Shown: positions 1 through 64,000 of the stretch, in pieces
How the letters are laid out: each line of letters starts with the position of its first letter
How positions within the stretch are numbered: the first letter of the stretch is position 1
DNA from: an uncultured Pseudomonadales bacterium
GTDB taxonomy: Bacteria; Pseudomonadota; Alphaproteobacteria; UBA2136; UBA6156
Reading direction: 5' to 3'
Assembly (NCBI GenBank): GCA_964601735.1
Contig: CAZROO010000004.1
Span: 10,289 to 74,288, forward strand
Length of the DNA stretch: 64,000 nucleotides
Made by a program: the position numbers and the translations under genes
The notes under the pieces: model-generated
Database searches by the model: none
Told to the model about the DNA's origin: nothing
What the model saw: only the letters and a program-made list of their open reading frames with translations

Positions 1-1922
1 GCGGCATTGTGGTGCGCGGCAAAACCCATATTGAGGGTGAGGACACCAACAAGCCGGTCATCGTGATTGAGGAAGTGCCTTACCAGGTGAACAAGGCCCG
101 GCTGGTGGAGCGTATTGCCGAACTGGTGAAGGACAAGGTGATTGAAGACATTGGCGACTTGCGCGATGAGTCTGACCGTCACGGCGTGCGTGTGGTGGTG
201 GAACTAAAGCGCGGCGCCAATACCGATGTGGTGTTGAACCAGCTTTATAAGCATACTGATTTGCAAATCAGCTTCAGCTACAACATGGTGGTGCTGGATA
301 AGGGCTTGCCGCGGTTGTACGGGATTGCCGATATTTTGCGTTGTTTCCTGGCCCACCGCGAGGAAGTGGTGACCCGCCGTACCCGTTACCGCCTGGGCAA
401 GGCCCGTGACCGCGCGCACATTTTGGTGGGGCTTTCGGTGGCTGTGGCCAACCTGGACGAGGTGATTAAAATCATTCGTGGCGCCGCCGACCCGAGCATC
501 GCCAAGGAGCAACTGATGGGCCGCCGCTGGCCTGCCGATAGCGTGAAGCCGCTGCTGGAACTGCTGGGCGAAACGCTTGACGCCACCAGCTACCAGTTGA
601 GCGATGTGCAAGCGCAGGCCATTCTGGATTTGCGCCTGCACCGCCTGACCGGCCTGGAACGCGACAAGATTAACGACGAAACGCAGGAAATCTCCCAGAC
701 CATCAGCTACCTGCTGGGGATTTTGGGCAATCGCGCCACGCTGCTGGGGGTTATCAAAGACGAACTGAACGAGGTGAAGGAGCAATTTGCCACCCCGCGC
801 AAGACCGTGATTATGGAGAGCGCGGCGGATGTGAACCTGGAAGACCTCATCCAGCCGGAAGACGTGGTGGTGACCATCAGCTCGGATGGTTATGCCAAGC
901 GCGTGCCTCTGGCGGCCTTCCGCGCCCAGCGCCGCGGCGGCAAGGGCCGTGCCGGTGCCAACCTGCGCGAAAACGAGCAAATGGCCACGCTATTTGTGTG
1001 TAACACGCACGACCCGGTACTGTTCTTTACCAGCAAGGGCAATGTGTTCCGCATCAAGGCCTATGAGCTGCCCGCTGCCAGCACACAAACGCGCGGCAAG
1101 GCGCTGGTGAATATTTTGTCTCTCGACAAAGAGGAAAGCGTTGCCGCGGTGGTACCGGTGCCGCGCGACGAAAGCACGCACGCCAGCCACTTTTTGGTGT
1201 TTGCGACCGAAAAGGGCATGGTGCGCAAAACGCCGCTTACCGCCTACGCCAACGTGCGCGCCAACGGCATTTACGGCATGGGCCTGAACGACGGCGACCG
1301 CTTGCTGGCCGTGCACCTGCTGCCGCGCCTTGAAACCGAACGGGGTGAAGCGAGTGTGCTCATCTCCTCCAAAAACGGGCAGGCGGTGCGCTTCAGCGCG
1401 GCGGAAGATGAAATCCGCCCCATCGCCAGCCGTACCAGCATTGGCGTGCGCGGCATGTCCCTCCGTAACGGTGACAGCGCCATGGCCATGCATGTGATGG
1501 TGAAGAGCGCCGTGAGCCATGTGCTGACCGTGACCGAAAACGGCTACGGCAAGCTGAGCGTGGCCGACGATTACCCGGAAAAAGGGCGTGGCACGATGGG
1601 GGTGATTTCCATCCAGACCACCGACCGGAATGGGCAAGTGGTGGCGGCGATTCCCGTGCATACCGACGACCAGGTGATGATTGCCACCGCCGACGGCCAG
1701 ATGATTCGCATGAAGGTGAAGGACATTTCGGTGATGGGCCGCAACACGCAGGGCGTGCGGTTGTTCAGTACCGACGGCGCCAAGGTGAAGCTGGTGACCC
1801 GCCTGGCCACCAACGTGCTGGGTAGCGAGGATGAATCGGCTTCTGCCGATGAAAGCCCGGCCACCGAGATTGCCGCGATGGCCGAGGAAACCGCCGCCAA
1901 TGAAGAAAAGACAATCAATTAA
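1..1922 (+). CDS. gyrA: DNA gyrase subunit A, C-terminal part (5' end outside window)
   Basis: Frame is open from the window edge. GyrA-box QRRGGKG is present, followed by beta-pinwheel repeats and an acidic C-terminal tail (EDESASADES...). Confidence 0.9.
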   Translation, partial: GIVVRGKTHIEGEDTNKPVIVIEEVPYQVNKARLVERIAELVKDKVIEDIGDLRDESDRHGVRVVVELKRGANTDVVLNQLYKHTDLQISFSYNMVVLDKGLPRLYGIADILRCFLAHREEVVTRRTRYRLGKARDRAHILVGLSVAVANLDEVIKIIRGAADPSIAKEQLMGRRWPADSVKPLLELLGETLDATSYQLSDVQAQAILDLRLHRLTGLERDKINDETQEISQTISYLLGILGNRATLLGVIKDELNEVKEQFATPRKTVIMESAADVNLEDLIQPEDVVVTISSDGYAKRVPLAAFRAQRRGGKGRAGANLRENEQMATLFVCNTHDPVLFFTSKGNVFRIKAYELPAASTQTRGKALVNILSLDKEESVAAVVPVPRDESTHASHFLVFATEKGMVRKTPLTAYANVRANGIYGMGLNDGDRLLAVHLLPRLETERGEASVLISSKNGQAVRFSAAEDEIRPIASRTSIGVRGMSLRNGDSAMAMHVMVKSAVSHVLTVTENGYGKLSVADDYPEKGRGTMGVISIQTTDRNGQVVAAIPVHTDDQVMIATADGQMIRMKVKDISVMGRNTQGVRLFSTDGAKVKLVTRLATNVLGSEDESASADESPATEIAAMAEETAANEEKTIN

Positions 1923-2000
1923 ACCGGCCATGAAAACCGTGGCGTGGGCAACCACGCCACTTGGCCCATTGTGGGGTGAGGGCACTGGCAAGGGTGTGTT

Positions 2001-2579
2001 GTGAAAAAAAGCATTCTGGCTTTAGGTTTGATACTGGCGGGGTGTTCTTCGCCCATGAACTGGCGCCCGGCGGATATCGACATTCATCCGGCCACGGCAC
2101 ACTCGCGCTATGTGGTGTTCGCGTTCCGGCAGGGTGATGTGACGGTTGAGTTGAACGACAACAATCCGGCGACGCGGCATTTACTCGAGGCTGCGACGCA
2201 GGGCTACTATAACGGCTCGTTTGTTTATGACAGACGACCGAACTATTTCATCCGCTTTGGCGAGGCCTACTGGCAGGGCCGTGAGCCCAGCCCGCGCTGG
2301 CTGATTGAGGCGACCAACGCCCGCCGCGCAGACAGTTTGGGGCATGGGCAGGTGGCGTTGCCGATTCTGGCCCGTGTGGATGCGACGCATATGATTGTCG
2401 GCCCGCAGTTGCTGCTGGTGACGACTTACAACATCAACCAGGGCGACATGCCCGGCGACTTGCTGCCGGTGGGCACGGTGGTGCGCGGCGAGGATGTGCT
2501 CAAAACCGTGGTGAAGGGTGATAAGGTTATCAGCGCGGTTGAAGGCGTGCGGGTTGCAAAAGACCCGCAACCCCGTTAA
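2001..2579 (+). CDS. lipoprotein with divergent cyclophilin-like PPIase fold
   Basis: Lipobox LILAGC after MKKSILALG. Loose match to cyclophilin pattern (YYNGSFVYDRRPNYFIRFG ... GQVALPIL ... GTVVRGEDVLKTV). Confidence 0.45.
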   Translation: MKKSILALGLILAGCSSPMNWRPADIDIHPATAHSRYVVFAFRQGDVTVELNDNNPATRHLLEAATQGYYNGSFVYDRRPNYFIRFGEAYWQGREPSPRWLIEATNARRADSLGHGQVALPILARVDATHMIVGPQLLLVTTYNINQGDMPGDLLPVGTVVRGEDVLKTVVKGDKVISAVEGVRVAKDPQPR

Positions 2580-2588
2580 GGGCGGGGC

Positions 2589-4740
<2,152 letters not shown>

Positions 4741-5169
4741 CTACTGGCCGCTGTCCTCACTGGTGCCGGCCTTGGCATGGGCGGCGCGATTCAACCTGTG
4801 GATTTCCGGATTCTCAAATACCGGCGTTAACCTGTTGGTGTCGGGGTCGAGCACGTAACGCCCGTTCTGCTGCAAGTTTTTTTGATACCATGCCCGAGTG
4901 TGCTGGCCCGCGGCTTCACCGTAGGTTTCGGTCGAGGTTGTGGTTACGCCGGGTTGCATATCGGCCGGGGCGTTCACGTCGGTTACCGTGGCGGGTGCCG
5001 GGTTTTTGGTGGCCCAGCTTCGCTCCACGCTGGTATTCGACACATTACCGTAATCGTCGGTGCTGGTGCTGGTCGATTTTTCGTAACCGTATTGGTAATC
5101 TTCGGCATAAGCGCCGGTCACAGGCAGGGCGGCCAGCAAGGCCAGGACACTCAAAGCTTTCATGGTCAT
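4741..5169 (-). CDS. secreted hypothetical protein
   Basis: RBS AGGAG lies 8 nt before ATG at 5169. Signal peptide MKALSVLALLAALPVTGAYA, then a Thr/Ser-rich mature region. Confidence 0.5.
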   Translation of the reverse strand: MTMKALSVLALLAALPVTGAYAEDYQYGYEKSTSTSTDDYGNVSNTSVERSWATKNPAPATVTDVNAPADMQPGVTTTSTETYGEAAGQHTRAWYQKNLQQNGRYVLDPDTNRLTPVFENPEIHRLNRAAHAKAGTSEDSGQ

Positions 5170-5264
5170 GTCTTCAGCTCCTTTATTAAGAGCCATTTTA
5201 ACAGAATCATGCCAAAATTCTGTAAGAACCTTGGTGAGTTAAGCGGGGCGGAGGAAAGGCTTGA

Positions 5265-5339
5265 TGGTGGGCCGCGTAAGGATCGAACTTACGACCAATT
5301 GATTAAGAGTCAACTGCTCTACCGCTGAGCTAGCGGCCC
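5265..5339 (-). tRNA. tRNA-Lys (anticodon CTT)
   Basis: Cloverleaf on the minus strand: GGGCCGCTAGCTCAGCGGTAGAGC...CTCTTAA loop...GGTTCGATCC...CCA. Confidence 0.8.
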
Positions 5340-5504
5340 ACGCATTGCCAGATAGTGATTATTTGGGGATTCGTCAAGTCTACTTTTGTGCCTTTGGCCC
5401 AATACCGCGCACAGCTTTGCTGTTCCGCGGTCCCGCTTATGAAATTCGCCTTTGGCGAATACCGCTCACGTGTCCAAAGTCGCCTGCGGCGGGTATTTAT
5501 GAAT

Positions 5505-5579
5505 TGGTAGGCCGTCGCAGGATCGAACTGCGGACACTCTGGTTAAAAGCCAGATGCTCTACCACTGAGCTAACGGCCC
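5505..5579 (-). tRNA. tRNA-Lys (anticodon TTT)
   Basis: Minus strand: GGGCCGTTAGCTCAGTGGTAGAGC ... anticodon loop CTTTTAA ... GGTTCGATCC ... CCA. Confidence 0.8.
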
Positions 5580-5642
5580 ACCGCGCGCTAAATAGGGGTT
5601 TTTACCTTGCCGCGTCAAGTCAAAACGCCCCCCAGTGCATTA

Positions 5643-6797
5643 TTAGGCCGTCAGTAATTTAAGCTCGGCGTCGGGCAGTTTGCGGGGAAAGTATGCCGCT
5701 TTCCGCACCCAGCCATTGGCAAAAGCCGACCCATCGTTGCCCAGACGCAGCGTGCTCAGTCCACCAGGTACCGCACCACTGGCGGCGGTGCTGACGGTCC
5801 CGCCATTGGCGCAGGCGTTAAAAGCACCGTTTTTATAGCCAACAGCCAACTTGTAAACCGTATTAGCCGCCGGGCTCGAAAGCACCCCGGCCTCCATCAC
5901 CGTGCTCCCGGAAGAATCTACCGTTACCCTCAACTGTCCGCCGCTTTGCCCCAGCAACAAGCGGTTAGAGGCGCTACCGTCATCCAGTTGAATCAACGGT
6001 TGGTTGATGCTGCCATTCACGCCCTCAAAAATTCCTTCCACCAGCAGCGTGCCCTCGGTGGGATTGAATCCGATGACTGCCAGGTTCCCCAGCGTCACTA
6101 CATCAGCACTCCGGCTCATGGGGTCCACGCCGGTGGCAATCAGGCTGGTGGCCACGCCGGTTTGTTCGGCCTGGATGCCCCACGCCACATTCTCACCTAC
6201 CACGGGCGCACCGTGGAAAACCAGAATGCTCGAACTCGTCCCCGTCGCCAGCGTCGCGGTCAACTGGGCGCGATACCAGCCATTATCCACGGCCTGTACG
6301 CTGCAGCTGGTGACGCCGGCCGAGGCGCTGATCACCGAGCCATCCTGACAGCTGAAAGTCAGCAAGGCGGGGTCGCTGCCGCCGCCAAACACGGTATTGT
6401 CGCTGCCGAACAGCACGGTGCCGTCGCCGCTCACATATTTGAAATAACCGCTGAAGGTGAGGGGTGCGCCATTGGTCAACCCCGCCAGGCTGCGGTACAC
6501 GCCGCTATACCACAGCGCATCCATGACAATCGAAAACGCAGCGCCGCCATCCGGCACGGCTGCCGCATGCAGCACCGCGTTGCCGTTCAAGTTCCATTGG
6601 CTCAAATCGTTACTGTAAGTGGCCTGGTTCACCGTCGCTGCTTCAATCAGTAAACCATCGGCCGAAATGCTGGGCGTGCCACCGCTCACAAATCCCACCG
6701 GCAAGCCTTGTCGGAAGTCCACCTGCCACAGAGGGCAGGGGCTCACGCCACCCGTTACCGATATGGCAGGCGGCGAGGCTATCGTTCGCACCGTCAT
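5643..6797 (-). CDS. hypothetical protein, phage tail-fibre/host-specificity-like (Gly/Ser/Thr-rich beta-rich)
   Basis: RBS AGGAGACAG before ATG at 6797. 384 aa, Gly/Thr/Ser-rich with no hydrophobic signal. Sits beside tandem tRNA-Lys genes, a classic prophage integration site. Confidence 0.5.
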   Translation of the reverse strand: MTVRTIASPPAISVTGGVSPCPLWQVDFRQGLPVGFVSGGTPSISADGLLIEAATVNQATYSNDLSQWNLNGNAVLHAAAVPDGGAAFSIVMDALWYSGVYRSLAGLTNGAPLTFSGYFKYVSGDGTVLFGSDNTVFGGGSDPALLTFSCQDGSVISASAGVTSCSVQAVDNGWYRAQLTATLATGTSSSILVFHGAPVVGENVAWGIQAEQTGVATSLIATGVDPMSRSADVVTLGNLAVIGFNPTEGTLLVEGIFEGVNGSINQPLIQLDDGSASNRLLLGQSGGQLRVTVDSSGSTVMEAGVLSSPAANTVYKLAVGYKNGAFNACANGGTVSTAASGAVPGGLSTLRLGNDGSAFANGWVRKAAYFPRKLPDAELKLLTA

Positions 6798-6806
6798 CGC
6801 TGTCTC

Positions 6807-7118
6807 CTAAGATTGCCGCACCATGAAGGCCCACGTGCCGTCGGCGGCATTCAGGCGCACGGCGGTGACGGGGCGCAGAATCTTCTCCGCCGCGCTTGCG
6901 GTATGGGCTCCCAGAGGGCTGTCCACCCATACGGCGCTATCCGCCAGCACGTTCTCGATGTCGTCGAGGGTAATTTGCACCTTGGCGCCGCTGGAGGGCG
7001 TGCCGGAAGTCAACGCGCACACCACGCTCACCTCGCGGTTGGGGTTGACGACAAAGCTGTCGCTGATGGCGGTAATGCCAGACTGGTTCTCAAAGGTAAC
7101 AACGGTACGCACCGTCAT
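6807..7118 (-). CDS. small hypothetical protein, co-operonic with the tail-like gene
   Basis: RBS AGGAG lies 9 nt before ATG at 7118 (internal Met of the listed ORF). Both genes begin MTVRT. It is 9 nt upstream of the next gene. Confidence 0.4.
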   Translation of the reverse strand: MTVRTVVTFENQSGITAISDSFVVNPNREVSVVCALTSGTPSSGAKVQITLDDIENVLADSAVWVDSPLGAHTASAAEKILRPVTAVRLNAADGTWAFMVRQS

Positions 7119-7170
7119 GGTTGGTTTCTCCTGTTGATGATTATTAGGGTATGCACGCAAAAAACCGGCT

Positions 7171-7349
7171 CAAAGGCTGTTTGCGTAACTATTTGTGAAT
7201 TTGCCGCCCTTATGGGTAGCTCAGCCAAACCGTGTCTGGATCTGGTTTTCTCCTCCTATCGCAGTGTTTCAACTGCGGGTCGTCGTCCAAAACACAAACC
7301 AGCCACGGTTTGGCTGGCTACAAATTCACAAATAGTTATGCAAACAGCC
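7171..7349. repeat. nested inverted-repeat element (29-bp outer arms with 1 mismatch, 13-bp inner arms)
   Basis: GGCTGTTTGCGTAACTATTTGTGAATTTG at 7171-7199 pairs with CAAATTCACAAATAGTTATGCAAACAGCC at 7321-7349. Inner arms CAGCCAAACCGTG and CACGGTTTGGCTG are also present. Confidence 0.6.
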
Positions 7350-7418
7350 TTGTTACAGAACCGGTAGCGTGGTGAATTACTACTTCAGGTTGTGGCGTGT
7401 GTCAAATTTAAAAGCAGA

Positions 7419-7449
7419 AGAGGGGGCTTTAGCCCCCTCTTTCCCCTCG
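7419..7449 (-). terminator. hairpin terminator downstream of rpoH
   Basis: AGAGGGGGC-TTT-AGCCCCCTCT stem-loop with a T-rich tract on the minus strand just after the rpoH stop. Confidence 0.5.
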
Positions 7450-7465
7450 GCGCCGTTATGGCGCG

Positions 7466-8311
7466 TCAGTTCACCTGCTTTTGCTTAATATGCTTCTGCA
7501 CCTTGCGATACGCGCGGTCTTCCAACTGGCGCACGCGCTCGCGGCTTACGCCGTAAATGCGGCTCAGGTCTTCAAGCGTCGGCATCTTCTCCTCCTCGGT
7601 CAGGCGGCGGGCCACGAGAATCTGGCGTTCGCGTTCGTCGAGGGTGTCCAATGCCTCCTTCAGCTTGCCCTGGCGCTCCTTGCCCACCTGCATTGCGCCG
7701 TAACGGTCCTCGATGCTGGCGCGGGTGTCGGGAATAAAGTTCTGCCATTCGTTCACGTCATCGTCGTCGTTGAGGCTCACGTTGAGGCTTTCGTCGCCGT
7801 GGCGCAGACGCTGGTCCATCAGGATCACGTCGTTCTGGTTCACGCCAAGCGTTTTACTGATTTTGGCGATGGCGTCCGGGCTCAACTGACTGCTGCCTTC
7901 GTCCATCAACTCGCTACGCAGGCGGCGAAGGTTGAAGAATAGCTTCTTCTGTGTGCCGGATGTCCCGATCTTGACCATGCTCCAGTTGTTCAAAATGTAC
8001 TCCTGGATGCTGGCCTTAATCCACCACATGGCATAGGTGCTCAGGCGAAAGCCGCGGTCGGGCTCAAAGCGGGCAATCGCCTGCATCAAGCCCACGTTGC
8101 CTTCCTGGATCAGTTCCTCCACCGGCAGGCCATAGCCGCGAAAGCTCATGGCGACCTTCACCACCAGCCGCAGGTAGCTCTGCATCAGCTTGTGGCAGGC
8201 GCGCTGGTCTTGTTTGTCGCGCCACTGGCGGGCCAGCAATTGTTCTTCCTCAAAGCTCAGCGGGGCGTACTTCTGCACCTGCGTAATGTATTGACTCACC
8301 AGTTCGGCCAT
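7466..8311 (-). CDS. rpoH: RNA polymerase sigma-32 factor
   Basis: Regions 2 and 4 of a sigma-70 family protein plus the RpoH box (QKKLFFNLRRLR). Confidence 0.9.
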   Translation of the reverse strand: MAELVSQYITQVQKYAPLSFEEEQLLARQWRDKQDQRACHKLMQSYLRLVVKVAMSFRGYGLPVEELIQEGNVGLMQAIARFEPDRGFRLSTYAMWWIKASIQEYILNNWSMVKIGTSGTQKKLFFNLRRLRSELMDEGSSQLSPDAIAKISKTLGVNQNDVILMDQRLRHGDESLNVSLNDDDDVNEWQNFIPDTRASIEDRYGAMQVGKERQGKLKEALDTLDERERQILVARRLTEEEKMPTLEDLSRIYGVSRERVRQLEDRAYRKVQKHIKQKQVN

Positions 8312-8476
8312 AGGCCCTCCTTGTTTAAAACGCCAAGAGCAAGGCTGTTTTCAAGTCCCAGCCGAACCCTTGTCACCATATTGTATGCAAAACCTGTCAA
8401 CCCCCGCCTGACAGGGGTATTTTTGATGTCAAGGGCTTGACGAATTCGGGCTGGAAATCAGCCAAATAAGTGTGTT

Positions 8477-9445
8477 TTAGCGTAACAAGGCCAGTAGGGC
8501 GGCCAAGTCCGCCGGCAGCGGGCTTTTGAAGCTGAGCCGCTCATTGGTCATGGGGTGGGTAAACCCCAGCTCCGCCGCATGCAACGCCTGCCGTTTGAAG
8601 TCCTTCAAGGCCCTGTTCGCGGTCTCCGAGGCGCCTTTGAGCGGCCCGGATTTTCCGTACATCGGGTCGCCCAGCAACGGGTGACCCAAATGGGCCATGT
8701 GCACCCGGATCTGGTGCGTCCGCCCGGTCTCCAACCGGCATTCCACCAGGGCGGCGCCGGTCAGCGGCTCCAGCACCTTGTAATAGGTAACGGCCTCCTT
8801 GGCCCCACTGGTGCCTTCGCGCAGCACAGCGCGCTTTTTCCGGTCCACCGGGTGGCGGCCGATCAGCCCGGCCACCTTTCCGGCGGCGGGCATGGGCACG
8901 CCGCGCACGATCGCCTGGTAGGCCCGGTGGATATCATGCCGGGCAAACTGCCCCGCCAAACCCCGGTGGGCGCGGTCGTGTTTGGCCGCCACCAGAATCC
9001 CCGAGGTATCCTTGTCGATCCGGTGAACGATCCCGGGCCGTGCCTCGCCGTTGATACCCGAGAGGCTTTGGCCGCAGTGGCCCAGCAGCGCATGCACCAG
9101 CGTGCCGGTGTCATGACCCAGGCTGGGGTGCACGGCCATCCCGGCGGGCTTGTCCACCACGATCAGGTCGTCATCCTCGTACAGGATGACGAGGGGGATG
9201 TTCTCGGCCTTGAGCTCGGCGGCTTCGACGGCGGGCACGTCGACGGTATAAATTTCGCCCACGCGCACTTTGCGCGCCGGATTCGCTTCAATTTCGCCGT
9301 TTTTCCGGACAAAATGCTCCTTGATCCACCGCTGCACCGCCACCCGTGAGGCATTGGCGCTACCGATCTGCACCACCAGCCAGGCGTCCAGCCGCTGGCC
9401 GCCTTCCACCACGGTAAAGGTCAAAACCCCTTGCATTCCTGCCAT
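8477..9445 (-). CDS. rluD: RluA-family 23S rRNA pseudouridine synthase (RluD-like)
   Basis: S4-like N-terminus and catalytic motif HRIDKDTSGILV. The rluD-rpoH neighbourhood is typical. Confidence 0.8.
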   Translation of the reverse strand: MAGMQGVLTFTVVEGGQRLDAWLVVQIGSANASRVAVQRWIKEHFVRKNGEIEANPARKVRVGEIYTVDVPAVEAAELKAENIPLVILYEDDDLIVVDKPAGMAVHPSLGHDTGTLVHALLGHCGQSLSGINGEARPGIVHRIDKDTSGILVAAKHDRAHRGLAGQFARHDIHRAYQAIVRGVPMPAAGKVAGLIGRHPVDRKKRAVLREGTSGAKEAVTYYKVLEPLTGAALVECRLETGRTHQIRVHMAHLGHPLLGDPMYGKSGPLKGASETANRALKDFKRQALHAAELGFTHPMTNERLSFKSPLPADLAALLALLR

Positions 9446-9546
9446 TTAGGGCCAAACCCCCGCCACCGCAAGCCGCCGGTGATTTTTCGTGTCTTTTTCA
9501 GGTTTTAAGGGTTGTAAAATTAGACTGAAATACCAAATGGTTAGCG

Positions 9547-10632
9547 ATGAAACCGCGCGTCCTCCATGTGGCCGAAACCCTGCCGGGCGGCGTCGCCACA
9601 ATCATGCGCCTGCTTATGCTCGACCAAACCCGCCGCTACGGCGCCACCCGCGTTATGGCTCTGATTCCCCAGCGCTACAGCCATTTTCTGCTGGTTAACG
9701 ATAGCCAGAAACACACCTATTTCCGCAGCGGGCGCAACTTTCTGGCGCTGCTGCAACTGGGCTGGGAACTGGCCGTGCTGGTGTGGCGCACCCGGCCCGA
9801 TGTTGTTCATTTACATAGTACTTTTGCGGGTGCTATCGGCCGCCCGGTGCTTTTCGCCCTGCGGCCCTGGCGCAGGGCAAAGGTGGTTTACTGCCCCCAC
9901 GCCTTTTCGTTTCTGATGGACGAGTCTCCCTTCAAAAAAAGCCTATTCGCCTTTGCCGAATACCTTCTGGCGGCCGTTACTCACGCTATCATCTGCGTCA
10001 GCCATGACGAGAAAAGAATGGCCGAGCACTTAGGCCTGTCGCCGCATAACCTCAAGGTCATCCAGAATGGTATCGAGGTTTCCAGCCGCAAGGCCAAAAA
10101 CCCCTTTACGCTGCCCCAAGGCGTTTTGAATGTGCTGTTTGTAGGCCGGTTCGATTACCAGAAGGGCTTTGACCTGCTACAAAAGGTCATGGCTAAGCTG
10201 CAGGGCCAATCCGTTCACCTCACTGCCGTCGGTGCGCCGGTGCTGGGGTATAAATACCCAGAAAAAGCGCCCAATATCACCTATACTGGTTGGCTGGAGC
10301 CACAGTATGTCGAAGCATTGATGGGAGAGGCCGACGTATTGGCCATGCCCTCCCGCTACGAAGGTTTTGGTTTGGTTTTGGTTGAAGCGATGAGCCAGGG
10401 CATGCCTGCACTGGCCAGCGACATTGGCCCGCTGCGTGAGGTAGGGCAGGAGAGCGCTATTTTCCTTAAGCCCGAAAATACCAATGCCTGGGTCAAAGCC
10501 CTGCAAACTACGTCGCCGGCCGCCTGGCGTAAGCTCGGCAAGGCGGGCAAGGAAATCTACCAGCGCCAATTTACGGCCGCCCGCATGTGCCGCGAAACCG
10601 CCGCGCTCTACACTAAACTCCTGCAAAAATGA
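9547..10632 (+). CDS. glycosyltransferase family 4 (GT-B, retaining)
   Basis: EGFGLVLVEAMSQGMPALASDIGP matches the GT4 EX7E-type motif. Confidence 0.75.
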   Translation: MKPRVLHVAETLPGGVATIMRLLMLDQTRRYGATRVMALIPQRYSHFLLVNDSQKHTYFRSGRNFLALLQLGWELAVLVWRTRPDVVHLHSTFAGAIGRPVLFALRPWRRAKVVYCPHAFSFLMDESPFKKSLFAFAEYLLAAVTHAIICVSHDEKRMAEHLGLSPHNLKVIQNGIEVSSRKAKNPFTLPQGVLNVLFVGRFDYQKGFDLLQKVMAKLQGQSVHLTAVGAPVLGYKYPEKAPNITYTGWLEPQYVEALMGEADVLAMPSRYEGFGLVLVEAMSQGMPALASDIGPLREVGQESAIFLKPENTNAWVKALQTTSPAAWRKLGKAGKEIYQRQFTAARMCRETAALYTKLLQK

Positions 10633-11657
10633 CCTCCAAACGCTGGTTACCGTGGGTTTTCAGCATTGTTCCTGTCGTCGGCTACTTGTTGGCGATGTTC
10701 GTGTTTTATGACCGGCTGCCGGAGCAATGGAGTATCGATTCCAGCTATCTGCAAGACCTCATACAGGGCGGCACGACGCTTGATGCCGACTCATATGGCG
10801 GCACGGCAAGATTGTTAGGGCTTATTCCCGATACTCTTCTCCAAATATCTATTCTTCTCCTTGGCCTTGTCATGATTGTGTTTTTTGGCCGTGGTGTTCT
10901 GACGGTTAGGGGCGGCATTACAGCGTTTATTCTGCTTACACCGCTTTTGCTGATGGGGCTGCTGCAGCCTCAAAAAGAAGTCATTGTCGCGGCCATGAGC
11001 CTTGCGGTTTTGCTGACGGCTTGCAAAAGCAAAAAAGCCTGGCCATCCCTTGTTATTCTGGTGGAGCTGTATGCTGCCTATGGGCTTTTTGTGCGGCCTT
11101 ACTATTTGCTGATTCTGCCTGTTTGCGGTGTGCTTTATGCCCTGCCGCGCTGGCCGCAGTGGTTTAAAGTTTTGGTGATGGGCTGTGCCTTTTGCGCCTT
11201 GTGGCTCGTGCCACCGGAGGTTTTTACCAGCTTGCAGGGTGTTAGGGATGATAATAATTTTGACCGTATTCTTGGCGAGTTGGGCAACCGGACCTTTTTC
11301 TTCAATCCGTTTTCGCCTGAGCACCCTTTAGGTTTTCTAGGGAATTATGCCTACGCGGCGTTACGGCTTAACTTGCCAGTTTTATTCAGCTTTCAGCCGC
11401 AGGAAATTTTTTTGAGCCTGACCAGTTTGCTTTACGGTGCGCTGGTTTATGCCCAGCTAGCCTGGGGAAACTGGCGGGCGCGTTTGATGGGTTGCCTGTT
11501 TTTGGCGCATTTGATGGTGCTATGGTTGTTCGAGCCCGACCTTGGCAGCTATTTGCGGCATGCCTCGTCGGCGGTGGCGTACCTGTGGCCGGGGCTGGCT
11601 TTATGGCAGAAACGCTGGGTTAAATTGCCCACGCGGTTGGATATTTTTAGCGCGTGA
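10629..11657 (+). CDS. polytopic membrane protein (possible polysaccharide polymerase or accessory protein), lower GC
   Basis: At least 9 hydrophobic helices. ATGA overlap with the GT4 gene. Noticeably lower GC than neighbours. Confidence 0.5.
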   Translation: MTSKRWLPWVFSIVPVVGYLLAMFVFYDRLPEQWSIDSSYLQDLIQGGTTLDADSYGGTARLLGLIPDTLLQISILLLGLVMIVFFGRGVLTVRGGITAFILLTPLLLMGLLQPQKEVIVAAMSLAVLLTACKSKKAWPSLVILVELYAAYGLFVRPYYLLILPVCGVLYALPRWPQWFKVLVMGCAFCALWLVPPEVFTSLQGVRDDNNFDRILGELGNRTFFFNPFSPEHPLGFLGNYAYAALRLNLPVLFSFQPQEIFLSLTSLLYGALVYAQLAWGNWRARLMGCLFLAHLMVLWLFEPDLGSYLRHASSAVAYLWPGLALWQKRWVKLPTRLDIFSA

Positions 11658-11841
11658 CGGCTTGGGCCTCGGTGCCCATACAACTTAAAAAATGATGAAA
11701 TCCGCCGATTTTAAAGACGTTCCAGCCGAGTTTTTCCTTTACCGCGTAGAGCGTGAGGCCCACCGGCACGGTGCTGGCAAGATAGAGAACAACGAAAATA
11801 ATTACTTTAAGAATGCGCTTTAATGATTTGTTATTTTTCAT
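11647..11841 (-). CDS. possible small membrane protein in AT-rich patch
   Basis: 64-aa ORF with one TM helix in a ~35% GC stretch next to tRNA-Glu. No clear RBS. Confidence 0.2.
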   Translation of the reverse strand: MKNNKSLKRILKVIIFVVLYLASTVPVGLTLYAVKEKLGWNVFKIGGFHHFLSCMGTEAQAVTR

Positions 11842-11860
11842 TTTATCATGCGCTTTTAAT

Positions 11861-11935
11861 TGGCGTCCCGTAGGGGAATCGAACCCCTGTTTCCACCGTG
11901 AAAGGGTAGCGTCCTAACCGCTAGACGAACGGGAC
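11861..11935 (-). tRNA. tRNA-Glu (anticodon TTC)
   Basis: GTCCCGTTCGTCTAGCGGTTAGGACGCTACCCTTTCACGG...GGTTCGATTCCCC...CCA on the minus strand. Confidence 0.85.
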
Positions 11936-12030
11936 AACCGGGGTGCTTATAGCGGGGGCGCCGGCAATATGCAACAGGCTAAATTGCGCTTGCCAGACTT
12001 TGTGACCACCGCTATAAACCCGCCCGGAGC

Positions 12031-12105
12031 GCGGGAATAGCTCAGTGGTAGAGCATCACCTTGCCATGGTGAGGGTCGAGGGTTCGAATCCCTTTTCCCG
12101 CTCCA
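12031..12105 (+). tRNA. tRNA-Gly (anticodon GCC)
   Basis: GCGGGAATAGCTCAGTGGTAGAGC ... anticodon loop TTGCCAT ... GGTTCGAATCC ... CCA. Confidence 0.85.
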
Positions 12106-12234
12106 ATTTTTTTATCGCCCCCCTGTGCAGAGATGATGCGGAAGTGATGCGCCACTATCGCTTTGTTGTCGCAGCTGGGCGCGAAACAGCCTTTTTCTGT
12201 CGGTGAGCGGTGCGCCGGTGGCGCAAAGACGTGT

Positions 12235-14112
12235 TTAGGCCTGGTCGAAGGCTTCCTGGGCCTCGAGCCAGGCGGTTTCGTGTTCTTCGAGGTCGCGCAG
12301 CAGGCGGCCATAGGCGGCCTGGGTTTCTTCTGCCTCGCTCTTGCGGGCATAGAAGCCCTCAGCGGCCATTTCGGCCTCGAGCTTTTTGCGTTGGGATTGC
12401 AGTTTGCTGACCGCCTTTTCGGTGCGTTCGACCTCGGCCCAGAGGGCCGGGTGCTGCTTGCGTTTTTCGGCCTGAATTTTTTTCAGCTCCTTGGGGGAGG
12501 GGCCGGACGGCGCATCGTCGCCCTTTTTGTTCGCCCGGCGCTCGGCGCGGCGTTGCTCGAGCACGTGCTGGCGGTAGTCGGCAAGGTCGCCGTCGAACGG
12601 GGCGCAGGCGCCGTCCTTGACCAGCCATAACCTGTCGACCACGCGCTCGACCATGCTGGGGTCGTGGGTGACGATGACCACCGCTCCCTGGAACTCGTTG
12701 AGCGCGAGCACCAGCGCTTCGCGGGCGTCCATATCGAGGTGGTTGGTGGGTTCGTCTAACAGCATGACGTGCGGGGCGTTGTGCGAAATCATCGCCAGTA
12801 GCAGGCGGGCCTTTTCGCCGCCGCTGAGATGGCCGATACGGCTGTCGGCCAGCGTGGCCCCGAAGCCGAAGCGCCCGAGCTTGCCGCGCACCTCGCTTTC
12901 CTTTTTGCCGGCCATGAGGCGGGCCATAGCCTGGTAGGGCGTGTCGGCCTCGTCCATTTCCTCGGTTTGGTGCTGGCTGAAATAACCGATGCGCAGTTTG
13001 GAGGACTTGATCACCTCGCCCTTGAGCGGCGCGAGCTTGGCGGCGATGAGCTTGATGAGTGTGCTTTTGCCGTTGCCGTTGGCGCCGAGGAGGGCGATGC
13101 GATCGTCCATGTCAATGCGCTCGTGGACGTTGCGCAAAATCGGCTTGCCCGGGGCATAGCCGATATCGACCTGCTCGAGGCTGAGGAGGGGTGGCGGCAG
13201 TTCCTCCGGCTGGTTGAAGTGGAATTTAATGCTACGCTCGGCCATGACGGCATCGACCACGCTCATTTTTTCCAGCGCCTTCATGCGGCTTTGGGCCTGG
13301 CGGGCCTTGCTGGCCTTGGCGCGGAAGCGGTCGACGAAGGCCTGCATGTGCTCGCGCTGGGCCTTTTGCTTTTCGTGCAGTTTTTGTTGCGTGACCAGCC
13401 GCTCGGCGCGTTCCTTTTCGAAGCTGTCGTAATCGCCGGTGTAGGAAACGAGCTTTTTGTTCTCGACGTGGATGACGTGGTCGATGCACTTATTAAGGAG
13501 GTCGCGGTCGTGCGAGATGACCAGCAGGGTTTTGGGGTAGGCCGCGAGGTAGTTCTCCAGCCACATCACCGCCTCGATATCCAAGTGGTTGGTGGGCTCG
13601 TCGAGCAGCAGGAAATCGGGCTGGCGGAACAGGGCCGCCGCCAGCGCCACGCGCATGCGCCAGCCGCCGCTGAAGGACTTGATGGGCTGCTGGAGGTCGC
13701 TTTCCTTAAACCCCAGCCCGGCCAAAATCATGCTGGCGCGGGCGGGGGCGGCGTAGGCGTCGATATCCATCAGGCGCTCATATATCTCGCCCAATTTGTC
13801 TGCATCCTGTTCGGTTTCGGATGCCGCGAGTAGCTGGGTGCGTTCAGTATCGGCCTGCAGGACGATATCGAGCAGGGGCGTGTCATCGTGGGGGATGTCC
13901 TGCCGGACCCAGCCCATCGTGTAGCGGTCGGACAGGGCGATGGTGCCGCCGTCGGCCGCCAGTTCGCCCGCGATAAGCTTGAACAGCGTGCTTTTGCCCG
14001 CGCCGTTGGCCCCCACCAGGCCGACCTTCCAGCCCTGTTGGACGGTGGCGGAGGCTTCGTCGAAGATGAGGCGGCCGCCGATGCGGTAGGTGAGGCTGGT
14101 GACAGTAAGCAT
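12235..14112 (-). CDS. ABC-F family ATPase (Uup/YheS-like, two ABC domains plus C-terminal coiled coil)
   Basis: Two Walker A motifs (GANGAGKST, GANGNGKST) and two LSGG signatures. No TM domain. Lys/Glu-rich C-terminal tail. Start taken at internal Met 14112 (MLTVTSLTYRIGG). Confidence 0.85.
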   Translation of the reverse strand: MLTVTSLTYRIGGRLIFDEASATVQQGWKVGLVGANGAGKSTLFKLIAGELAADGGTIALSDRYTMGWVRQDIPHDDTPLLDIVLQADTERTQLLAASETEQDADKLGEIYERLMDIDAYAAPARASMILAGLGFKESDLQQPIKSFSGGWRMRVALAAALFRQPDFLLLDEPTNHLDIEAVMWLENYLAAYPKTLLVISHDRDLLNKCIDHVIHVENKKLVSYTGDYDSFEKERAERLVTQQKLHEKQKAQREHMQAFVDRFRAKASKARQAQSRMKALEKMSVVDAVMAERSIKFHFNQPEELPPPLLSLEQVDIGYAPGKPILRNVHERIDMDDRIALLGANGNGKSTLIKLIAAKLAPLKGEVIKSSKLRIGYFSQHQTEEMDEADTPYQAMARLMAGKKESEVRGKLGRFGFGATLADSRIGHLSGGEKARLLLAMISHNAPHVMLLDEPTNHLDMDAREALVLALNEFQGAVVIVTHDPSMVERVVDRLWLVKDGACAPFDGDLADYRQHVLEQRRAERRANKKGDDAPSGPSPKELKKIQAEKRKQHPALWAEVERTEKAVSKLQSQRKKLEAEMAAEGFYARKSEAEETQAAYGRLLRDLEEHETAWLEAQEAFDQA

Positions 14113-14224
14113 GGCGTGCTTATAGCTGACGTGTGGCGTGGGGCAAGCCTTAACTGCCACAGGGGGCGGCACCGCCATACGGTTGGACGTAGAAATAAAA
14201 ACGCCGGGCATGGTAAACCAACGT

Positions 14225-15196
14225 ATGCAAAAGTGGGTTGGACTTGTTGCCGTATTGCTGGTGCTGGCCGGTTGCGCCAGCGAACCCGGGGAAACCGGGA
14301 TGGAACGGGCGCCCGATAACGAGGCCTTCCGGGCGTTCTACCAGCAGGTGAAGGACGGCTTGAGCGCGCGCCAGGCGCGGATTTTCTCTGAGGCTTTCCA
14401 CGGCAATATCGAGCCCTACGGCGTGGCACAGGTGGCCCGCAAAAACCAGCCCGAGCTGGTGAAAAGCTTTGAGGATTACGTAGGCCCGATGCTGAAGGCC
14501 GAGCGCGTGGCCGTGGCCCGGCAGAAGCTGGATGAGAACCGCGACGTGCTGGAACGCATTGCCACCCGCACCGGCGTGCCGCCGGAAGTAATGGTGGCGC
14601 TGTGGGGCATCGAGACCAGCTTTGGCCGCGTGCAGGGGACTCACCCTGTGATTCCGGCGCTGACCACGCTGGCGTGGCATTCCAACCGGCCGGACTTTTA
14701 TAATAAGGAACTGCACGCGGCGCTGGATTTGATTGAGCGCAACGAGCTGAGCCCGGACATCAAGGGCAGTTGGGCCGGGGCGGTAGGGCAGCCGCAGTTT
14801 ATGCCCAGCACCTATTTGAAGGCGGGGGTCGACGGTGACGGCGACGGCAAGATTGACCTGTTCAACGACCTGCCGGACGTGTTTGCCAGCACGGCGAACC
14901 TGCTGAAGCTGAACGGCTGGAAGCGCGGGCTGGCGTGGCGGCTTCCGTTACCCGAAAAGGCCAAGGTGCCTGCCGGGCTGACGCTGAACGAGCGAGGGCT
15001 GAGTGAGCCGTTTGATGCCAGCGGGTTGAGGCTGGCGGGCATCGCCGACGGCGAGAAGTACCGCTACTACAAGCCGCAAAGTGATGCGCCCGCGTTTTTG
15101 CTGGGGCCCAACTTCACCGCCGTGCTCAAGTGGAATAACTCCAGCTACTTTGCTTATGCGGTGCTGACGTTGGCGGATATGCTCAGGGAGGATTAG
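14225..15196 (+). CDS. mltB: lytic murein transglycosylase (MltB family) lipoprotein
   Basis: Lipobox VLAGCAS. WGIETSFG and other MltB/Slt35 motifs are present. Confidence 0.8.
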   Translation: MQKWVGLVAVLLVLAGCASEPGETGMERAPDNEAFRAFYQQVKDGLSARQARIFSEAFHGNIEPYGVAQVARKNQPELVKSFEDYVGPMLKAERVAVARQKLDENRDVLERIATRTGVPPEVMVALWGIETSFGRVQGTHPVIPALTTLAWHSNRPDFYNKELHAALDLIERNELSPDIKGSWAGAVGQPQFMPSTYLKAGVDGDGDGKIDLFNDLPDVFASTANLLKLNGWKRGLAWRLPLPEKAKVPAGLTLNERGLSEPFDASGLRLAGIADGEKYRYYKPQSDAPAFLLGPNFTAVLKWNNSSYFAYAVLTLADMLRED

Positions 15197-15290
15197 AGGA
15201 TGAGAGGGTTAGAGGGCAAGAGGAAGAAGAGGGCGTGTTTTGGGATGAGTCCCCTTTTATCCTCTTATCCTCTTATCCTCTCGTCCTTTC
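15191..15290. repeat. purine-rich/pyrimidine-rich long hairpin repeat (GAGGATRAGAGG family)
   Basis: GAGGATGAGAGGGTTAGAGGGCAAGAGG ... loop ... CCTCTTATCCTCTTATCCTCTCGTCC. The same motif recurs at 51795-51840. Confidence 0.55.
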
Positions 15291-16180
15291 TGTTGGCAGG
15301 TTGTACGGAAGTGCAGGTATTTTCGCATTTGATGAAGCGCAGCACCGCCAGCTGCGCGACCGAGGGTACCCCCAAGGTAGGTAATCCTTATATGGTGGAC
15401 GGCGTGCGCTACGCGCCGATGGGCAGCAGCGCGGGGTATCATGAAAAGGGCATTGCCAGCTGGTATGGGGATGATTTCCACGGTTTGGCTACCGCCAACG
15501 GTGAATGCTACAATATGTATGCCTACACCGCCGCCCACAAGACGCTGCCGATGCCCACCGTGGTGCGCGTGACCAACCTGGAAAACAACAAGAGCGTGAT
15601 TGTGAAGGTGAACGACCGCGGGCCGTTCGTGCGCGGGCGGTTGATTGACCTGAGCTACGCCGCCGCGCAAAGCCTGGACATTGTGCGCATGGGCAGTGCG
15701 CCGGTGCTGGTGGAGGCGATTGGTGGGCCATTTAACGGACCTGCCGGCGAAAGCGCCCAGTTGGCCGCTACCAGGGGTGGGGAAGGGGAGACGCTGGCGT
15801 CTACGCCTTCGCCCGGTACGCTGGAACAGAATTTGCCGAGTGCTTTTGGCAAGTCGGAGTCTGATGTTCCGCCGCCGGTGGCGCCGCAAAGCCTGCCCAA
15901 GCCGCCTGCGGGGCCTGCCCCCGCGACCTTGCCGCTGGTCAACAGCCGGGTGTTTGTTCAGGTGGGGGCGTTTGGGGATAATTCCCGCGCCGAGGCCGCT
16001 CTGGCCGACCTGAAAGGCATTGAGTCCAGCGCCCACACCGAGCAGACCACCACGTCGGCGGGCGCCAGCCTGACCCGCGTGCGCAGCGGCCCCTACGACA
16101 ATGTGGAGGACGCCGAGGCCGCGTTGACCAAGCTGGCCGGGCATTTCCCCGACGCCAAGATTGTGGTGGAGAAAAAATAG
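15245..16180 (+). CDS. rlpA: septal ring lytic transglycosylase RlpA (DPBB domain plus C-terminal SPOR domain)
   Basis: DPBB motif WYGDDFHG..TANGE..Y. C-terminal SPOR-like VFVQVGAF...AEAALADLK. Lipobox LLAGC. Confidence 0.8.
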   Translation: MSPLLSSYPLILSSFLLAGCTEVQVFSHLMKRSTASCATEGTPKVGNPYMVDGVRYAPMGSSAGYHEKGIASWYGDDFHGLATANGECYNMYAYTAAHKTLPMPTVVRVTNLENNKSVIVKVNDRGPFVRGRLIDLSYAAAQSLDIVRMGSAPVLVEAIGGPFNGPAGESAQLAATRGGEGETLASTPSPGTLEQNLPSAFGKSESDVPPPVAPQSLPKPPAGPAPATLPLVNSRVFVQVGAFGDNSRAEAALADLKGIESSAHTEQTTTSAGASLTRVRSGPYDNVEDAEAALTKLAGHFPDAKIVVEKK

Positions 16181-16236
16181 CCTTCTTTAGGCTGCCTTCG
16201 GTTGCTGGAGTCTTGTGAAGCGGCGCTGATAGTCGC

Positions 16237-17376
16237 ATGCTGCGGGCCATGAAAAAGACACTTTCACTCTCTCTTCTGGCTATCCTCCCCCTGACCGCCA
16301 ACGCTGCCGCGCCGTTTGTGATGAACAACGCCAAATCGGCGTATGTGTTCCACCCCGCCACCGGCACCGTGCTGGTGAACCAGAACGGCGACCAGCAGAT
16401 GGGGCCCGCGAGCCTTACCAAGATGATGACGCTGTATTTGACCTTCAAGGCGCTGAAGGAGGGCCGTTTGCACCTGAACGACCAGTTGCCGGTGAGTGAG
16501 AAAGCCTGGCGCATGGGCGGCAGCAAGATGTTCGTGAAGGTAGGCACCGCCGTGGATGTGGAGAGCCTGATTCGCGGCATGGCGATTGTGAGCGGGAACG
16601 ACGCGTGTATCGTGATTGCGGAAAAGCTCGGCGGCACCGAGGAAGGCTTTGTTGCGATGATGAACGACCAGGCGCCGAAGCTGGGCATGACCCACACCCA
16701 CTTTACCAACGCCAACGGCTGGCCCGACCCGCAGGAACTGAGCACCGCGCATGATATGGCGATGCTGCTGACGGCGATTTTCCGGGATTTTCCCGAGTAC
16801 AAGAAATACATGGCGGAGGAGGAGTTCACTTATAACGGCATCCACCAGCAGAACCGCAACGGGTTGCTGCACGCCAATGCGGGCGTTGACGCCGGCAAGA
16901 CCGGGCATACCGACGAAGCCGGTTACCACCTGGCCGCCACCGCCGTGCAGAACGGCGAGCGGTTGGTGAGCGTGGTGATGGGTACCGACAGCTTTGCCAC
17001 GCGCGAGGGCGAGACGCTGAAGGCCTTCCAGACCTTTTTTGCCAGTGACAAGACGGTGAACCTGTTCAAGCCCGGCGACGTGGTGGTGAAGGACGTGCCG
17101 ATGTGGGGTGGGCCGGTGGCCAAAACCGACCTGACCGTGGCCCAGCCGCTGGCGGTGTTTGAGAGCCAGGCCGAGCACGACAAGACCAATGCGCAGGTGA
17201 GTTACAACAAGCCGATTATCGCGCCGCTGGCGGCCGATACGCCGGTGGGCACGTTGCAGGTAACCCTGCCCGGCGGCCAGGTGATGAGCACCACGCTGGT
17301 GGTGGGGCGTGACGTGCCGCAGGGCAACTTTGCGACGCGCTTTGTGCAGACCGTGGCGAGCAAGTTTGGGCATTGA
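16237..17376 (+). CDS. D-alanyl-D-alanine carboxypeptidase (PBP5/6 class)
   Basis: Signal peptide, SLTK (SxxK), SGN and KTG motifs. Confidence 0.8.
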   Translation: MLRAMKKTLSLSLLAILPLTANAAAPFVMNNAKSAYVFHPATGTVLVNQNGDQQMGPASLTKMMTLYLTFKALKEGRLHLNDQLPVSEKAWRMGGSKMFVKVGTAVDVESLIRGMAIVSGNDACIVIAEKLGGTEEGFVAMMNDQAPKLGMTHTHFTNANGWPDPQELSTAHDMAMLLTAIFRDFPEYKKYMAEEEFTYNGIHQQNRNGLLHANAGVDAGKTGHTDEAGYHLAATAVQNGERLVSVVMGTDSFATREGETLKAFQTFFASDKTVNLFKPGDVVVKDVPMWGGPVAKTDLTVAQPLAVFESQAEHDKTNAQVSYNKPIIAPLAADTPVGTLQVTLPGGQVMSTTLVVGRDVPQGNFATRFVQTVASKFGH

Positions 17377-17454
17377 CCGGGGCTCGCAGGAGCCTTGGCG
17401 GCTTGCCTAATAAACGAGCAGGGGTACATAAAACGATTGCCTGCTTTGGTTAGA

Positions 17455-17471
17455 GTCGCCACAGTGGCGAC
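17455..17471. promoter_or_regulatory. perfect palindrome GTCGCCAC-A-GTGGCGAC abutting the start codon of a small ORF
   Basis: 8-1-8 palindrome ending 1 nt before ATG at 17472. Candidate operator. Confidence 0.35.
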
Positions 17472-17720
17472 ATGATGACTCTCGAGGAACTCAAGGCGAA
17501 AATTGAAGAATATGATGCCAAGGAGGCGGATATCCTCCGTCGGCTTGAGGTTGCGACCACCGACCGGCAACGCTGGGAATTGGAGCGTATGTTACGGTTG
17601 ACGCAGATTACCGGCATGGGCTTTGTTAACTGGGCCGAGCGGGAAGTTTCGCAAAAATGGACAAAGGATGATTGGGATGAGCGAACAGGAAACGCTGATC
17701 GCGAAACTCTTCACCCTTAA
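17472..17720 (+). CDS. small helical hypothetical protein (82 aa), lower GC
   Basis: ORF in a ~50% GC insert between dacC and tmk. Charged, predicted coiled-coil. Confidence 0.35.
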   Translation: MMTLEELKAKIEEYDAKEADILRRLEVATTDRQRWELERMLRLTQITGMGFVNWAEREVSQKWTKDDWDERTGNADRETLHP

Positions 17721-17907
17721 GAATGATCTTAGACAAAGGAAAGGCTCTATGTCTGACGCCTGTAAGGCTGCCCTTGCCCCTGGTACCGAATTCTCTCCGG
17801 CCGAATATCTTGCAATGGCTTATGACCTTGAAAAACAAATTGCCGCCCAAGAGAAGTACATCCTGGCTATTGAGAAACAACTTGCAGAATTACGTGAGGT
17901 TGAATGA
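17677..17907 (+). CDS. small helical hypothetical protein (76 aa), translationally coupled to tmk
   Basis: RBS AAGGA lies 8 nt before ATG 17677. Its stop TGA overlaps the tmk ATG (ATGA). Confidence 0.4.
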   Translation: MSEQETLIAKLFTLKNDLRQRKGSMSDACKAALAPGTEFSPAEYLAMAYDLEKQIAAQEKYILAIEKQLAELREVE

Positions 17908-18548
17908 CGAACTCTCATTTTATTGTGATTGAGGGGCCGGACGGCGCGGGCAAAACCACCCAGATTGGTCTGCTGAAAAAAGCTTTTGCGGCGGCTGGTA
18001 TCGGGGCCGCGTTCGAGCGTGAGCCGGGCGGGACGAAGCTGGGCGAAATCATCCGTCCGATTGTGAAGACGCACATGTACCCCGACCTGACCGTGGGGCA
18101 GGAGCTGGTGCTGTTCAATGCGTCGCGGATTTCGTTCATTCATGAAGTGATTAAGCCCGCATTGGCCCGTGGCGAGTGGTTCATTGCCGACCGCTACGCC
18201 CACAGCACGCTGGCCTACCAGGTGGCGGGCGGGCTCGACCCCGAGCTGGTGGCGGCAGTAGTGAATGCCGCCGTGGGCAACGTGTGGCCGAGCCTGGCGT
18301 TTATTTTCGACATTTCGCCCAACGAGGCGCTGAAGCGCAAGGAGGCCAAGCCGGAAGACGGCACGCGGATGGAGGACAAGGGTATCGAATTCCATCAGCG
18401 TGTGCGGGAGAATTACATGCTTTACGTGCAGAACAATCCGCAGGGAACCGTGGTGGTGGATGCCACGCAGACAGTGGAGGAGGTTCATGCGCAGGTGATT
18501 GGCGAGCTTAACCGCCGCTTTGGTCTTAAGCTTACCCTCCAAACCTGA
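17904..18548 (+). CDS. tmk: thymidylate kinase
   Basis: P-loop IVIEGPDGAGKTTQ and the DRY motif. Confidence 0.9.
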   Translation: MTNSHFIVIEGPDGAGKTTQIGLLKKAFAAAGIGAAFEREPGGTKLGEIIRPIVKTHMYPDLTVGQELVLFNASRISFIHEVIKPALARGEWFIADRYAHSTLAYQVAGGLDPELVAAVVNAAVGNVWPSLAFIFDISPNEALKRKEAKPEDGTRMEDKGIEFHQRVRENYMLYVQNNPQGTVVVDATQTVEEVHAQVIGELNRRFGLKLTLQT

Positions 18549-18560
18549 TAAGGTGGCGTT

Positions 18561-19277
18561 ATGACGCTGCCTGCGCTTATCGGCCATGCCGAGGTGATTT
18601 CTCAATTACAAACCCTGCTGGCGGCGGGGCGGTTGCCGCATGCGCTGCTGTTGCATGGGCCCAAGGGGGTGGGCAAGCGGCTGCTGGCGGAGCATTTAGC
18701 CTGGCGGTTGATTGCAGGCGGGCAGGGGGTGCAGGTTGATGTGAACGCGCCTGCGTATTACCAACTGGTGGCGGGTAGTAATCCGGATTTGCATATTCTG
18801 GCGCCGGAGGAAAAGAAGAAATCGACCTCAATCCGCCAAGTGCGGGCGTTGCTGGAGAATTTACAGCGTACGGCGGATACCCAGCGCGTCGTTATTGTTG
18901 ATAGCGTGGATGAATTGACTGATGAATCGCCGCACGTGCTGCTGAAGACGCTGGAGGAGCCGCGGCCGGGGCTGACGTTTGTTTTGATTTCGCATGCGCT
19001 GGGCGGGGTGCTGCCGACGATTCGCAGCCGGGCGCGATTGGTGCGCGTGGGAACGTTGAGCAGTCAGGAGCAGATGCTGGTGCGCGCTGCCAACCCGGAT
19101 TACGTGCCGCCTGCCGAGAATGAGTTGAATGCGCTGTTGAGGGAAACGGCGGAGACACCGGATTTTAAACATGCCGTGGCGTACCAGAAGATTGCCGCGC
19201 TTAAATTGAAGCAGGCCGAGATGAATTTGCCGATGAACACCACCGCCGATGCCGCGCGCCTGCTGCTTAAGCCATGA
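18561..19277 (+). CDS. holB: DNA polymerase III delta' subunit (short form)
   Basis: AAA+-like LLLHGPKGVGK. Lies between tmk and tatD in the conserved order. 238 aa is short for HolB. Confidence 0.6.
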   Translation: MTLPALIGHAEVISQLQTLLAAGRLPHALLLHGPKGVGKRLLAEHLAWRLIAGGQGVQVDVNAPAYYQLVAGSNPDLHILAPEEKKKSTSIRQVRALLENLQRTADTQRVVIVDSVDELTDESPHVLLKTLEEPRPGLTFVLISHALGGVLPTIRSRARLVRVGTLSSQEQMLVRAANPDYVPPAENELNALLRETAETPDFKHAVAYQKIAALKLKQAEMNLPMNTTADAARLLLKP

Positions 19278-20059
19278 TTGATTCCCACGCCCACCTGATG
19301 CACCGGCGTTACCGCGACGAAGCGCCCGTGGTGGGGCCGGAGGAGCTTTTGCGCCGGGCAGGGGAGGCCGGGGTGGGGGAGATTGTGGCCATCGCCTGCG
19401 AATTGGACGAGTGGCAGGAAACGCTTGCGCTGGCCTCTATACATAAAGGCCTGTGGGTGGCTGCGGCATTGCATCCTGCTAGTGTGGATGAGGCGGAGAA
19501 GGTGCCCACGGTTGAGGAATTGGTGGCGCTGGCTGGTAACCCCAAGCTGATTGCGTATGGTGAAACCGGGTTGGACGCGAAGCCTGGTGAACGGCCTTCG
19601 GAGGCGCAGATTGAAGCCTTCCGCACCCATTTGAACGCTGCGCAGAAAACCGGTTTGCCGCTGTGTTTGCACACCCGTGGTGCCGAGGATTTAGCGCTGG
19701 AGGTTTTGCAGGAATTCAAGGGCGTGGACTTTGTTTACCACTGTTTTACCGGCACGGCGGAACAGGCAAAAAACGTGCTGGCGGCGGGCGGGTATCTTTC
19801 GCTTTCCGGCATCGTGACCTTCAGTAACGCGAAGGAATTGCAGGCGGTGGCGAAGGCCATTCCGGTGGAGCGGCTGCTGCTGGAAACCGATGCCCCTTAC
19901 CTGGCGCCGGTGCCTTATCGCGGCAAGCGCAACGAGCCCGCGCTGGTGGCCGAGACGTATAAATTTTTGGCTGGGCATTTGAGGATGCCCTTACCGGAAT
20001 TGACACGGCAGGTTGCAGACAACTTCCGCACGCTCTTCCCGCGTGCGAAAATGGACTGA
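19274..20059 (+). CDS. tatD: TatD-family metal-dependent hydrolase
   Basis: N-terminal DSHAHL. TatD metal-site His and Glu pattern conserved. ATGA overlap with holB. Confidence 0.85.
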   Translation: MIDSHAHLMHRRYRDEAPVVGPEELLRRAGEAGVGEIVAIACELDEWQETLALASIHKGLWVAAALHPASVDEAEKVPTVEELVALAGNPKLIAYGETGLDAKPGERPSEAQIEAFRTHLNAAQKTGLPLCLHTRGAEDLALEVLQEFKGVDFVYHCFTGTAEQAKNVLAAGGYLSLSGIVTFSNAKELQAVAKAIPVERLLLETDAPYLAPVPYRGKRNEPALVAETYKFLAGHLRMPLPELTRQVADNFRTLFPRAKMD

Positions 20060-20069
20060 AAATAGACTC

Positions 20070-21221
20070 ATGGCGCACGACTCCGACAATAATAATGGTG
20101 GCAACAAACCACAGCGGCCCGGCTTTTTTGCCAGCATCAACAAGGCGGTGAAGGAGATTTCGAGCGAGATACGGAAAGACCTGACCAATGCCCCGCCGAC
20201 GCCCGCTCCTAAAAGCGGTGAGGCCGGGGGAGGGAACAGTCCCCTCCTCGCCAGCTACAAGGCGCCGGAGCATATGGTCAAAGCCGTGAATGCGGCGCAA
20301 AGCGGGCTGGCGTTTGTTGAAAACCCCGGATTTTCGGGAGAAACCAGGCCTTACCAGGCGCCGCTGGTGCCGCAGGCCGCCAAGGCGCCGCTCAACCCCT
20401 GGCCGGTGCTGCGCGAGCCGGGCAGCCATAGAAAATTTCTCACTGACGCGTATTTTCACGCCTACACGCCCGCCGATTTGAACCACTACCGGGGTGAGGT
20501 TCCCGCCGGGCCGCAAGTGGTGACGCTGGCCTGCACCGAGGCCGGGGATGCGGGGTTGCGGGCCTCGTTCGGCGAGATTTTGCGGCAGGAACCTGCGATG
20601 TTTGGGGCGACGGGTTTCAGCCCGCGTAATATTCTGGACGACATTGAGGCGATGGATGCCACGTTGACTAACCTGCTCAACAATAACCCCAAGCTGCTGG
20701 CGGTGGGGCCGGTGGGTATTGACCTGACCTACACCAGCCACAACCTGCCGCACCAGGCGGCGCAGATGGCGCGGCAGCTTGAGATTGCCTATGACTTTGG
20801 GTTGCCTGCGCTGGTGTTCCAGAACGGCGCTTTGGACGAGTTACGCGGGATATTGGAGCAGGGCATCAGTTTGCCCAAAAAGCTGGTGTGGCTGAAGCCC
20901 ATCCAGAGCGCAGAGGAACTGGCGCTGATCGAGGAGTTTAACTTTTATGTGGCGTTCCGGGCCGAGATCACCTGGCCGAAGGAGGCTTTTTACCGCCAGG
21001 CGGCGAGGCGGGTGCTGCCGCACCGCTGGCTGGCGGGCTCCGGCAACTCGCTGAAGAGCACCCATAACCGTGCCGGGCAGTTCAACAGCGCGGCGGGGCT
21101 TGATGAAATTATCGTTGCGCTGGCCGGGCTGACCGGCGTGAAGGACGTGAACCAGTTGCGTGACCGGTTGAACATGAACTTTGCGCAGGTGTATGGGCCG
21201 CAGGAAACAGGCAACGGGTGA
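20070..21221 (+). CDS. degenerate TatD-like paralog with disordered N-terminal extension
   Basis: TatD-fold residues in order (DAYFHAY, AVGPVGIDLTY, ALVFQNG, AFRAEITW, AGSGNS...GLDEII) but most metal ligands are substituted. Confidence 0.55.
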   Translation: MAHDSDNNNGGNKPQRPGFFASINKAVKEISSEIRKDLTNAPPTPAPKSGEAGGGNSPLLASYKAPEHMVKAVNAAQSGLAFVENPGFSGETRPYQAPLVPQAAKAPLNPWPVLREPGSHRKFLTDAYFHAYTPADLNHYRGEVPAGPQVVTLACTEAGDAGLRASFGEILRQEPAMFGATGFSPRNILDDIEAMDATLTNLLNNNPKLLAVGPVGIDLTYTSHNLPHQAAQMARQLEIAYDFGLPALVFQNGALDELRGILEQGISLPKKLVWLKPIQSAEELALIEEFNFYVAFRAEITWPKEAFYRQAARRVLPHRWLAGSGNSLKSTHNRAGQFNSAAGLDEIIVALAGLTGVKDVNQLRDRLNMNFAQVYGPQETGNG

Positions 21222-21387
21222 CAGGGGACAGGTTCTTGCCTTATTCCCTTGATAACTGTTTTACATAATCAACATTATGCGAAATATTGATATGGCCCAG
21301 AGAGGGGGCTATATGCGGCTTGAATCTGGGTTCGTCTGCCGCAGTGAAACTGCTTTAAACGCCGTTTGGCGAAGCCTGTTTTTAGGC

Positions 21388-21419
21388 AAAAGGCCGGAGA
21401 GTTTCCTCTCCGGCCTTTT
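21388..21419. terminator. bidirectional rho-independent terminator
   Basis: AAAAGGCCGGAGAG-TTTC-CTCTCCGGCCTTTT between convergent genes. Confidence 0.65.
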
Positions 21420-21425
21420 GCTTCG

Positions 21426-22331
21426 CTAGTCGCCGATGGCTTCGGCCAAGTCCTGCTTTTGCAGCCTTTTCACCTCGTCGCGGCTCATCACGGGTTCGGG
21501 ATTTTCCGAGGCCCGCAGAATGTAGTGGCTATGGCGGTCTGGTGACCGGCGGTAGCCGCCCGTGGTGTTGTCGCCGATGCCTTGGGCCCGCCACCTGGCC
21601 AGCCGTTCGGCCGTTTCGGCCTTTGGCTGGAGCGTGGGTTTGTCGGCCCAAGCCTTGGCTACACGATGTTCCCACGGGGCAACCGCGGGTTTCGCTTGCC
21701 CCAGAAGGATGACCTCCGGTAGCGGCGGCCTTGGCTTTGCGGGCCGTTGCCAACGCACCAACGCCTTGGGCTGCCAGAGAACCGGCAGGAACACCTTGCG
21801 GGGTTCGTCCGGCGGCGCTTTGGTAGCGGGTGGCGTGGCGTCAGTTTCCTGCCGTCCGTCCAACTGCTGCTTCAGCGCTTCCAGCCCTTCGAGGCCTTTT
21901 TGCCATTTGCCCGGTTTCGGTTTTTCGGGCTCCGGCGGCCGGGCCTTCTGCGACGCATGCCAGGCATGCGTCGGCGGAAGGGTGCCGTTGGCCAGATCGG
22001 CGATGTCTTGCTTCTCAAGCAGTTTGAGTAGCTCGTTCATCCCCCAGGCCATGCCTTCGAGGCGGCCTTTTGTGCGCTCCTGCCGGGCCAGCGTCTCCAC
22101 GGTTGTGGCGACGTCGCCGGGGTCGGTATCGTTCAACACCTTTTGGGCGTTGGCGACACGGGCCTCGAAGGCGGCCTTTTTGGGCTTGCCGGGTTTGCCG
22201 GTTTTGGTCGGCTTGCCGAGATTTTCTGGGGCGTCGTGGTTGCCTTCGAGAATCTCATTGGCCGCTTTTCTGCCGGTTTGGGCTTGGTCGAGCTTGGCCA
22301 GCAGGTCTTTCAGGGTATCGTCACCTGTCAT
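21426..22331 (-). CDS. hypothetical Lys/Pro-rich, largely disordered protein
   Basis: RBS GGAGAAAACCCACC before ATG 22331. AT-rich promoter-like region upstream. No recognisable domain. Confidence 0.5.
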   Translation of the reverse strand: MTGDDTLKDLLAKLDQAQTGRKAANEILEGNHDAPENLGKPTKTGKPGKPKKAAFEARVANAQKVLNDTDPGDVATTVETLARQERTKGRLEGMAWGMNELLKLLEKQDIADLANGTLPPTHAWHASQKARPPEPEKPKPGKWQKGLEGLEALKQQLDGRQETDATPPATKAPPDEPRKVFLPVLWQPKALVRWQRPAKPRPPLPEVILLGQAKPAVAPWEHRVAKAWADKPTLQPKAETAERLARWRAQGIGDNTTGGYRRSPDRHSHYILRASENPEPVMSRDEVKRLQKQDLAEAIGD

Positions 22332-22456
22332 GGTGGGTTTTCTCCAAAAAGGACGTTTCAAGATTATTCAAATGTAGGTGTTATATGTATACAATACAAT
22401 ATGCGGGATGGTAAAAAACGCCCTACCCCCCTCGCCCGGCCCGGCTTTAAGAAGGG

Positions 22457-24361
22457 CTAGGATTCCAGAAGTTTCTGGCGCCACCAGACGATGAAGCAGG
22501 CGGCCAGCATGGTGTAGGCGCCGTCGACCTCGCCCTTGAGGGTGGCCTGGAACCAGCGTTTGGTGTTCTCGTTATCGAGCCAGTCGGCCTGGCGGCTGCG
22601 CAGGGTGTCGATGACCAGCCCCCTGCCCTCGCCCAGCAGCCACTGGCGCACCGGGGCGCCAAAACCGGCCTTTTTGCGCCATAATACGCTGGCTGGCAGG
22701 CGATGTTTGACCGCCTGCTTGAACATCCATTTAAGGTGCAGGCCATTCAGCTTGGTGGTAGGCGGCACGTCGGCCATGAAATTGACCAGTCGGCGGTCGG
22801 TGAGCGGCACGCGCACCTCGACGCCGTGGGCCATGGCGGCCTTGTCGCCGTAATTGAGGTTGTGATCGGGCAGGAAACCCGCAAGCTCCATATGTAGCAG
22901 GCGGTTGACGGGGTCTTGGCCGAGGCTTTCGGTTTGGGCTTCGTCGAGTGCGTTGCCCCAGCCGCCTGCGAGCTGGCGGCGCCAGTCGACGTTGAGCAGT
23001 TGCCACGCCGCCGGGTGGCTGTTGGTGCGGAAGGCGTTGCGGAGGAATTTCTCTTCGTCGAGCGCGAGCAGGCCCGCCAGTTGCCCGGCGCGGCGGCCCA
23101 TGCCGCCGAGTTTCATTTTTTGGAGCAGCGGCGCGGCGGTTTTGAGCAGATTGGCCGCCAGCGGCGCGTTTTTGCCCGCGTACTGGCGCAGCCGCGCGCT
23201 GAGGTGGCGTCGGTAGCCGGTGAAGATGTCGTCGCCGCCGGTGCCGGACATGAGCACCTTGATGCCGTCGGCCCTCGCCTGCTTGGCGATGTCTTCGACA
23301 AACAGCGGCGCGGGGTCGGCGGTGGGTTCGTCGAGCAGCGCGGCCAGGCCCGGCAGGCGGCCGAGCACGCCTTTGCTTTCCACCATCATCGGCTTGATGG
23401 GCACGCCCAGGCCTTCGGCCACCTTTTTGGCGTAGAAGAGGTCGTCGCTGAACCCTTCCTTTTTCATGCCGCCGTCATTAAAACCGATACAATAGGTTTG
23501 CGCGGGCTTGTGGCCGGTGGCCACCATGCTGGCCACCACCGCGCTGCTGTCGACCCCGCCGGAAAGGAAGGCGCCCAGCGGTACATCGGCGATGCACTGT
23601 TCGTTCACGACGCTATCGAGCAGGTGCAGCAGTTGCTCGGGCGTGCGATCGGGATGATAGAAAGGCACGCCGTTTTCGAGCGTGGGCAGCAGGTGGCTGT
23701 ACCATTTTTTGATGTCGATGCTGACGCCGCCATTGGTGTGGCGCAGCACCATGTAATGGCCGGGCCTGAGCTTTTTGATGCCCTTGAGCGGCGTGCGCTC
23801 GCCGGGGCTCCACAGCAGCGTGAGATAATCGGCCAGCGCGGCGGGGTCGGGCGTGGTATCGACGCCCGGCACCTTGAGCAGCGCCTTCAGCTCGCTGGCG
23901 AAGGCCACGCCCTGCGGGGTTTGGGCGTAATAGAGCGGCTTGATGCCGGCGTGGTCGCGGGCAATGAATAGCTCGTTTTTTTGCGTATCGAAAATGGCGA
24001 AGGCGAACATGCCCTCCAGCCGGTAGAGCATGCCTGGGCCGAGCATGTCGTAGAGGGGCGCGAGCACGGCGGTGTCGGAATTCGGGTTATAGGAATAGCC
24101 GCGGGCGTTGAGGTCGGCGTGCAGGGTTTTATAATTGTAGATTTCGCCATTGAACACGACCTGGTAGCGCTCGCCTACCGCGCTCATCGGCTGCGCGGCG
24201 GCGGGGCTGAGGTCGATGATGCTGAGGCGCTGGTGAACCAGCGTGACGCCTGGTGCGCTCCAGACGCCGTTGCCGTCCGGCCCGCGATGGGCCTGCGCGG
24301 CAGCCATTGGCCCCGCCAGCGCCGGGTTGAAGTTACCGAATAAGCCTGCAATGCCGCACAT
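22457..24361 (-). CDS. asnB: asparagine synthetase (glutamine-hydrolysing)
   Basis: N-terminal MCGIAG (Ntn Cys2). Synthetase-domain SGGVDSS PP-loop. Confidence 0.9.
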   Translation of the reverse strand: MCGIAGLFGNFNPALAGPMAAAQAHRGPDGNGVWSAPGVTLVHQRLSIIDLSPAAAQPMSAVGERYQVVFNGEIYNYKTLHADLNARGYSYNPNSDTAVLAPLYDMLGPGMLYRLEGMFAFAIFDTQKNELFIARDHAGIKPLYYAQTPQGVAFASELKALLKVPGVDTTPDPAALADYLTLLWSPGERTPLKGIKKLRPGHYMVLRHTNGGVSIDIKKWYSHLLPTLENGVPFYHPDRTPEQLLHLLDSVVNEQCIADVPLGAFLSGGVDSSAVVASMVATGHKPAQTYCIGFNDGGMKKEGFSDDLFYAKKVAEGLGVPIKPMMVESKGVLGRLPGLAALLDEPTADPAPLFVEDIAKQARADGIKVLMSGTGGDDIFTGYRRHLSARLRQYAGKNAPLAANLLKTAAPLLQKMKLGGMGRRAGQLAGLLALDEEKFLRNAFRTNSHPAAWQLLNVDWRRQLAGGWGNALDEAQTESLGQDPVNRLLHMELAGFLPDHNLNYGDKAAMAHGVEVRVPLTDRRLVNFMADVPPTTKLNGLHLKWMFKQAVKHRLPASVLWRKKAGFGAPVRQWLLGEGRGLVIDTLRSRQADWLDNENTKRWFQATLKGEVDGAYTMLAACFIVWWRQKLLES

Positions 24362-24561
24362 AGGTAACGATTAGTACGCAGGACGGCGCCAATAGTAAAG
24401 TCAAACAGTGGTAAAGAGGTTGTAAACGCCACGTAAGCTTAGTTGCGTTTAACTTACCTGATGGCCTTTTGATATTGCTCCCTGCGGCAGGCAGTCTACC
24501 ATGAGGCTGTGGGAGGGCGCCGGTGTCTGAAGGCTCTCGCCCCGACAGAGGAGGAAAAGAC

Positions 24562-24900
24562 ATGAAAACGAAAAAAACTCTGCTTGGCATCGCCGCCGTG
24601 GCCGGACTGGCTGCTGCGGGGATGGCCCTGCCGACTGCCGCCAGTGCGCAGGAGTGGCACGGTGGACGGGACTGGCATGATGGCGGTCACCGCTGGCATG
24701 ACGGGGGTGGTTATCGCCACGGCCCGCGCGGTTACTGGCATCATGGCCGTTACGGTTACTGGCGCGACGGCATGTGGGTAAACCTGGGTTATCCGGGCTA
24801 TTATGGGGCTCCGGTGGCCTACTACCAGCCGCAACCGGTGGCCTATTACCCGGCGCCGTATTATGGCCCGGCGTTGGGGCTGTCATTCCATATTCATTAG
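24562..24900 (+). CDS. small secreted His/Trp/Gly/Tyr-rich protein
   Basis: RBS GAGGAGGAAAAG. Signal peptide MKTKKTLLGIAAVAGLAAAGMALPTAASA. Repeats of WHDGG followed by a YYxP-rich tail. Confidence 0.55.
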   Translation: MKTKKTLLGIAAVAGLAAAGMALPTAASAQEWHGGRDWHDGGHRWHDGGGYRHGPRGYWHHGRYGYWRDGMWVNLGYPGYYGAPVAYYQPQPVAYYPAPYYGPALGLSFHIH

Positions 24901-24911
24901 GAACGTATAGA

Positions 24912-24950
24912 CCGGTGCCTGAGCTTGTGCCCGGGCGCCGTTTTTTTGAC
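24912..24950 (+). terminator. hairpin plus T7 terminator
   Basis: GC hairpin followed by TTTTTTT. Confidence 0.5.
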
Positions 24951-25004
24951 GCTGGATTTTTATACCGGAACGGATAACCTGTTTTAACCAAAGGAGAAGC
25001 AAAA

Positions 25005-25409
25005 ATGAAAACACCCCTGATAGCTCTTACCGCCTTGCTGGCTGCCACCGCCGGTACGGCCCTGGCCCAGACCCGCTGGCAAGGCCACGACTGGGACCCG
25101 CCCGCGAGCCAGCAATGGCATCACGATAACGGTCGTCATTCCGGCTGGGAGCGCCGTGAGGAACGCCGCCGCATGGTGTACGCGCCGCGCCGTGGGGCGA
25201 CTGTGCGCGAGTACGTATATTACCCCAATGCGCGTGCCTACTACGCGCCGTGGAATAAACGCTGGTACTACCGTCGTGGCAGCCGCTGGGTGGTGGCCGA
25301 ACGCGCGCCGGTGAGCATCAACCTGGGTAACGGGCTTAGCATCAGCCTGGGTGCCGACAGCCCGGTGGTATACGACAGCTACGTGGTGAAGCACTACCGC
25401 GAGTACTAA
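25005..25409 (+). CDS. small secreted protein with Tyr/Arg-rich C-terminal module
   Basis: Signal peptide MKTPLIALTALLAATAGTALA. C-terminal motif YVYYPNARAYY..KRWYYRRGSRW shared with the 25941-26525 protein. Confidence 0.55.
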   Translation: MKTPLIALTALLAATAGTALAQTRWQGHDWDPPASQQWHHDNGRHSGWERREERRRMVYAPRRGATVREYVYYPNARAYYAPWNKRWYYRRGSRWVVAERAPVSINLGNGLSISLGADSPVVYDSYVVKHYREY

Positions 25410-25417
25410 ACCACCGC

Positions 25418-25448
25418 GTTTTCACGGCCCCCAAGCGGGGCCGTTTTT
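25418..25448 (+). terminator. rho-independent terminator
   Basis: CACGGCCCC-CAAG-CGGGGCCG followed by TTTTTTA. Confidence 0.6.
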
Positions 25449-25581
25449 TATACGTAAATATCTGGAGTAAAAACATAAAAATGGCCTGCCGACCGTGTTG
25501 GCGCAGGCTGCCAGCAACCCTGTTGGAGACTAGACTGCGCCACCAATAAATAACCACTAATAAATAAGGGAGGATTATGTG

Positions 25582-25944
25582 ATGAAGAAGGACTTCCAGA
25601 AAACCACCGCCCTGTTCATGGCTACCGTGGGGTTGATGGCGAGCATTGCCGCGGCCCAGAGTTCGGGCGGCGGCTTTTCCGGCGACATGAACACCGGCAC
25701 AGGCACCGATGCCGGCGGCAACCCGGCGGGTGAATCGGCCGGTGGCAGCCTGAATGGCAACGCCCGCGTGAACACCGGCTACAACACCAGCAACGGCCGT
25801 AGCAGCACAGGCCCAGGTGGCGCGGGTGTCCGTGCCAACACCGCCAACAACCGGCATGTGAGCGAGAGCTGGATGAAGCATCGCTCCCATATGGGAACGA
25901 CGAGCATCACCAGCGCCAGTACAGGTAAGGGAGAAACAAAATGA
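25582..25944 (+). CDS. small secreted Gly/Ser/Asn/Thr-rich low-complexity protein
   Basis: RBS GGGAGG lies 8 nt before ATG. Signal peptide. Stop overlaps the next start (ATGA). Confidence 0.5.
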   Translation: MKKDFQKTTALFMATVGLMASIAAAQSSGGGFSGDMNTGTGTDAGGNPAGESAGGSLNGNARVNTGYNTSNGRSSTGPGGAGVRANTANNRHVSESWMKHRSHMGTTSITSASTGKGETK

Positions 25945-26525
25945 AAAGCACCTTTACGCTGGTGGCCCTGGTGATGGCCGGTGAAGCGATGCCGGTGGTT
26001 GGTTGGACGCAGGTGTTGACCACCGGCGGCACGGCGGGCAGCAGCATTAACGACGGCGCCAACATCGGCGCAGGCAACCATACCGGGGCGAGCGTCAATT
26101 TCAGTAACCCCGAGGCTGATCAGATTCGCACCCGGCTGGGCGGCAGCGGCCAAGCTGTGGCCAAACAAAACACGATAGGGCAGCTAAGACAGGCCGGAAC
26201 CGTCAGCACCAATAACGTGACCACCACGCCCGCGATGACGGGCGCGACGGGGAGCGTTCATGGCAACACCGCCGGGGCGGTGCGGGCCACCCGGGAAGTT
26301 CGGGGGGCGGCGACAGTGGCGGATATTCTGCCGCGCGGCAGCGCCAGCTATACTTATTACCCCGAGGCGCAGGTCTATTTTTCGTCCACTACCAAGAAGA
26401 CCTATTACTACAGCCGCAAGGGTCGCTGGTATTCCAGCACCAGCCTGCCCACGGGGGTAAAGCTCACCAACGGCCGCAGCGTACAGCTTAACGGCAATGG
26501 GGCGGCGAGCGTGATGACGCCGTAA
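25941..26525 (+). CDS. small secreted protein: low-complexity N-region plus Tyr-rich C-terminal module, paralogous to 25005-25409
   Basis: Signal peptide. C-terminal YTYYPEAQVYF..KKTYYYSRKGRWY aligns with the protein at 25005-25409. Confidence 0.55.
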   Translation: MKSTFTLVALVMAGEAMPVVGWTQVLTTGGTAGSSINDGANIGAGNHTGASVNFSNPEADQIRTRLGGSGQAVAKQNTIGQLRQAGTVSTNNVTTTPAMTGATGSVHGNTAGAVRATREVRGAATVADILPRGSASYTYYPEAQVYFSSTTKKTYYYSRKGRWYSSTSLPTGVKLTNGRSVQLNGNGAASVMTP

Positions 26526-26591
26526 GAGTGTGCGCCTTGTGTACGGTTAGCGCTTGACGGCCAGAAACTCTGCCCGTAAAACCCCTGCGCT

Positions 26592-26666
26592 TCCGGCGTA
26601 GCTCAGCGGTAGAGCAACGGACTGTTAATCCGTGGGTCGTTGGTTCGATCCCAACCGCCGGAGCCA
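26592..26666 (+). tRNA. tRNA-Asn (anticodon GTT)
   Basis: TCCGGCGTAGCTCAGCGGTAGAGC ... anticodon loop CTGTTAA ... GGTTCGATCCCAACC GCCGGAGCCA. Confidence 0.85.
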
Positions 26667-26667
26667 G

Positions 26668-26700
26668 ATTTAAAGCCCATCCAAGGATGGGCTTTTTTAT
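26668..26700 (+). terminator. rho-independent terminator after tRNA-Asn
   Basis: AAAGCCCATCC-AAG-GATGGGCTTT followed by TTTAT. Confidence 0.7.
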
Positions 26701-26746
26701 ACTTTTTGATAAATTTTTAAATGAGGCAGGCAAAGAGAATACAGAA

Positions 26747-26839
26747 GGTTGGGATTGAACCAACGACCCACGGGTTGCGCCGAAGGCGCACTGTTTATGG
26801 AGAGGGCAGTCCGTTGCTCTACCGCTGAGCTACGCCGGA
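26747..26839 (-). pseudogene. tRNA-Asn-derived pseudo-tRNA (inverted partial duplicate with altered anticodon loop, no 3' acceptor strand)
   Basis: Minus strand repeats ~20 nt of upstream leader plus tRNA-Asn positions 1-33. A 32-nt insert then replaces TTAAT in the anticodon loop. The T-arm follows (1 mismatch) but the acceptor 3' strand and CCA are absent. Confidence 0.55.
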
Positions 26840-26948
26840 AGCGGTGGGGTTTTACGGGCAGGCGCGGGCGCCGTTAAGCAGAATACAATATGGCGCCCAG
26901 CATGGCGGCAGACTTGACGTTTTGCACCGCTTGGCCGAGGCTGAAGCC

Positions 26949-27593
26949 ATGCAAGAACAAGCCCGGCACAACATGGTGGATGGCCAACTCCGGCCTAATC
27001 AGGTCAACAACCATGCCCTGCTGGGCCGCCTGAGCAGTGTGGCGCGGGAGGATTTTGTTCCCGTGAGTTACCGCCAGACTGCTTATGCCGATACGGTGAC
27101 GCCGCTTTCGGCCACCCGCAGCCTGCCCGCGCCTATGACCCTGGCGCGGTTGCTTCAGGCGCTGGAACTGAAGGAAAACGACAACGTGCTGATTGTGGCG
27201 GGCAACAGCGGGTACAGTGCCGCGCTGGTGGCGCCGCTGGTGGCCGGTGTGACCCTGATTGAAGATGATCAGGCCTTGCTTAGCCAGGCGGGCAGGCATC
27301 TTTCTGGCTTTGCCAACGTGAGCGTGCATAACGCCGCGCCAACCGCCGGTTACCCGCAAACGGCGCCGTACAGCGTGATTCTGCTGGATGCCGCCGCTGC
27401 GCACCTTCCGCAAACGCTAACCTCGCAACTGGCCGAGGGGGGCCGCCTTGGCGCCGTGACGCTGGGCGGCAACGGATTGTGGGTGGCCAGTATTGTCACC
27501 AAGCATGGCGGAACGCTGTTTACTGAAGAACTGTTCGAGGCCAAACCGGCGTTGCACCCGGCGTTGATGGCCGAGCAGGGCTTTGTATTTTAA
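26949..27593 (+). CDS. pcm: protein-L-isoaspartate O-methyltransferase-like
   Basis: MVDGQLRPNQV..L..VARE.FVP is a PCMT-family N-terminus. Start chosen at internal Met 26949. Confidence 0.7.
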   Translation: MQEQARHNMVDGQLRPNQVNNHALLGRLSSVAREDFVPVSYRQTAYADTVTPLSATRSLPAPMTLARLLQALELKENDNVLIVAGNSGYSAALVAPLVAGVTLIEDDQALLSQAGRHLSGFANVSVHNAAPTAGYPQTAPYSVILLDAAAAHLPQTLTSQLAEGGRLGAVTLGGNGLWVASIVTKHGGTLFTEELFEAKPALHPALMAEQGFVF

Positions 27594-27677
27594 TATAAAC
27601 CTGCCCGGCCATCCCCTTATGTTGTGCGCCGTTGGCACAACGGCCGAGCAGGATTTTGTATTTTAATATAAACCTGT
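27569..27677. repeat. 35-bp direct repeat (2 mismatches) duplicating the 3' end of pcm
   Basis: GGCCGAGCAGGGCTTTGTATTTTAATATAAACCTG at 27569-27603 and GGCCGAGCAGGATTTTGTATTTTAATATAAACCTG at 27643-27677. Spacer contains a 7-bp hairpin. Confidence 0.65.
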
Positions 27678-27692
27678 GTTTTAGGAAATTTT

Positions 27693-27767
27693 TGGAGGCC
27701 GGAACGGGATTTGAACCCGTGCATCGCGGTTTTGCAGACCGCTGCGTTACCACTTCGCCACCCGGCC
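27693..27767 (-). tRNA. tRNA-Cys (anticodon GCA)
   Basis: GGCCGGGTGGCGAAGTGGTAACGC ... anticodon loop CTGCAAA ... GGTTCAAATCC ... CCA on the minus strand. Confidence 0.8.
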
Positions 27768-27787
27768 CCTAGCCAGAACGGCGCTTA

Positions 27788-29665
27788 TCAATAGGCGGAG
27801 CCTGCCCCTGCCGTCAACCTCAATTCCTGCTCCACCAGATCGGCATCGCGGCGGAACAGTTCATTATGCAGGTTTTGAATTTGCGACAGGCGGGCCTTGA
27901 GCAGGTTCGGTTCCGCCGGGCCGGTAATGAGGCTGTTATATAAATAGGTAGCGGCCTTTTCGCGGTCCGGTTCCAGTAAGGTAAGGCGCTGCCAGCTGTA
28001 GGGATCGGCAGGTTGAATTTGTACGGCGGCGAACAGATTTTGCCTGGCGGCGGCCAACAAAACGGGGTTGCCGTGGGCCAGCAGCATATCCAGCAGGCCT
28101 ATCTCGCGGCGCCATTCGGCGTAATTCCACCAGCACAGGGCTTGGTTGAAATCGTTTTGCGCCTGCCGGAGGTTGGTTTGCGGCACCGGTTCCCCCGCCC
28201 TGGCCTGCGCCAGTACATGCTCGCCGCGCCAGACGTAGAGGGAGGGTATCGTTATCATCAGGGCCATGACCGTAAGCACGATGCCTGAGATGACAGATAC
28301 TTGATTGGTGACGGGTGATTCGCGCTGGTTGCGCGGCAGGCTTTGCACCGCGCACAGGCCCAGCAGCACCGAGAGGAAAAAGGCGACCGCTGGAATGTTG
28401 GGGCTGAAATCGACCCATGCGTGTGTGCTTGCGAGTAGCAATGCGCTTAAGCCTACCGCTGGATAAACCACGCCGTTACGCCGCACTTTCAATCCACGGA
28501 TAAAGATGCCCGCCAGCCCCACGCCAAGTGCCACCAGCAGCATGGTGGCGGGCCAGCCCATCTCCACCGCAAACTCCAGCCAACTGTTGTGGGCGTGGTC
28601 GACGCGGGCGTTTTCCGCCAACGGCAATTGCGGCGTGCGGTACAGGCGGAAGGCGGGCTCGAAACTGCCGAGGCCGGAGCCGGTCAGCGGCAGGGCTTGG
28701 GTTATTTTCCAGGTTATGGCGTAAATCGCCTGCCGCTCTCTTACCCCGGCATCGCCCTGCCCCAGGCGCTCAAGTGTTTCCTGCCCCGCGGTGTTCATGA
28801 CCACGACACCGAAGCCCAGTAGCAACGGCAAGGCGGCGAGCAGAAATATCCGTGCGCCGCGCGCGGCAAAAACCAGCGCCAGATAAAAAGCCGTGAGGCC
28901 CAACCCGCACGCCAGCAGGCCGCCGCGCGAATGGCTGAGCAGCAGTGTGACGAAAATGATGAACGCGAACCCGAACCACCAGCGTCCGGGCCTGAGCACC
29001 AGCACCTGAAGTGCCTTGACGCGTTGCCAGCCCAGGGCGCGTTTGCCGCCGGGGATTTCGCCGATGCGCAAAAGGCCTGCGCCCAGGCAGGCCAGCGTGC
29101 CCAGCCCGGCGAAGGTAGCGTAGCTGTTACGGTTGATGAAGGTGGCGGTGAGATCGTTCAGGTAGAATTTTTTAGCCTGCCAGAATACCGCTTGCGTGCC
29201 GGTGAGATGCATCAACAAGCCGTTGAGTGCGATAAACAGTGCGGCGAGCGCTAGGCCTTTGAAGAGTTGACGGGCGGCGGTGCTGCTGCCGCCGGTTTTC
29301 CACGCCAGCAAAAACCCGGTGGCGTAGAGCCCGCCGTTGAGTAACGCGAGCAGCCCGTTTTGGGGTGTGAGGCTAATGGTGTGTGTGGTGCTTTGCAGCG
29401 GGTGCATCAGCCTGGCGAGTTGCGGCGGCAGGGGCAGAATTTGCACTGTGCCCCACAGCATCAATAGTACCCACCCCGCCAACAGCCAGCGCGGCAAATG
29501 CGGCCCGTGGGGGTTGGAGAGCATCAGCAGCGCACCGCAAACCGACGCCATTGCGCCGCTGAACAGCGGATTATTGGCACCGAAAAACGCTGCCCCCGCC
29601 AGAGTCACGAGCGGCAGAACTACAACCGACACGCTTCGCTTAACAGGCTGAAAAATAAACGCCAT
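27788..29665 (-). CDS. O-antigen ligase/polymerase-family (Wzy_C) membrane protein with C-terminal TPR-like domain
   Basis: ~10 TM helices with a Wzy_C-type central loop region, then a soluble helical C-terminal third. Confidence 0.7.
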   Translation of the reverse strand: MAFIFQPVKRSVSVVVLPLVTLAGAAFFGANNPLFSGAMASVCGALLMLSNPHGPHLPRWLLAGWVLLMLWGTVQILPLPPQLARLMHPLQSTTHTISLTPQNGLLALLNGGLYATGFLLAWKTGGSSTAARQLFKGLALAALFIALNGLLMHLTGTQAVFWQAKKFYLNDLTATFINRNSYATFAGLGTLACLGAGLLRIGEIPGGKRALGWQRVKALQVLVLRPGRWWFGFAFIIFVTLLLSHSRGGLLACGLGLTAFYLALVFAARGARIFLLAALPLLLGFGVVVMNTAGQETLERLGQGDAGVRERQAIYAITWKITQALPLTGSGLGSFEPAFRLYRTPQLPLAENARVDHAHNSWLEFAVEMGWPATMLLVALGVGLAGIFIRGLKVRRNGVVYPAVGLSALLLASTHAWVDFSPNIPAVAFFLSVLLGLCAVQSLPRNQRESPVTNQVSVISGIVLTVMALMITIPSLYVWRGEHVLAQARAGEPVPQTNLRQAQNDFNQALCWWNYAEWRREIGLLDMLLAHGNPVLLAAARQNLFAAVQIQPADPYSWQRLTLLEPDREKAATYLYNSLITGPAEPNLLKARLSQIQNLHNELFRRDADLVEQELRLTAGAGSAY

Positions 29666-29720
29666 TCTGTCCTTTACATTGTTTTATTGCCGCCATATAC
29701 CACCTGTCGTTGTCTGACAA

Positions 29721-30071
29721 ATGGCAAAAATATGGGGACTCTTGATTCTTCTTGGCTTGAGCATGGGTGCTTTTGCCGCGCCTGTAGCAGACCCGCTGGC
29801 CCATATTGCTGCACTCAAAGCCCAGAGCCACGTTCTGGCCCGGCAGGCGCTGGAGGATATTCTGCGTGAGCTGGCGCGGCATCCATCCCCGGAAAACGAT
29901 AAGCTGGTGACGGAACTGCTTGAGCAAAACCCCGACCTGGTAGCCGAGATTGCCGATGCTATTGAACCCGCCGCAGGCCCCTCCCCGGCGCCGGAATTTG
30001 GAAGTGGTGAGGCTACTGCTTTTGATATTCCGCTTGAAAACCCCAACCAGATTAGCGCCAACCAGCCGTAG
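29721..30071 (+). CDS. small secreted acidic hypothetical protein
   Basis: Signal peptide MAKIWGLLILLGLSMGAFAAP. First gene of the export locus. Confidence 0.45.
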   Translation: MAKIWGLLILLGLSMGAFAAPVADPLAHIAALKAQSHVLARQALEDILRELARHPSPENDKLVTELLEQNPDLVAEIADAIEPAAGPSPAPEFGSGEATAFDIPLENPNQISANQP

Positions 30072-30075
30072 CTTT

Positions 30076-31299
30076 ATGAAGCGCTTGTTTTTTGCCAGCC
30101 TGATTTTTGCCATGCCGGTTTGGGCCGATGGCGGCAGCGCGGTTGTTCCTGTGGGCAGCCGGATGTTGGGTGACGATGGACGTGCCGGGGTAAGGATGCG
30201 GCGTTTTCTGGTGGTTCCGCAGATTGATTTTGCACAAGCTTACAACAGCAATATTTACGCGATGCGCGCGCACCGTAAGAGCGATTACGTCAGCACCGCG
30301 CGCCCGCAGGTGACGGCACAGAGCAACTGGAGCCGGCACGCGCTGAATGTGTTGCTGAAGGGTGAGTTCAACCGCTTTGCGGTGCATGATAAGGAAAACA
30401 CCGACAACTATACTGCCGCTGTTGACGGGCGGCTGGATGTTTTGCGTCAGACCGCACTGGGTGGCGGCTTAAGCTGGGTTCGTGCGCATGAAGACCGGGG
30501 GGACCCGAATAGCCCGGCGACGGCCCTGCACCCGACACAATACGACACCACCACCGGCAAGCTAGGTCTGTGGCGCAACCTGGGAAGGTTCAATGCACGG
30601 GTGGACGGGGAGATTAAGAATCTCGACTACAAAAACGACCTGACCAGAGGTGGCCTGCTGGTAAACAACAACCTGCGCGACCGTACCGATTACGCGCAGG
30701 CTTTGCGGCTGGGATATCAGGCTTATCCGGGTTATGAAATTTATACCGCGGGCACTTTGGACAACCGGGTTTATGACATCAAAGCGCCGCTCAACCGTAA
30801 CAGCCGGGGCGACAGCGTGGTGGCGGGAGTGAGCCATGATCTTTCCGGCAAGACCAAGGCAGATGCCTTTGCCGGTTACACCCACCGCAACTATGGGGTG
30901 GGGCTGCGCGACATTATAACGCCGGTTTACGGGATGGGCCTGACCTGGAATGTGACCGATGCCAGCAGTGTGATTGCGCGCATCAGCCGCAGTATTGAGG
31001 AAACGACGCTGGCCGGCAGCACGGCTTATGTGCTTTCGGATTACGGACTTGATTACCAACACGCCTTTACCCGCCGGTTGCTGGGCACGCTGGGTGCCGA
31101 GCTTGCCAGCTACCAGTATAAAGGTTTTGGCCCGCAGCGGCGTGACGATTTGGATATTGGGCGCCTGGGATTGAGATATTCGCTGAACCGGTTGTTCAGC
31201 TTGGGCGCCGATTACACCTTTACCACCCGCGACAGCAATGCGGCGGGCGGGGATTATGTTCAACACGTGGCGATGCTGCGCCTGACGGGAAGGTTCTGA
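30076..31299 (+). CDS. outer-membrane beta-barrel protein of exopolysaccharide export locus
   Basis: Signal peptide MKRLFFASLIFAMPVWA. Alternating beta-strand pattern. C-terminal Phe (LTGRF). Confidence 0.6.
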   Translation: MKRLFFASLIFAMPVWADGGSAVVPVGSRMLGDDGRAGVRMRRFLVVPQIDFAQAYNSNIYAMRAHRKSDYVSTARPQVTAQSNWSRHALNVLLKGEFNRFAVHDKENTDNYTAAVDGRLDVLRQTALGGGLSWVRAHEDRGDPNSPATALHPTQYDTTTGKLGLWRNLGRFNARVDGEIKNLDYKNDLTRGGLLVNNNLRDRTDYAQALRLGYQAYPGYEIYTAGTLDNRVYDIKAPLNRNSRGDSVVAGVSHDLSGKTKADAFAGYTHRNYGVGLRDIITPVYGMGLTWNVTDASSVIARISRSIEETTLAGSTAYVLSDYGLDYQHAFTRRLLGTLGAELASYQYKGFGPQRRDDLDIGRLGLRYSLNRLFSLGADYTFTTRDSNAAGGDYVQHVAMLRLTGRF

Positions 31300-31301
31300 C
31301 G

Positions 31302-31910
31302 ATGAAGAAGATTCTATTTCTCTTTTTTACCATGATGGTTGCCACCGTTTTTGCGCAGGGTGCGCCGGACTTTTCGCAAGGCTTCACCAATCTGGGGAAT
31401 AATGCCCAGCCTGCCGTTGTGACGCCGCCCGCTGCCGTCAAGCCTGATACCGGCGCCTACACGCTGGGTGGCGGCGACAAGGTGCGGATGACCGTTTTTG
31501 GCGAAGAGGATTTGACCGGCGAATACGATGTGGACGGCACCGGCACACTGGCGCTGCCGCTGATTGGCAACGTGAACGTGAAAGGCAAAACGCTGCGGCA
31601 GGCCGAGGGCCTAATCACCGCACAGTATGCGCATGGCTACCTGGTGAACCCGCGCGTGAGTCTGGAAGTGTTGAACTTCCGGCCCTTTTTTATTTTGGGT
31701 GAGGTAAGCAGGCCGGGCAGTTACCCGTATGTGAACGATATGACCGTCATTAATGCCGTGGCGCTGGCGGGTGGATACACGCCCCGGGCTTCGACCGGTA
31801 CGGTTTACCTGCGTCGTGCCGCCGACCCGCAGCACGGCGAAGTGGAAGTGGATGAGGCCGTCAAGGTGGGGCCGGGTGACGTTATCCGCGTTGACGAGAG
31901 GTTCTTTTAA
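31302..31910 (+). CDS. polysaccharide export protein (Wza/GumB/ExoF family, Poly_export plus SLBB)
   Basis: Signal peptide. Motifs YTLGGGDKVRMTVFGEEDLTG and PLIGNVNVKGKTLRQAEGLI. Confidence 0.8.
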   Translation: MKKILFLFFTMMVATVFAQGAPDFSQGFTNLGNNAQPAVVTPPAAVKPDTGAYTLGGGDKVRMTVFGEEDLTGEYDVDGTGTLALPLIGNVNVKGKTLRQAEGLITAQYAHGYLVNPRVSLEVLNFRPFFILGEVSRPGSYPYVNDMTVINAVALAGGYTPRASTGTVYLRRAADPQHGEVEVDEAVKVGPGDVIRVDERFF

Positions 31911-34073
31911 ATGAGTTTGCTTCGGCTTTTTGTGCGTGAGCAGCTTGAGGGTGTGGAGTGGTTTTTGAACCCGACACTGGCTATGTTGCGGCGTCGCTCG
32001 GCATTGATTTTTGCAGCGACAGGGTTATGCCTTGCCGTTACCGCCGGGTTGCTGTTGTTGACGCCCAGCAAATATACGGCGCAGGCGCTACTGCAAATCA
32101 ACACGCGCCATGAGCAGGTCACCAATGTGTCGGAAGTGCTTTCGAGCTTATCGTCGTCGGACCCGGCGGTGCGCACCGAAATGGATGTTTTACGCTCACG
32201 CCGGTTGGCCGCTGCGGTGATACGCAGACTGAACCTGATGCAGACCGACCCTTCCCTTAACCGCGACTCGTTTGGCGTGATGCTGCGGCATGGCCTGGCG
32301 TATTTTTTATTCCCCGGCAGCAATGAAGAAGTGGGCGGTATGCAGGCACGGCTGACGCGCGCTACCGATAATTTTATGGACAATCTTGGCGTGCGGATGC
32401 TGCCCCATTCGTTTTCGATTGTGGTGGACTACACTGCGCGCGACCCGCAACTGGCGGCGCAGGTGGCCAATGCGGTGGCGCTGGAATACCTGAACAGCCA
32501 GCTTGAAGACCGCTTTGAGGCCACCCGCCGCGCCAGCGGCTGGATTGCCGAACGCCTGAAGCAACTGCGCAACGAAGTGTACGATGCCGAGTTGGCGACG
32601 CAGAAGTTCCGCGAGTCGCACAACCTGACGCAGGCCAAAGGGATGACGCTGACCGAGCAGCAGCTTTCGGAACTCAACTCGCAACTGATTTTGGCCCGCA
32701 CCCAGTTGGCCGAGGCCGAAGCCAAGCTGAGCCAGGCGCAAAGCGGTGGCGGTATTGAAACGAGTAGTGAAGTTCTGAACTCGCCACTCATCCAAAACCT
32801 GCGTGAGCAGGAAACCGAAGTGCGCCGCAAGATGAGCGACCTGGCCTCGCGCTACGGCGCCAAGCACCCGCGCATGCAGACGGTGAAAAACGAACTGGCC
32901 GACGTGCAACGCAAGATACATGAGGAGACGGTGAAGATTCAAGGCAGCCTAGGTAACGACGTTGCCGTGGCCAAGGCGCGCGTGGCGACGCTGGAAAATC
33001 AGCTGGAGGTGTTGCAGCAGAAGACCAGCCTTTCCACCACCGCCGAAGTGCAGTTGGCCGAGCTGGAGCGTCAGGCGCAAGCCGCGCGCAGCCTGTATGA
33101 AAATTTCCTCTCCCGCAGCAAGGAACTGGCACAGATGGATTTATCGCAGGCCGATGCGCGGATGATTTACCCGGCGGAAGCGCCTCTGTACCCCAGCCAG
33201 CCGCAACCGTGGTTATGGCTGCCGCTCGCCGCCATGTTTGGCCTGACGCTGGGTGTTGCGCTGGCACTCCTGCTGGATGCGCTCGACAGCGGCTTCCGCA
33301 CCCTTGAGCAAATGGAAAATATGACCGGTGCCCCTGCCCTGGCTTTGCTGGCTGAATTGCCGGCGAGCGAAGGTAGCTTGTTCAATTACGCGCAGCGCAA
33401 ACCGAGTTCGGCTTTTGCGGAGTCGATTCGTGCGGCCCGCGCCGCGTTGCGGTTTGCCAACCCGGATAAGCCGCCGCAGGTGATTCTGGTGACCAGCAGC
33501 GTGCCAGGCGAAGGCAAAAGCCTGTTCAGCACCAGCCTGGCCCACCTTGCCGCGCTGGGCGGGCAGAAGGTGCTATTGCTGGAAACCGATCTGCGCCGTC
33601 CGACCCTGGCGCAACAATTTGTATTGAAGCCGCGGCATGGATTGGCTGAAGTGCTGGGCGGGGAAGCGGCGCTGAGTGATGCGCTGCATCAACCGCAGGG
33701 TACAAAGCTGACGGTATTGCCCGCTACCGCCTCAAATCCGTTTGCACCGGAATTATTGGCCAGCGGCAAGATGAAAAAGCTGCTGGGTGAGCTGCGCAAG
33801 AAGTTCGATCTTATTATTCTGGACAGTCCGCCGGTGACGGCCGTGGCCGACGCCACGCTGCTGGCGGCACTGGCCGACAGCGTGTTGTTTGTGGTGCGTT
33901 GGGGCACCACGCCACGCACGGTAACAATGAAGGCGCTTGCCGCTCTGAAGGCGGCCCGTGCGCCGTTGGCGGGTTGCTTGCTGAGCCGGGTCGATTTTTC
34001 CAAACAGAAAACTTACGGATACGGCAGTGACGCCTACACCTACAATCAGGCCCAGGCCTATTATACCGACTGA
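31911..34073 (+). CDS. polysaccharide co-polymerase fused to tyrosine autokinase (Wzc/ExoP-like BY-kinase)
   Basis: Two TM segments flank a coiled-coil periplasmic domain. C-terminal P-loop SSVPGEGKS and Walker B DSPPV. Tyr-rich tail (YGYGSDAYTY). Confidence 0.8.
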   Translation: MSLLRLFVREQLEGVEWFLNPTLAMLRRRSALIFAATGLCLAVTAGLLLLTPSKYTAQALLQINTRHEQVTNVSEVLSSLSSSDPAVRTEMDVLRSRRLAAAVIRRLNLMQTDPSLNRDSFGVMLRHGLAYFLFPGSNEEVGGMQARLTRATDNFMDNLGVRMLPHSFSIVVDYTARDPQLAAQVANAVALEYLNSQLEDRFEATRRASGWIAERLKQLRNEVYDAELATQKFRESHNLTQAKGMTLTEQQLSELNSQLILARTQLAEAEAKLSQAQSGGGIETSSEVLNSPLIQNLREQETEVRRKMSDLASRYGAKHPRMQTVKNELADVQRKIHEETVKIQGSLGNDVAVAKARVATLENQLEVLQQKTSLSTTAEVQLAELERQAQAARSLYENFLSRSKELAQMDLSQADARMIYPAEAPLYPSQPQPWLWLPLAAMFGLTLGVALALLLDALDSGFRTLEQMENMTGAPALALLAELPASEGSLFNYAQRKPSSAFAESIRAARAALRFANPDKPPQVILVTSSVPGEGKSLFSTSLAHLAALGGQKVLLLETDLRRPTLAQQFVLKPRHGLAEVLGGEAALSDALHQPQGTKLTVLPATASNPFAPELLASGKMKKLLGELRKKFDLIILDSPPVTAVADATLLAALADSVLFVVRWGTTPRTVTMKALAALKAARAPLAGCLLSRVDFSKQKTYGYGSDAYTYNQAQAYYTD

Positions 34074-34849
34074 TGCTCAGCCGCCTACGCCACGCCTTGC
34101 TGACCCCCGTCATGCCGCGCTGGGAGCGGGGCGAGCTTGCGCCGGGACAGCGCGTTTATGCCATTGGCGATATTCATGGCCGTGCTGATTTATTGGTGCA
34201 ATTATTGGAAAGAATCGAGGCCGATGCCAGTAACTTTGCAGGCGATGTGACGCTGGTGGTTATAGGCGACGTGATTGACCACGGGCCTCAATCGGCCGAG
34301 GTGGTGGATTTATTACAAGGGCAAATACCGACACGCTGGCAAAGCATTTTTTTGCGCGGCAACCACGAGTGGATGATGCAGCGGTTTGTCGTATCGCCGG
34401 AGGAATGGGCCCAGTGGCTGGGTTGGGGCGGCGAGGCCACGCTGGCCAGTTACGGTATAAAAGCCCGGCAGGATAATTATCGTTTACGCCCCTTGGGTGC
34501 GATTGCCGCCGAGCTTGAGCATGCGCTCGAGGTGCGTGGTCATAAACCGTTTTATCAGAATCAGCAGAACTACTGGCGCCACCAGGGATACGCTTTTGTG
34601 CATGCGGGTGTGCGTGGGGGGCTGGAATGGGAAGAGCAACTGGAAAGCGATTTGCTGATGCAGTACCGCGCCGATTTTACCGGCCATCATGATTTGCCGG
34701 AGCGGATTGTTTTTGGCCACACCATTTATGATGAGCCTCTGGTGAGCGGGCATTTTATCGGCATTGATACCGGCGCGCGGAGCAGCGGCGTTTTGACCGC
34801 CGCGGTGCTCGAAGAAAAACGGTTATCCTTTTTTCAGACGCGACCATGA
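34073..34849 (+). CDS. PPP-family metallophosphatase (PrpA/ApaH-like Ser/Thr-Tyr phosphatase)
   Basis: GDIHGR, GDVIDHG and GNHE motifs. ATGA overlaps with both neighbours. Confidence 0.75.
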   Translation: MLSRLRHALLTPVMPRWERGELAPGQRVYAIGDIHGRADLLVQLLERIEADASNFAGDVTLVVIGDVIDHGPQSAEVVDLLQGQIPTRWQSIFLRGNHEWMMQRFVVSPEEWAQWLGWGGEATLASYGIKARQDNYRLRPLGAIAAELEHALEVRGHKPFYQNQQNYWRHQGYAFVHAGVRGGLEWEEQLESDLLMQYRADFTGHHDLPERIVFGHTIYDEPLVSGHFIGIDTGARSSGVLTAAVLEEKRLSFFQTRP

Positions 34850-36246
34850 ATCCTTCGGCTCCTGCCCTTTCTCCACTGAGCGGCATTGCCACTCTGGGTG
34901 TTGCGCTAAGGGTTGCCGATGGGGTTATGGTGGTGGCGCTTTCGTACCTTGCCTACGTGCTGCGTCATGGAGCCTGGCAAATGCCTGCGCCATATGTGGG
35001 CATGACTTTGCTGGGGCTTTTTTTATACGTTGGCAGCGCCGGGTTTGCCGGGCTTTACCAGCCCGCCATTCTGGAACGCGGACTTCTGGGGTTGCCGCGG
35101 CTGGCCATGGTATTGGGTGTGAGCCTGCTGGGCGTGGTGGCGGTGTTGTTCATGCTCAAGGTGTCTGACCAGTTTTCGCGCCTGTGGATGCTGGGTTGGG
35201 GCTTGGGGGTTTTTGCGGGCCTGTTTGCGTTACGGCTTTGGGCAGCGTGGTTTATAGACCGCCAATTAGACCGGGGCCGCTGGCAACGGCGCGTGGCGTT
35301 GCTGGGTGCCGGGCCTCGTGCCGAGCAACTGGTGCGGCACTTAGGCCGCCGCCATGCCGATGCCCGGCTGTTTGGGCTTTACGACCTACCCGGTGGGAGC
35401 GGCAAAACCCGCAAGCGTTTTTTCAAGGGCGACATTGACCGCCTGGTGGCGGATGGCAAGCGTGGCTGGTTTGACGACCTGATTATTGCCATACCGCTGG
35501 ACAGCATTGCCGGCAGCGAGGCGTTGCTGGACAAGCTGCACCAGATTCCGACCAACGTTTTTTATTGCCTGCCCTTGCCGCTGGCCGGCCGCATGAACCG
35601 TCAGGCACATCAGTTGGCGGGCCTGCCGCTGGCGCTGGTGTACCGGCAGCCGCTGCAGCCTCATTTGCTGGCGCTGAAGCGCGGGGTTGATATTGTGCTG
35701 GCGGCTTTGGCGCTGACGGCGGCAAGCCCGTTTATGCTGCTGACCGCGCTGGCGGTTGCCCTTACCAGCCGGGGGCCGGTGCTGTTCAGACAACGGCGCG
35801 GTGGCTTTAACGGCGGCGAGTTTGTGATGCTCAAGTTCCGCAGCATGCGGGCGGGCAGTCACGTCAATCGCCAGGCCAGGCGCAACGACGCGCGGTTGAC
35901 GCCCGTGGGTCGGTTTATCCGCCGTACCAGCCTGGACGAACTGCCGCAACTTATCAACGTGCTGAAAGGCGACATGAGCCTGGTGGGACCCCGCCCACAT
36001 GTGCCGAGCCATAACCGGCAGTATGCCAAGTCGATTGCCCGCTATGCCGGGCGCCACAAAATACGCCCCGGCATGACCGGTTGGGCGCAGGTGCAAGGCT
36101 GGCGCGGCGAAACCGAGACGCTCGACAAGATGCGGAAACGCGTTGAGCTGGACAGTTGGTACATTGAAAACTGGAGTTTTGGACTGGACGTAAAGATTCT
36201 GCTGCTGACGCCGCTGGTGGTACTGTTCCAGCGCAATGCACATTAA
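34846..36246 (+). CDS. undecaprenyl-phosphate hexose-1-phosphate transferase (WcaJ/ExoY-type priming glycosyltransferase)
   Basis: 4-5 N-terminal TM helices. C-terminal bacterial sugar transferase domain (GPRPHVPSHNRQY ... PGMTGWAQV). Confidence 0.85.
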   Translation: MNPSAPALSPLSGIATLGVALRVADGVMVVALSYLAYVLRHGAWQMPAPYVGMTLLGLFLYVGSAGFAGLYQPAILERGLLGLPRLAMVLGVSLLGVVAVLFMLKVSDQFSRLWMLGWGLGVFAGLFALRLWAAWFIDRQLDRGRWQRRVALLGAGPRAEQLVRHLGRRHADARLFGLYDLPGGSGKTRKRFFKGDIDRLVADGKRGWFDDLIIAIPLDSIAGSEALLDKLHQIPTNVFYCLPLPLAGRMNRQAHQLAGLPLALVYRQPLQPHLLALKRGVDIVLAALALTAASPFMLLTALAVALTSRGPVLFRQRRGGFNGGEFVMLKFRSMRAGSHVNRQARRNDARLTPVGRFIRRTSLDELPQLINVLKGDMSLVGPRPHVPSHNRQYAKSIARYAGRHKIRPGMTGWAQVQGWRGETETLDKMRKRVELDSWYIENWSFGLDVKILLLTPLVVLFQRNAH

Positions 36247-36296
36247 ACCTTGAGACGAGTGACAAGCCTTTGGTAAAATGCTAAGCCGACTCCGCC

Positions 36297-36384
36297 GGAG
36301 AGGTGGCAGAGTGGTCGAATGCGGCGGTCTCGAAAACCGTTGAGGTGAAAGCCTTCGGAGGTTCGAATCCTCTCCTCTCCGCCA
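36297..36384 (+). tRNA. tRNA-Ser (anticodon CGA)
   Basis: GGAGAGGTGGCAGAGTGGTCGAATGC...CTCGAAA loop, long variable arm, GGTTCGAATCCTCTCCTCTCCGCCA. Confidence 0.8.
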
Positions 36385-36396
36385 TTTCAATTATTC

Positions 36397-36432
36397 AGCC
36401 GCATCAGATATCGTCTGATGCGGCTTTAAAAT
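36397..36432. terminator. perfect 12-bp stem hairpin terminator
   Basis: AGCCGCATCAGA-TATCG-TCTGATGCGGCT followed by TTAAAATTT. Lies between tRNA-Ser and the kinase remnant. Confidence 0.6.
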
Positions 36433-36498
36433 TTCCAATAACGCCAAACCACAGCAAAACCTTGATAGCGATTTTCCCCCGGTTCATGGCGAGGGCTT

Positions 36499-37309
36499 TT
36501 ACTTGTTTAATTTTGAACAGGCGTCACGCACGTCCTCAAACGCTACCTGCATGGCCGCCAGCATCTCCTCCTTACGGGCACCTGCAGGCACGGTTTCGGC
36601 CTGGGCGGCAAGGTCGGATAGGCTGAAGGCACCCAGGCTGGCGGCGGAGCCTTTAAGCCGGTGTGAGGTTTTGACCCAGGTTTCACTGCCAAAGTCGGTT
36701 TCGTTCAAGGTTTCCAGTCCCTTACTGGTATTGACCAAGAACGTATCAAGCAAAAGAGTACGAGCGGCAGTATCGTTGCCGGTAAGGCTATCGAGAAACC
36801 CCACGTCAAGTGTGCGGTCAACTTCCACTTCCATGCTGGCACTCTCGGCTTCTGGCACCGTGCTTACCACACCACCTTGGTGCCATTTCTGCAAAATCTT
36901 CTGTAACTTCTCAACCGTTACCGGTTTGGTCAGGTAGTCGTTCATGCCTGCTGCAAGGCACGCGTCACGGTGCTCTTTCATGGCATTGGCGGTAAGCGCG
37001 ATGATGGGCGATTTCGTGGCTCATGTTGGCAAGAAATTCAGACTTTGCGTGAGTGGCTGCTTCAGCCTTATCGCGGTATTCCTCAAGCATCTTTTGATGG
37101 CTTGAAGCCCGGCCTAGCACATTAAGCCATTCTATGATGATAAAAGGGCTGACAATTAGAACTGTCATGTCAACCCACGCATCTACTTCACCACCAAAGA
37201 CAAAGTTGGTGCCAGACGACAGTAGAAGGAACAGGGTAAGAACGGCCAGGATACGTAGTTGAAACTGTACCGACTGGTGGTTCCACTTGTTAAAGACCTT
37301 GAACAACAT
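36499..37309 (-). pseudogene. hybrid sensor histidine kinase remnant (internal deletion removes most of HisKA, all of HATPase_c and most of REC)
   Basis: N-terminal TM region and H-box ...SEFLANMSHEI run directly, with a frame change, into a receiver-domain end PIIALTANAMKEHRDACLAAGMNDYLTKP and an Hpt domain (KTSHRLKGSAASLGAF). Confidence 0.65.
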
Positions 37310-37311
37310 AG

Positions 37312-38280
37312 TTATTGACCTTTACTAAGCAGGTTCATCACCTGTTGGATTTTGCTGCGGGTAAAAGGTTTGGCTACGAAGCCGCTCACCCCGGCGGCGC
37401 GGGCTTTGTCCAGATTGTCGCGGTAACCATTGGCGGTCAGCATCACCACGCATCCCTGAGGGTCAGCGGCTTTGAGGTGTTGCAGCACGGTCAGCCCATC
37501 CACATCGGGCAAGCCAATATCGAGGAATACCAAGTCGGGAATATGGGCACGGTATTGGGCCACAGCCTCGGCGGCGCTCTGCGCCATCACGATGGTAAAT
37601 GCAGGGTCGATAAGCCCGGCCAGCAGCATCGAAGTTGAAGGGTCATCTTCCACAATCAAAATAATTTTGCGCTGGCGGCAGGGGCGCAAAGCCAATTCAG
37701 CAGCAGGGATGGAAAACTTTAACGCTTCTTGCTGTGCCAGCTTGGCAAGCTGTTCTTTTTCGGCACGCTGTATCCGCAATTTTTCCTGCTTGGCATGTAC
37801 AATGCTCAGCAGGTCATTCGATTGTGTAGCCAGGTCGTAGCGGGTTATAAGTGTGTCACCTTCGATTTTGCTAAAAGCCTTGATAAGCACCTGCTCTAGT
37901 CCTGGTAGTAACTGGGCGTCAATCTCGCGCACCAGTACCACAATGTCATTATCGGCCAATAAGTAGACGTGAGCGATACCCTCAATGGAGAGGGCCTTAC
38001 GGGTTATAACGTGCACAAAACCTTCCAGCGGGCGGGGCTGCCACGTGTTTGATAAATGCCCTGGAATGGTCAGTATCATGGCTCGCCAACCTGATTCGGC
38101 GGGGTGAATTTTCTCCAACATCGTTGCCAATGCGGCCTCAGCGTTTTCCACCACTACCTGACCCTCGAGACGTGAACCACGGCGGGCGCTGGTGAGCGTC
38201 TGGACAGTAGTGGGCCGGTTAAAGAAGGATTTATCGGTCATGGTGGTCAGCATAGTGCTTATGCTCCCAAGCACAACCAT
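37312..38280 (-). CDS. response regulator with C-terminal receiver domain and N-terminal domain of unknown function
   Basis: C-terminal REC (IILIVEDD...DLVFLDIGLPDVDG...KP). ~190-aa N-region with a coiled-coil stretch. 3 nt upstream of the kinase remnant. Confidence 0.65.
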   Translation of the reverse strand: MVVLGSISTMLTTMTDKSFFNRPTTVQTLTSARRGSRLEGQVVVENAEAALATMLEKIHPAESGWRAMILTIPGHLSNTWQPRPLEGFVHVITRKALSIEGIAHVYLLADNDIVVLVREIDAQLLPGLEQVLIKAFSKIEGDTLITRYDLATQSNDLLSIVHAKQEKLRIQRAEKEQLAKLAQQEALKFSIPAAELALRPCRQRKIILIVEDDPSTSMLLAGLIDPAFTIVMAQSAAEAVAQYRAHIPDLVFLDIGLPDVDGLTVLQHLKAADPQGCVVMLTANGYRDNLDKARAAGVSGFVAKPFTRSKIQQVMNLLSKGQ

Positions 38281-38428
38281 AAGTGTGATTTACTTGACAG
38301 GTGATGTGATATATTTCAAATACATATATGATTCATATGAATATATTATGAATTATCACAACGTACCGATTATTGCCGGTAGCTTGGTTTAATATCGTGC
38401 GTTGGCCTTTGGTAACATTTATTATTTT

Positions 38429-38935
38429 TTAGCGGGCCAAATCTTCGGCCATGCGCAGGTGCTTTTGCAGCGTAGGAAGTGTTTTGGCGGCGTAGCTGCT
38501 TACCTGGCCGTCGTTCTGTTTGGCTTCCTTGGCGTACATGCTGATGTCGGCCTTGTGGTCCTTAATCGTATTTTTGGTGAATTCCTTATCGAATTCCTCG
38601 CCGCGGAGCGTTGCCAGTTTGTTGTAAAGCTCCTGCTGGCTCTTGCTGGGCTCAGTAGGAATGTTGACCCCGACGCTGGATGCGGCCACGCCCGCGGCGC
38701 GGTAGGCATCGGAATGGTCTTGCCGCAGCGTGGCGCCGAAGGCCTTAACCCTGGGGTTGCTGCTGTTCTCCTGCGCCAGCTTGCCGATGTTCACCTCGGC
38801 AAGGTTGCCCTGCATGGCATCGGTAATGAACTTTTGCGCGCTGCCCTCGGCATTGGCGCTGGCGGCGGTGAACAGGCCCACGCCCACCAGCGCGGTGGTG
38901 AAAGTGGCCATTTTCAGATCGTTCATGAGTTTCAT
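38429..38935 (-). CDS. DUF4142-family periplasmic protein
   Basis: Signal peptide MKLMNDLKMATFTTALVGVGLFTAASANA. Duplicated ferritin-like DUF4142 pattern (FVTDAMQGNLAEVNIGKLA..; EFDKEFTKNTIKDHK). Confidence 0.6.
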   Translation of the reverse strand: MKLMNDLKMATFTTALVGVGLFTAASANAEGSAQKFITDAMQGNLAEVNIGKLAQENSSNPRVKAFGATLRQDHSDAYRAAGVAASSVGVNIPTEPSKSQQELYNKLATLRGEEFDKEFTKNTIKDHKADISMYAKEAKQNDGQVSSYAAKTLPTLQKHLRMAEDLAR

Positions 38936-39035
38936 GCGGTTCTCCCCTTGTGTTGGTTCCAGCATCGATGCAGCGGGGTAAAAAATCTGTGAGGAACCCC
39001 CGGCGGTCTCATCAAAGTTATGCTAAACAGGCGGC

Positions 39036-39123
<88 letters not shown>

Positions 39124-39142
39124 ACCGAGAAAGAAAAGATAA

Positions 39143-39730
39143 ATGAAAAAACTCGCCTACCTGCTAACAATTTTAGGAGCCCTGTTCATGGCCAAAGCCA
39201 ATGCCGCCGTTCAAATCGCCGACCCGGACAACACCCTGTACCTTGACCTGAAGGATGGCCGCGTGGTCATCCAGATGTTCCCAGACAAAGCCCCTGCCCA
39301 CGTGGCCCGCATTAAAGAGCTGACCCGCGAAGGCTACTACAACGGCAAGCTGTGGCACCGCGTGATCGCCGGCTTCATGGCCCAGACCGGCAGCCCCAAC
39401 GGCGACGGCATGGGTGGTGCGCCGGGCAAGCCCGACCTCAAGGCTGAGTTCAACGACATCCACCACGCCCGCGGTATTGTGAGCATGGCCCGCGGCGGTA
39501 ACCCCAACAGCGCCAACGCGCAGTTCTTTATTGTGCTGGCTGATTCGGGCTTTCTGGACGGCCAATACACCGCGTGGGGCAAGGTGATTGACGGCATGCA
39601 ACACGTTGACAACATCAAAAAGGGCGACCCCAACGACAACGGCAGCGTGACCGACCCCGATAAAATCGTCAAAATGACGGTGGCCTCGGACGAAGATAAA
39701 GCCAAAAGCAGTAAGACTGCCAAAAAGTAG
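39143..39730 (+). CDS. ppiA: periplasmic cyclophilin-type peptidyl-prolyl cis-trans isomerase
   Basis: Signal peptide. Motifs GYYNGKLWHRVIAGFMAQTG and FFIVLADSGFLDGQYTAWGKVIDGM. Lys-rich C-terminal tail. Confidence 0.85.
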   Translation: MKKLAYLLTILGALFMAKANAAVQIADPDNTLYLDLKDGRVVIQMFPDKAPAHVARIKELTREGYYNGKLWHRVIAGFMAQTGSPNGDGMGGAPGKPDLKAEFNDIHHARGIVSMARGGNPNSANAQFFIVLADSGFLDGQYTAWGKVIDGMQHVDNIKKGDPNDNGSVTDPDKIVKMTVASDEDKAKSSKTAKK

Positions 39731-39743
39731 CCCATAATAGTGA

Positions 39744-39775
39744 AAAGCCCCGGCCCTCGGGGCTTTTCTTTTTTC
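39744..39775 (+). terminator. rho-independent terminator
   Basis: AAAAGCCCCGG-CCCTC-GGGGCTTTT followed by CTTTTTT. Confidence 0.7.
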
Positions 39776-39869
39776 GATAATCGTGAAATAGTTGCCGTGG
39801 CAATTGACAGTATACGTTCTCTACTGCATGGATATGCCCAAGAGTTACGTGGATTTAGAGGGACTGGGG

Positions 39870-41054
39870 ATGAAAAAAATCATTATCATCGGCGTGATTA
39901 TTCTGGCAGCGTTCATCGGTTACCACTTTTTCAGCGCGTCGATGAAAGCTCCACACGCCGGCGGCATGCCAAGCGCCATGCCGGTGAGCGTAGCCGTGGT
40001 GGAGCGCAAGGACGTTATTGAAACCAGCGAATTCAGCGGACGTTTTCATGCCGTGGCCGATGCCGACATTCACCCGCAGGTAACCGGTACCATCCAGAAA
40101 GTGCTGTTTAATGAAGGCGACATGGTCAAGGCCGGGCAGCCGCTGTTCATTATCGACCAGCGCGACTTCAAGGCCGCCCTGGTGCAGGCCTCTGCCGCCA
40201 ATGAGCAGGCCCAGGCCTCGCTGGAACGCGGCCAGACGCTGTACAAGGCCGACGCGATTTCCAAGCACGAACTAGAAACCCGCACCGCCGCCGCCGCGCA
40301 GGCTTTGGCGGCGCTGACCACCGCACGGCTGAACCTGGAGTATTCGACGGTCAAGGCGCCCATCAGCGGCCGCGTGGGCCGGGCCGACATTACGATCGGG
40401 AACGTGGTGAATGCCGGCGGCCAGGCCCCTACCCTTACCACCATTCAATCGATTGACCCGATTTACGTGGATTTTGACATGGACGAGCAAACCTACCTGA
40501 CTACCCGTACCCGGCAACAGGCCAATAGCGGCGATAATACCGGCACGCCGGTGGCCATTGCGCTAGCCAATAGCGACAGCAGCTATACCATCATCGGCAC
40601 GCTCAAGGCGGTGGACAACCAACTCGACCCCGCAACCGGCAGCCTGCGCGCCCGCGCGGTAGTGGCCAACCACGATGGCAGCCTGCTGCCCGGCCTGTTT
40701 GCCCGCGTGCGCGTGGGTGCGCCCACGCCGGTGAACGCTGTGGTCATCAATGACGCCGCGATTGCCACCGACCAGGACAAGCGCAATGTGTTTGTGGTGG
40801 GCAGCGACAACAAGGCCCACTACCGCGAAGTGCAAACCGGCCCGTTGGTGAACGTGGACGGCAACCAGATGCGTGTAATCACCGGTGGCCTGAACGGCGG
40901 CGAGCACATCGTCGTCAACGGCCTGATGCGGGTGCACCCCGAAGGCGCGGTGGTTCCTCAGATTGTGGATATGAACACCTTGTCACCGACCACCCCGATG
41001 GGGAAGGCTGCGGCTCCGGCCAGCCAAACCACGGTAAGCGGTACGGAAAAGTAG
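39870..41054 (+). CDS. RND efflux periplasmic adaptor subunit (AcrA/MexA family)
   Basis: N-terminal TM/lipoyl region, coiled-coil hairpin and beta-barrel. Start chosen at MKKIIIIGVIILAAF. Confidence 0.8.
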   Translation: MKKIIIIGVIILAAFIGYHFFSASMKAPHAGGMPSAMPVSVAVVERKDVIETSEFSGRFHAVADADIHPQVTGTIQKVLFNEGDMVKAGQPLFIIDQRDFKAALVQASAANEQAQASLERGQTLYKADAISKHELETRTAAAAQALAALTTARLNLEYSTVKAPISGRVGRADITIGNVVNAGGQAPTLTTIQSIDPIYVDFDMDEQTYLTTRTRQQANSGDNTGTPVAIALANSDSSYTIIGTLKAVDNQLDPATGSLRARAVVANHDGSLLPGLFARVRVGAPTPVNAVVINDAAIATDQDKRNVFVVGSDNKAHYREVQTGPLVNVDGNQMRVITGGLNGGEHIVVNGLMRVHPEGAVVPQIVDMNTLSPTTPMGKAAAPASQTTVSGTEK

Positions 41055-41055
41055 G

Positions 41056-44000
41056 ATGAATATTTCGCGTTTCTTCATCGACCGGCCGATTTTCGCCGGC
41101 GTGCTGAGTATGCTGGTGTTTTTGTGCGGGCTGATCAGCCTGCCGCTGCTGCCGATCTCGGAATACCCAGACGTGGTGCCGCCCAGCGTGGTGGTGCGGG
41201 CGCAATTCCCCGGCGCCACGCCGGACGTCATTGCGCAAACGGTGGCGACACCGCTGGAAGAGCAGATCAACGGCGTGGAAAACATGCTGTACATGTCGTC
41301 GCAATCGACTGCCGACGGTAGCATGACGCTGACCGCGACCTTCAAGCTGGGTACCGACCCCGACTATGCCCAGCAATTGGTGCAGAACCGCGTGAACCAG
41401 GCCCTGCCCCGTCTGCCGGATATTGTGAAGCAGATTGGGGTGAACACCGCCAAGAGTTCGCCCAATTTCATCATGGTGGTGCACCTGGTGTCGCCCAACG
41501 ACCGTTACGACATCACCTACCTGCACAACTACGCGGTGCTGAACGTGAAAAACCAGCTCTCGCGCCTCAACGGCATCGGTGAGGTCGTTTCCTTCGGCGG
41601 CGGCGATTATGCCATGCGTATCTGGCTCGACCCCAACAAGCTGGCTGCGCGCGGACTTACTGCCAGCGACGTGGTCAATGCCGTGCGCGAGCAGAACAAC
41701 CAGGCCGCGGTGGGCAGTATCGGCACACAGCCCATGAAAGACCCTCTGGCGTTTGAACTGCCCATTACCACCCAGGGTCGTTTGCAAACGGTGGAGGAAT
41801 TCCAGAATATTATCGTCAACGCCAACCAACAGGGTGGCGTTATCAGGCTCAAGGACGTCGGCCGGGTGGAGCTTGGCCCCAATGCCTATTCGCCGGAATC
41901 ACTGGTGGACAACAAACCCGCCGCCGCGCTGGGTATCTTCCAGGCACCGGGTTCCAACGCGCTGGCGCTTTCCAGCGCCGTGCGCCAAAAGATGGAAGAA
42001 TTGAAGAAAAATTTTCCGGATGGCGTTGATTACACCATCGTTTATGACCCCACGCAGTTTGTGCGCACCGGCATCGACAAGGTGGTGGAAACTCTGGTGG
42101 TGGCCATTCTTTTGGTAGCGTTGGTGGTTATTGTATTTTTGCAGACCTGGCGTGCCTCCATCATTCCACTGCTGGCGGTGCCGGTATCCATTATCGGTAC
42201 GTTTGCCGTGCTGCATTTGCTGGGGTTCAGCATCAACAACCTGACGCTGTTCGGGCTGGTACTGGCCATCGGGATTGTAGTGGACGACGCCATTGTGGTG
42301 GTTGAGAACGTTGAGCGGAACATCGAGGAAGGCCTCCCTCCCCGCCAAGCTACTTACCAGGCCATGCGCGAAGTGTCTGGCCCCATCATCGCCATTGCGC
42401 TGACCCTTTGCGCGGTATTCGTGCCCCTCGCCTTCATTAGCGGGCTGACCGGACAATTCTACAAGCAGTTTGCGGTAACGATTGCGATTTCCACCATCAT
42501 TTCGGCGTTCAACTCCCTCACTCTCAGCCCGGCGCTGACAGCTGTGCTATTGCACGCCAAAAATGCCAAACCCGACCGCCCGACGCAGGTTATCGATAGC
42601 GTGTTCGGGCGCTTCTTTCGCTGGTTTGATGGCTTTTTCCATCGCATCTCGGAAAAGTATGGCCAGAACCTGGAGAAGTTCATCAAGCGCCGCCCGTTAG
42701 GGCTAGGCCTGTACGCGTTAGTGGTGGTGCTGGCCGCGCTGGGGCTGTTTATTCTGCCCGCCGGTTATATTCCGTTACAGGACAAGCAGTACCTCGTGGC
42801 GTTCTCGCAGTTGCCGCCGGGCGCGTCGCTGGACCGCACCCGCAAGGCGATTATGCAGATGTCGGAACTGGGCATGCACCAGGAAGGGGTGGCGCACGCC
42901 GTGGCTTTCCCCGGTTTGTCCATTAGCGGGTTCACCGCCAGCAGCAACGCGGGCATCGTGTTTTTGCCGCTCAAGCCGTTTGAGGAACGCAAGAGCTGGT
43001 CTACCTACGGCCCGGCCATTGCGGGGGCTATGATGGGCAAGGGTTTTGCCATTCAGGACGCCTTTAGCGCCGTGTTTCCGCCTCCGCCGGTCAACGGCCT
43101 GGGTACCATCGGCGGCTTTAAGCTGCAAATTGAAGATCGTGCAGACCTAGGTGATGAAGCGCTTTACGAAGCCACCCAGGCGGTGCTGAATAAGGCGCGC
43201 CAGAACCCCAAGCTTAGCGGCTTGTTCAGCAGCTACGAAATCAACGTGCCGCAGCTCAAGGCCGATATCGACCGCACCAAGGTGAAGCAGCTGGGCGTCA
43301 ACATCAACGACGTTTATACCGCGATGCAGGTTTACCTCGGTTCGCTGTACATCAACGACTTCAACAAATTCGGCCACACCTACCAGGTGATTGCGCAGGC
43401 CGACGCGCCTTACCGCAGCCATGTGGAAGACATTCTTAACATCAAGGTGCGCAGCGCCAGCGGTGCGATGATTCCACTGGGCAGCATGATGAGCGTTAAG
43501 AACAGCTTTGGCCCCGACCGCTCGATGCGTTACAACCTGTACCGTTCCGCCGACATCAACGGCGGACCCGCACCCGGCGTTTCCACCAACCAGGCGCAGG
43601 ACGAACTGGTGAAAATCATCAAGGCCACGTTGCCCAAGGGCATGGATTACGAGTGGACCGACCTGACTTACCAGCAGATTCTGGCGGGCAATACGACTAT
43701 CTATATCTTCCCCCTGTGCGTGCTGCTGGTGTTTATGGTGCTGGCCGCGCAGTACGAAAACCTTATCCTGCCGCTGGTCATCATTCTCATTGTGCCGGTG
43801 GTGATTGCTTCGGCGCTGTTCGGGCTGTGGGTGACGTCGCTGGACATCAACGTGTTCACGCAAATTGGATTGATTGTGCTGGTGGGTTTGGCGTGCAAGA
43901 ACGCGATTCTGATTGTCGAATTCGCCCGCGAGCTGGAGTTGCAGGGCATGCCCACGCTCAAGGCCGCGCTGGCCGCCAGCCGGTTGCGGTTGCGGCCGAT

Positions 44001-44286
44001 TCTGATGACCTCGTTCGCCTTCATCATGGGTGTGGTACCGCTGGTGTTTTCCACCGGTGCGGGATTTGAAATGCGCAATGCCATCGGTGTGACCGTGTTT
44101 GCCGGGATGATTGGCGTGACCATGCTGGGTATTTTTTTGACCCCGATGTTTTACGTGCTGCTGCGCACGCTCAGCGGTAAAAAGCTGACGCAGCACAGCA
44201 CCGAGGAAGTGCCGGAAGAACACGAATTCTGCGAAACCATTATGGAAGAGGGCAGCAAACCCACCAAAAAGGGAGGCAAAAAATAA
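41056..44286 (+). CDS. RND multidrug efflux permease (AcrB/MexB, HAE-1 family)
   Basis: 1076 aa, 12 TM with two large periplasmic loops. MNISRFFIDRPIFA is the canonical N-terminus. Confidence 0.9.
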   Translation: MNISRFFIDRPIFAGVLSMLVFLCGLISLPLLPISEYPDVVPPSVVVRAQFPGATPDVIAQTVATPLEEQINGVENMLYMSSQSTADGSMTLTATFKLGTDPDYAQQLVQNRVNQALPRLPDIVKQIGVNTAKSSPNFIMVVHLVSPNDRYDITYLHNYAVLNVKNQLSRLNGIGEVVSFGGGDYAMRIWLDPNKLAARGLTASDVVNAVREQNNQAAVGSIGTQPMKDPLAFELPITTQGRLQTVEEFQNIIVNANQQGGVIRLKDVGRVELGPNAYSPESLVDNKPAAALGIFQAPGSNALALSSAVRQKMEELKKNFPDGVDYTIVYDPTQFVRTGIDKVVETLVVAILLVALVVIVFLQTWRASIIPLLAVPVSIIGTFAVLHLLGFSINNLTLFGLVLAIGIVVDDAIVVVENVERNIEEGLPPRQATYQAMREVSGPIIAIALTLCAVFVPLAFISGLTGQFYKQFAVTIAISTIISAFNSLTLSPALTAVLLHAKNAKPDRPTQVIDSVFGRFFRWFDGFFHRISEKYGQNLEKFIKRRPLGLGLYALVVVLAALGLFILPAGYIPLQDKQYLVAFSQLPPGASLDRTRKAIMQMSELGMHQEGVAHAVAFPGLSISGFTASSNAGIVFLPLKPFEERKSWSTYGPAIAGAMMGKGFAIQDAFSAVFPPPPVNGLGTIGGFKLQIEDRADLGDEALYEATQAVLNKARQNPKLSGLFSSYEINVPQLKADIDRTKVKQLGVNINDVYTAMQVYLGSLYINDFNKFGHTYQVIAQADAPYRSHVEDILNIKVRSASGAMIPLGSMMSVKNSFGPDRSMRYNLYRSADINGGPAPGVSTNQAQDELVKIIKATLPKGMDYEWTDLTYQQILAGNTTIYIFPLCVLLVFMVLAAQYENLILPLVIILIVPVVIASALFGLWVTSLDINVFTQIGLIVLVGLACKNAILIVEFARELELQGMPTLKAALAASRLRLRPILMTSFAFIMGVVPLVFSTGAGFEMRNAIGVTVFAGMIGVTMLGIFLTPMFYVLLRTLSGKKLTQHSTEEVPEEHEFCETIMEEGSKPTKKGGKK

Positions 44287-45746
44287 TGAAGAATCTCCAA
44301 TCCCTCACGCTTGCCATATTGGCCGCGACCTCGCTTTCGGCTTGCGCGTGGCTTGAGCCGAGCTTTAAGCTGCCGGGTTTCGGCGGCGATGAAAATACGC
44401 AAGCCGCGGGTACCCCCGCCCCATTTGTGAGCCCCACCGTGGTGGGCAGTTGGCAGGTGGCGCAGCCCCGCGTGGCCGAGCCGCGCGGCAACTGGTGGGA
44501 GATGTACAACGACCCGCAGTTGAACGACCTGATGGCCCAGGCCACCGCCAACAACCCCAACCTGCAGGTGATGGCCGCGCGGGTGAAGCAGGCGCGCGCG
44601 CTGGTCAGCGAGGCCAACAGCCGGTTCTTCCCCACCGTGGATGCTACGGCGGACGTGACCCGCCAGCGTACCTCGCCTGCTTCCTTCGGTTTTGGCGGCA
44701 GCGCCAGCACCTTTACGCTTTACCAGACCGGGCTTAACGCCAGCTATGAACTCGACCTGTTCGGGCGCATCAGCGGCGAAGCACGCACCGCCAGGTTCCA
44801 GGAACTGGCGCAGGAAGATTTGTACCAGAGCGCCAAGCTGGCCATGCAGGCCGATATGGTGAATGCCTGGTATGGCCTGCGCGCCGCCAATGCCGCCCAA
44901 AGTGCGGCGGAAGAAAGCCTGAAACTGGGCGAGGAAGCGCTGGCGCTGGTGAAGAAGCGTTACGAGGTCGGCGATATTTCCAACGCCGAGTTTCAGCAGG
45001 CCAGCGCCAATTTGCTGAACCAGCGCAACAGCGCGCTGAGCATTGCCCAGCAACGCAGCCAGACGCAGAACCAACTGGCCACGCTGATTGGAAAACCCTC
45101 TACCGCATTCGGTATTTCCACCACTGCCATTGCCGATTTGCCGCCGATGGTACCCGCCGATATTTCGTCCAGCGTGCTGCAACGCCGTCCGGACGTGGCC
45201 GCGGCCGAGCACCAGCTGGCGGCGGCCAACGCCAATATCGGCGTGGCGCGGGGGGCGTTTTTCCCCAGCATCAGCCTGAGCGCCAACGGCGGCTTTGCCA
45301 GCACGCAACTGAGCAACCTGTTCAAATGGAATAACGTCACCTGGGCGGCGGGCCCGGCGCTGAGCCTGCCCATCTTCCAAAGCGGGGCATTATTCGCCAA
45401 CCTGCGCAACGCCAAGGCGCAATACGAAGAAGCCGTGGCCGCCTACAAAGGCCAAGTGCTAACAGCGTTCCAGGACACCGCCAACGGCCTGGACGGCCAG
45501 CGTACGGCAACCGAACAGGCGGCGGGCCAACAGCAGGCCTATGCGGCATTGGCCAAGAGCGCCGAGGCCTCAAAGGCGCAATACGATACCGGCGACATCA
45601 GCAAGCTCGATTATATCAGCGCACGGCAAACGCTGCTCAACGCGCAAATCAGCGAGCAACAAGGGTTGCTTAACGCCTACACCGCCAGCACCGCGCTCAT
45701 TCGGGCGCTTGGCGGCGGTTATGGGGTTTCGGATACAGCCCCGTAA
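44286..45746 (+). CDS. efflux outer-membrane factor lipoprotein (NodT/OprM family)
   Basis: Lipobox LSAC. Two OEP repeats. ATGA overlap with the permease gene. Confidence 0.85.
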   Translation: MKNLQSLTLAILAATSLSACAWLEPSFKLPGFGGDENTQAAGTPAPFVSPTVVGSWQVAQPRVAEPRGNWWEMYNDPQLNDLMAQATANNPNLQVMAARVKQARALVSEANSRFFPTVDATADVTRQRTSPASFGFGGSASTFTLYQTGLNASYELDLFGRISGEARTARFQELAQEDLYQSAKLAMQADMVNAWYGLRAANAAQSAAEESLKLGEEALALVKKRYEVGDISNAEFQQASANLLNQRNSALSIAQQRSQTQNQLATLIGKPSTAFGISTTAIADLPPMVPADISSSVLQRRPDVAAAEHQLAAANANIGVARGAFFPSISLSANGGFASTQLSNLFKWNNVTWAAGPALSLPIFQSGALFANLRNAKAQYEEAVAAYKGQVLTAFQDTANGLDGQRTATEQAAGQQQAYAALAKSAEASKAQYDTGDISKLDYISARQTLLNAQISEQQGLLNAYTASTALIRALGGGYGVSDTAP

Positions 45747-45781
45747 ATCACAAAGGCGCCCTCGGGCGCCTTCGCTTTCCT

Positions 45782-46384
45782 CTAGCCCTTGTGCTGCAAA
45801 CGCGGGTGCCTGTCGCTCCAGTAGGCCAGGCCTGTATCGCATGCAAGGGCTGCACAGGCATGCCGGAAATCATATGAAGTATATCCATCGTTCGAATTCA
45901 GTTCACACTGCAGCCAAGCGTACTTCTCCGGCGAGGTCATCACCGCTACCCAGCGGCAGTTACGCACCGCCGACTCGATCAACGCGAGCCCGCCGACATC
46001 GATTCTTTCATGACCGTACTGCGGGCCCTCGTCGCGCAGGTTGGTCACCACGATATCGATAAAACGGATACCGTGCGCCGTGGCGTAGGCCACTTCGTCG
46101 TCATCGTCGCGTTGCATCTGAATCCCCTCATGGATGAGCGGATGCAGCGTGCGAACGCGCCGGGCATGGCCGGGAGCAACCTTGCGCAAGCCGGTGATGT
46201 CGGAGGTATGCGTCAGGCCGTTCAGGCCATGTTGGCGCAAATGGTCGTAAGTGCCGTCCGTCGCTATCAGCTCCACGCCATGTTGCTGCAGGCATAGCGC
46301 CAGCGGCACCAGGTTGGTGGTATCGAATACCGACAAAAGGGCATTTTGCGGCCGCACCAGCCGGGCAGTCAGGCAGGCAATCAT
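45782..46384 (-). CDS. standalone, divergent PurH-N-terminal (IMP cyclohydrolase/MGS-like) domain protein
   Basis: Aligns along the whole IMPCH domain (ALLSV.D, GVELIATDGT, RVRTLHP, IDIVVTNL, IDVGG) but ends where the AICAR-transformylase domain would start. Several conserved residues are substituted. Confidence 0.5.
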   Translation of the reverse strand: MIACLTARLVRPQNALLSVFDTTNLVPLALCLQQHGVELIATDGTYDHLRQHGLNGLTHTSDITGLRKVAPGHARRVRTLHPLIHEGIQMQRDDDDEVAYATAHGIRFIDIVVTNLRDEGPQYGHERIDVGGLALIESAVRNCRWVAVMTSPEKYAWLQCELNSNDGYTSYDFRHACAALACDTGLAYWSDRHPRLQHKG

Positions 46385-46483
46385 GTATTTTCCCCATGTA
46401 AAAACGGAAATAAAAGGTGAGCTACCTGTGTAGGCGCAGGACGGTTAAAAAGAAATCAGGAAGCCCGGACTGGTTATGCCGTT

Positions 46484-48604
46484 TTAATGCGGCAGCAAAA
46501 CCGGCGCGCCGGTTTTGAGGCTTTCCGCCGCCGCCAGGATTACACGGCTGGAATGGAACACCTCGGCTGGGCTCAACGGCACCGGAGCATGGCCGCGGCA
46601 GGCTTGGGCAAAGGCGCCCAACGCGGCGGCGTGGCCCTTGTCGGCGCCGCCAAACAGCGGCCGGCTGAACAGCGTGGCGCCGTTCCAGGTGGTCTTGCGG
46701 TAGTCACTCATGACGCCGCTGTTGCCGCCCGCTGCCACTTCCACATATTCCTTGGGCGCCGAAGGTTCGTTCTCGGAGGTATAGACAATGGTGGAGAGGC
46801 TGCCGTCACGGTGGCGAAGGACGATACTGTAGTTGTCCTGCCCCTTGCCGGCCGTGGCAATGACGAACTGCGCCGGGCTGCCCGCCAGGTACAGAGCAAG
46901 GTCGGTGAAGTGGCAGGCCTCGCCCAGCAGGCGACCACCGCCTTCGGCGCTGCTTTGCCAGTTGCCGTCGTCCAGCCGCCCGGCGTTGATGCGAACCAGA
47001 ACCTGCTTGGGCCCCTTGATGGCCGCGAGCTTACCACGCAGCGGCACCAGCGCGGGCGAAAAACGGCGGTTGAAACCGATCATCAGCACCTGAGGGTGCC
47101 CGGCGTGGGTTTCTTCGATCTGTTCCAAATCCTCGAGTGCCAGGCACAGCGGCTTTTCCACCCACACGTGCTTGCCAGCCTGGAGGGCGCTAACTACCTG
47201 CGCGGCGTGAGCACTGTGGCGGGTAGCGATGACCACGGCGTGGGTATCGGTATCCTTCAGCAGGGCTTCTTCGCCGGTGGCGGCAAAGGCACTGCCGAAT
47301 TTTTCCATCGCGTGCGCGGCAGTCAGGCCGCCCTTCCCCGCAATGCCGCGCAGGGCCACGCCGGGTGTTTTGGCCAGCAACGGCAGCAGCGTGCCGCGCG
47401 CAAAGGCGCCGGGACCGAGCAGGCTCACGCCCAGTTCATCACGCTTGAGGGCAACCGGAACCTGTGCTTTGTCGACGGGTATTTCGTTGGGGTAGCTCAG
47501 CACCACGCCTAATGTTGACTCGCCCTTGGCCAGCATGTCGTAGGCCTTGAGCGCGTCGTTGAAATCGAACATGTGGCTGGTGAGCAGGTTCACGTCGAGC
47601 TGGCCGGTGCTCATCAGGTGCAACACCTCGCGCAGGTGGTCGGCCTCGGTATGCGGCACATAGCCAGCGGGATAGCTCTGCCCACCCTGCTCAAAGGCGG
47701 GATCGTAACGGCCAGGGCCGTAGCTGCGGCTGGTTTTGACCGTCAGCTCCTTTTTCATGTAATCGGCGTAGGGGAAGGCTGTACCCACCTTGCCCACCAG
47801 CACCACGGTGGCGCGGTCGCGGGCCCACTCGGCGGCCTGGGCCACCGGGCCGTCGCTTTCGGTGGCGGCGCAAATCAGGATGGCATCGAACCCGCGCCCG
47901 TTGGTGAAGGTTTTGAACTCGTTTTCAGCCGTTTTTACATCGGAAACCGACAACTCCGCACCACTTTGCAGTGCCAAATCGCCACGCGATTTATTGAGGT
48001 CGAAACCCGCCACCTGGGCCCCGGCAGCCGTCGCCAGTTGCACCGCCAGTTGGCCCACCAGCCCAAGGCCCACCACCAAAACCCGGTCGCCCAGCACCAC
48101 CCCGGCGTTACGCACGCCCTGCAGCGCGATAGCCGCCAGCGTGCCGTAGCAGGCTTGCTCAAACGGCAGGCCTTCCGGTAGTTTGGCCACGAGGTTTTTA
48201 GGCACCGCATTCACCTGGGCATGGTTGGCCAGCCCCGCCCCTGCCACCGCCACCGCATCGCCGATGGTGTATAGGTGACTCAGATTGCTGCCGACTTCCA
48301 CCACCACCCCGGCGGCGGCGTAGCCCAACGGCAAAGGCTCATCCAGCTTGCCGAAAACGCTCTTGAGCGTGGCGCTCAATCCATCGCGTTTAAGCTTGGT
48401 CATGGTTTTCTTGACCAAATCGGGCCGGGCCTTGGCCTTGCCGACCAGGCTTTTGCCCGCGAATTCCATCATCATGCGCTCGGTACCGGCGGAAATAAGG
48501 CTCGCGCGGGTTTGCACCAGCACCTCGCCCGCCCCAGCTTTAGGTACGGGCACGGATTTCACTTCCACATAACCTTTGCGGACATTTTGGGTAATTTGTT
48601 TCAT
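46484..48604 (-). CDS. bi-domain oxidoreductase (MDR/alcohol-dehydrogenase-like N-domain plus Gfo/Idh/MocA C-domain)
   Basis: N-terminal GroES-like zinc-ADH fold, then a Rossmann Gfo/Idh/MocA fold. Adjacent to a nucleotide-sugar dehydrogenase (WbpB-like context). Confidence 0.75.
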   Translation of the reverse strand: MKQITQNVRKGYVEVKSVPVPKAGAGEVLVQTRASLISAGTERMMMEFAGKSLVGKAKARPDLVKKTMTKLKRDGLSATLKSVFGKLDEPLPLGYAAAGVVVEVGSNLSHLYTIGDAVAVAGAGLANHAQVNAVPKNLVAKLPEGLPFEQACYGTLAAIALQGVRNAGVVLGDRVLVVGLGLVGQLAVQLATAAGAQVAGFDLNKSRGDLALQSGAELSVSDVKTAENEFKTFTNGRGFDAILICAATESDGPVAQAAEWARDRATVVLVGKVGTAFPYADYMKKELTVKTSRSYGPGRYDPAFEQGGQSYPAGYVPHTEADHLREVLHLMSTGQLDVNLLTSHMFDFNDALKAYDMLAKGESTLGVVLSYPNEIPVDKAQVPVALKRDELGVSLLGPGAFARGTLLPLLAKTPGVALRGIAGKGGLTAAHAMEKFGSAFAATGEEALLKDTDTHAVVIATRHSAHAAQVVSALQAGKHVWVEKPLCLALEDLEQIEETHAGHPQVLMIGFNRRFSPALVPLRGKLAAIKGPKQVLVRINAGRLDDGNWQSSAEGGGRLLGEACHFTDLALYLAGSPAQFVIATAGKGQDNYSIVLRHRDGSLSTIVYTSENEPSAPKEYVEVAAGGNSGVMSDYRKTTWNGATLFSRPLFGGADKGHAAALGAFAQACRGHAPVPLSPAEVFHSSRVILAAAESLKTGAPVLLPH

Positions 48605-49849
48605 TTAGATGATAATTTCCTTCATATCTTCTCTATCCTGGAAAATTCCGCAGGCGTCGACCAGGATTTTGTCTTTAAATGTTCCGGATGGGAGGTTTTT
48701 GAAGGCGGTGTGCCCGGTGAGTGAGACGACGACCTTGGCTGTTTGGAGGGCCATGTCGAGCGGGACCAGGGCGTAATCGTTGTGCTTGTTGAGATGCGGT
48801 TCGACGATGACGGCGTGGAAGCCGGGGCGCTTTTTGATTTCCTCGACCACCGTGATGCTGGGGCTTTCGCGCAGGTCATCGACGTCCGGCTTATAGGCCA
48901 GCCCCAGGCAGGCGATGACGCAGGGCGTGCCACCGGCTTTTTTGACCGCTTCCTCGATTTTTTGCATGACCCACAGGGGTTTACCGTCGTTGGTTTGGCG
49001 GGTAGCCTGCATTTGAGGGGTGAGCTCCGGCGCCTCGTGGATAATGAACCAGGGGTCGACCGCGATGCAGTGGCCGCCGACGCCGGTGCCCGGCGTGAGG
49101 ATGTTCACACGCGGGTGGTGGTTGGCGAGTTTAATGACATTCCAGACGTTAAGGCCGAGTTTATCGCAGACCATCGACAGCTCGTTGGCGAAGGCGATTT
49201 GGGCGTCGCGGCTGGCGTTTTCCACCAGTTTGACCAGTTCGGCCTCTGCCGTGGTACAGGGCAATAGCTCGCCCTTACAGAAGGTTTTGTAGATGGCCAG
49301 GGCGCGTTCGGTGGCCTGCGGCGTGAGACCGCCCACCAGCCGGTCGTTTTCGACCATTTCGCGCAGGGTGGCGCCGGGAATGGCGCGTTCCGGGCAGAAA
49401 ACATAGTCGATTTTGTCTGCCAAGTCTGGGCGCTGGCGCTCGATGACGGTTTTGACGTTGCGTTGGGTGGCCCCCACCGGGCTGGTGCTTTCGAGAATCA
49501 CCAGGTTGCCGGGCTGAAGGACAGGTGCGATATTTTCGGCGGCTTTCTCGACAAAACTCATGTCCGGCGTGTGCAGGGCGTGGTCGACCGGGGTGGGCAG
49601 GCTGAGGATAAAGGCCTCGGCGGCTTCGGGCTGAAGCGTGGCCTTTAAATTGCCGGAGTCGTAGGCCGCTTTCAGGAGTTCCGGCAGGCCCGGCTCGACG
49701 AACGGCGCCTGGCCTTTATTGATGGCTTCGACGCGTCCGGCGTTGATATCGACGCCAATGACTTTATGGCCGTTTTTGGCCAGAATTGCGGCCATCGGCA
49801 GCCCCATGTAGCCCAACCCGATAACGCTGATTTTCATGGGCGCGACCAT
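48605..49849 (-). CDS. UDP-N-acetyl-D-mannosamine/UDP-GlcNAc 6-dehydrogenase (WecC/WbpA family)
   Basis: N-terminal Rossmann fold ISVIGLGYMGLP. Catalytic Cys region GGHCI. UDPG_MGDP_dh C-domain. Confidence 0.8.
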   Translation of the reverse strand: MVAPMKISVIGLGYMGLPMAAILAKNGHKVIGVDINAGRVEAINKGQAPFVEPGLPELLKAAYDSGNLKATLQPEAAEAFILSLPTPVDHALHTPDMSFVEKAAENIAPVLQPGNLVILESTSPVGATQRNVKTVIERQRPDLADKIDYVFCPERAIPGATLREMVENDRLVGGLTPQATERALAIYKTFCKGELLPCTTAEAELVKLVENASRDAQIAFANELSMVCDKLGLNVWNVIKLANHHPRVNILTPGTGVGGHCIAVDPWFIIHEAPELTPQMQATRQTNDGKPLWVMQKIEEAVKKAGGTPCVIACLGLAYKPDVDDLRESPSITVVEEIKKRPGFHAVIVEPHLNKHNDYALVPLDMALQTAKVVVSLTGHTAFKNLPSGTFKDKILVDACGIFQDREDMKEIII

Positions 49850-50189
49850 ACATGCGGCAGGGAGGCTTGTAAAAGGGTCTGGAGGCTCTATAACTGTTTT
49901 ATCGCTGTTTTTAAGGTTCCTGCGCAGCGGCCTACGACGGCCCCCCAGGACGCTTTAAGAGCCCTCACTTTTCTCTCGGGTGCCCCCGATGTGGCAGCCG
50001 ATACAAGCAGGGAGAATTGACCCTATGTGGCGGATCAAGGAACGCTAGCGCTTTCCGATCGTCAGCCAAGACTTTAGTAGTCTCAACGCCTTAAGTCCAA
50101 AAGAGGGGAATGGTCTGCTCTTTGCGCTGACGCCCACCTCACCTTGTGAATGAGGCAAACCCGTGGAAAACCCGTAAGGGACCACTTAG

Positions 50190-50220
50190 CGAAACCCCAG
50201 CAAATGCTGGGGTTTTCGTG
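50190..50220. terminator. hairpin (comEC terminator / wecC leader region)
   Basis: GAAACCCCAGCA-AAT-GCTGGGGTTTTCG followed by TGATTTTT on the plus strand. Confidence 0.4.
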
Positions 50221-50224
50221 ATTT

Positions 50225-52279
50225 TTAGGGGTAGTAGGCCCAGCGACGGGTGTTTTTGATGAATGTTTTGGCGGGACATAAGTTACTGTTTTGATTAGTG
50301 ATTATGACGACGGCGCGATGGCAGTCGTCGGGCGTGGGGGCACCGTTGAGGACGGTGACGGGGCCGGCGGGGGTTTGGTAGGCACAGCCTGTACTATCAC
50401 ATTGACCGGGCTGGGGTTTTTCGGGACTGAGGGTATGACCCCAGCGCCGGGCCCAGCGGGTGGCGGCGTTGGTGTAGGATGGTGCAAGAATGATGCGGAA
50501 CTGTCGCCCTGACGTGCGGGAAAGGACAATTTCACCGCCGTTCAGCACCGCGATTGTCGGTGGCGTGGCACATAGTGATGCAGCGGTGGCCAAACCGAAA
50601 ATTGCAAATGTGAAAATAACGGCCCATAGCCATTCACACATGCAACAAAGCAGGAAGGCCACCAGGCACAACCCGGCCAGCGGCAGGCTGAAGCTTTGTG
50701 GCACGATAACCTGAGCTTGTGGCAAATGGGCCGCATAGGCGGCGATGGCGTTGGCAGCCTGGCAGACCCAGACCAGCGGCGATAGAGCCAGCCAGCCCAA
50801 GTGCAGCGGCCAGAGGGCCAGAACGACGAGACTCAGCCAGGTGCCGAGCGCGCCCATCAACGGTACGGCAACGAGGTTGGCAGGCAGGCTGACGAGGCTG
50901 ACCTGGCCGAAAATGTAGGCCACCAGAGGCAGGGTGGCGAGCCCGGCGACGAGGCTGGTGACAGCGAATTGGCGGAGGTGGCCCAGCATCCAGGCGAGGC
51001 GCCCATGCCCCTTCCCCGCGCCGAGAATACCGGCCGCTTGCGCCAGAATGAGGCCGAGCGTGGCGGAAAAACTAAGCTGGAAGCCCGCGGTAAGGGCGCT
51101 TTCTGGCCACAACAGGCACATGCCCGCCAGCGCCACGGCCCAGGCGCGGAGGGCTCCGGAGACCCGCCCGGCCACCACGGCAGCGAGGAAGAATGAGACC
51201 ATCACCGCCGCGCGGACGACGCTGACCCCGGCCCCGGCGATAAGGGTGTAGAGCGGCACGGCGGCCAGCCCCACCAGCGCGGCGTAGAGGCGTATATTAT
51301 GCGTGAGCGCGAGGCGCGGCCAACAGGCCAGAAGCCGCCGCACCAGCCAGAAAATGCCCAGCCCGGCGACGCTGAGCTGCATGCCCGATATAGCCAGCAG
51401 GTGGGAAAGCCCGGCGTTTCTATACGCGTTGTTGACTTCGGGCGGAATGCCGGAGGTATCGCCCACCAGCAGGGCGGTGACAGTGCCTTGGGCGAGTTTA
51501 TTGGTTTTTTGAGTTATATCGGCACGGAAATTATCTATGGCTGAGCTTTGTTGTAAGCCCCCAATGGATGCCATGCCCCCCTGAGGGGGGCGGCATGACG
51601 GCTGTGTTATAGAGGGTTGACTGAGCTGTGGTTGGGCTTCGCAGGGAGGATTACCCGGCAGGGTAGTGAGGGCCAGGCGGCCCTGGACGTAGCCGTGGCC
51701 TACCTCGGCCTTGTAGCGGGAGAACGGGCGAAAATCGCGGTCGCCGGGAAAGGCGGGGGCGTCGGGCGGGAAGAGGAGGATTTGGGCGGCGATGGCTATA
51801 GGATGAGAGGATAAGAGGGTTAGAGGATGAGAGGGGATTTGAGCGCTTTGCGCGGCATTATCAATCACCCCCAATGGATGCCTTGCCCCCCTCGAGGGGG
51901 GCGGGATGGCGGCGCCCCCCACAACACCAGTTTCAGCCAGGTTTTGATGGTTACCTGCCTCAGCCAAGAGGTTTTGGAAGCGGTGGGTGTTGACGCCCAG
52001 GGCCAGTTTGGCGGGGATTCCAGTGGTTTGGTAGCCGGTGACATCGCTGAGATAGAGGGTCAGGCGGTCGGGATTGTCGTCGTGGAGGCGGATATTGGTG
52101 AGGCGACCCGTCACCCAGTGGGGTTTTGCGGCCAGGTTCTGCCAGTTTATGGGCGTATTGCGCCAGTGGGCCGGGAGGGGTAAGTTACTGTAAAGACACA
52201 CTAAAGTTGCCAAAAACACGCAGATGGCCGCCGCCAGCAGGGGCCATTCGTTTTTGAGGGCTTTGGCGAGGCCGTCCAT
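50225..52279 (-). CDS. comEC: ComEC/Rec2-family DNA internalisation channel protein (no metallo-beta-lactamase domain), with ~130-aa in-frame repeat-derived insert
   Basis: Competence domain (GLSHLLAISGMQLSVAG). N-terminal DUF4131-like TM region. The central segment is encoded by REP-like and GAGGATAAGAGG repeats. Cys-rich C-terminus. Confidence 0.7.
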   Translation of the reverse strand: MDGLAKALKNEWPLLAAAICVFLATLVCLYSNLPLPAHWRNTPINWQNLAAKPHWVTGRLTNIRLHDDNPDRLTLYLSDVTGYQTTGIPAKLALGVNTHRFQNLLAEAGNHQNLAETGVVGGAAIPPPSRGARHPLGVIDNAAQSAQIPSHPLTLLSSHPIAIAAQILLFPPDAPAFPGDRDFRPFSRYKAEVGHGYVQGRLALTTLPGNPPCEAQPQLSQPSITQPSCRPPQGGMASIGGLQQSSAIDNFRADITQKTNKLAQGTVTALLVGDTSGIPPEVNNAYRNAGLSHLLAISGMQLSVAGLGIFWLVRRLLACWPRLALTHNIRLYAALVGLAAVPLYTLIAGAGVSVVRAAVMVSFFLAAVVAGRVSGALRAWAVALAGMCLLWPESALTAGFQLSFSATLGLILAQAAGILGAGKGHGRLAWMLGHLRQFAVTSLVAGLATLPLVAYIFGQVSLVSLPANLVAVPLMGALGTWLSLVVLALWPLHLGWLALSPLVWVCQAANAIAAYAAHLPQAQVIVPQSFSLPLAGLCLVAFLLCCMCEWLWAVIFTFAIFGLATAASLCATPPTIAVLNGGEIVLSRTSGRQFRIILAPSYTNAATRWARRWGHTLSPEKPQPGQCDSTGCAYQTPAGPVTVLNGAPTPDDCHRAVVIITNQNSNLCPAKTFIKNTRRWAYYP
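51558..51616. repeat. REP-like palindromic element, copy A (inside comEC ORF)
   Basis: CCCCCAATGGATGCCATGCCCCCCTGAGGGGGGCGGCATGACGGCTGTGTTATAGAGG, with a 7-bp G/C stem and 3-nt loop. Confidence 0.7.
51795..51840. repeat. GAGGATAAGAGG purine-rich repeat (same family as 15191-15290)
   Basis: GGATGAGAGGATAAGAGGGTTAGAGGATGAGAGGGG inside the comEC ORF. Confidence 0.6.
51868..51914. repeat. REP-like palindromic element, copy B (truncated, inside comEC ORF)
   Basis: ACCCCCAATGGATGCCTTGCCCCCCTCGAGGGGGGCGGGATGGCGGCG. Confidence 0.65.
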
Positions 52280-52406
52280 GACCCGGCTAAGGTGCCATAA
52301 AATTTCAGCTTAGGGGTTGTATACGCTTATAAAAACCCCATCTCTCACCCAACTCGATTCTTAACGCCCATTCGGACAACGCGCCGGTGGGCGCAAGGAG
52401 TGAACC

Positions 52407-53396
52407 ATGTTGAAACTTTTTTCATGGGTTTTTCCCGTGATTATGGTGGTTTTTTCAGCCACTTCGACAACGGCGAAAGCCGAGGAATGCGGATTTTTGA
52501 AGTCGATGTTCCACCCCGCTTGCGGGGCGGTACAGCAGACGACCGCGACAGTGCACGGTACCAAGCCGGGCTGGAATGGCCACAGTTATAACCTGGCGGG
52601 CATGCGGCACACGACTGCGTATGTACGTATGCCAAACGGCTCGCAGAAGCCCATCTCGCAAACCGATGAGCAGTCGTGCCTGGCACAACTGGTGATTGGC
52701 GAAGCGTGGAAGGAAAACGACAGGCAACGGCGCTATATTATAGATACTGTGAAAAACCGGAAGGCCAGCGGCGATTATGCCGCTACCTTCTGTAAGGTGG
52801 CTCATCAGTATACGAGCTATGGTAGCTATGATATCTGCCAGTATTCGACGGCATGCGAACCGCATACCTTTGAATACACCCAGTGGGTTGAAGCGATGCG
52901 TATCGCCAAGGAGGAGATGGCCCGTAAAGGACTTTCTTCCCCCCGGATGGTTGGAGTGGTGAATTACCATGCCAACTACGTGGCCAAACCCAAATCGTGG
53001 AAAGACCTTTCACGATGCTTCAAGGATGGCGTGCATGTCTTCTATGCGGAAGATTGCGGCGAATCGGTAGGCGTGGCTTATATCCCCCGTCCGCCGAGGG
53101 ACATCCCGATGCATGAGGAGCAGCAGAAAGCGCCCGCTATGATGGCTTACGCCGCCGAGGAGCCTGTGAAGGTTGCTCGCGTGCCGTTGCCTTCGGAGCG
53201 TCCGACCCAGGCCATCGAGGCCGCCGCAGCCGAGGCTATGGCGACCGCGAAAGTTCGGGCCGTGGCGGTTCTGGCGGCGGCCCTCAAGGCCTCCGCCGCA
53301 GAGCAGCCCCCCAGCCCGCCAAGCCGGTGGGACGTGGGCGAGTTGGAAGCCAGCAACGAGAGGGTTCTGACCGAAATGGTCGGTTTCAAACCCTAA
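52407..53396 (+). CDS. SleB-like cell-wall hydrolase with Ala-rich C-terminal tail
   Basis: RBS AAGGAG. Signal peptide. Hydrolase_2-like core (LAQLVIGEAWKEN...IDTVKNR...HQYTSYG). Confidence 0.6.
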   Translation: MLKLFSWVFPVIMVVFSATSTTAKAEECGFLKSMFHPACGAVQQTTATVHGTKPGWNGHSYNLAGMRHTTAYVRMPNGSQKPISQTDEQSCLAQLVIGEAWKENDRQRRYIIDTVKNRKASGDYAATFCKVAHQYTSYGSYDICQYSTACEPHTFEYTQWVEAMRIAKEEMARKGLSSPRMVGVVNYHANYVAKPKSWKDLSRCFKDGVHVFYAEDCGESVGVAYIPRPPRDIPMHEEQQKAPAMMAYAAEEPVKVARVPLPSERPTQAIEAAAAEAMATAKVRAVAVLAAALKASAAEQPPSPPSRWDVGELEASNERVLTEMVGFKP

Positions 53397-53621
53397 TAAA
53401 CGATACAGAGCGGCCTCCCCTACCCGGGAGGCCGCTCTTTTTATTTTATAATAACTTAACCGATGCGGCTGCCTGTTAGCGAGGCATCTTTAAGCTGCAT
53501 GTTGCTTATTTACGCCTTGTCAATGGCGTATGGCTTCTTTATATGACCCCCCGTCTTGAAAAACCCCCACCCCGCCCCATATGGTTTGCATGTCCAACTC
53601 GACTTTGGGCCGTTAATCATG

Positions 53622-54428
53622 ACGCGCCCCGTAGCCAAAGTGGCAGCCCTTCCGAAGCACCCCGTCAACCACCGCCACAGCCTGGCCATGCTGTGCGCCG
53701 CCGCCTGCAACGCGGCACTGCTGGGCGTGGCCGGGTGGAGCTTTGCGCCCCAACGTAATGTGCAGGCTTCGGCCCCCGCGCCGGTTATGACGGCTGCCAC
53801 GGCCCCTGCCCCGGTGGTGATTGAAGCCGCCGCGCCGGTGGCCGAAAGCGCCCAGTTGCTCCAGGTGGACAAGGCGCTGAAGGCCGCCGTCAGGCATGCT
53901 TCGGCCCAGCCGCTTAGCCGTGGCCGGACGCAGACCGCCCACCGCGCCCGCGCGCCCAAGGTGGTCGCCAAGATAGGCGAAAAGGAACTTTTGGCCCGCG
54001 TAATGTGGCACGAGGCGCGGGGTCAGGGCCGTTTGGGCATGCTGGCTACCGGGATTGTGACCATGAACCGTGTGCACTCAGGTTATAATGGCCTTAAAAC
54101 CCTGAACGCGGTGGTGAACGAGCCGTTTGCCTATAGCTGGGTGAAAACGCCACAGGCCGAGGGTTTCCGTGCCGACAGCCCCAGCGCCAAGGCTGCCATG
54201 GACGTGGCCGGGCGCCTGCTGAACCACCGCTTGCTGGCCGACGAGCAGGAACTGGCCGACAAGCTGGGGCACGCCAACCACTTCCACGCCGTGACCATGG
54301 CCAAGTACCCGCGCTGGGCCTTTAGCGCCAAGCTGGAACGCGTGAAGCTGAGCCATGCGCAGGAGGTTGCTCTGGGGGCGGTTTTCTATGCGCCTCGGGA
54401 TAGTGATATGGATGTGGCGAGCCGGTAG
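53622..54428 (+). CDS. SleB-family cell-wall hydrolase (start uncertain; ORF opens at 53556)
   Basis: LLARVMWHEARGQG...GIVTMNRV...FAYSW is a classic SleB/Hydrolase_2 core. Confidence 0.7.
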   Translation, partial: TRPVAKVAALPKHPVNHRHSLAMLCAAACNAALLGVAGWSFAPQRNVQASAPAPVMTAATAPAPVVIEAAAPVAESAQLLQVDKALKAAVRHASAQPLSRGRTQTAHRARAPKVVAKIGEKELLARVMWHEARGQGRLGMLATGIVTMNRVHSGYNGLKTLNAVVNEPFAYSWVKTPQAEGFRADSPSAKAAMDVAGRLLNHRLLADEQELADKLGHANHFHAVTMAKYPRWAFSAKLERVKLSHAQEVALGAVFYAPRDSDMDVASR

Positions 54429-54447
54429 GGATTAGGTTTTAGGTGTT

Positions 54448-54475
54448 AGGGGCCCCTTGCGGGGCCGTTTTTATT
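54448..54475 (+). terminator. rho-independent terminator
   Basis: AGGGGCCCC-TTGC-GGGGCC followed by GTTTTTATT. Confidence 0.65.
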
Positions 54476-54524
54476 GAATTATTGGGAATTCACGTTTCTT
54501 TATCTCCAACCTTTGGAACATGCC

Positions 54525-54782
54525 ATGCCTTCCGCGGGTCATGAATTGAAACTCACATGGGTACCGCCCTCGCCCGTCGAGATAAAACAACTTCGTAAAA
54601 AGCTGGGGATGACCCAACTGGTGTTTGCGAGAACTTTTCGTTTAAACATTGGCACTTTGAAGGCTTGGGAACAGGGCCGCAACGAGCCTGAATGCTTTAA
54701 CGCACTGGTTTTGCTGATGCTTATCCGGGATACCGAAACAATATTACGGCTTATTGCCGCTGTTGTTCGAGATGAAAAATGA
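54525..54782 (+). CDS. XRE/YiaG-type helix-turn-helix protein (antitoxin-like), orphan
   Basis: IKQLRKKLGMTQLVFARTFRLNIGTLKAWEQGRNEP matches the YiaG/HigA-like HTH signature. No toxin partner in the window. Confidence 0.55.
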   Translation: MPSAGHELKLTWVPPSPVEIKQLRKKLGMTQLVFARTFRLNIGTLKAWEQGRNEPECFNALVLLMLIRDTETILRLIAAVVRDEK

Positions 54783-54808
54783 CGGCCCCTTGTGGGGCCG
54801 TTTTTGTT
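54782..54808 (+). terminator. rho-independent terminator
   Basis: ACGGCCCC-TTGT-GGGGCCGT followed by TTTTG. Confidence 0.6.
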
Positions 54809-54839
54809 TGGGTATAGGTGGTTTTGCTTATTTACTTAC

Positions 54840-55100
54840 CTTTTTCCCTGTTCAACTTCGCATGCCTGAGGTTTCGTGTAGCCTTGGATGACGCCTTCGG
54901 ATGGATGCGTGGTCATCCGATTGGAATGAGGGGCTTGACTCCACCCCCATGCGAATGCCGGAAGAATGAGGAGACGAAAACCGAATCTGTCTTTGGAAGT
55001 GGTGGTGGCGGCGTCCAAACCGTTACCGTTAGCCCTTCCGTTGGTGGACATTCCCCGGTCTTGCACGAGAAAGAACCCCTGGCGACAGGGGTTCTTTTTT
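54840..55100 (+). other. candidate structured non-coding transcript ending in a terminator (unidentified)
   Basis: No credible ORF. Internal hairpins (GATGACGCC-TTCG-GATGG...). Ends AGAACCCCTGGCGACAGGGGTTCTTTTTTAT. Confidence 0.2.
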
Positions 55101-55114
55101 ATGACTGTGGCTCC

Positions 55115-55172
55115 CACCCCGATGGATGCCCTGCCCCCTCAAGGGGGGCGGCATGACGGCGGTGTTATAGTG
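55115..55172. repeat. REP-like palindromic element, copy C (intergenic)
   Basis: ACCCCGATGGATGCCCTGCCCCCTCAAGGGGGGCGGCATGACGGCGGTGTTATAGTGG. Confidence 0.65.
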
Positions 55173-55179
55173 GTTTTTT

Positions 55180-55458
55180 CTTGCAGCGGTGGCGTTCTAC
55201 ATGACGCCCTTCGGGCGTTTTGGGCGTGGATGCCGGCCTGCGCCGGCATGGGGCGGTGTTTATGGTGACCTTTTGAAGGGTTCTGCTTTTGGGAGGGCAC
55301 CCGTCGAGGCCCCGGGAAACCCCCAAACCCCATCCTTCTCGCTTTTACGGTTGCCGGTTTGAGTGCCTTTGGCACGCATTATCGTGGATGCTGATCTTCA
55401 TCAGCATGACAGAGATTTGTGGATGGAAAAGAACCCCGCTTGGCGCGAGGTTCTTTTT
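55180..55458 (+). other. second candidate structured non-coding transcript with duplicated terminator; also a bidirectional terminator for gltA
   Basis: Hairpins GACGCCC-TTCG-GGCGT and ATGCCGGC-CTGC-GCCGGCAT. Ends AAGAACCCCGCTTGGCGCGAGGTTCTTTTTAT. Confidence 0.2.
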
Positions 55459-55465
55459 ATTCCTT

Positions 55466-56797
<1,332 letters not shown>

Positions 56798-57346
56798 GGG
56801 GGGATGACTTTCGTTTATTTTCTTGGTCGTCAGTTTATGCCGCAGTGCACAAAATGCAAGAGGGAATACAAGATTACAGGGTGACAAGGGTTACAGGATG
56901 GCCTTTTTTGTCAGACGTTTGGGTTTGGAACCAACAGGCTTGCACCGGGGATGCCTTACGGATTATAAGGCGCTGACTGATTTAGATTCCGTTTTCCAGT
57001 TTGAATTGGCGGTGCTTTATGCCTTGCGATCGTTGTTGATGCTTGGCATTAGCCTGCCATGCCGGGGGACTCCCCCCGACCGGCTAGTAGTTGGGAATCA
57101 GCATGTCCCGGCGAATACCCGGAACCCCCGGCCTCCGTATATTAAGTTGGCCGGGGGTTTTGCCCTTGTTTTACGAACGGCGGATTCCGTGCGGGCGGGG
57201 TCGTGTCCCCCTGCTCCGGACAAGGTTCATGACCCCTTGGTGGGAGCTGACTGGCCCACATCTTCCCAGAGGCGAAGAGCAGGTATTGCGGTGCCTGTTT
57301 CTTCCCTCGCCGCCGAAGAATTGCAGTTCTTTGGCAAGCATGCACG

Positions 57347-57375
57347 CAAAAGCCACCCTTTCGGGGTGGCTTTTG
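57347..57375. terminator. bidirectional terminator
   Basis: AAAAGCCACCC-TTTC-GGGGTGGCTTTT. Confidence 0.6.
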
Positions 57376-57378
57376 GGG

Positions 57379-59034
57379 CTAGTGCTTTACGACGTTGCGC
57401 AGGGCGGCCAGCGCTTCCTTATCGAAGGCCGGGGTTTGCAGGGCCTTGAGGGCCTCGCTGGGGTGCATGGCCGTGCGGTGGGCCCGGTTGCTGGTGAGCG
57501 CGACGTAGGCGTCGCACAGGCCGATGATGCGGCCCATGCGGCTGATTTCGGCCCCCTTGAGCTTGCCGGGGTGGCCGGAGCCGTCGAGTCGCTCGTACAT
57601 TTGGGTTATGACCGGCAGCACGGGCAGGTCGAAATCGATGCCGTGCAGCACCGAGACGCTGCGGGAGATGTCGGCCTGGAGGGCGGCTTTTTCTGCTGGG
57701 GTCAGCTTGCCCTTGCCCAGCAGCGCGCGCGGCACCAGCAGGCGCCCCACCGCCGCCATTTGCGCGGCGTAGAACAGGGTGGCGCGTTCGCCCACCGGGA
57801 CGTTCATGGTATTGCCGACCTGCACCACCAGCCGCGCCAGCCGGGCATGGTGGCCGGAGAGGTTGGTGTCGCGGGCTTCGACCGCGCGCACCAGTGCCTC
57901 GGTGGTTTGGCCGAGAAGCTTGACCCGGGCGCGGTTGCGCTGGGCCATGAGGTGCAGCGTGAGCGCCAGCATGAAGGCGCTAAGTACCAGTACCGCCATT
58001 GCGACGATGATGTAGATGCCGGGCTTGTAGAGGCTCATGAGGGCCAGGGCGTTGGACGCCTTATACTCTTGCAGCACCTGGAAGGGAGCAGCATTGACGG
58101 GCAGCAGCGCCGCGAAGGTGGCGGCGCCATCGACCGGGCTGAGGCTGAGGGCATGGCCGTCCTTGAGGCTCTTTTTCAAATCATCGTAGGTGCTGCCCAG
58201 CGGCGCGAGGGCGTTTTTGCCCACCACGCTGGCCTGGTTGTTAACCACCTGCACCAACGCCGTGCGTTCGCCGGGGCGGTCTTCGGGGTTCGGGGCCGCG
58301 AGCTGGGCGAGCTTGTCGCCTGCCGGGATAGTGAGCCAGAGCACGCCGGTGACGGAAGTATCGTTGCTGCCGCCGACCGGGCGGACCATGTCGAACGCCA
58401 CGGTGCCGTCGAGCTGGCGCAGCGGCAGGATTTGCGGCTTGCCGCTTTGGGCCACGGCTTTGGCCGTGCCGGTGGCGGCGGCCTCGGGCACCGGGCCATA
58501 GCTGACCACGGGTTGGCCGTCCGTCAGCAGCAGGTGGACGGCGGTGAAGCCGTTCTTTTTGGCGAAGTCATCCACCAGTTGCTTCATGTACGGTGCCTGG
58601 GCACGCAATGCACCCGACATGGTGGTGACGGGCGGAGTATCGGGCGTGACCACCGGCTGGCCGTTTTTGGCGACCTCGGCCAGATACAGCCCGACAATAT
58701 CGGCCTGGGCGACGCTATCGGCTACCTTGCCGGTACCTGAGAGCCATTCGGCGATGGTGTTGGCGCGGCCCTGGCCCTGGATTTCGACGCGGGCGGCGGT
58801 GTCTTCTATCAACTGGCCCTGACGCATGGCCACCAGCAGCTGCGCGGTAAGCATGCCGACGCTGGCGACGGCGAGGACGACCAGGACAATCCAGCCCAGG
58901 AAACTTTTGAGCGGCACGTTGCCGCGGTAATGGATGACCTCGGACGGCAGCGGGGCGCTGGCTTCGTCGCGCGACAGCAGGACGGGGCGAATGGGCGCGG
59001 CCCTGGTGATTTTTTTGGCTTTTTTAATGGGCAT
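57379..59034 (-). CDS. two-TM signalling protein: ~250-aa periplasmic domain plus cytoplasmic degenerate HD-GYP domain (LapD-analogous candidate)
   Basis: TM1 and TM2 flank a periplasmic region. C-terminal GHHARLARL...KLTPAEKAAL...YERLDGSGHP is HD-GYP-like with HD, HH and GYP ligands replaced. RBS AGGGAA after the BTLCP stop. Confidence 0.7.
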   Translation of the reverse strand: MPIKKAKKITRAAPIRPVLLSRDEASAPLPSEVIHYRGNVPLKSFLGWIVLVVLAVASVGMLTAQLLVAMRQGQLIEDTAARVEIQGQGRANTIAEWLSGTGKVADSVAQADIVGLYLAEVAKNGQPVVTPDTPPVTTMSGALRAQAPYMKQLVDDFAKKNGFTAVHLLLTDGQPVVSYGPVPEAAATGTAKAVAQSGKPQILPLRQLDGTVAFDMVRPVGGSNDTSVTGVLWLTIPAGDKLAQLAAPNPEDRPGERTALVQVVNNQASVVGKNALAPLGSTYDDLKKSLKDGHALSLSPVDGAATFAALLPVNAAPFQVLQEYKASNALALMSLYKPGIYIIVAMAVLVLSAFMLALTLHLMAQRNRARVKLLGQTTEALVRAVEARDTNLSGHHARLARLVVQVGNTMNVPVGERATLFYAAQMAAVGRLLVPRALLGKGKLTPAEKAALQADISRSVSVLHGIDFDLPVLPVITQMYERLDGSGHPGKLKGAEISRMGRIIGLCDAYVALTSNRAHRTAMHPSEALKALQTPAFDKEALAALRNVVKH

Positions 59035-59045
59035 TTCGGTTCCCT

Positions 59046-59753
59046 TTATTGCTCCGGTTTAATGAAAATCCACCGGGTGGTTTCGTTGACCGCATAGTAC
59101 GGACTATATTGAATAACCGTTTCGGACGGAAGGGGTTGGCTGGCGAGGTTGTCGAGAATCATGTCGTGCCCATCGAGTTTGGCAGCGAGGATGGCGTGGG
59201 GCTCGTCGCGGACGGTATCTCGCAGAATGACGACGCGCAGACTAGCGTTGGCCCAGCCGAGCATGCGCAAGGATACGAACTTGGCGATGGCGTAGTCTTC
59301 GCAATCGCCGGATTTTTTAAGGAATTGCAGTGGCGTGGCCCAGTAGTCGGACTTGCCGTAGTTGTCGATATCCTCGATGTACGGGAAGCCGTTGAAGAAG
59401 CGGTTGACCGTGCGCATCTGCTGTGCCGGGCTCATTTCCTTTGCCGCGTCCATCATTTCGCGCCAGCGGCGGGCGCCGCTGGTGGGGCAGTCGTCGGCGT
59501 TATTTTCGCAGGCGTGGAGGATGCCGGATTCGTGGCGGATGCGGCTGAGGACATCGACCCATTTGGTGAAGCTGCTGATGTTGTCGCCTTTGAGTTCGAC
59601 GCGGCCGAAGAGACCTGCGGCGTGGGCGGGCGTTGCGATAAAAGTAAGCGCAAGAACTGAAACAACGCCTCCTAAAACAGACATGTGCGCGCTCGGGCGC
59701 GCGCTCTTATCGTGGATCCCGACCTTCGTCGGGATGACAGCGACATTCTGCAT
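59046..59753 (-). CDS. bacterial transglutaminase-like cysteine proteinase (BTLCP, LapG-like periplasmic protease)
   Basis: Signal/anchor VLALTFIATPAHA. Conserved GDCEDYAIAKF Cys plus downstream His and Asp. Start directly follows the HlyD stop with RBS GGAG. Confidence 0.75.
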   Translation of the reverse strand: MQNVAVIPTKVGIHDKSARPSAHMSVLGGVVSVLALTFIATPAHAAGLFGRVELKGDNISSFTKWVDVLSRIRHESGILHACENNADDCPTSGARRWREMMDAAKEMSPAQQMRTVNRFFNGFPYIEDIDNYGKSDYWATPLQFLKKSGDCEDYAIAKFVSLRMLGWANASLRVVILRDTVRDEPHAILAAKLDGHDMILDNLASQPLPSETVIQYSPYYAVNETTRWIFIKPEQ

Positions 59754-61193
59754 TTACCGCTCCGTTAACGCCGCCTCGCGCGCTTTGGTGATGGGCTTGA
59801 GCAGGTATTGCAGGATGGTCTTTTTGCCGGTTAGCACATCGACCGTGGCCACCATACCGCTTTTGATGGGGAGTTTTTGGCCGTGGTGCAGGAGGAAATC
59901 CTTATCGGCCCTGACCTGGATTTTGAAGTAGGTTTCGCCCTTGTCGGTGGTGAAGCTGTCGGCGCTCACATTACTGACGGTGCCCTTGAGGCCGCCGTAG
60001 ATGCTGAAATCGTACGCGCTGAGCTTGATGACCGCGGGCAGGCCGACGCGGATGAAGGCAATGTCTTGCGGCTTGACCTGCGCCTCGATCATCAGGCCTT
60101 CGTCGAGCGGCACCAGTTCGACGATGTTGGCGTTGGCCTGCACGGCCTGGCCCACTGTGTTGACGTGGATGTCTTTAACTTCGGCGCGGATGGGGGACTT
60201 GAGCACGCTCTGATCGACCTTGGAAATGTCGCCCTGCACGCTGGCGCCGAGGCGGTTCAACTCGTCGCGCATTTTGCCCTGGTCGTCGCGGGCCTCGTTT
60301 TTGAACTTGAGCACGGCTTCGTCGAGCTTGCCCTGGGCTTCGCGGATGCCGGCTTGCGCGCTGGGGATAGCGACCTGGGCCGTATTCAACTGGCGGCGGG
60401 CGTCGATGACCGCGCGTTGCAGGCGCAGGACTTCGACCTGTGCCACGGCGCCGGTGGCCACGTAGGGCGTGGTTTTGTCGAGTTCTTCCTTGGCGTTGTT
60501 GTAGGCGTCCTGAAAGTTGCGGGTTTTGCTCTGGGCGTCTTGCAGGTCGGCTTTTTTCTGCTCGAGCTGCTCTTTATAGACGCGGGTGGTGCTGTCGAGC
60601 TCGGCCTTGCGGCTGTTGTAGAGGTTTTCGGCTTCGGTGGCGATTTGCGGGGCCTTTTGCTTCACTTCGTCGGGGATATCGAGCGGCTTGTCGTTCAGTT
60701 CGGCGTCGATGCGGGCGATGTTGGCCATAAGGTAATAACGGCGGGCTTCCTTTTCATTCAACCCGGCGGTTGCGGCACGGGGGTCGAAGCGCACCAGTTC
60801 CTGCCCGGCCTGCACCACATCGCCCGGCTTGACCAGGATGGCGGTGATGACGCCGCCGTCGGAACTGCCCACGGCCTGCACCTTGCCGCTGGGGATGACC
60901 AGCCCCTGCCCGCGCGCGACTTCGTCGAGGCTCGCAAACCCGGCCCAGAGCAGGAACAACGTCATAAAGCCGCCAAGCACCCAGAACAACAGGACGCTGG
61001 CCGGGTGGGCGCCGCGCAGCGTGGCCTGCTGCACGTCGTCCATGAAATCGCCGTCGCCCCAGTTGTCGGGGTTCAGGCCTTCCTGGACGATTTTTTTGGC
61101 CTTGGTGATGGCCGAATGGGTTTGGTCGTGACTGACGCTCACGCCCATCGAGCGGGTCAACTTATTGTCGAGCAGGTCGAAACGTTTTTTCAT
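59754..61193 (-). CDS. type I secretion periplasmic adaptor (HlyD/LapC family)
   Basis: Single N-terminal TM, long coiled coil, C-terminal beta-barrel. HlyD T1SS signature. Confidence 0.85.
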   Translation of the reverse strand: MKKRFDLLDNKLTRSMGVSVSHDQTHSAITKAKKIVQEGLNPDNWGDGDFMDDVQQATLRGAHPASVLLFWVLGGFMTLFLLWAGFASLDEVARGQGLVIPSGKVQAVGSSDGGVITAILVKPGDVVQAGQELVRFDPRAATAGLNEKEARRYYLMANIARIDAELNDKPLDIPDEVKQKAPQIATEAENLYNSRKAELDSTTRVYKEQLEQKKADLQDAQSKTRNFQDAYNNAKEELDKTTPYVATGAVAQVEVLRLQRAVIDARRQLNTAQVAIPSAQAGIREAQGKLDEAVLKFKNEARDDQGKMRDELNRLGASVQGDISKVDQSVLKSPIRAEVKDIHVNTVGQAVQANANIVELVPLDEGLMIEAQVKPQDIAFIRVGLPAVIKLSAYDFSIYGGLKGTVSNVSADSFTTDKGETYFKIQVRADKDFLLHHGQKLPIKSGMVATVDVLTGKKTILQYLLKPITKAREAALTER

Positions 61194-62116
61194 TATTCAT
61201 CGACCTTCTTCGAGGTAAGAGCTATGTAGCAGACATCATCATAATTTTGGGGGGTTGGGGTGAATACAAGAATATTACCGTCCTCCAACCGCCCTAAAAT
61301 ACTATTCCCATTCAAGATAAAGTAAGCTTTGTTTGCCTTCATAAAGATTTTCTCAGAAACGGGCCCAGCTCCGGTTATGTAAGGATGCAAAAAATCTGAC
61401 TCAAAGGGACTGAGAACTTTAATGCCTTTGGAGTTGGCCAAAGAGGCTTTCCATATCTTTTCTTGTTGCATATGAGCTTGATACAATTTGTCAAAATTGG
61501 GCCATTTTTTTAGCCAATATCCCCATGTTCCTATGGAAGTGTTCATATCCTTTTCTGTTTGAAGAATACCACTCAAACTGGCATCTCGGTCTACAATTGC
61601 AGGGTCGACATCTACAGATACAGGGCTATCTTTAATGTCCCTATATTCAGTATCTTTTTTTAAGATGCGTATCTTTTGATACTGCATATCCCCAGCAACG
61701 CTAACCATTCTAGGTTTTCCCTCACCAAAAACATCAACCAGATAAACAGTTTCTTTATAAAAATCTGGGTAGCTGCCGGGAGGATTGGGGAGTATAATTT
61801 CTTTCGTCGGCGGCTCTGTAAAACCTATTTGGGAAAATCTTTCCGGTGCTCGTGTTTCAAAATTAGTCCAATCAACATGGTTCACGCCCTCTTCATCCTC
61901 TGGCAAAGGAGACCATTTGTCTTTATTCGTATTATTATTTGTCTCTATCAACATCTGCTCATATAGCTTTGCCAATGGCTTACAAATTTCGTCATTCTCA
62001 CTCATGACCAGTTTGTAATGAAAGATTTCAGGCTTTGGGTTACCTTTTGGGGCATCTGAGGCAGATGCGATACTGCTTAAAAGCACCATACTCAGAAAGG
62101 CTGCGCAAGTTTTCAT
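61193..62116 (-). CDS. secreted hypothetical protein, low GC (~40%), wedged between T1SS ABC and adaptor genes
   Basis: Signal peptide MKTCAAFLSMVLLSSIASA. TAATG stop/start overlaps at both ends. Strongly AT-skewed codon usage versus ~63% GC neighbours. Confidence 0.55.
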   Translation of the reverse strand: MKTCAAFLSMVLLSSIASASDAPKGNPKPEIFHYKLVMSENDEICKPLAKLYEQMLIETNNNTNKDKWSPLPEDEEGVNHVDWTNFETRAPERFSQIGFTEPPTKEIILPNPPGSYPDFYKETVYLVDVFGEGKPRMVSVAGDMQYQKIRILKKDTEYRDIKDSPVSVDVDPAIVDRDASLSGILQTEKDMNTSIGTWGYWLKKWPNFDKLYQAHMQQEKIWKASLANSKGIKVLSPFESDFLHPYITGAGPVSEKIFMKANKAYFILNGNSILGRLEDGNILVFTPTPQNYDDVCYIALTSKKVDE

Positions 62117-64000
62117 TACGCTTGGTCCTTGGTCTTGTTATGGCTGAGCCAGTCGAGAACCTTCTTTTTGGGGCCGTCGGCGATGATTTTGCCGTCGTCG
62201 ACAACAATCAGGCGGTCGACCAGTTCGAGCATGGCCGGGCGGTGGGTGATGAGCAGCAGGGTGCGGTGCTTGAGCCATTTGTCGAGCCGCTCGATGACCC
62301 ATTGCTCGCTTTGGGCGTCGAGCTCGGAGGTGGGGTCGTCCAGCACCACGAGGTTGCCGTCGTGCATCAGGGCGCGGGCGAGGCCCACGGCCTGACGCTG
62401 GCCGCCAGAAAGATTTTCGCCGCGCTCGCCCACCGGCAGGTCGAAGCCTTTGGGATGGCGGCGCAGCAGGCGGTAGGCGCCGGAGATTTCGACAGCCTGG
62501 ATAAGCTGGTCGAAGGTGGCGTCGGGTTTGGCGAGCAGCAGGTTTTCGCGCAGCGTGCCCCGGAACAGGTAGAGGTTTTGAGGGAAGTAGCAGACGTTCT
62601 TGCGCACTTCGGCGGGGTCGATTTGGCGGATTTCGAGGTCGTCGAGCAGAATGCGGCCATTGGTGGGCTGGTACAGGCCCAGCAGCAGGCGCGCGATGGT
62701 GGACTTGCCGCTGCCCGCGCGGCCGACAATGCCGACGCGCTCGCCGGGCTCGATGGTGAAGCTATAGCCCTTGACCGAATCGACCGGCGTGCCGGGGTAG
62801 GCGAAGGAGACGTCTTCGAACTCGATTTTGCCCTTGAGGTTGCCGACGTGGACGAAGGGCTGGCCGTCTTTGCGTTCGACGTCGCTGTGCATCAGCTTGG
62901 TGAGGTTATTGAGCGCAGTGTGGCTTTGCTCGTAGCGGACGATCAAGCTCGCCAGTTGGCTGAGCGGCTGCATGCCGCGGGACAGCAGCATGGTACAGGC
63001 GACCAGCGCACCCGTGGTGAGGCTGCCCGCCCAGATGAGGTAGATGCCGGCGACTATCATGCCCACGTACATGAACTGTTGCAGGAACTGGGTGGAATTG
63101 AGCGCCAGCGAGCTGAGGAAGCGCACCTTGACGCTGCTTTTGGCGGTGGCGCCGGTGAGCGCTTCCCATTTGCCCTGGGAGGCTGACTGGCTGCCGAGGG
63201 CTTTGATGTTTTCGAGCGAGTTGATGGTTTCGACCAGGTGGCCGTGCTTGATGTCGGTTTCGAGCGAGACTTCGTGCATCAGGGCCTTGATGGGGCGGAC
63301 GATGGCGATGCCGTTGACCAGCACCAGCGGGATGGCCACCAGCGGAATAAGTGCCAGCCAGCCGCCGATGAGGAAGATGATGAAGATGAACAGCAGCATG
63401 AACGGCAGGTCGATAAAGGTGGTGAGGGTGCCGCTGGTGAAAAAGTCGCGCAGGCTATCGTATTCCCGCAACTGGTTGGCGAAGGCGCCCGCGCTGTTCT
63501 GGTTTTGGCCCATGCGCAGGTTAAGCAGTTGCTGGTAGAGGCGGCTGGCGAGGAGGAGGTCGGCCCCCTTGCCTGCGACGTCGATGAAATAGGTGCGGAG
63601 CTGACGGAAGGCGAGATCGAACAAGAGGCCCACGGCCAAGCCCAGCGCCAGCACCCAGAGCGTGGCCTCGGCCTGGTTGGGGATGACGCGGTCATACACG
63701 TTCATGGCGAACAGCGGCGTGGCCAGGCCGATGAGGTTGGAAAACAGGGCGATGGCGGCCACCTTGCCGTAAAGTGGGCGGAATTCCTTGAGCGTGCTCC
63801 AGAACCACTGCTTGGCCGGGTGGCGGGCTTCGGCGGTGAGTTCAAGCATCAGGCCCCTTTTGACCAGGATGAGGTAGCCCGCGTAGACTTCCTCTGCCGC
63901 CTTGAGGCCGTGGAACGTCTGGGCTTTGCCGGAGAGCGGGTCGAACAGGGTGAAATCGTTGCCTTCGCGCGTATAAAGGATAGCGGCACGGCCCGTGGCG
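62116..64000 (-). CDS. type I secretion ABC transporter ATPase/permease with N-terminal C39-like domain (LapB/HlyB family); 5' end beyond window
   Basis: Frame open to the window edge, with an upstream C39-like stretch (EGNDFTLFDPLSGKAQTF). 6 TM helices. Walker A GRAGSGKST, LSGGQRQ and Walker B VLDDPTS. Confidence 0.85.
   Translation of the reverse strand, partial: ATGRAAILYTREGNDFTLFDPLSGKAQTFHGLKAAEEVYAGYLILVKRGLMLELTAEARHPAKQWFWSTLKEFRPLYGKVAAIALFSNLIGLATPLFAMNVYDRVIPNQAEATLWVLALGLAVGLLFDLAFRQLRTYFIDVAGKGADLLLASRLYQQLLNLRMGQNQNSAGAFANQLREYDSLRDFFTSGTLTTFIDLPFMLLFIFIIFLIGGWLALIPLVAIPLVLVNGIAIVRPIKALMHEVSLETDIKHGHLVETINSLENIKALGSQSASQGKWEALTGATAKSSVKVRFLSSLALNSTQFLQQFMYVGMIVAGIYLIWAGSLTTGALVACTMLLSRGMQPLSQLASLIVRYEQSHTALNNLTKLMHSDVERKDGQPFVHVGNLKGKIEFEDVSFAYPGTPVDSVKGYSFTIEPGERVGIVGRAGSGKSTIARLLLGLYQPTNGRILLDDLEIRQIDPAEVRKNVCYFPQNLYLFRGTLRENLLLAKPDATFDQLIQAVEISGAYRLLRRHPKGFDLPVGERGENLSGGQRQAVGLARALMHDGNLVVLDDPTSELDAQSEQWVIERLDKWLKHRTLLLITHRPAMLELVDRLIVVDDGKIIADGPKKKVLDWLSHNKTKDQA

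Follow-up and report, generated by a model that had tools for sequence, protein, structure and literature searches.

A tyrosine-rich domain shared by two of four small proteins with export signals encoded beside asnB in uncultured Alphaproteobacteria

A 64,000-nucleotide stretch of DNA from an uncultured alphaproteobacterium (the whole of which is called here the window) contains four consecutive genes whose small products, P1 to P4, were regarded in an earlier note as one paralogous set of envelope proteins sharing a C-terminal module. The question raised by this locus is whether the four proteins really belong to one family, and what role proteins of this kind could play outside the cytoplasm.

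The four plus-strand genes described previously, coding for proteins of 112, 134, 120 and 194 aa, agree both with the open reading frames and with the substitution patterns (Table 1). When compared with the orthologues from L007, a relative with 83-93% identity, dN/dS was 0.075 for P1, 0.11 for P2, 0.185 for P3 and 0.16 for P4, and the ratio ranged from 0.08 to 0.37 across ten comparisons of P1-P4 with orthologues in L007 and L001/L002. The Shine-Dalgarno sites of the cassette are conserved, and the same products are obtained with gene callers from several sources. P1 to P4 are real genes under purifying selection. Each of the first two genes has its own terminator, as had been proposed: an equivalent of the P1 hairpin is found in the related locus L001, and the P2 terminator is kept in L007, L001 and L002, with differences located mainly within the loop. 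The stop codon of P3 and the start codon of P4 overlap (ATGA) in the window, also as described, but this arrangement is not conserved; the two genes are separated by a 12-nt gap in L007, and L001 and L002 do not contain P3. An EcfG-type general-stress promoter (GGAAC-N15-18-CGTT) is absent upstream of P1-P4, a scan for the sigma-70 consensus gave no match, and Rfam produced only tRNA matches between positions 24,200 and 27,000. The spacer between asnB and P1 contains short inverted repeats of inconsistent conservation.

Related to export, the signal peptide that had been attributed to each protein is recognisable in all four, a basic n-region leading at each N-terminus into a hydrophobic h-region (2.1-2.6 in the best Kyte-Doolittle window of 10 aa). 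These signals were read from the sequence by hydropathy and a cleavage-site heuristic. P1, P2 and P3 have an AxA-type cleavage site, and that of P4 is atypical in the window lineage, distant P4 orthologues having AAA|Q at this point. P1-P4 are devoid of Cys, which rules out a lipobox (Cys at +1), and are basic in their mature form. Judging from the signal peptides alone, P1-P4 would be located in the periplasm or envelope.

Table 1. Positions of the genes, terminators and protein regions in the window.
Feature	Position	Strand	Basis
asnB, glutamine-hydrolysing asparagine-synthase-type amidotransferase	22457..24361	-	TIGR01536; divergent neighbour of P1
P1 gene, 112 aa	24562..24900	+	ORF with export signal
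Intrinsic terminator 3' of P1, hairpin then U7	24913..24947	+	-20.4 kcal/mol, z = -3.8
P2 gene, 134 aa	25005..25409	+	ORF with export signal
P2 module (aa 57-134), long form	25173..25406	+	HMM 63.6 bits; AlphaFold2 model
Intrinsic terminator 3' of P2, 8-bp GC-rich stem then U6	25424..25450	+	-16.7 kcal/mol
P3 gene, 120 aa	25582..25944	+	ORF with export signal
P4 gene, 194 aa	25941..26525	+	ORF with export signal
P4 aa 23-117, G/N/T/S/A-rich, predicted disordered	26007..26291	+	AlphaFold2 and conservation
P4 module (aa 118-189), short form	26292..26507	+	HMM 62.2 bits; pLDDT 83-92

The C-terminal block that had been noticed in P2 and P4 is significant by BLASTP (E=2e-9, 35% identity over 51 aa) and by an HMM built without the P2 and P4 lineages, which gave 63.6 bits for P2 and 62.2 bits for P4, the maximum of 800 shuffles being 6.8 bits. 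P1 and P3 did not score above shuffles with this independent HMM, and the six-frame translation of the window contains only two copies of the module, those of P2 and P4. Moreover, BLASTP detected no significant similarity between P1 and P2 or between P3 and P4, and the P1 profile is unrelated to the module profile. An uncorrected tblastn hint of similarity between P3 and the N-terminal half of distant P4 orthologues was lost under composition correction, and a profile-profile comparison of P3 with P4 aligned the signal peptide only. The title of the earlier note, in which the module was assigned to all four proteins, is thus right for P2 and P4 and wrong for P1 and P3 (BLASTP, profiles and HMM), and the single family of four has to be abandoned: P1 and P3 share only the signal peptide with the others. 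Since they contain neither the module nor detectable homology, a description of the set as four paralogues with a common module is too strong.

The module family ('YYP...GxW'), defined by alignment A5, follows the pattern Y-x-Y-Y-P ... V-Y-Y-x-P ... Y-F-Y ... G-x-W ... L-P ... I-x-L-G ... V-x-I-x-L, with P-Y-x-x-H ... Y-P in addition in the long form. Aromatic residues strongly predominate at the conserved positions (Y8, Y10, Y11, Y17, Y/F18, Y/W25, F/Y26, Y/W27 and W33), and column conservation reaches 94% at Y8, 98% at Y10, 93% at Y11, 94% at P12, 99% at Y17, 100% at W33 and 99% at P40. The family has one conserved His (position 62), which is missing in both P2 and P4. The core elements Y-x-Y-Y-P, V-Y-(Y/F), (Y/W)-(F/Y)-(Y/W), G-x-W and L-P are carried by P4 and, with Ala instead of Val before Y17 and instead of Leu before P40, by P2. 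An exhaustive profile search located the module in 481 protein clusters (50% identity) at E<=1e-3, 62 of them at E<=1e-10, distributed among Alpha-, Beta- and Gammaproteobacteria and Desulfonema. Among the 159 best-scoring matches, 90 have one copy, 46 two, 17 three and 6 four; single copies are found in small exported proteins and two to four tandem copies in proteins of 200-520 aa. A hydrophobic N-terminus was detected by the heuristic in 144 of 156 complete members, and the median pI of the members is 9.5. K/R-rich windows (31/159) and a 'PPWAPAHGYR'-type lead-in (42/159) are also present in the best-scoring set, and His-rich stretches (5 or more His within 12 aa) in 8/159. On the basis of profile similarity, the module is part of a wider, unnamed domain family and not private to this locus.

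Two forms of the module are found in the window. In P2 (signal peptide at aa 1-21) a W/H/R-rich stretch at aa 22-56 with the conserved motif W.GHDWDPPA..QW precedes a long-form module made up of an AP..G lead-in, Y.YYP...YY.P....WYY..G.W, then L.I.L and a C-terminal helix; AlphaFold2 modelled aa 63-134 as five strands and a helix (pLDDT 91, pTM 0.79). In P4 the region predicted to be disordered (aa 23-117) contains the conserved motif QVLTTGGTAGSS.N.GANIGAGNHTGAS (pLDDT <50 for aa 1-117), and it is followed by a short form, LP.G..SYTYYP...VY......YYY...G.WY....P.GV.L......V.L, that has an additional N-terminal strand and no C-terminal helix; this short-form subfamily exists beyond the clade of P4 too. 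The predicted fold is a five-stranded antiparallel sheet completed by the C-terminal helix in P2 or by the extra N-terminal strand in P4. Because Tyr, Phe and Trp occupy alternating positions of strands 1-3, both sheet faces should be aromatic, and one of them is probably exposed, as deduced solely from strand periodicity.

As the earlier note had anticipated, no named domain corresponds to these proteins. Nothing at or above cut-off was found in Pfam or NCBIfam for P1-P4 and ten diverse module-family members; PHROGs gave no match, and a PDB sequence search with the module profile returned chance matches only, such as antibody CDR-H3 and Kv T1. No catalytic family was matched in any of these four resources. 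Foldseek found no counterpart of the module in the PDB (P2 and P4 models) or among the viral structures of BFVD (P2 model), no match being below E=0.8 and query-normalised TM-scores being at most 0.53. P1, P2 and a consensus-like member had no tblastn match in 72,556 plasmids. A word-indexed protein search with a broad module alignment yielded 13 proteins, none of them named, the related-locus search with alignment A4 yielded three genome loci and one metagenome locus, and no publication on the module family was found in the literature, which was searched also by sequence motifs. The module family is real, and it is without description in the protein-family and structure databases searched.

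The other two proteins are of low complexity. Mature P1 (82 aa) is rich in W/H/G/Y/P, with 11% His (9 residues), and lacks Cys and Lys; Gly and Tyr make up 21% and 16% of P1. The WHDGGH-like repeats and YYxP tail reported before are present: P1 contains three WH(D/G)GG units, a GYW region, PVAYYxP repeats and a PVAYYxP / YYPAPYY tail, besides a conserved C-terminal LxLSF(H/N)I, and in four orthologues GGH, WHD, the tail residues and two His (H43 and H46) are invariant. P1 had no match in Pfam, NCBIfam or the PDB; Pfam gave nothing at E<=10 for P1 and three orthologues, the PDB sequence search with the P1 profile gave chance matches only, and a related-locus search of the genome and metagenome collection with the P1 alignment found none. 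P3 is G/S/N/T-rich (22% Gly, 15% Ser, 13% Thr and 11% Asn in the mature protein) and was found only in close relatives of the window, being absent from L001, L002 and L009; it is lineage-specific.

Three alphaproteobacterial lineages have kept the order asnB(-), P1-P2-P4, with module identity down to ~40%, and asnB adjoins P1 in every related locus. The asnB product exceeds the cut-off of TIGR01536 (401.8 vs 267 bits), and its top model is the XrtA/PEP-CTERM amidotransferase (405.6 bits, under the cut-off of 816.9). In the window the cassette lies between this amidotransferase, of the type found in exopolysaccharide (EPS) loci, and a Wzy / EpsL-like / Wza / Wzc / WcaJ exopolysaccharide locus. 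The right-hand neighbours vary among lineages, and in the other two the cassette stands beside a sugar-nucleotide dehydrogenase and a GFO_IDH_MocA/ADH_zinc_N oxidoreductase. Outside the clade, module genes are located between metG and apbC (Nevskia), near a MacB-type ABC/RND efflux operon, near cytochrome genes and, in Desulfonema, near MoxR/DUF58 genes, and no recurrent neighbour was found among the contexts examined. These unrelated neighbourhoods mean that the polysaccharide link may be incidental. Two substrate classes were considered and rejected for P1-P4. PEP-CTERM/exosortase substrates require features that are not seen, there being neither a PEP motif nor a hydrophobic C-terminal helix in the C-termini (...GLSFHIH, ...KHYREY, ...STGKGETK and ...AASVMTP), and the neighbouring genes match XrtA/XrtB-associated models only below cut-offs. 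RiPP or lasso precursors do not fit either: the asnB product scores 208 bits vs a lasso-cyclase cut-off of 525 and passes the general asparagine synthase model, and P1-P4 are proteins of 112-194 aa with Sec-type signals.

Regarding function, it is possible, and this is the explanation that we tentatively prefer, that P1-P4 are non-enzymatic exported proteins in which the module is a non-catalytic aromatic unit for binding to, or assembly on, an envelope ligand. The conserved cassette, transcribed as three units (P1; P2; P3-P4), encodes small, Sec-exported, Cys-free, basic proteins without enzymatic signature. After export, the module would serve for binding or assembly, and its aromatic face would contact a polymeric envelope ligand, the candidates being a glycan (e.g. 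the exopolysaccharide of the adjacent locus), LPS, peptidoglycan or a Pro/Tyr-rich partner such as P1. The basic or disordered segments (the W/H/R-rich N-terminus of P2, the G/N/T/S-rich region of P4, P1 and P3) might add multivalent contacts of low specificity. Modules that bind carbohydrates or PPII peptides typically expose an aromatic platform and are repeated in tandem, and by analogy the present module could bind one of these two kinds of ligand. A more specific proposal, which we consider very unlikely, is that the module represents a new fold family of aromatic-platform domains and that P1, P2 and P4 make up a system complete in itself, the module gripping the PVAYYxP repeats of P1 or the 'PPWAPAHGYR'-type lead-in. 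The product would be an envelope scaffold held together by multivalent contacts, comparable in prokaryotes to the recognition of proline-rich peptides by OCRE, WW and SH3 domains.

Other explanations have to be weighed against the preferred one. That the reading frames are not genes, the similarity of P2 to P4 being only Tyr-rich composition in high-GC DNA, might be suggested by the abundance of overlapping ORFs on the two strands, which is usual at ~60% GC, and by the low complexity of P1 and P3; this explanation is refuted by the dN/dS values in all ten comparisons, the conserved Shine-Dalgarno sites and terminators, the concurring gene callers, a module score of ~63 bits where the best shuffle reached 6.8, and a pLDDT of 91. 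Periplasmic metal handling, in which P1 and perhaps the His/Trp-rich N-terminus of P2 would bind metal (Ni, Co, Cu or Zn) and act as its buffer or donor in the manner of RcnB/YohN or of other His-rich proteins of the periplasm, seems unlikely. The His content of P1, the invariance of H43, H46, GGH and WHD, the conserved GHDWDPP..QW stretch of P2 and the His-rich tails of some module-family members (e.g. a Nevskia protein ending HHEHRHHHHDDDD) are consistent with it. However, neither RcnB, BA14K nor any metal-binding family is matched in Pfam at E<=10, no metal transporter, efflux or sensor gene is found beside the cassette in any lineage, and mature P1 begins Q-E-W-H and therefore has no ATCUN motif. 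Besides, His-rich windows are rarer in the family than K/R-rich ones, and the single conserved His of the module is lacking from P2 and P4.

It is also improbable that these are self-assembling matrix or adhesive proteins, whose low-complexity parts (P1, P3 and the N-terminal half of P4) would coacervate or form amyloid-like assemblies and whose module would oligomerise, contributing to a biofilm matrix together with the neighbouring exopolysaccharide. The Gly and Tyr content of P1, the G/S/T/N-rich composition of P3, the predicted disorder of P4 aa 1-117, the adjoining EPS export and polymerisation locus and the tandem module arrays of larger relatives would fit such a role. Nevertheless, no match to curlin, Fap or another amyloid family was found, dedicated secretion or nucleator genes are not nearby, P3 is missing in two of the three lineages and the EPS neighbourhood is not conserved. 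As for protection against envelope stress, it has been considered that small, basic, partly disordered periplasmic proteins could be switched on by stress and serve as envelope stabilisers or holdases. P1-P4 have these properties and are exported and Cys-free, and the terminators after P1 and P2 would permit strong independent expression; on the other hand, the missing EcfG-type promoter upstream of all four genes and the lack of likeness to known periplasmic chaperones make this role quite improbable.

In practical terms, the result is a domain that is defined, can be aligned and is modelled with confidence; its family covers several hundred clusters now listed as "hypothetical protein" or unannotated. 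Should the fold prove new and its ligand be an envelope polymer or a partner rich in proline, the set of small recognition modules known for Gram-negative envelopes would be enlarged, and there would be a way into the study of the conserved cassette that accompanies polysaccharide genes in uncultured Alphaproteobacteria. As just another structural domain of unknown function, it would be of value only for better annotation.

Several known systems can be compared with these proteins. RcnB/YohN (PF11776) and BA14K (PF07886), named in the earlier note as families to compare, are small Sec-exported proteobacterial proteins with a charged or His-rich N-terminal stretch and a compact C-terminal domain, but they were not matched by P1-P4 at E<=10 or by the ten diverse module-family members at E<=1; furthermore, BA14K depends on conserved cysteines, whereas P1-P4 contain no Cys. 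DUF6515 (PF20125), a bacterial family of unknown function, gave a weak match, below its cut-off, to the tandem-repeat protein P0013 (E=5.5e-4, 20.3 bits vs 24.9), one of the ten members tested, and to none of P1-P4. The YXWGXW (PF12779) and PXPV (PF12778) families consist of small exported proteobacterial proteins made of short G-Y-W and P-x-P-V / P-V-x-Y-x-P-like repeats; P1 resembles them in composition only, with no Pfam match at E<=10. Foldseek detected no similarity of the module to any carbohydrate-binding module, SH3, WW or OCRE structure. Carbohydrate-binding modules and SH3b-type envelope-binding domains, small and made of beta strands, have conserved aromatic surfaces and are often arranged in tandem on disordered linkers of exported proteins; the module could be their functional analogue. 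No match to them in sequence or fold was found. OCRE (PF17780; RBM5/RBM10) differs from the module in being eukaryotic and nuclear, in having no match in P1-P4, and because the C-terminal helix and LP...L.L strand of the module fall outside the sub-threshold OCRE matches. These were obtained with the Pfam model for four of the ten members tested (best P0015, E=1.9e-4, 21.8 bits vs a cut-off of 24.7); identity with OCRE was rejected on the basis of scores below the gathering threshold and of Foldseek and PDB sequence profile searches that returned no OCRE. Nevertheless, OCRE is like the module a small, all-beta, Tyr-rich domain with YY...G.YY-like strands, and it binds proline-rich peptides via exposed tyrosines, a likeness that points to a possible functional analogy involving the Pro/Tyr-rich P1.

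Four consecutive genes (listed in the table) encode the small proteins P1 to P4, which an earlier note had described as secreted Gly/Tyr/His-rich paralogues. Their presence on the plus strand is well founded: the constrained frames are those of this strand, with dN/dS values against the close relative L007 (protein identity 83-93%) of 0.075 for P1, 0.11 for P2, 0.185 for P3 and 0.16 for P4, and of 0.13-0.37 against the more distant L001 and L002 (50-70% identity). Besides, a Shine-Dalgarno sequence can be read 6-9 nt 5' of each start. Antisense ORFs overlap the region, as is expected at 60% GC, and the idea that P1 to P4 are non-genes is hardly credible, being refuted by this purifying selection and by the domain profile and structure results.

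Coordinates, in the window, of the four genes and of the features around them
Feature	Position	Strand	Length
Gene for Pro/Lys/Ala-rich protein	21426-22361	-	311 aa
asnB-like amidotransferase gene	22457-24361	-	
asnB-P1 divergent spacer	24362-24561		
P1 gene	24562-24900	+	112 aa
P2 gene	25005-25409	+	134 aa
Tandem direct repeat	25540-25567		14 nt per copy
P3 gene	25582-25944	+	120 aa
P4 gene	25941-26525	+	194 aa
tRNA-Asn(GTT)	26592-26666	+	
Damaged twin of tRNA-Asn (region 26570-26861)	~26740-26861	-	
Exopolysaccharide locus	27788-36246		

As read from the sequence, all four proteins begin with a Lys-containing n-region followed by a hydrophobic stretch of 10-15 residues, and AxA-type cleavage sites are found in P1, P2 and P3, in keeping with the Sec-type export signals noted earlier. 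The P4 cleavage site is irregular in the window's lineage (…AGEAMPVVGWTQ…), and distant P4 orthologues have a canonical one (…SIAAA, with cleavage before QVL). None of the four carries a PEP-CTERM signal. The proteins appear to be exported, basic (mature pI 8.3, 10.0, 10.0 and 10.2 for P1 to P4, respectively), non-enzymatic by every profile tested and devoid of Cys, which rules out lipoprotein status and disulfide bonds. Mature P1 contains Gly (21%), Tyr (16%), His (11%), Pro (10%) and Trp (7%); the repeats and YYxP tail attributed to it are present as three WH(D/G)GG units and PVAYYxP repeats, together with a GYWHHGRYGYWRDGMW stretch and a C-terminal LxLSF(H/N)I kept in four orthologues. P3 is a G/S/N/T-rich low-complexity protein. 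P4 includes about 95 G/N/T/S/A-rich residues; AlphaFold2 predicts residues 1-117 to be disordered (pLDDT below 50) and the C-terminal domain, residues 118-189, to be ordered (pLDDT 83-92).

The C-terminal block attributed to P2 and P4 is significant (35% identity over 51 residues, composition-adjusted E=2e-9). Against circularity and tyrosine bias, an independent HMM was built from 104 domain sequences excluding the P2 and P4 lineages; it gave 63.6 bits for P2 and 62.2 bits for P4, and 6.8 bits was the most that any of 800 shuffles of the four proteins reached. Native P1 and P3 did not score above the shuffles, and six-frame translation of the whole window revealed these two copies only. By profile-profile comparison P1 is unrelated to the module. 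An apparent similarity of P3 to the N-terminal half of P4 orthologues disappeared under composition correction, the profile comparison aligning the signal peptide only. The proposed four-member paralogous set thus reduces to one domain-sharing pair, P2 and P4, plus two unrelated low-complexity proteins.

Word-indexed searches recovered orthologues only (5 for P2, 7 for P4), every one of which came from a metagenome or from an alphaproteobacterial MAG of soil origin. When 1.84 billion cluster representatives were searched exhaustively by HMM, 481 proteins were obtained at E<=1e-3, 62 of them at E<=1e-10. Among the 159 best hits, 90 contain one module copy, 46 two, 17 three and 6 four; a PPWAPAHGYR-like lead-in precedes the module in 42 (P2 has YAPRRGA and P4 a shorter LPRGSAS), and tails are K/R-rich in 31 and His-rich in 8. 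Complete family proteins, 156 in number, have a median pI of 9.5, a hydrophobic N-terminus in 144 cases and a lipobox-like site in 17. The P4 module belongs to a short form, also found outside the window's clade, which lacks the C-terminal P-Y-x-x-H…Y-P helix and follows a G/S/T/N-rich linker. The hosts that can be named are MAGs of an alphaproteobacterium, of Nevskia and of a Burkholderiaceae member, and the cultured Desulfonema ishimotonii, whose DENIS_1820 has four repeats. In the four-repeat, tandem-module relatives P0013 and P0015 (L019 6001-7464), the signal peptide is followed by a short stretch with Cys and His (…ICH.G…V…A…HL.HGD..G.C…), which has no Pfam match and is perhaps a small domain in its own right.

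Every named family member is annotated as "hypothetical protein". Ten diverse members gave nothing at cut-off in Pfam or NCBIfam, OCRE being the sole recurring sub-threshold name, and the family profile found chance-level matches only in PDB sequences, so the block is indeed without a named domain; literature searches for the family found nothing. The AlphaFold2 model of P2 residues 63-134, built with a 108-sequence alignment (pLDDT 91, pTM 0.79), consists of five strands (6-11, 16-19, 24-29, 32-36 and 49-53) and a C-terminal helix (58-69). Foldseek found no match to it below E=0.8 in PDB or BFVD, with a query-normalised TM-score never above 0.53, and none in PDB to the P4 model; provisionally, the predicted fold seems to be without known counterpart in these databases. 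Conserved columns are mainly aromatic, at i, i+2 and i+3 of strands 1-3 (Y8, Y10, Y11; V16, Y17, Y/F18; Y/W25, F/Y26, Y/W27), and W33 is invariant. By this periodicity both sheet faces would bear conserved aromatics; the helix is able to cover one only.

Intrinsic terminators follow P1 (-20.4 kcal/mol, U7) and P2 (-16.7 kcal/mol, U6), as had been proposed, and the same hairpins occur in distant relatives; none lies between P4 and tRNA-Asn. The suggested coupling of P3 and P4 holds in part: their stop and start overlap as ATGA, but this is particular to the window's strain, since L007 has a 12-nt gap and P3 is missing from L001, L002 and L009. Directly 5' of the P3 ribosome-binding site lies the tandem repeat (CCACCAATAAATAA / CCACTAATAAATAA), of which L007 has a single partial copy. 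When the asnB-P1 spacer of the window was compared with those of L001, L002 and L007, the blocks ATTAGTAC, GTAAAC, GTAAG, CTTAC, TATTG and CCTA..ATG were invariant, even among relatives with protein identity as low as 50-70%; they probably include both promoters and possibly an operator. Neither a sigma-70 consensus nor an EcfG motif was found in this spacer.

The order holB - tatD - tatD-like - unknown(-) - asnB-like(-), followed by P1 - P2 - (P3) - P4, is shared by three lineages, of which the first comprises the window and L003-L008, the second L001, L002 and L009, and the third the contig of P0135 (module identity to P2, 41%). A family-less gene of varying length (252-397 aa) separates the tatD-like and amidotransferase genes in all three; in the window this is the gene for the Pro/Lys/Ala-rich protein, which has no Pfam or NCBIfam match. 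The amidotransferase scores above the cut-off of the general asparagine synthase model; its top score is with the XrtA/PEP-CTERM amidotransferase model, yet far under the cut-off. The right flank consists of tRNA-Asn, PCMT, tRNA-Cys and the exopolysaccharide locus in the window, and of a GFO_IDH_MocA/ADH_zinc_N oxidoreductase, a UDP-glucose/GDP-mannose dehydrogenase-family gene and comEC in the other lineages. The Wzx/Wzy-type locus encodes a Wzy_C-family membrane protein (minus strand), an EpsL-like outer-membrane barrel, a Wza/EpsE-like exporter, a Wzc-type chain-length/tyrosine kinase, a metallophosphatase and a WcaJ-type priming transferase (TIGR03023, over cut-off); several of its genes match XrtA/XrtB (PEP-CTERM) associated models, always below cut-off. 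The inverted twin of tRNA-Asn shares 22 nt of 5' flank with it, is interrupted at the anticodon by 28 inserted nt and diverges at the 3' acceptor end; it scores 36 bits as a tRNA with Rfam, is not called by ARAGORN and overlaps the longest possible PCMT ORF start (GTG at 26844). L007 has one intact tRNA-Asn, on the minus strand, so an inverted duplication or replacement has taken place at this site in the window's lineage. Outside the window's clade, module genes are solitary and in unrelated neighbourhoods, so the neighbourhood ties the module to surface polysaccharide at most weakly and clade-specifically.

The compact, aromatic-rich beta domain predicted in P2 and P4, tandemly repeated in relatives, tentatively suggests an envelope binding or assembly domain, whose aromatic face would be turned towards a polymer (glycan) or a partner rich in Pro and Tyr, for example P1; multivalent contacts would come in addition from the disordered basic segments. 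Periplasmic metal handling centred on P1 is unlikely: its GGH/WHD motifs are conserved, but no metal genes lie close by and His is not a family-wide trait. There is similarly little probability that these are self-assembling matrix or adhesive proteins, with which composition and disorder are compatible, given that no amyloid family is matched and the exopolysaccharide link is not conserved. A role as envelope stress protectants, against which the absence of an EcfG-type promoter speaks, is quite improbable.

The earlier observation stands, and its interpretation holds in part. P1 to P4 are ordinary-looking, small "hypothetical" exported proteins, but the P2/P4 block marks out a domain family that is modelled with confidence and is absent from Pfam, NCBIfam and PDB. 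Its value is chiefly for annotation and structure, and its weight would rise if a ligand were found or if the fold proved new in comparison with the AlphaFold DB.

Follow-up and report, generated by a model that had tools for sequence, protein, structure and literature searches.

Within a 64,000-nt stretch of DNA (hereafter the window) from an uncultured alphaproteobacterium, an intact tRNA-Asn gene is faced by a second, incomplete tRNA-Asn on the opposite strand. The locus raises the question of which of the two copies is the original one and whether the incomplete copy is a relic of a rearrangement, a working RNA gene or the scar of a mobile element. The organism has been sampled poorly; only three close relatives of its pcm protein, which is encoded next to the tRNA pair, were found among 5.8 billion proteins (one 99% and two 62% identical), and a scan of the genome-contig collection with the pcm protein yielded no match. 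The initial annotation of the window had described the incomplete copy as a duplicate of tRNA-Asn and considered it to be either an integration/excision scar or a tRNA-derived structured element.

Anatomy of the inverted tRNA-Asn pair

A repeat search disclosed two pairs of inverted arms, one of 55 nt with 96% identity (26570-26624/26807-26861) and another of 30 nt with 93% identity (26627-26656/26747-26776), and so confirmed the inverted repeat of about 55 bp, composed of the leader and tRNA-Asn nt 1-33, that had been noticed before. Read on the minus strand from 26861 to 26747, the near-copy consists of a 22-nt leader and tRNA bases 1-33, followed by an insert and then by bases 39-65 (cf. 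Table 1). It carries two substitutions relative to the intact gene, T39C and G57A. The single T-arm mismatch mentioned in the initial annotation corresponds to G57A in the T loop, while T39C also differs in the copy; similarly, the insert reported to replace TTAAT is the same one, but its length is 33 nt rather than 32 nt. Past CCCAACC the copy reads TTCTGTATTC, so the 3' acceptor strand and CCA are indeed gone, and CGCCGGA, the 3' acceptor strand of the intact gene, is replaced by CTTCTGT.

The Rfam tRNA model aligned with the copy at 26740-26839 (minus strand) over model positions 1-71 and scored 36.1 bits (gathering score, 29). In this alignment, three of the seven acceptor pairs and one anticodon-stem pair were non-standard, which leaves the copy without a seven-pair acceptor stem. 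No Rfam family besides tRNA was retrieved with the copy, and no intron family appeared even at E values up to 10. ARAGORN called only the plus-strand tRNA-Asn(GTT) at this locus and left the minus-strand copy uncalled. A gene-finder call of a complete, intron-containing tRNA with an intact acceptor stem had been named beforehand as the result that would contradict a tRNA-derived, non-canonical remnant; with no such call made and the acceptor stem defective, the remnant is supported. The minus-strand copy combines homology to a working tRNA gene with disabling lesions, which are the marks of a tRNA pseudogene (hereafter the pseudo-tRNA or pseudo-gene), and it is not expected to yield a tRNA that could be aminoacylated.

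Table 1. Coordinates of the features at the tRNA-Asn/pcm locus of the window
Feature	Position	Strand	Basis or details
Promoter-like site P2 of the intact tRNA-Asn	26554-26582	+	Inferred from the sequence and from alignment with five other tRNA-Asn upstream regions
tRNA-Asn (GTT), intact, working copy	26592-26666	+	ARAGORN; Rfam tRNA, 71.8 bits
Hairpin AAAGCCCATCC-AA-GGATGGGCTTT, terminator of the intact tRNA-Asn	26672-26695	.	Terminator scan
A+T-rich 51-bp spacer adjoining the truncated 3' side of the pseudo-gene	26696-26746	.	GC down to about 0.49
Pseudo-tRNA 3' block: anticodon-stem 3' strand, variable loop, T arm (bases 39-65)	26747-26773	-	26/27 (96%) vs intact gene
33-nt insert in place of anticodon-loop TTAAT	26774-26806	-	CCCTCTCCATAAACAGTGCGCCTTCGGCGCAAC
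Pseudo-tRNA 5' block: 5' acceptor strand, D arm, anticodon-stem 5' strand, C32-U33-G34	26807-26839	-	33/33 vs intact gene (blastn-short; bases 1-33 = 26839-26807)
Promoter P1 and leader of the pseudo-gene	26840-26877	-	Promoter-like by alignment: TTAACG (26877-26872), 17-nt G+C-rich spacer, TAAAAC (26854-26849), leader cccaccgc
pcm (protein-L-isoaspartate O-methyltransferase), synteny anchor	26949-27593	+	PF01135
tRNA-Cys (GCA), convergent with pcm	27693-27767	-	ARAGORN, Rfam

The promoter-like site of the intact gene is laid out as TTGACG (26554-26559), a 17-nt A-rich spacer, TAAAAC (26577-26582), and a G+C-rich leader, ccctgcgc. The body of this gene is 100% identical to tRNA-Asn of the relatives L004 and L015 (75/75 nt, blastn-short) and to that of L007 over the 57 nt held by the L007 contig. 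The hairpin that terminates it is also the sole hairpin open to a convergent transcript of the pseudo-gene. The 51-bp spacer between this hairpin and the pseudo-tRNA is missing from L015, and no significant similarity was found between it and the spacer of L004 (p = 0.8, for the DNA next to the truncated ends). At the end of one strain contig (L019:1-23), 23 nt (CAATAGCTTGGCGCTTTAGCCTA) replace the 5' half of the intact tRNA-Asn directly before GGACTGTTAATCC; this variant is probably an assembly artefact at the repeat, though it could be real. Many further contigs of the window species end inside or just short of the tRNA-Asn repeats (L001, L020, L022-L024).

The insert is composed of CCCTCTCCATAAACAG, a hairpin (TGCGCC-TTCG-GGCGCA), and a final AC, and no second occurrence of it was found within the window. 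It resembles the promoter/leader and 5' acceptor segment of tRNA-Asn from -10 to +7 (CTCTGCCCGTAAAACCCCTGCGCTTCCGGCG; p about 0.01), which hints that the insert was copied from a local template during illegitimate recombination and does not represent foreign DNA or a designed module. An internal promoter in the insert, a small plus-strand ORF, and an acceptor-like pairing with the flanks were all checked by eye and found unconvincing. We also considered a family of GC-rich palindromes (GTTGCGCC..GGCGCAAC) invading tRNA loops, an idea prompted by a pseudo-tRNA-Cys of L015 (see below) and by a hairpin at 27620-27640 of the window, and rejected it, as the counts in the window were at chance level.

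The pcm locus in related genomes

The locus was compared among four or five lineages, two of which are represented by contigs ending inside the tRNA. A sister species (contigs L015, L017, and L018) has a pcm protein 91% identical in amino acids to that of the window, with an identity of 0.73 at 4-fold sites, and shares with the window the gene order of small ORFs, a 189-aa gene, tRNA-Asn (minus strand), pcm, tRNA-Cys (minus strand), and Wzy_C. Exactly at the position of the window pseudo-copy, all three contigs carry a single intact tRNA-Asn (75/75) on the minus strand, and in L015 its leader and -10 box match the window pseudo-gene at 23/23 nt. The distance between the stop codon of the upstream gene and the start of pcm is 210 nt in the sister species vs 424 nt in the window, that is, about 214 bp less. 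In L007, whose pcm is 62% identical to that of the window and 79% to that of L004, tRNA-Asn also lies on the minus strand, divergent from pcm, and has a normal TTAAT loop; the contig ends in the T loop, and the 3' end of the gene falls outside. More distant alphaproteobacteria show the arrangement tRNA-Asn (minus), tRNA-Cys (minus), pcm (plus), with no extra copy of tRNA-Asn. An intact ortholog with a P1-type promoter, divergent from pcm, is thus found at the position of the pseudo-copy in L015, L017, L018, and, as far as the T loop, L007. Since L015 has an intact tRNA-Asn at this very position with the same leader, the minus-strand "copy" of the window is, to judge from the loci compared, the resident gene, now disabled, while the intact plus-strand gene is an additional paralog unit. 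This reverses the earlier designation of the minus-strand element as the duplicate, since it is this element that appears to hold the ancestral position, promoter, and leader (L015, L007), the intact gene being the other paralog.

Six tRNA-Asn upstream regions were aligned, and all of them contain a -35 box, a 17-nt spacer, TAAAAC or TACAAA, and a G+C-rich leader. The P1 type, with a G+C-rich spacer and a T-rich stretch upstream, comprises the window pseudo-gene, L015, L025, and L007, while the P2 type, with an A-rich spacer (..aaac.tctgccc) and gtta..gc upstream of the -35 box, comprises the intact genes of the window and L004. P2 of the window is about 77% identical over 47 nt to the promoter of the intact L004 tRNA-Asn, and its spacer and the bases before the -35 box resemble only those of L004. 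In its leader and -10 box, the pseudo-gene agrees at every base with the intact tRNA-Asn genes of L015 and L025. The -35 box reads TTAACG in the window pseudo-gene only and TTGACG in the other five of the six regions. Furthermore, the 3' flank of the intact window gene, GCCAGATTTAAAGCCC (GAATT in strain L020), matches that of the L004 pseudo-copy, GCCAGAATTAAAGCCC, and also resembles the flank of the L015 tRNA-Asn, GCCAGTATTTAAAG.

A different arrangement was found in L025 (69% identical by the upstream 194-aa protein), where a P1-type tRNA-Asn (L025:1625-1710) follows the 189-aa gene on its strand at a distance of 850 nt; two unrelated genes intervene, and the contig ends in the tRNA. The tRNA-Asn locus is evidently prone to rearrangement in this clade.

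Another locus with a comparable pair is that of the distant MAG L004 (GCA_036261915.1), whose pcm is 62% identical to that of the window and whose 4-fold-site identity of 0.42 is near saturation. It also contains an inverted tRNA-Asn pseudo-copy, though one that lies to the opposite side of the intact gene and points away from it; this copy consists of GTAGCTCAGAGGTAGAGCAACGGACTG, the insert CCCATTTCATATAAGTGGG, CCGTGGGTCGTTGGTTCGATCCCAACCGCCGGAGCCA, and a terminator. The 5' acceptor strand is missing from this pseudo-copy and the 3' strand and CCA are present, whereas the window copy has lost the opposite strand; no recognizable tRNA-type promoter was seen at the L004 pseudo-copy by eye. Its insert lacks the UUCG hairpin but begins after the same base, G34, and matches the window insert at 9 of the first 13 positions (shuffle tests: p = 0.0007 anchored, 0.009 without the shared CCC, and 0.005 gapped). 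The two inserts are probably homologous, as judged from this alignment. Homologous inserts together with a shared P2 promoter suggest that the window and L004 lineages inherited an inverted pair, one member of it bearing the insert, from before their split, and that the pair would have been lost later in L015. No single-step path linking the arrangements of the window, L015, and L004 could be derived, and recombination between inverted copies, which is able to exchange gene bodies among promoters, could not make a divergent pair out of a convergent one. A scan of genome contigs with GGTAGAGCAACGGACTGCCC returned the L004 MAG again and nothing else, and a scan of the viral collection gave no match. 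The only hit of a metagenome-contig scan for tRNA-Asn with a 12-42-nt loop insert was a chance match inside a coding region and was discarded; this collection is evidently without the JGI contigs that carry the element.

Some further features of these genomes were noted. A divergent tRNA-Glu/tRNA-Gly pair is present in both the window (11861-12105) and L004 (L004:8912-9167), with the tRNA-Glu genes 100% and the tRNA-Gly genes 89% identical, but its position and orientation relative to pcm differ between the two, and such a relocation points to extensive local reshuffling between the lineages. In the marine relatives L008 (L008:1077-1907) and L011 (L011:673-1539), an HEPN_AbiU2 gene directly adjoins tRNA-Asn in a conserved block of tRNA-Asn (minus), tRNA-Cys (minus), pcm (plus), and OEP (plus). 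The left flank of the L007 locus was sought by means of the efflux outer-membrane (OEP) gene of L004; the closest homologs were the window OEP gene at 44286-45746, which has no tRNA beside it, and non-syntenic loci. Finally, L015 contains a direct partial pseudo-copy of tRNA-Cys (L015:3656-3719, in the sense of the minus-strand gene) 22 nt downstream of the real gene (L015:3743-3817). It matches the gene at 100% over bases 58-75 and likewise over bases 36-52, and TTGAA of its T loop is replaced by a 29-nt insert with a hairpin, GTTGCGCCCC-GTT-GGGGCGAC. Starting at base 36, within the anticodon loop, and running up to the 3' end of the gene, it looks like a displaced fragment from integration into a tRNA gene.

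Relic, working RNA, or scar

We consider it rather probable, on the comparison of these sequences, that the minus-strand element at 26747-26877 is the resident tRNA-Asn gene, inactivated, decaying, and replaced by its convergent paralog, and the pseudo-tRNA is best read as an ordinary rearrangement relic that arose by duplication and recombination between inverted tRNA-Asn paralogs. The pseudo-tRNA-Cys of L015 and the rearranged tRNA-Asn of L025 were counted as support for this reading. In the proposed course of events, the resident gene, which has its own P1 and leader, would have had TTAAT of its anticodon loop swapped for the 33 nt and would have been left without the 3' acceptor strand, CCA, and a terminator of its own. 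Its -35 box would have drifted from TTGACG to TTAACG, its T arm would have accumulated changes (G57A, now fixed, and G53A, in most strains), and its role would have passed to the convergent paralog at 26554-26695 (P2, tRNA-Asn, and terminator). The high identity of the arms may reflect a fairly recent inactivation, gene conversion or recombination between the arms, or both. The two-copy arrangement with one insert-bearing member may be old in the clade, having been reshuffled by recombination and removed by deletion in some lineages. The insert may go back to the promoter, leader, and 5' acceptor segment of the gene itself, copied in scrambled form; if so, it would have arisen by illegitimate recombination among the tRNA-Asn copies and would not be foreign DNA.

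Alternatively, the element might encode a functional tRNA-derived small RNA of about 100-175 nt, transcribed from P1, with the tRNA elbow (D and T arms) and an enlarged anticodon arm bearing a C/U-rich loop (CCCUCUCCAUAAA); without an acceptor stem, such an RNA could not be charged and might act as a decoy or a base-pairing regulator. A tRNA-type promoter with correct spacing does remain, there is a hairpin downstream on the minus strand, and both the window and L004 keep the D arm, anticodon stem, and T arm while missing one acceptor strand. The insert-bearing copy of L004 also has a related loop start (CCC..T.CATA.A) despite near-saturated divergence, a likeness that exceeds the prediction of neutral decay and thus could mean constraint. 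Moreover, the 5' block and leader of the pseudo-gene are still perfect (33/33, and 23/23 vs L015), which calls for recent inactivation, gene conversion, or selection. Against a working RNA stand the absence of the element from the sister species L015 with the same flanks, the weakened -35 box, and the lack of a recognizable tRNA-type promoter at the L004 copy. The conserved G53-C61 pair of the T stem is broken by G53A in 5/6 strain contigs. The 94-nt core of the pseudo-tRNA folded no better than shuffled sequences (z = 0.00, vs -2.24 for the real tRNA), and RNAalifold detected no compensatory pairs among the three available versions of the element, in which the UUCG hairpin, half of the window insert, is not conserved. 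Rfam matched tRNA only, and the collection scans produced no further instance. In view of the fold, the alignment of the three versions, and G53A, the earlier suggestion of a structured element found no support here.

Bacterial tRNA-like regulatory RNAs such as YrlA possess an elbow of the D and T arms with a remodelled anticodon arm, and the pseudo-tRNA shares both of these traits. Unlike YrlA, however, it has no acceptor-like stem, the structure of its remodelled arm is not conserved, it is missing in the sister species, and it matches no Rfam family other than tRNA. Searches of the literature disclosed no description of a tRNA-like RNA of this insert-bearing, acceptor-less form. On balance, a relic, which we hold to be the likelier case by our own estimate, outweighs a functional tRNA-like RNA, which we deem unlikely. 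We would be still more reserved about a specific version, which seems quite unlikely on these sequences, namely that the acceptor-less, insert-bearing copy is a conserved tRNA-like RNA gene that has stood inverted beside tRNA-Asn since before the window/L004 split, with its arms renewed by gene conversion. The enlarged anticodon loop (CCC..U.CAUA.A) would then be the working part, e.g., as a base-pairing seed or as a decoy that draws off an enzyme or toxin reading the anticodon loop of tRNA-Asn.

The integration/excision scar proposed initially would imply that a tyrosine integrase crossed over in the anticodon loop of tRNA-Asn and that the element, which brought its own tRNA-Asn (the P2 unit), was later deleted down to 33 nt and about 220 bp. 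The break does lie exactly within the 7-nt anticodon loop, bounded by a symmetric stem, and this loop was reportedly named as an integrase crossover sublocation by Williams in 2002. In addition, an entire replacement tRNA-Asn is contained in the DNA that the window has in excess of L015, there is an A+T-rich spacer, and a classic direct 3'-half relic exists at tRNA-Cys of L015. However, the repeats at tRNA-Asn are inverted, not direct, the added DNA amounts to only about 214 bp, and no integrase, other recombinase, or other mobile-element Pfam family was found among the genes within about 5 kb on either side. The similarity of P2 to the promoter of a chromosomal gene at the pcm locus of L004 speaks for a long-resident chromosomal paralog more than for a recently imported gene, the insert is like the promoter/leader of the gene itself and not like foreign DNA, and the viral collection gave no match. 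Nor did the comparison with L015, in which the flanking genes are identical, disclose an island at tRNA-Asn, for which a check against related genomes had been proposed. We regard a mobile-element scar as distinctly improbable.

Even less credit is due to a programmed or frequent DNA inversion between the arms that would switch the intact tRNA body between P1 and P2. The 55- and 30-nt inverted arms are long enough for homologous recombination, promoters, bodies, and terminators occur in differing combinations in the window, L015, and L004, and the orientation of tRNA-Asn is opposite in L025 and L004. Yet all 6/6 contigs of the species that span the centre, derived from different samples, show one orientation, no recombinase gene lies nearby, and both states would produce the same two RNAs apart from two leader bases, leaving little to regulate; such a switch is very improbable. 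That the element is a functional tRNA gene whose anticodon loop contains an intervening sequence is hardly conceivable. The Rfam score above the gathering threshold would be in favour of this, but the loss of the 3' acceptor strand already refutes it, and CCA is gone and three of the acceptor pairs are non-standard as well. ARAGORN, moreover, made no call, with 33 extra nt in the loop, and these 33 nt are far too short for a group I intron, which takes about 200 nt or more with a conserved core (Intron_gpI was unmatched). No splicing endonuclease for such a tRNA insert is known in bacteria.

Comparison with known systems and flanking sequences

Fragments of tRNA genes and pseudo-tRNAs in prokaryotes have been traced mostly to integrating genetic elements or to CRISPR-Cas (van der Gulik et al. 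2023, PMC9897764). Like the partial non-canonical tRNA genes described there, the pseudo-tRNA exceeds the threshold of the tRNA model (36 bits), forms no cloverleaf, lies beside the real gene, and is easily mis-annotated; unlike them, it is inverted, has no island, and would be an ancestral gene that decayed while a paralog took over. The tRNA fragments at island ends are direct repeats of one part of the gene, located kilobases apart with an integrase included, tRNA-Asn and tRNA-Cys are common island targets, and the anticodon loop is a known sublocation of integrase crossover in tRNA genes (Islander, PMC4383910). The window shares with them a tRNA split at a loop and a second partial copy nearby, and the L015 pseudo-tRNA-Cys (bases 36-75, direct) resembles such a fragment; in contrast, the repeats of the window are inverted, cover the 5' block and the T arm, are 80-180 bp apart, and are not accompanied by an integrase. 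Parallels are also offered by recombination, gene conversion, or template switching between short inverted repeats (PMC8604942, PMC5941160), as the arms are near-identical, the centre differs, and the combinations of promoter, body, and terminator vary among relatives. Unlike in those cases, no isomer of opposite orientation was seen, and the mechanism suggested here is drawn from comparative anatomy.

The finding is chiefly of practical value, as the element scores above the Rfam tRNA threshold and could be annotated as a second tRNA. If the relic reading is right, the locus provides a worked example of tRNA-locus turnover, in which a resident gene is replaced by an inverted paralog with no mobile element involved and in which promoters, gene bodies, and terminators are reshuffled among related species. 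Should the functional reading be true instead, the element would stand for a new class of bacterial RNA derived from tRNA, in which gene conversion with the parent gene as donor keeps up the tRNA-like parts. The one feature worth a follow-up, if a mildly curious one, is the related copy with an insert in the distant L004 lineage.

Regarding the flanks, the position of pcm between the pseudo-tRNA and tRNA-Cys was confirmed (cf. Table 1). The 35-bp duplication said to flank tRNA-Cys turned out otherwise: it is a direct repeat (27569-27603/27642-27676, 94% identical) with both copies on the 3' side of tRNA-Cys, the first being the last codons and stop of pcm and the second lying 73 bp further on. 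Between the copies there is a 38-nt stretch with a hairpin (GTTGTGC-GCCGTTG-GCACAAC), and the pseudo-tRNA-Cys of L015 occupies the equivalent place.

The longest pcm ORF (26844-26948 region) begins at a GTG inside the leader of the pseudo-tRNA, and some JGI metagenome gene calls take this GTG as the start of pcm, giving 249-aa products (P0243, P0244). The 35 extra residues are missing in L015, L004, and L007, where pcm starts at MQ, and the GTG-start form is an annotation artefact; likewise, the 91-aa ORF at 26488-26763 (minus strand), which runs across the tRNA, is spurious. On the other side of the tRNA pair, four small tandem ORFs of 125, 134, 121, and 194 aa, rich in Gly, His, Tyr, Arg, and Trp, occupy 24523-26525 on the plus strand, and no Pfam family was found for them. 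They have signal-peptide-like N-termini (by eye) and are conserved in the sister species, and a search of 5.8 billion proteins gave just seven homologs of the 194-aa ORF, the lowest at 50% identity, from a MAG.

Follow-up and report, generated by a model that had tools for sequence, protein, structure and literature searches.

In-frame CGTC-type palindromic repeats in two loops of ComEC from an uncultured alphaproteobacterial lineage

Results

comEC and the repeats at its locus

The window, by which we mean the whole 64-kb stretch of DNA analysed here, carries on its minus strand a comEC gene whose 684-aa open reading frame (50225-52279) is uninterrupted through two copies of a palindromic repeat, REP A and REP B, and a purine-rich repeat block. 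A third copy, REP C, is intergenic. With three shorter hairpins of the canonical CGTC type, the window holds three long-stem and three canonical hairpins, all six in the same orientation. The features are listed below with the evidence used to define them.

15184-15292, plus strand: further site of the purine-rich 8-nt family, with two inverted arms that fold into a ~110-nt hairpin (blastn, motif searches, fold)
50225-52279, minus strand: comEC, ComEC/Rec2 family, 684 aa (ORF, Pfam, 281 homologues, AF2, synteny with L002 and L003)
51545-51640, minus strand: insert 2 (aa ~214-245; about 20-26 aa), not in orthologues; REP A plus module CTATAACACAGCCGTCAT
51565-51600, minus strand: REP A hairpin, encoding aa ~227-239, SCRPPQGGMASIG (pattern matches, alignments, RNA fold)
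51797-51958, minus strand: insert 1 (aa ~108-161; about 51 aa), not in orthologues (DNA and protein alignments, AF2)
51798-51834, minus strand: purine-rich 8-nt repeat block (AGGATGAG-type units on the plus strand), encoding PSHPLTLLSSHPI (TRF, blastn, motif searches, alignment)
51875-51911, minus strand: REP B hairpin, the shorter copy, encoding aa ~124-135, AIPPPSRGARHP (pattern matches, strain contigs)
55123-55158, minus strand: REP C hairpin, intergenic, between a convergent HTH gene and citrate synthase gene (pattern, nhmmer, blastn)
55227-55253, minus strand: canonical CGTC-type hairpin in the REP C intergenic cluster, reverse complement CCCC-ATGCCGGC-GCAG-GCCGGCAT-CCA
55385-55411, minus strand: canonical CGTC-type hairpin in the REP C intergenic cluster, reverse complement TGTC-ATGCTGAT-GAAG-ATCAGCAT-CCA
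59713-59739, minus strand: canonical CGTC-type hairpin at a gene junction, reverse complement TGTC-ATCCCGAC-GAAG-GTCGGGAT-CCA

The encoded protein runs from an N-terminal transmembrane helix through an OB-like beta domain (aa ~54-205) and the Competence channel domain (PF03772, aa 270-549, E = 9.7e-54) to a small Cys-rich domain at the C-terminus. Its AF2 model (mean pLDDT 83.7, pTM 0.83) contains a five-stranded beta domain that aligns with homologues carrying PF13567; pLDDT drops below 50 only at aa 120-154, aa 213-242 and the last three residues (682-684), and confident strands lie on either side of both low-pLDDT segments. Pfam gave no match to the N-terminal OB domain (PF13567/DUF4131) in this ComEC or in its orthologues P0002 and P0003, and a Foldseek search of the model against the PDB returned nothing significant, with only weak SSB-type OB folds at E ~1. 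Neither of the Pfam metallo-beta-lactamase domains (PF00753, PF12706) was found, and this domain is also missing from most close ComEC homologues among those listed; ComEC versions that lack it are already known (PMC12455585). The closest named relatives of both ComEC and citrate synthase are Alphaproteobacteria MAGs.

Three long-stem palindromes of the CGTC type

The pattern CCCCAATGGATGCCNTGCCCCCCT matched at 51559, at 51869 and, with three mismatches, at 55117, against an expectation of 0 (100 shuffles; 64 kb). A tighter two-arm pattern recovered the same three sites, and an nhmmer profile built from the three copies detected no fourth within the window. Two copies thus lie within comEC and one is intergenic, as the initial annotation had proposed in describing in-frame palindromes inside an intact comEC and a third copy outside it. 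Its figure of 250 bp for the spacing of the intragenic copies has to be replaced by 310 bp start to start, with 267 bp separating the cores.

From tail to tag the REP hairpins measure 36-37 nt. On the comEC sense strand REP A reads CGTC / ATGCC-GCCCCCC / TCA / GGGGGG-CAT-GGCAT / CCA, and REP B reads CGCC / ATCCC-GCCCCCC / TCGA / GGGGGG-CAA-GGCAT / CCA; the CGCC tag of REP B in the window is CGTC in strains L004 and L005. REP A, unchanged in all five strain contigs covering it, folds with its surroundings at -29.4 kcal/mol (71 nt). REP C with its flanks is 88.9% identical to REP A over 54 nt, and the similarity between these two spans about 80-108 nt, module CTATAACACNGCCGTCAT included, whereas REP B shares only ~45 nt; the ~18-nt flanking module beside REP A (CTATAACACAGCCGTCAT, 51595-51612) is common to REP C. 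REP A and REP B are translated in different frames (SCRPPQGGMASIG and AIPPPSRGARHP, the latter corresponding to the V-I-P frame canonical for CGTC REPs), which places their similarity at the DNA and not the protein level. As regards the terminal inverted repeats and target-site duplication that mark a MITE, the sole candidate is a 13-nt direct repeat (85%) on either side of REP A (51538-51550 and 51618-51630), which was not seen at copy C; the available orthologues are too diverged to give an empty site for a comparison of target duplications. REP C coincides exactly with the boundary of a gene cassette that varies between strains.

The superfamily of CGTC REPs, hosted mostly by Alphaproteobacteria, is defined by a CGTC tag, a stem starting with AT and a CCA tail (Di Nocera, De Gregorio & Rocco 2013, BMC Genomics 14:522; PMC3733652). 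The tag is an unpaired terminal tetranucleotide beside the stem, for which TGTC or CCTC is tolerated, and the families have stems of 8-9 bp, loops of 4-5 nt and tens to thousands of copies per genome (PMC3733652). In the window, the tag is CGTC in REP A and REP C, CGCC or (in other strains) CGTC in REP B and TGTC or CCCC in the canonical hairpins, and every copy reads ...CGTC-AT...AT-CCA. The hairpins at 55227, 55385 and 59713 have an 8-bp stem and a 4-nt loop, as do both hairpins of the second comEC allele described below. Since REP A, B and C have stems of 12-13 bp with a 2-3 nt bulge (and loops of 3-5 nt) instead of the 8-9 bp of the described families, they are, on sequence grounds, a long-stem structural variant of CGTC REPs. 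A RAYT, suggested earlier as a partner to be sought for the repeat, is not to be expected: the tag is CGTC and not GTAG, and CGTC elements have no known dedicated transposase (PMC3733652). A non-exhaustive survey of 10 small ORFs of the window revealed no Y1 transposase domain.

The exact two-arm long-stem pattern had no match in genome contigs and none in metagenome contigs although it works locally, and the lineage is therefore absent from both contig collections. When a composite of six-frame translations of the repeat was compared with 5.8 billion proteins, none of the 109 candidates reached E <= 10. Searching plasmids with the REP element by blastn gave no match, and Rfam at gathering thresholds detected only tRNAs in the window.

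A second repeat family

The purine-rich block was delimited by TRF as a repeat of period 8 with 4.4 copies (51800-51834), and its motif was counted eight times against 0.37 expected. The long hairpin at 15184-15292, which folds at -59.9 kcal/mol (z = -6.0), has one arm homologous to this block. The block reported by the initial annotation is thus real, but it adjoins REP B and does not lie midway between the two copies.

Two inserts flank a conserved core of the OB domain

Where a single low-complexity linker of ~130 aa had been proposed to join the OB region to the competence domain, we found two inserts flanking 44 strictly conserved residues. Insert 1 is a composite that joins REP B and its flanks to a spacer and to the arm of the second repeat family that is pyrimidine-rich on the sense strand, and it lies in the interior of the OB domain between the third and fourth strands, in a loop of 64 aa as against a median of 11 (range 8-21) in 89 homologues. 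Insert 2 occupies the junction of the OB and channel domains, in a loop of 40 aa as against a median of 9 (range 7-25) in the same comparison. The core between them (aa 162-205) is conserved ComEC OB-domain sequence and measures 43-45 aa (median 44) in all 89 homologues. Both inserts are missing from the closest syntenic orthologues, P0002 (L002) and P0003 (L003), and from 87 further homologues; a homologous linker in the orthologues, which could have overturned the idea of repeats inserted in the gene, did not come to light. The nearest empty sites are orthologues at only 54-59% identity, and the insert bounds are therefore approximate; there is no closer empty site because no ComEC of >34% identity was found among the related loci of the genome collection.

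Strain alleles and selection on comEC

Two alleles of the comEC insert are carried by co-occurring strains. In allele 2 (strains L001 and L007), two canonical CGTC-1 hairpins, encoding VIPAQAGIQ and VMPAEAGIH, stand in place of REP B; the swapped tract, on the promoter-proximal side of insert 1, is 165 nt long instead of ~126 nt, a difference of 39 nt or 13 codons that keeps the frame. The canonical hairpin of allele 2 is present in at least 120 metagenome contigs. Allele 2 probably stems either from repeat turnover or from recombination with a lineage that has diverged. The reading frame is open in every strain contig spanning the insert region, the second allele included, and internal stops are absent from all seven translated comEC genes of the window, strains and orthologues.

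The comEC genes of the window and L004 differ at 39 synonymous and 15 nonsynonymous positions (omega 0.13), and dN/dS amounts to 0.13-0.22 between strains and 0.24-0.29 against orthologues (0.26-0.29 against L002). Within the N-terminal 105 aa omega is 0.24-0.31, and the OB core has no nonsynonymous and three synonymous changes. These ratios indicate that comEC is under purifying selection and that the gene is maintained.

Three other candidate features were rejected. Two 449-aa proteins starting with MASIGG (P0125, P0128) had the appearance of products of a split gene, but their contigs start within the repeats or a short way upstream of them. The hairpins do not qualify as intrinsic terminators, as no T-run follows them and the sense strand has no terminator-like site, and a promoter-like match on the minus strand (51557-51530) was not above chance (2 found, 0.8 +/- 0.9 expected).

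Discussion

We consider it probable (roughly 80%) that REPs of the CGTC superfamily, together with a fragment of a second repeat, have inserted in two loops of ComEC, where they are tolerated while the gene is maintained. Small non-coding palindromes would have entered comEC at two places, namely the loop joining strands three and four of the periplasmic OB domain and the linker from the OB domain to the membrane channel, with a fragment of another dispersed repeat coming to sit beside one of them in insert 1. Selection would have spared only those insertions whose length was divisible by three, which had no stop codons and which fell in surface loops; the resulting ComEC, with two extra disordered loops, most likely still works. 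The inserts themselves would be neutral, and the first site would still be changing, given the other in-frame set of CGTC hairpins in co-occurring strains. Tolerance by ComEC is thus the alternative favoured by the data among those that the initial annotation had offered.

That annotation had also allowed for a comEC that is being inactivated, functionally split or decaying, its open frame a temporary accident. comEC is dispensable in many bacteria, three kinds of repeat have gathered in this copy, its product is 54% identical to that of L003 when citrate synthase reaches 95% for the same genome pair, and Pfam no longer detects the N-terminal DUF4131 domain. Nevertheless, inactivation appears very improbable in view of an omega of 0.13-0.22 between strains and 0.24-0.29 against orthologues that stays below 0.35 in the N-terminal part, with an OB core free of nonsynonymous changes; independent assemblies of several samples all have an open frame, as do two alleles that differ by 39 nt in length, AF2 forms a complete beta domain from the strands on either side of insert 1, and the sense strand shows no terminator-like site after the hairpins. 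A native low-complexity linker or a lineage-specific loop expansion, whose likeness to the intergenic copy would have arisen secondarily or by chance, is scarcely credible. Loop 2 does vary somewhat among homologues (7-25 aa) and only three copies are visible, but REP A and REP C are closely similar as DNA in different contexts and have a flanking module in common, REP A and REP B are read in different frames, the architecture fits a described repeat superfamily, and the same site in allele 2 has hairpins that recur in at least 120 unrelated metagenome contigs.

It is also unlikely that the intragenic hairpins have been put to use, be it as RNA structures governing the pace of translation or the stability of the message, as recombination hot spots by which the DNA-binding domain would be diversified, or as signals linked to genes of DNA uptake or repair. 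Their mRNA stems are stable (about -29 to -31 kcal/mol per 71 nt), alternative hairpin cassettes occur at one comEC site, REP C marks the edge of a variable cassette, and REPs are reported to be disproportionate in replication and repair genes, with ComEC hit independently in Wolbachia. The folding z-scores are weak, however (-2.6, -0.1 and -1.2), the orthologues and 87 further homologues manage without inserts, and the published view is that inserts located in loops are neutral. REP A is identical in all strains while dS of the gene is 0.03-0.08, but this identity covers only ~24 synonymous sites, at which ~2 changes are expected, and is not significant. Going beyond the preferred reading of tolerated insertions, CGTC-type REPs could still be turning over here, with the OB loop of comEC a hot spot for in-frame cassette exchange between strains, a proposal that we regard as unlikely. 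If true, it could mean hairpin-targeted recombination, or a link between the repeats and genes of DNA uptake or repair, a possibility raised because ComEC was hit independently here and in Wolbachia.

In-frame REP insertion is a known phenomenon, and the comEC case is a clear but fairly ordinary one. It provides a clean example, resolved at the population level, of selfish palindromes residing in a conserved membrane protein, pairs a structural explanation (disordered periplasmic loops) with evidence for purifying selection, and sets right the earlier notion that the repeats form a linker or that the gene is in decay. For annotation, it implies that genes with such in-frame repeats should not be flagged as pseudogenes. 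The strain-level swap of hairpin cassettes is a useful lead on the question of continued mobility of CGTC repeats as opposed to their exchange through recombination.

Comparison with known systems

The CGTC REP superfamily takes in Rickettsia RPE-4 (CGTC-4) and RPE-6 (CGTC-1) as well as Neisseria dRS3, and in-frame intragenic copies are on record, including CGTC-1 peptides such as VIPAKAGI (PMC3733652). The repeats described here share with it the CGTC/TGTC tag, the AT-first stem, the 3-5 nt loop, the CCA tail and the alphaproteobacterial host, in-frame intragenic copies, an intergenic copy between convergent genes and, in allele 2, peptides of the V-I/M-P-A-x-A-G-I type. They differ in the G6/C6 core that REP A, B and C have within a 12-13 bp bulged stem, in the conserved ~18-nt flanking module of REP A and REP C, and in the arrangement of the hairpins as singletons or same-orientation clusters and not as head-to-head dimers. 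GTAG REPs and REPINs are likewise short, GC-rich, dispersed palindromes that are usually extragenic, but the elements found here have no GTAG tag and no inverted doublets, and all six hairpins are co-oriented. Both CGTC and GTAG REPs are reported to be over-represented in replication and repair genes (PMC3733652).

As with the Rickettsia RPEs, palindromes have entered a conserved alphaproteobacterial gene in-frame at a tolerated site, the host protein is kept, and the orthologues of comEC are without the insert. RPEs, however, are ~100-150 bp long and encode a conserved peptide in one frame, whereas REP A and REP B are read in different frames and the sequence shared by REP B is much shorter; moreover, the host is here a GC-rich (59%) uncultured lineage and not a reduced AT-rich genome, with one affected gene seen so far in the 64-kb window. 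The nearest parallel in gene family is ComEC/Rec2 of Wolbachia wRi (WRi_011360), which has a CGTC-4 REP at aa 151-159 (PMC3733652, Additional file 3), again in the N-terminal part and from the same repeat superfamily. That protein has one 9-aa insert from another family, whereas the ComEC described here has inserts at two sites, one of them a composite of 51 aa, and is polymorphic among strains.

comEC and its orthologues

The features of the window that concern us here are the following:

50225-52279, minus strand, comEC ORF, 684 aa
51565-51600, minus strand, REP A, long-stem hairpin in comEC
51800-51834, purine-rich block in comEC, a period-8 array
51875-51911, minus strand, REP B, long-stem hairpin in comEC
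55123-55158, minus strand, REP C, long-stem hairpin, intergenic
55227-55253, canonical CGTC-type hairpin
55385-55411, canonical CGTC-type hairpin
59713-59739, minus strand, canonical CGTC-type hairpin, TGTC-ATCCCGAC-GAAG-GTCGGGAT-CCA

The ComEC protein carries a Pfam Competence domain (aa 270-549, E = 1e-53). There are 281 homologues (E <= 1e-10), the nearest orthologues being P0002 (600 aa, 59% BLASTP identity) and P0003 (604 aa, 54%). Their loci (contigs L002 and L003, respectively) share with the window the gene order citrate synthase, two Hydrolase_2 genes, comEC and UDP-glucose dehydrogenase, the L002 contig being without the citrate synthase end, and this common order marks both proteins as true orthologues. 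The host lineage is an uncultured alphaproteobacterium: its nearest named relatives by match are Alphaproteobacteria MAGs, and the best ComEC among species-representative genomes is 34% identical to the window protein. Between the window and the L003 organism, ComEC is only 54% identical and citrate synthase, on the same two contigs, 95%; ComEC is thus unusually fast-evolving in this lineage, with omega nonetheless ~0.2-0.3. Where a metallo-beta-lactamase nuclease domain would be (aa ~540-684, window 50225-50660), the protein has a small beta-rich C-terminal domain, modelled with high confidence, with conserved cysteines (CDxxGC ... DC ... C), as do many alphaproteobacterial ComEC homologues.

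Hairpin repeats in the window

The initial annotation had described palindromic repeats inside the comEC ORF, and their presence is borne out. Its pattern matched at 51559 and 51869, and with three mismatches at 55117, where chance predicts no match; a stricter two-arm pattern returned the identical three sites, and a profile built from the three long-stem copies found no further copy in the 64 kb. The spacing and size first given need small corrections, copies A and B lying 310 bp apart start to start rather than 250 bp. A 54-nt stretch is 88.9% identical between copies A and C, which also have the flanking module CTATAACACNGCCGTCAT in common; the similarity of copy B is confined to a ~45-nt core. 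Copy A, in the comEC sense orientation, is CGTC-ATGCC-GCCCCCC-TCA-GGGGGG-CAT-GGCAT-CCA, a plan on which copy C is also built; in copy B, strains L004 and L005 have the tag CGTC where the window has CGCC. The three canonical hairpins have a TGTC or CCCC tag, an 8-bp stem starting AT, a 4-nt GNAG loop and a CCA tail. The one at 59713-59739 sits at the junction of same-strand ORFs 59754..61193 and 59046..59753, either intergenic or part of the N-terminus annotated for the downstream ORF. Elsewhere, Rfam gives a weak tRNA match of 36 bits over 100 nt (window 26740-26839, minus strand), for which ARAGORN made no call; it adjoins tRNA-Asn 26592-26666.

Two separate loop inserts in ComEC

The comparison of linker length among orthologues, suggested in the initial annotation, showed the repeat-bearing segments to be absent from P0002 and P0003. 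Relative to these, window ComEC has ~51 additional residues around aa 108-161 (insert 1, with REP B and the purine-rich block), ~20-26 around aa 214-245 (insert 2, with REP A) and 7 unrelated residues in the channel domain, together making up the 84-aa length difference from P0002. The single ~130-aa linker originally proposed is therefore replaced by two inserts around a core (AAQILLFPPDAPAFPGDRDFRPFSRY...) that aligns residue for residue with the orthologues. Across 89 homologues (alignment A5), this core (aa 162-205) is 43-45 aa long (median 44; window 44), whereas loop 1 (aa 98-161) measures 8-21 aa (median 11) against 64 in the window, and loop 2 (aa 206-245) 7-25 aa (median 9) against 40.

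An AlphaFold2 model based on the same alignment (mean pLDDT 83.7, pTM 0.83) drops below pLDDT 50 in only two stretches, aa 120-154 and 213-242, and in the last three residues. These low-confidence segments are bordered by confident strands (92-97, 162-170, 194-205) and then a helix from 246, which places insert 1, as modelled, in the loop joining strands 3 and 4 of the N-terminal beta domain and insert 2 between that domain and the channel. The OB fold of Gram-negative ComEC, predicted to lie in the periplasm, binds DNA, and in OB folds the third and fourth strands are often separated by additional elements (PMC12455585).

The purine-rich block has a homologue elsewhere in the window, one arm of a hairpin of ~110 nt (15184-15292; -59.9 kcal/mol, z = -6.0) in which the 8-nt units form an inverted pair. 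Insert 1 is thus a composite of a CGTC hairpin and part of another dispersed repeat, which points to successive insertions into an already tolerant loop. The 15184-15292 hairpin lies between a 352-aa ORF (14138..15196) and ORF 15200..16180, putatively RlpA-like from its sequence; its pyrimidine arm overlaps an apparent lipoprotein signal peptide, MSPLLSSYPLILSSFLLAGC, which resembles the ComEC segment SHPLTLLSSHP.

Strain-level variation

Insert 1 has a second form in the strain contigs L001 (protein P0129, 697 aa) and L007. On its promoter-proximal side, ~126 nt of the window allele, REP B among them, give way to 165 nt, a difference of 39 nt or 13 codons. This second allele contains two hairpins of the canonical type, CGTC-ATTCCCGC-GCAG-GCGGGAAT-CCA (peptide VIPAQAGIQ) and TGTC-ATGCCGGC-GGAG-GCCGGTAT-CCA (VMPAEAGIH). 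At least 120 unrelated metagenome contigs contain the former when its third loop base is left free, often as head-to-head pairs. The variable tract ends sharply on the right at GATAATGCC, and both alleles retain the half of insert 1 that lies downstream, purine-rich block included. On the left, ~30 nt of adjoining native sequence are ~70% identical between alleles, against 99.6% over the first 285 nt of the gene, suggesting that recombination brought the tract in from a diverged lineage. In L004, gene nt 241-270 (window ~52010-52039) are 77% identical to the window between flanks of 97-100%; they encode GMPKNLALG instead of GIPAKLALG, and the resemblance of this version to P0002 suggests mosaic recombination.

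Downstream of citrate synthase (54440-55470) there are three CGTC-type hairpins in one orientation. At REP C, the module is present in strain contig L089 as far as CGTCAT, after which the two sequences are unrelated. Its homology to the window stops exactly after CTATAACACCGCCGTCAT and restarts at a terminator-like hairpin near 54440-54472, a different 137-aa gene replacing the 102-aa ORF 54474..54782 (putative HTH-like from its sequence); in the relative L003 both the gene and the hairpin cluster are missing. CGTC hairpins thus appear to turn over between strains both at comEC and at intergenic copy C. This bears on whether the repeats still move, and we consider it the most interesting residue of the analysis.

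Origin of the inserts and state of the gene

The suspicion that comEC is split or decaying found no support, and we regard decay as very improbable. Metagenomes of five JGI samples, assembled independently, contain the same gene (96-100% protein identity), and every copy covering the inserts is an open frame. Nei-Gojobori counts gave omega 0.13 for the whole gene against L004 (39 synonymous, 15 nonsynonymous changes) and 0.21-0.22 against the other full-length strain copies (L005, and L001 outside insert 1), with 0.24-0.31 for the first 105 residues, 3 synonymous and 0 nonsynonymous changes in the OB core between the inserts, and 0.29 and 0.24 against L002 and L003, respectively. No terminator-like site was found after either comEC hairpin on the sense strand. 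Two 449-aa gene calls starting MASIGG were considered as a split gene and rejected, their contigs beginning inside or just upstream of the repeats. A sigma-70-like match (CTTACA-16-GATAAT, 9/12, window 51530-51557, minus strand) in the REP A flank inside comEC was not above shuffle expectation; the next in-frame Met after it would truncate the channel domain.

Expansion of a native loop is hardly credible: copies A and B are read in different frames, so their similarity belongs to the DNA and not to the protein. Exaptation of the repeats, whether as RNA structure, as a hot spot of recombination or as a signal related to uptake, seems unlikely, if less so than either decay or loop expansion. 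We favour, with a probability of about 0.8, an account in which selfish hairpin repeats entered ComEC at two disordered loops in the periplasm, and selection filtered the insertions such that ComEC function was kept.

Comparison with known CGTC repeats

The window hairpins are built on the plan of the CGTC-tagged REP superfamily, which Di Nocera, De Gregorio and Rocco described (PMC3733652). Its members carry a terminal tag CGTC, with TGTC and CCTC as frequent variants; their stems measure 8-9 bp and almost always start with AT, their loops are 4-5 nt long and their tails fit CCA. They occur predominantly in Alphaproteobacteria and have no known dedicated transposase (PMC3733652). Rickettsia conorii RPE-4 and RPE-6 and the Neisseria dRS3 repeats also belong to the superfamily. 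Copies A, B and C differ from the published elements in their 12-13 bp bulged stems with a G6/C6 core, and searches of the genome and metagenome collections, of plasmids and of Rfam gave no match to this long-stem variant. REPs lying wholly inside ORFs, often of replication and repair genes, have been reported and argued to be probably neutral, since they are located in flexible loops (PMC3733652), and a 2024 review considers in-frame fusions by intragenic MITEs not unusual, with RPEs as the extreme case (PMC10969869). CGTC-1 elements encode peptides such as VIPAKAGI and SIPAKAGIQ (PMC3733652, Additional file 3). In-frame intragenic CGTC REPs are thus already known, including one in ComEC/Rec2 itself, that of Wolbachia wRi, with a CGTC-4 element at aa 151-159 (PMC3733652, Additional file 3).

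Follow-up and report, generated by a model that had tools for sequence, protein, structure and literature searches.

The periplasmic immunity protein Smlt3025 of Stenotrophomonas maltophilia is encoded upstream of Smlt3024, a periplasm-acting toxin that it binds and neutralises (X-Tfi/X-Tfe pair), and the Smlt3024 domain also heads many RTX proteins (PMC6759196). FrpD is encoded upstream of the RTX protein FrpC and binds the FrpC N-terminus, and the two have been proposed as a possible T1SS effector/immunity pair (PMC6759196). FrpD, from Neisseria meningitidis, is an outer-membrane lipoprotein whose own function is unsettled.

Bacteriocin, CDI, Rhs and T6SS systems have orphan immunity genes that are small, fast-diverging and horizontally mobile, with an atypical composition. 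They stay intact without toxin genes or beside decayed ones, and toxin domain and immunity gene travel as a module. A periplasmic immunity protein is also part of the pesticin/Pim pair, together with a T4-lysozyme-like bacteriocin.

Substrates of Lap/Dvh-type T1SS expose their N-terminus to the periplasm. DvhG and DvhD belong to the Dvh adhesin T1SS system of Desulfovibrio vulgaris, the substrate of which has its N-terminus exposed in this way (PMC13090378).

We analyzed a 64-kb stretch of DNA (the window) that carries, inside an operon related to these adhesin secretion systems, a foreign ORF that we call X (Table 1), which belongs to a family with a gene arrangement reminiscent of FrpD/FrpC and Smlt3025/Smlt3024.

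A low-GC gene inside a Lap/Dvh-type operon

Judged by the proteins that it encodes, the host operon is a Lap/Dvh-type adhesin T1SS operon of an uncultured alphaproteobacterium. Like the described Lap/Dvh operons (LapBCE-LapG-LapD; DvhG-DvhD of D. vulgaris), it comprises an LssB/LapB-type ABC transporter, an HlyD adaptor, a BTLCP protease and an HD-GYP-type receptor. The ABC transporter matches TIGR03375 with 801 bits (cut-off 693) and is 721 aa at full length, as seen in the related sequences L001 and L024, with a weak C39-like N-domain, while the adaptor matches the type I adaptor family TIGR01843 with 348 bits (cut-off about 208-209). Concerning the protease, it has a Peptidase_C93 match of 73 bits (cut-off 27) and falls below the cut-off of the NCBIfam LapG equivalog (95 vs 320), and is therefore LapG-like and not an equivalog. 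The receptor carries an HD_5 match of 99.8 bits. Sister contigs also carry a divergent TolC-like gene and a cadherin-repeat protein. X is no component of Lap/Dvh operons, and is missing from sister strains and relatives of the host.

Table 1. Positions of X, its junctions and the surrounding operon in the 64-kb window
Feature	Position	Strand	Remarks
T1SS ABC transporter, LssB/LapB type	62116..64000	-	runs off window end
Shine-Dalgarno-like AAGGA	62126..62130	-	10-14 nt upstream of X start; putative function
9-nt direct repeat TAATGAAAA, left copy bracketing the insert	62110..62118	-	
Upstream TAATG junction	62114..62118	-	ABC stop TAA / X start ATG, one-base overlap
X, inserted ORF, novel exported-protein family	61193..62116	-	307 aa
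Predicted Sec (SPase I) signal peptide of X	62060..62116	-	residues 1-19, MKTCAAFLSMVLLSSIASA, cleavage before SDA; judged from sequence
AAGG within the last codons of X	61204..61207	-	-14 to -11 from HlyD start; putative function
Downstream TAATG junction	61191..61195	-	X stop TAA / HlyD start ATG, one-base overlap
9-nt direct repeat TAATGAAAA, right copy	61187..61195	-	
HlyD-family T1SS periplasmic adaptor, LapC-like	59754..61193	-	479 aa
LapG/DvhG-like periplasmic transglutaminase-like cysteine protease (Peptidase_C93)	59046..59753	-	
DvhD-like membrane receptor, C-terminal HD-GYP (HD_5)	57379..59034	-	last gene of the operon

X has a GC content of 0.404 (40.4%) and a GC3 of 0.39, against 58-66% GC and 74-87% GC3 in its neighbours (GC/GC3 of 0.626/0.865 for ABC, 0.614/0.831 for HlyD, 0.579/0.737 for the LapG-like protease and 0.664/0.851 for the HD-GYP protein), in agreement with an earlier sequence-only reading of this DNA, which had pointed out a low-GC ORF in a high-GC operon. 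It is the lowest-GC 924-nt stretch of the whole window, ~5 sd below the mean (0.593, sd 0.037), and the GC step matches its ends to within 100 nt. Judging from an open frame of 307 codons at 40% GC and from the existence of 24 homologue clusters, X is a real gene and not a chance frame.

The same reading had called X a Sec-signal protein, and its N-terminus is indeed that of a predicted exported protein, with a basic residue, a hydrophobic core and an A-x-A site (MKTCAAFLSMVLLSSIASA/SDA). By eye, a lipobox (L-[AS]-[GA]-C) is absent in X and most of its homologues, which have A-x-A type sites instead; this SPase I-type signal sets X apart from Smlt3025, which is a lipoprotein. The JGI gene call places the start of X at Met10 and not at Met1, which would leave a 26-nt gap and no overlap with the ABC gene, and it is Met1 that gives the better signal peptide.

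Starting from Met1, X has a TAATG overlap at both ends, as had been claimed. The AAGGA preceding it is the same that stands upstream of HlyD in strains with an empty site, and the AAGG in the last codons of X, equally far upstream of the displaced start of HlyD, is a candidate substitute ribosome-binding site for HlyD, so that both junctions could support coupled translation. X is devoid of a promoter region of its own, and no internal promoter or terminator signal rises above shuffled expectation. The insert consists of exactly one ORF without non-coding ends, bracketed only by the 9-nt direct repeat. We could not find in it any of the hallmarks of mobile elements, be it mobility machinery (transposase/integrase), terminal inverted repeats, attC or a target-site duplication.

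Filled and empty sites among related strains

In three sequences whose flanks are 98-99% identical to those of the window at the nucleotide level (L024, L025 and L026), X is lacking and the ABC stop overlaps the HlyD start directly (GCATAATGAGCCGCAAACG). X is also absent from L027/L028 (MAG GCA_036261915.1; 80% HlyD identity) and from a relative with 72% HlyD identity. X is not universal at this site, and these sister strains and more distant relatives directly prove the earlier proposals that it interrupts a normally contiguous ABC-HlyD pair and that it represents a recent insertion with coupling kept. The closer relatives were obtained only via protein search and contig look-ups, a scan with HlyD having detected no close relatives in the genome collection or the metagenome collection.

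All three filled sequences (the window, L001 and L002) have one junction in common, and in each of them the HlyD Ser2 codon is missing, so that HlyD begins with MKKRFD at the right repeat copy. Since Ser2 is present in the empty sites (MSRKRFD) and in the outgroup (MSKKRFD) and lost in the filled sequences, the insertion is the derived state. The TAATGA that forms part of the repeat pre-exists in the empty site. Among the filled copies there is a single SNP (I184L) in the 924 nt of X, against 16-26 in ~2.3-2.7 kb of flanks. The flank haplotype of L002 is mosaic, and the finding of X on at least two flank haplotypes suggests that it has spread by recombination. From these comparisons, X reached this genome by horizontal transfer, and what was inserted into the ABC-HlyD TAATG overlap is precisely the stretch between its start and stop codons, both included. 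They show the insertion to be a recent, derived event with a single origin, for which co-occurring strains are polymorphic.

Two other histories were considered and rejected. Deletion of X in the empty strains, if it took place between the TAATGAAAA repeats, predicts MKKRFD, which is not the HlyD start of either the empty sites or the outgroup. That X came together with flanking T1SS DNA of a related donor operon is at odds with flanks that are 98-99% identical right up to the junction, and also with the SNP clusters at the HlyD 5' end, which are polymorphic among filled strains too. Although the data come wholly from metagenome assemblies, we consider negligible the chance of an artefact, either an assembly chimera or a native ancestral gene deleted in the 'empty' strains, given that independent assemblies yielded the filled allele in the window, L001, L002 and a contig of sample 3300056388 (gene calls only), that the empty allele was assembled in three samples and has not the start that a deletion would yield, and that the composition of X is unameliorated.

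The X family and its RTX-type partner

An exhaustive HMMER search with X found 24 other cluster representatives with E-values from 1e-55 to 2e-4, all metagenomic; the family is rare and uncharacterised. Its alignment reveals conserved motifs and two near-invariant cysteines (C45 and C296), which probably form a disulfide in the periplasm. A signal-peptide-like N-terminus, defined as an N-terminal hydrophobic segment with a 12-residue Kyte-Doolittle mean of ~1.9 or more, is present in 23 of the 25 family members, and the other two look N-terminally truncated. One member (P0019) is fused to an added N-terminal domain of the LprI lysozyme-inhibitor family (E 2e-6).

The previous statement that no homology is recognisable therefore stands for curated libraries and fails for exhaustive profile searching, which recovers this small family. 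No match to X exists in Pfam, NCBIfam or PHROG (none at E<=0.01 in Pfam and NCBIfam, where one spurious hit has E 0.027), nor to any Pfam Imm family, and a PDB search with the family profile gives no hit at E<=10. When queried with X or with the family alignment, a word-indexed protein search returned only X itself or two proteins, and neither X nor the N-domain of its partner (see below) has a tblastn match in plasmids. An AF2 model built with the family alignment reaches pLDDT 83 and pTM 0.82 (pLDDT 33 from the single sequence), and Foldseek retrieved no match to it among PDB and viral structures (best E 0.09). A weak Foldseek hit to CarG (TM 0.22/0.38) was judged meaningless. Known immunity proteins have no detectable sequence or fold similarity to X; the Smlt3025 structure (6PDK) is not among the best 50 Foldseek matches listed for X, and the FrpD structure (5EDF) shows neither sequence nor Foldseek similarity to it.

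We covered nine genomic contexts of the family (the window plus eight), most of them on short contigs. In seven of the eight others, what directly follows X is a homologous large RTX-type protein, or else the beginning or a decayed remainder of one. Homologous large proteins follow X in L008, L012 and L018 (>1549, >1111 and 777 aa); the first two have NCBIfam RTX matches, and the 777-aa partner has none, its Gly/Asp-rich repeats being recognised by eye only. In L016 it is the start of the partner gene that follows X, while in L017, L019/L020 and L029 X is intact beside short decayed remnants of the partner N-terminus (matched by eye only). Two copies of the family lack the partner, that of L030 and that of the window, where no cognate partner gene was found within the 64 kb.

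The usual position of the family is thus immediately upstream of the partner, often overlapping its start. An exported protein encoded directly upstream of a presumed N-terminal effector domain followed by RTX repeats is the layout of FrpD and Smlt3025, and it is found in the X family, but not for the window copy; FrpD/FrpC, which with Smlt3025/Smlt3024 is the closest analogue, pairs an exported protein with a T1SS-secreted RTX protein directly downstream. The partner has no signal peptide, a conserved N-terminal domain of ~270 aa and C-terminal RTX-type repeats, which make it a likely T1SS substrate. In contrast, Smlt3024 is delivered by a T4SS via a C-terminal XVIPCD.

Concerning the N-domain of the partner, no significant match was found in Pfam, PHROG or the PDB. 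Four motifs of GH24 lysozymes can be aligned to it by eye, and in hhalign alignments to the T4 and P22 lysozymes the segment carrying them again falls in register, at a probability of 1% or less; as every statistic is non-significant, this is a lead only. Were the domain lysozyme-like, pesticin/Pim would be the nearest mechanistic precedent, as a muramidase toxin neutralised in the periplasm, through a resemblance without statistical support. Homology to Smlt3024 was rejected, hhalign against its residues 4-260 (sequence from S4 Fig) giving a probability of 0.25%.

GC3 of X is below that of its neighbours in all nine contexts, and the N-terminal 300-900 nt of the partner also have a low GC3 (0.43-0.50), climbing to 0.65-0.90 in the repeat part. 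A low-GC gene for a 214-aa multi-pass membrane protein follows the partner in L018, and could encode the true immunity protein instead. In L019 and L029, two unrelated genomes, an intact orphan of the family directly adjoins the stop codon upstream of it, and the X-domain protein of L029 begins 1 nt after the C-terminus of an HlyD-family protein.

Possible functions of X

Our preferred reading, held with middling confidence, is that X is a periplasmic immunity-type protein neutralising the N-terminal domain of the RTX-type partner. X would be transcribed with the operon, translated by coupling, its ATG lying downstream of the AAGGA found before HlyD where the site is empty, and, as its predicted signal suggests, passed by Sec into the periplasm, where it would bind and neutralise this domain. 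The window copy would then be an orphan immunity gene protecting the cell against such RTX-type proteins from neighbours, its expression kept up by riding inside an operon needed by the cell.

Immunity genes, unlike chaperones, are expected to stay intact next to a dead partner, as X does at these loci, and the LprI-fused family member and the precedents of FrpD/FrpC and Smlt3025/Smlt3024 point in the same direction. Against it speak the partner N-domain, which is without established toxic or enzymatic activity, and the ~290 residues of mature X, large for an immunity protein. Since no cognate partner gene turned up in the window, the benefit of X to this host is conjectural. X also differs from classical orphan immunity genes, which lie in an immunity island, in being spliced into a secretion-machinery operon. 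Moreover, classical polymorphic toxins have a C-terminal toxin and a downstream immunity gene, of which the X family would be the mirror image, with the presumed variable domain N-terminal and X upstream.

More tentatively, and with considerable doubt, X and the partner N-domain may represent an undescribed class of T1SS-delivered polymorphic effector/immunity modules, with X-type genes behaving as promoter-less cassettes. The immunity gene of such modules would lie upstream, and their variable toxin domain would be N-terminal because the C-terminus holds the secretion signal. X-type genes would become established at stop/start junctions of resident operons via microhomology (TAATGA), which would explain why an upstream stop codon directly adjoins three independent orphans, of which two lie within T1SS operons.

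A role closer to that of FrpD appears unlikely to us, namely an accessory or anchor that binds the N-terminus of the RTX partner and so tethers or folds the partner, processes it or keeps it at the envelope; in this host its target might be the resident adhesin, or there might be none. In gene order and coupling the family matches FrpD/FrpC, the role of which remains unsettled, it is embedded in or adjoins T1SS genes twice (in the window and in L029), and Lap/Dvh-type substrates have their N-terminus exposed to the periplasm. However, an accessory factor should decay with its client, and three loci (L017, L019/L020 and L029) keep an intact X beside apparent partner remnants, while the window and L030 copies have no partner at all. 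In addition, nothing similar to the partner N-domain is seen in the resident cadherin-type adhesin (L024), and X has no lipobox, unlike FrpD and Smlt3025.

We regard as similarly improbable that X is a functionless passenger, brought in by chance illegitimate recombination at a short microhomology, tolerated only because the coupled translation of the operon happened to survive, and persisting by drift or hitch-hiking. Strains are polymorphic for the allele, which is not fixed, there is no sign of a cognate partner gene in the vicinity, the junction offers only a 6-9 nt repeat and no mobility machinery, and the unameliorated composition leaves little time for visible selection. Yet none of the three sequenced copies has a broken ORF, they differ by one conservative change only, and the presence of X on at least two flank haplotypes suggests spread by recombination. 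The recurrence of intact orphans at upstream stop codons in unrelated genomes argues for selection on expression, against a passenger.

Very improbable is a dedicated periplasmic regulator of the Lap/Dvh system, for example one that inhibits the LapG-like protease or adhesin release. X is predicted to be periplasmic and lies inside the lapB-lapC-lapG-dvhD operon, but sister strains and the relatives at 80% and 72% HlyD identity have the same operon without it. The earlier suggestion that X serves the Lap-type adhesin system as a dedicated accessory or inhibitor finds no support in the other family contexts either, where LapG and LapD/DvhD genes occur in none of the eight and the RTX-type partner in seven.

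Whatever the function of X, its locus is an unusually clean natural before/after of gene gain, an operon with and without a single foreign ORF in co-occurring strains. It illustrates how a gene that lacks a promoter can settle in a translationally coupled operon and leave it unbroken, apparently by re-using the resident ribosome-binding site and bringing a look-alike site for the displaced HlyD. It also brings to light a small exported-protein family with a confident predicted fold that has no PDB match, tied genetically to RTX-type proteins with an uncharacterised N-domain. If the analogy with FrpD/FrpC and Smlt3025/Smlt3024 is true, X and its partners would represent new T1SS antibacterial effector/immunity pairs, few of which have been characterised so far.

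X and its host operon

The minus-strand operon reads ABC transporter, X (the inserted ORF), HlyD adaptor, LapG-like BTLCP protease and HD-GYP protein. The ABC transporter, whose gene is cut by the window end, is of the LssB/LapB T1SS type (TIGR03375, above cut-off), the adaptor after X is a type I HlyD, and longer contigs add a divergent TolC-like gene and, in addition, an 828-aa cadherin/Big_9 repeat protein. The set follows the 'Dvh' variant of the Lap scheme, described for Desulfovibrio vulgaris, where the c-di-GMP receptor has a degenerate HD-GYP domain (PMC13090378); the layout occurs here in an alphaproteobacterial lineage, the nearest named relative being an alphaproteobacterial MAG.

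No 924-nt stretch of the 64-kb window is lower in GC than X, which lies about 5 sd under the mean, and the compositional step falls at the ORF ends. The recalculated GC of 40.4%, against 58-66% (74-87% GC3) in its operon neighbours, bears out the sequence-only reading, which had described a 307-aa signal-peptide ORF of ~40% GC with TAATG at both ends. The N-terminus, MKTCAAFLSMVLLSSIASA/SDA, has the look of a SPase I signal peptide. An identical metagenome gene was called by JGI (P0001, 298 aa) from Met10 instead of Met1 (window 62090-62116). The signal peptide is better with Met1, whose codon overlaps the upstream stop, whereas a start at Met10 removes both the basic n-region and the TAATG overlap, so that automatic annotation would hide the coupling of X.

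Elsewhere in the window, the second-lowest GC patch (36900-38650, minimum 0.42) holds a response-regulator ORF, a 114-aa ORF without match and an Hpt-domain ORF, and an ORF of 342 aa has a 4-nt overlap with the end of a GT4 glycosyltransferase gene (9547-10632).

Features of the window (minus-strand junctions in coding-strand reading) and of the X-family contexts inspected elsewhere
Sequence	Feature	Position	Strand	Remarks
Window	X, 307-codon ORF	61193-62116	-	GC 40.4%, GC3 39%
Window	TAATG, ABC stop / X start	62114-62118	-	
Window	TAATG, X stop / HlyD start	61191-61195	-	
Window	LapG-like BTLCP protease	59046-59753	-	far under NCBIfam LapG equivalog cut-off
Window	551-aa c-di-GMP receptor, DvhD type	57379-59034	-	C-terminal HD-GYP, unlike LapD GGDEF-EAL
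Window	response-regulator ORF, 322 aa	37312-38280	-	N-terminal ~200 aa without Pfam match
Window	342-aa ORF	10629-11657	+	no Pfam match; 46-51% GC patch
L008	partner, >1549 aa	5251-9897		directly 3' of X, ATGA overlap
L012	partner, >1111 aa	974-4306		directly 3' of X
L018	partner, 777 aa	4378-6711		directly 3' of X
L016	partner-type gene start			adjoins X; contig end there
L017	short partner N-terminus remnant			follows intact X
L019/L020	short remnant			over stop of intact X
L029	~32-codon partner N-terminus remnant			over stop of intact X
L030	X context	1841-4063		partner absent; Fic and RelE genes near X

Insertion history and expression

Three contigs (L024, L025, L026) carry the same operon without X; they match the window at 98-99% identity on either side of the site and encode a 99% identical HlyD relative (P0026). 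At these empty sites the ABC stop directly overlaps the HlyD start (...GACCAGGCATAATGAGCCGCAAACG...) and HlyD begins MSRKRFD, and ABC and HlyD are also adjacent, with no X, in relatives at 80% (L027/L028) and 72% HlyD identity. Independent assemblies of the filled allele come from the window, two further contigs (L001, L002) and, as gene calls only, a contig of one more sample. All three filled sequences share their junctions (left GCGTAATGAAAACTTGC, right GAATAATGAAAAAACG) and have an HlyD beginning MKKRFD. Since the Ser2 codon is present in the empty sites and the outgroup (MSKKRFD) and missing from every filled sequence, the insertion is derived and represents a single event, and deletion of X in the empty strains is rejected.

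A 9-nt direct repeat, TAATGAAAA, flanks the insert, its first six bases (TAATGA) already being present in the empty site; no terminal inverted repeats, non-coding ends or mobility gene were found at the insert. We infer illegitimate recombination at few-base microhomology at both ends as the likeliest mechanism. Among filled strains X differs by one conservative change only (I184L), against 16-26 SNPs per 2.3-2.7 kb in the flanks, so that X is either younger than the flank diversity or was moved between haplotypes by homologous recombination. In the 5' part of hlyD, strain SNPs are grouped in two ~230-nt patches (window 60950-61180 and 60150-60390), and L002 has a mosaic flank combining window and empty-site haplotypes, which together indicate homologous recombination among co-occurring strains.

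No non-coding DNA precedes X, and a promoter and terminator scan gave no signal exceeding shuffled expectation. AAGGA lies 10-14 nt before the X ATG, at the position it occupies before HlyD in empty-site strains, and X ends in the codons TCG AAG AAG GTC GAT GAA TAA, which put AAGG at the same distance from the displaced HlyD start, so that both junctions look competent, as far as sequence can tell, for coupled translation. An earlier suggestion of a recent insertion that preserved coupling is strongly supported by the sister strains and more distant relatives without X. We hold it as highly probable that X was gained horizontally, by ORF-exact, coupling-preserving insertion into an adhesin T1SS operon, which would keep X expressed.

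The X family and its RTX-type partner

X had no match in Pfam, NCBIfam or PHROGs, nor among PDB sequences as a single sequence. HMMER, run exhaustively over 1.84 billion representatives, yielded 24 further clusters (44% to ~25% identity; E 1e-55 to 2e-4), all metagenomic 'hypothetical proteins', one of them from a Stellaceae MAG. The family shares conserved blocks (HYxLVMSxDDxxCKPLxxLYN, TDFE..PE.F..IGF, F.EG.PR, ILKKG, GY.L.KWP.F, YFI.N, VY.LT...D.CY) and two near-invariant cysteines. A signal-peptide-like N-terminus occurs in 23 of its 25 members, the other two looking N-terminally truncated. AlphaFold on the family alignment gave a confident alpha/beta model of X (pLDDT 83, pTM 0.82).

We inspected eight contexts besides the window (nine in all). 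The three full partners, large proteins encoded directly downstream of X-family genes (L008, L012, L018), are homologous to each other and lack a signal peptide; C-terminal repeats match RTX models in the first two, whereas the L018 partner matched none, its Gly/Asp-rich repeats being seen by eye only. They share a conserved N-terminal domain of ~270 aa (motifs E..FE, FYxD, GYG, NWGAAAY, G..RR.AEA..LGF) without match in Pfam or PDB; the L012 partner has a weak LysM match. A GH24 lysozyme identity for this domain is a lead only: four collinear motifs were picked out by eye and fell in register with T4 and P22 lysozyme in two hhalign runs, with every statistic non-significant. The remnants in L017, L019/L020 and L029 were likewise recognised only by eye as coming from the partner N-terminus.

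GC3 of X is below that of its neighbours in 9/9 contexts, and the first 300-900 nt of the three full partners are similarly low (0.43-0.50, against 0.65-0.90 in the repeat region), so that in composition X and the partner N-domain behave as a single module, grafted onto repeat scaffolds that were already resident. The surroundings are often plasmid- or ICE-like, with relaxase/MobC, T4SS coupling protein, integrase, ParA, HicAB and RelE. In L029 (151-1620) the X-family protein carries an LprI/DUF1311 domain (lysozyme-inhibitor family) fused at the N-terminal side, and the gene starts 1 nt past the C-terminus and stop of an HlyD-family adaptor; this is a second embedding of the family in a T1SS operon.

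The most distant homologue inspected (P0022, in L030) lies 33 nt past a Fic-domain gene, with a RelE/HTH toxin-antitoxin pair nearby, and has a GC3 of 47% against 70-77% around it. In L018 a low-GC (41%) ORF of 214 aa (6737-7381), for a multi-pass membrane protein with ~4-5 hydrophobic segments, comes directly after the partner; Pfam gave no match for it, and the other X loci have no homologue.

A possible immunity-like role

X is predicted to be exported, is closely coupled with what is probably a T1SS substrate, co-varies in composition with the partner N-domain, diverges fast, is carried on mobile DNA and is repeatedly intact beside apparent decayed partner remnants, all of which fits a protein that neutralises a secreted effector in the manner of an immunity protein. 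We give about even chances to X being an orphan protein of this kind, which in the periplasm would bind RTX-type secreted proteins; this grading and that of the insertion were reached by judgement, not by calculation.

A precise precedent is published for S. maltophilia, where the effector Smlt3024 is neutralised by the periplasmic lipoprotein Smlt3025, whose gene lies directly upstream; the Smlt3024 domain also heads >200 large RTX proteins, and Smlt3025 has the fold of FrpD, whose gene lies upstream of the T1SS RTX protein FrpC and which binds the FrpC N-terminus (PMC6759196). X and its partner resemble both pairs, homology having been looked for and not found: the X profile matched nothing in PDB, 6PDK and 5EDF were absent among the Foldseek matches listed for the X model, and the partner N-domain had no detectable relation to Smlt3024, so that the likeness is one of architecture and logic only.

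The L018 membrane protein, which directly follows the partner, could instead be the real immunity protein, and this speaks against X in that role. An accessory of the Lap system, proposed from the sequence-only reading, is not supported, X being missing from close relatives and its family partnering RTX-type proteins.

The case is not categorically new, and the X and partner families are both uncharacterised. The insertion of X offers a rare snapshot, at nucleotide resolution, of gene gain within an overlapping gene pair.
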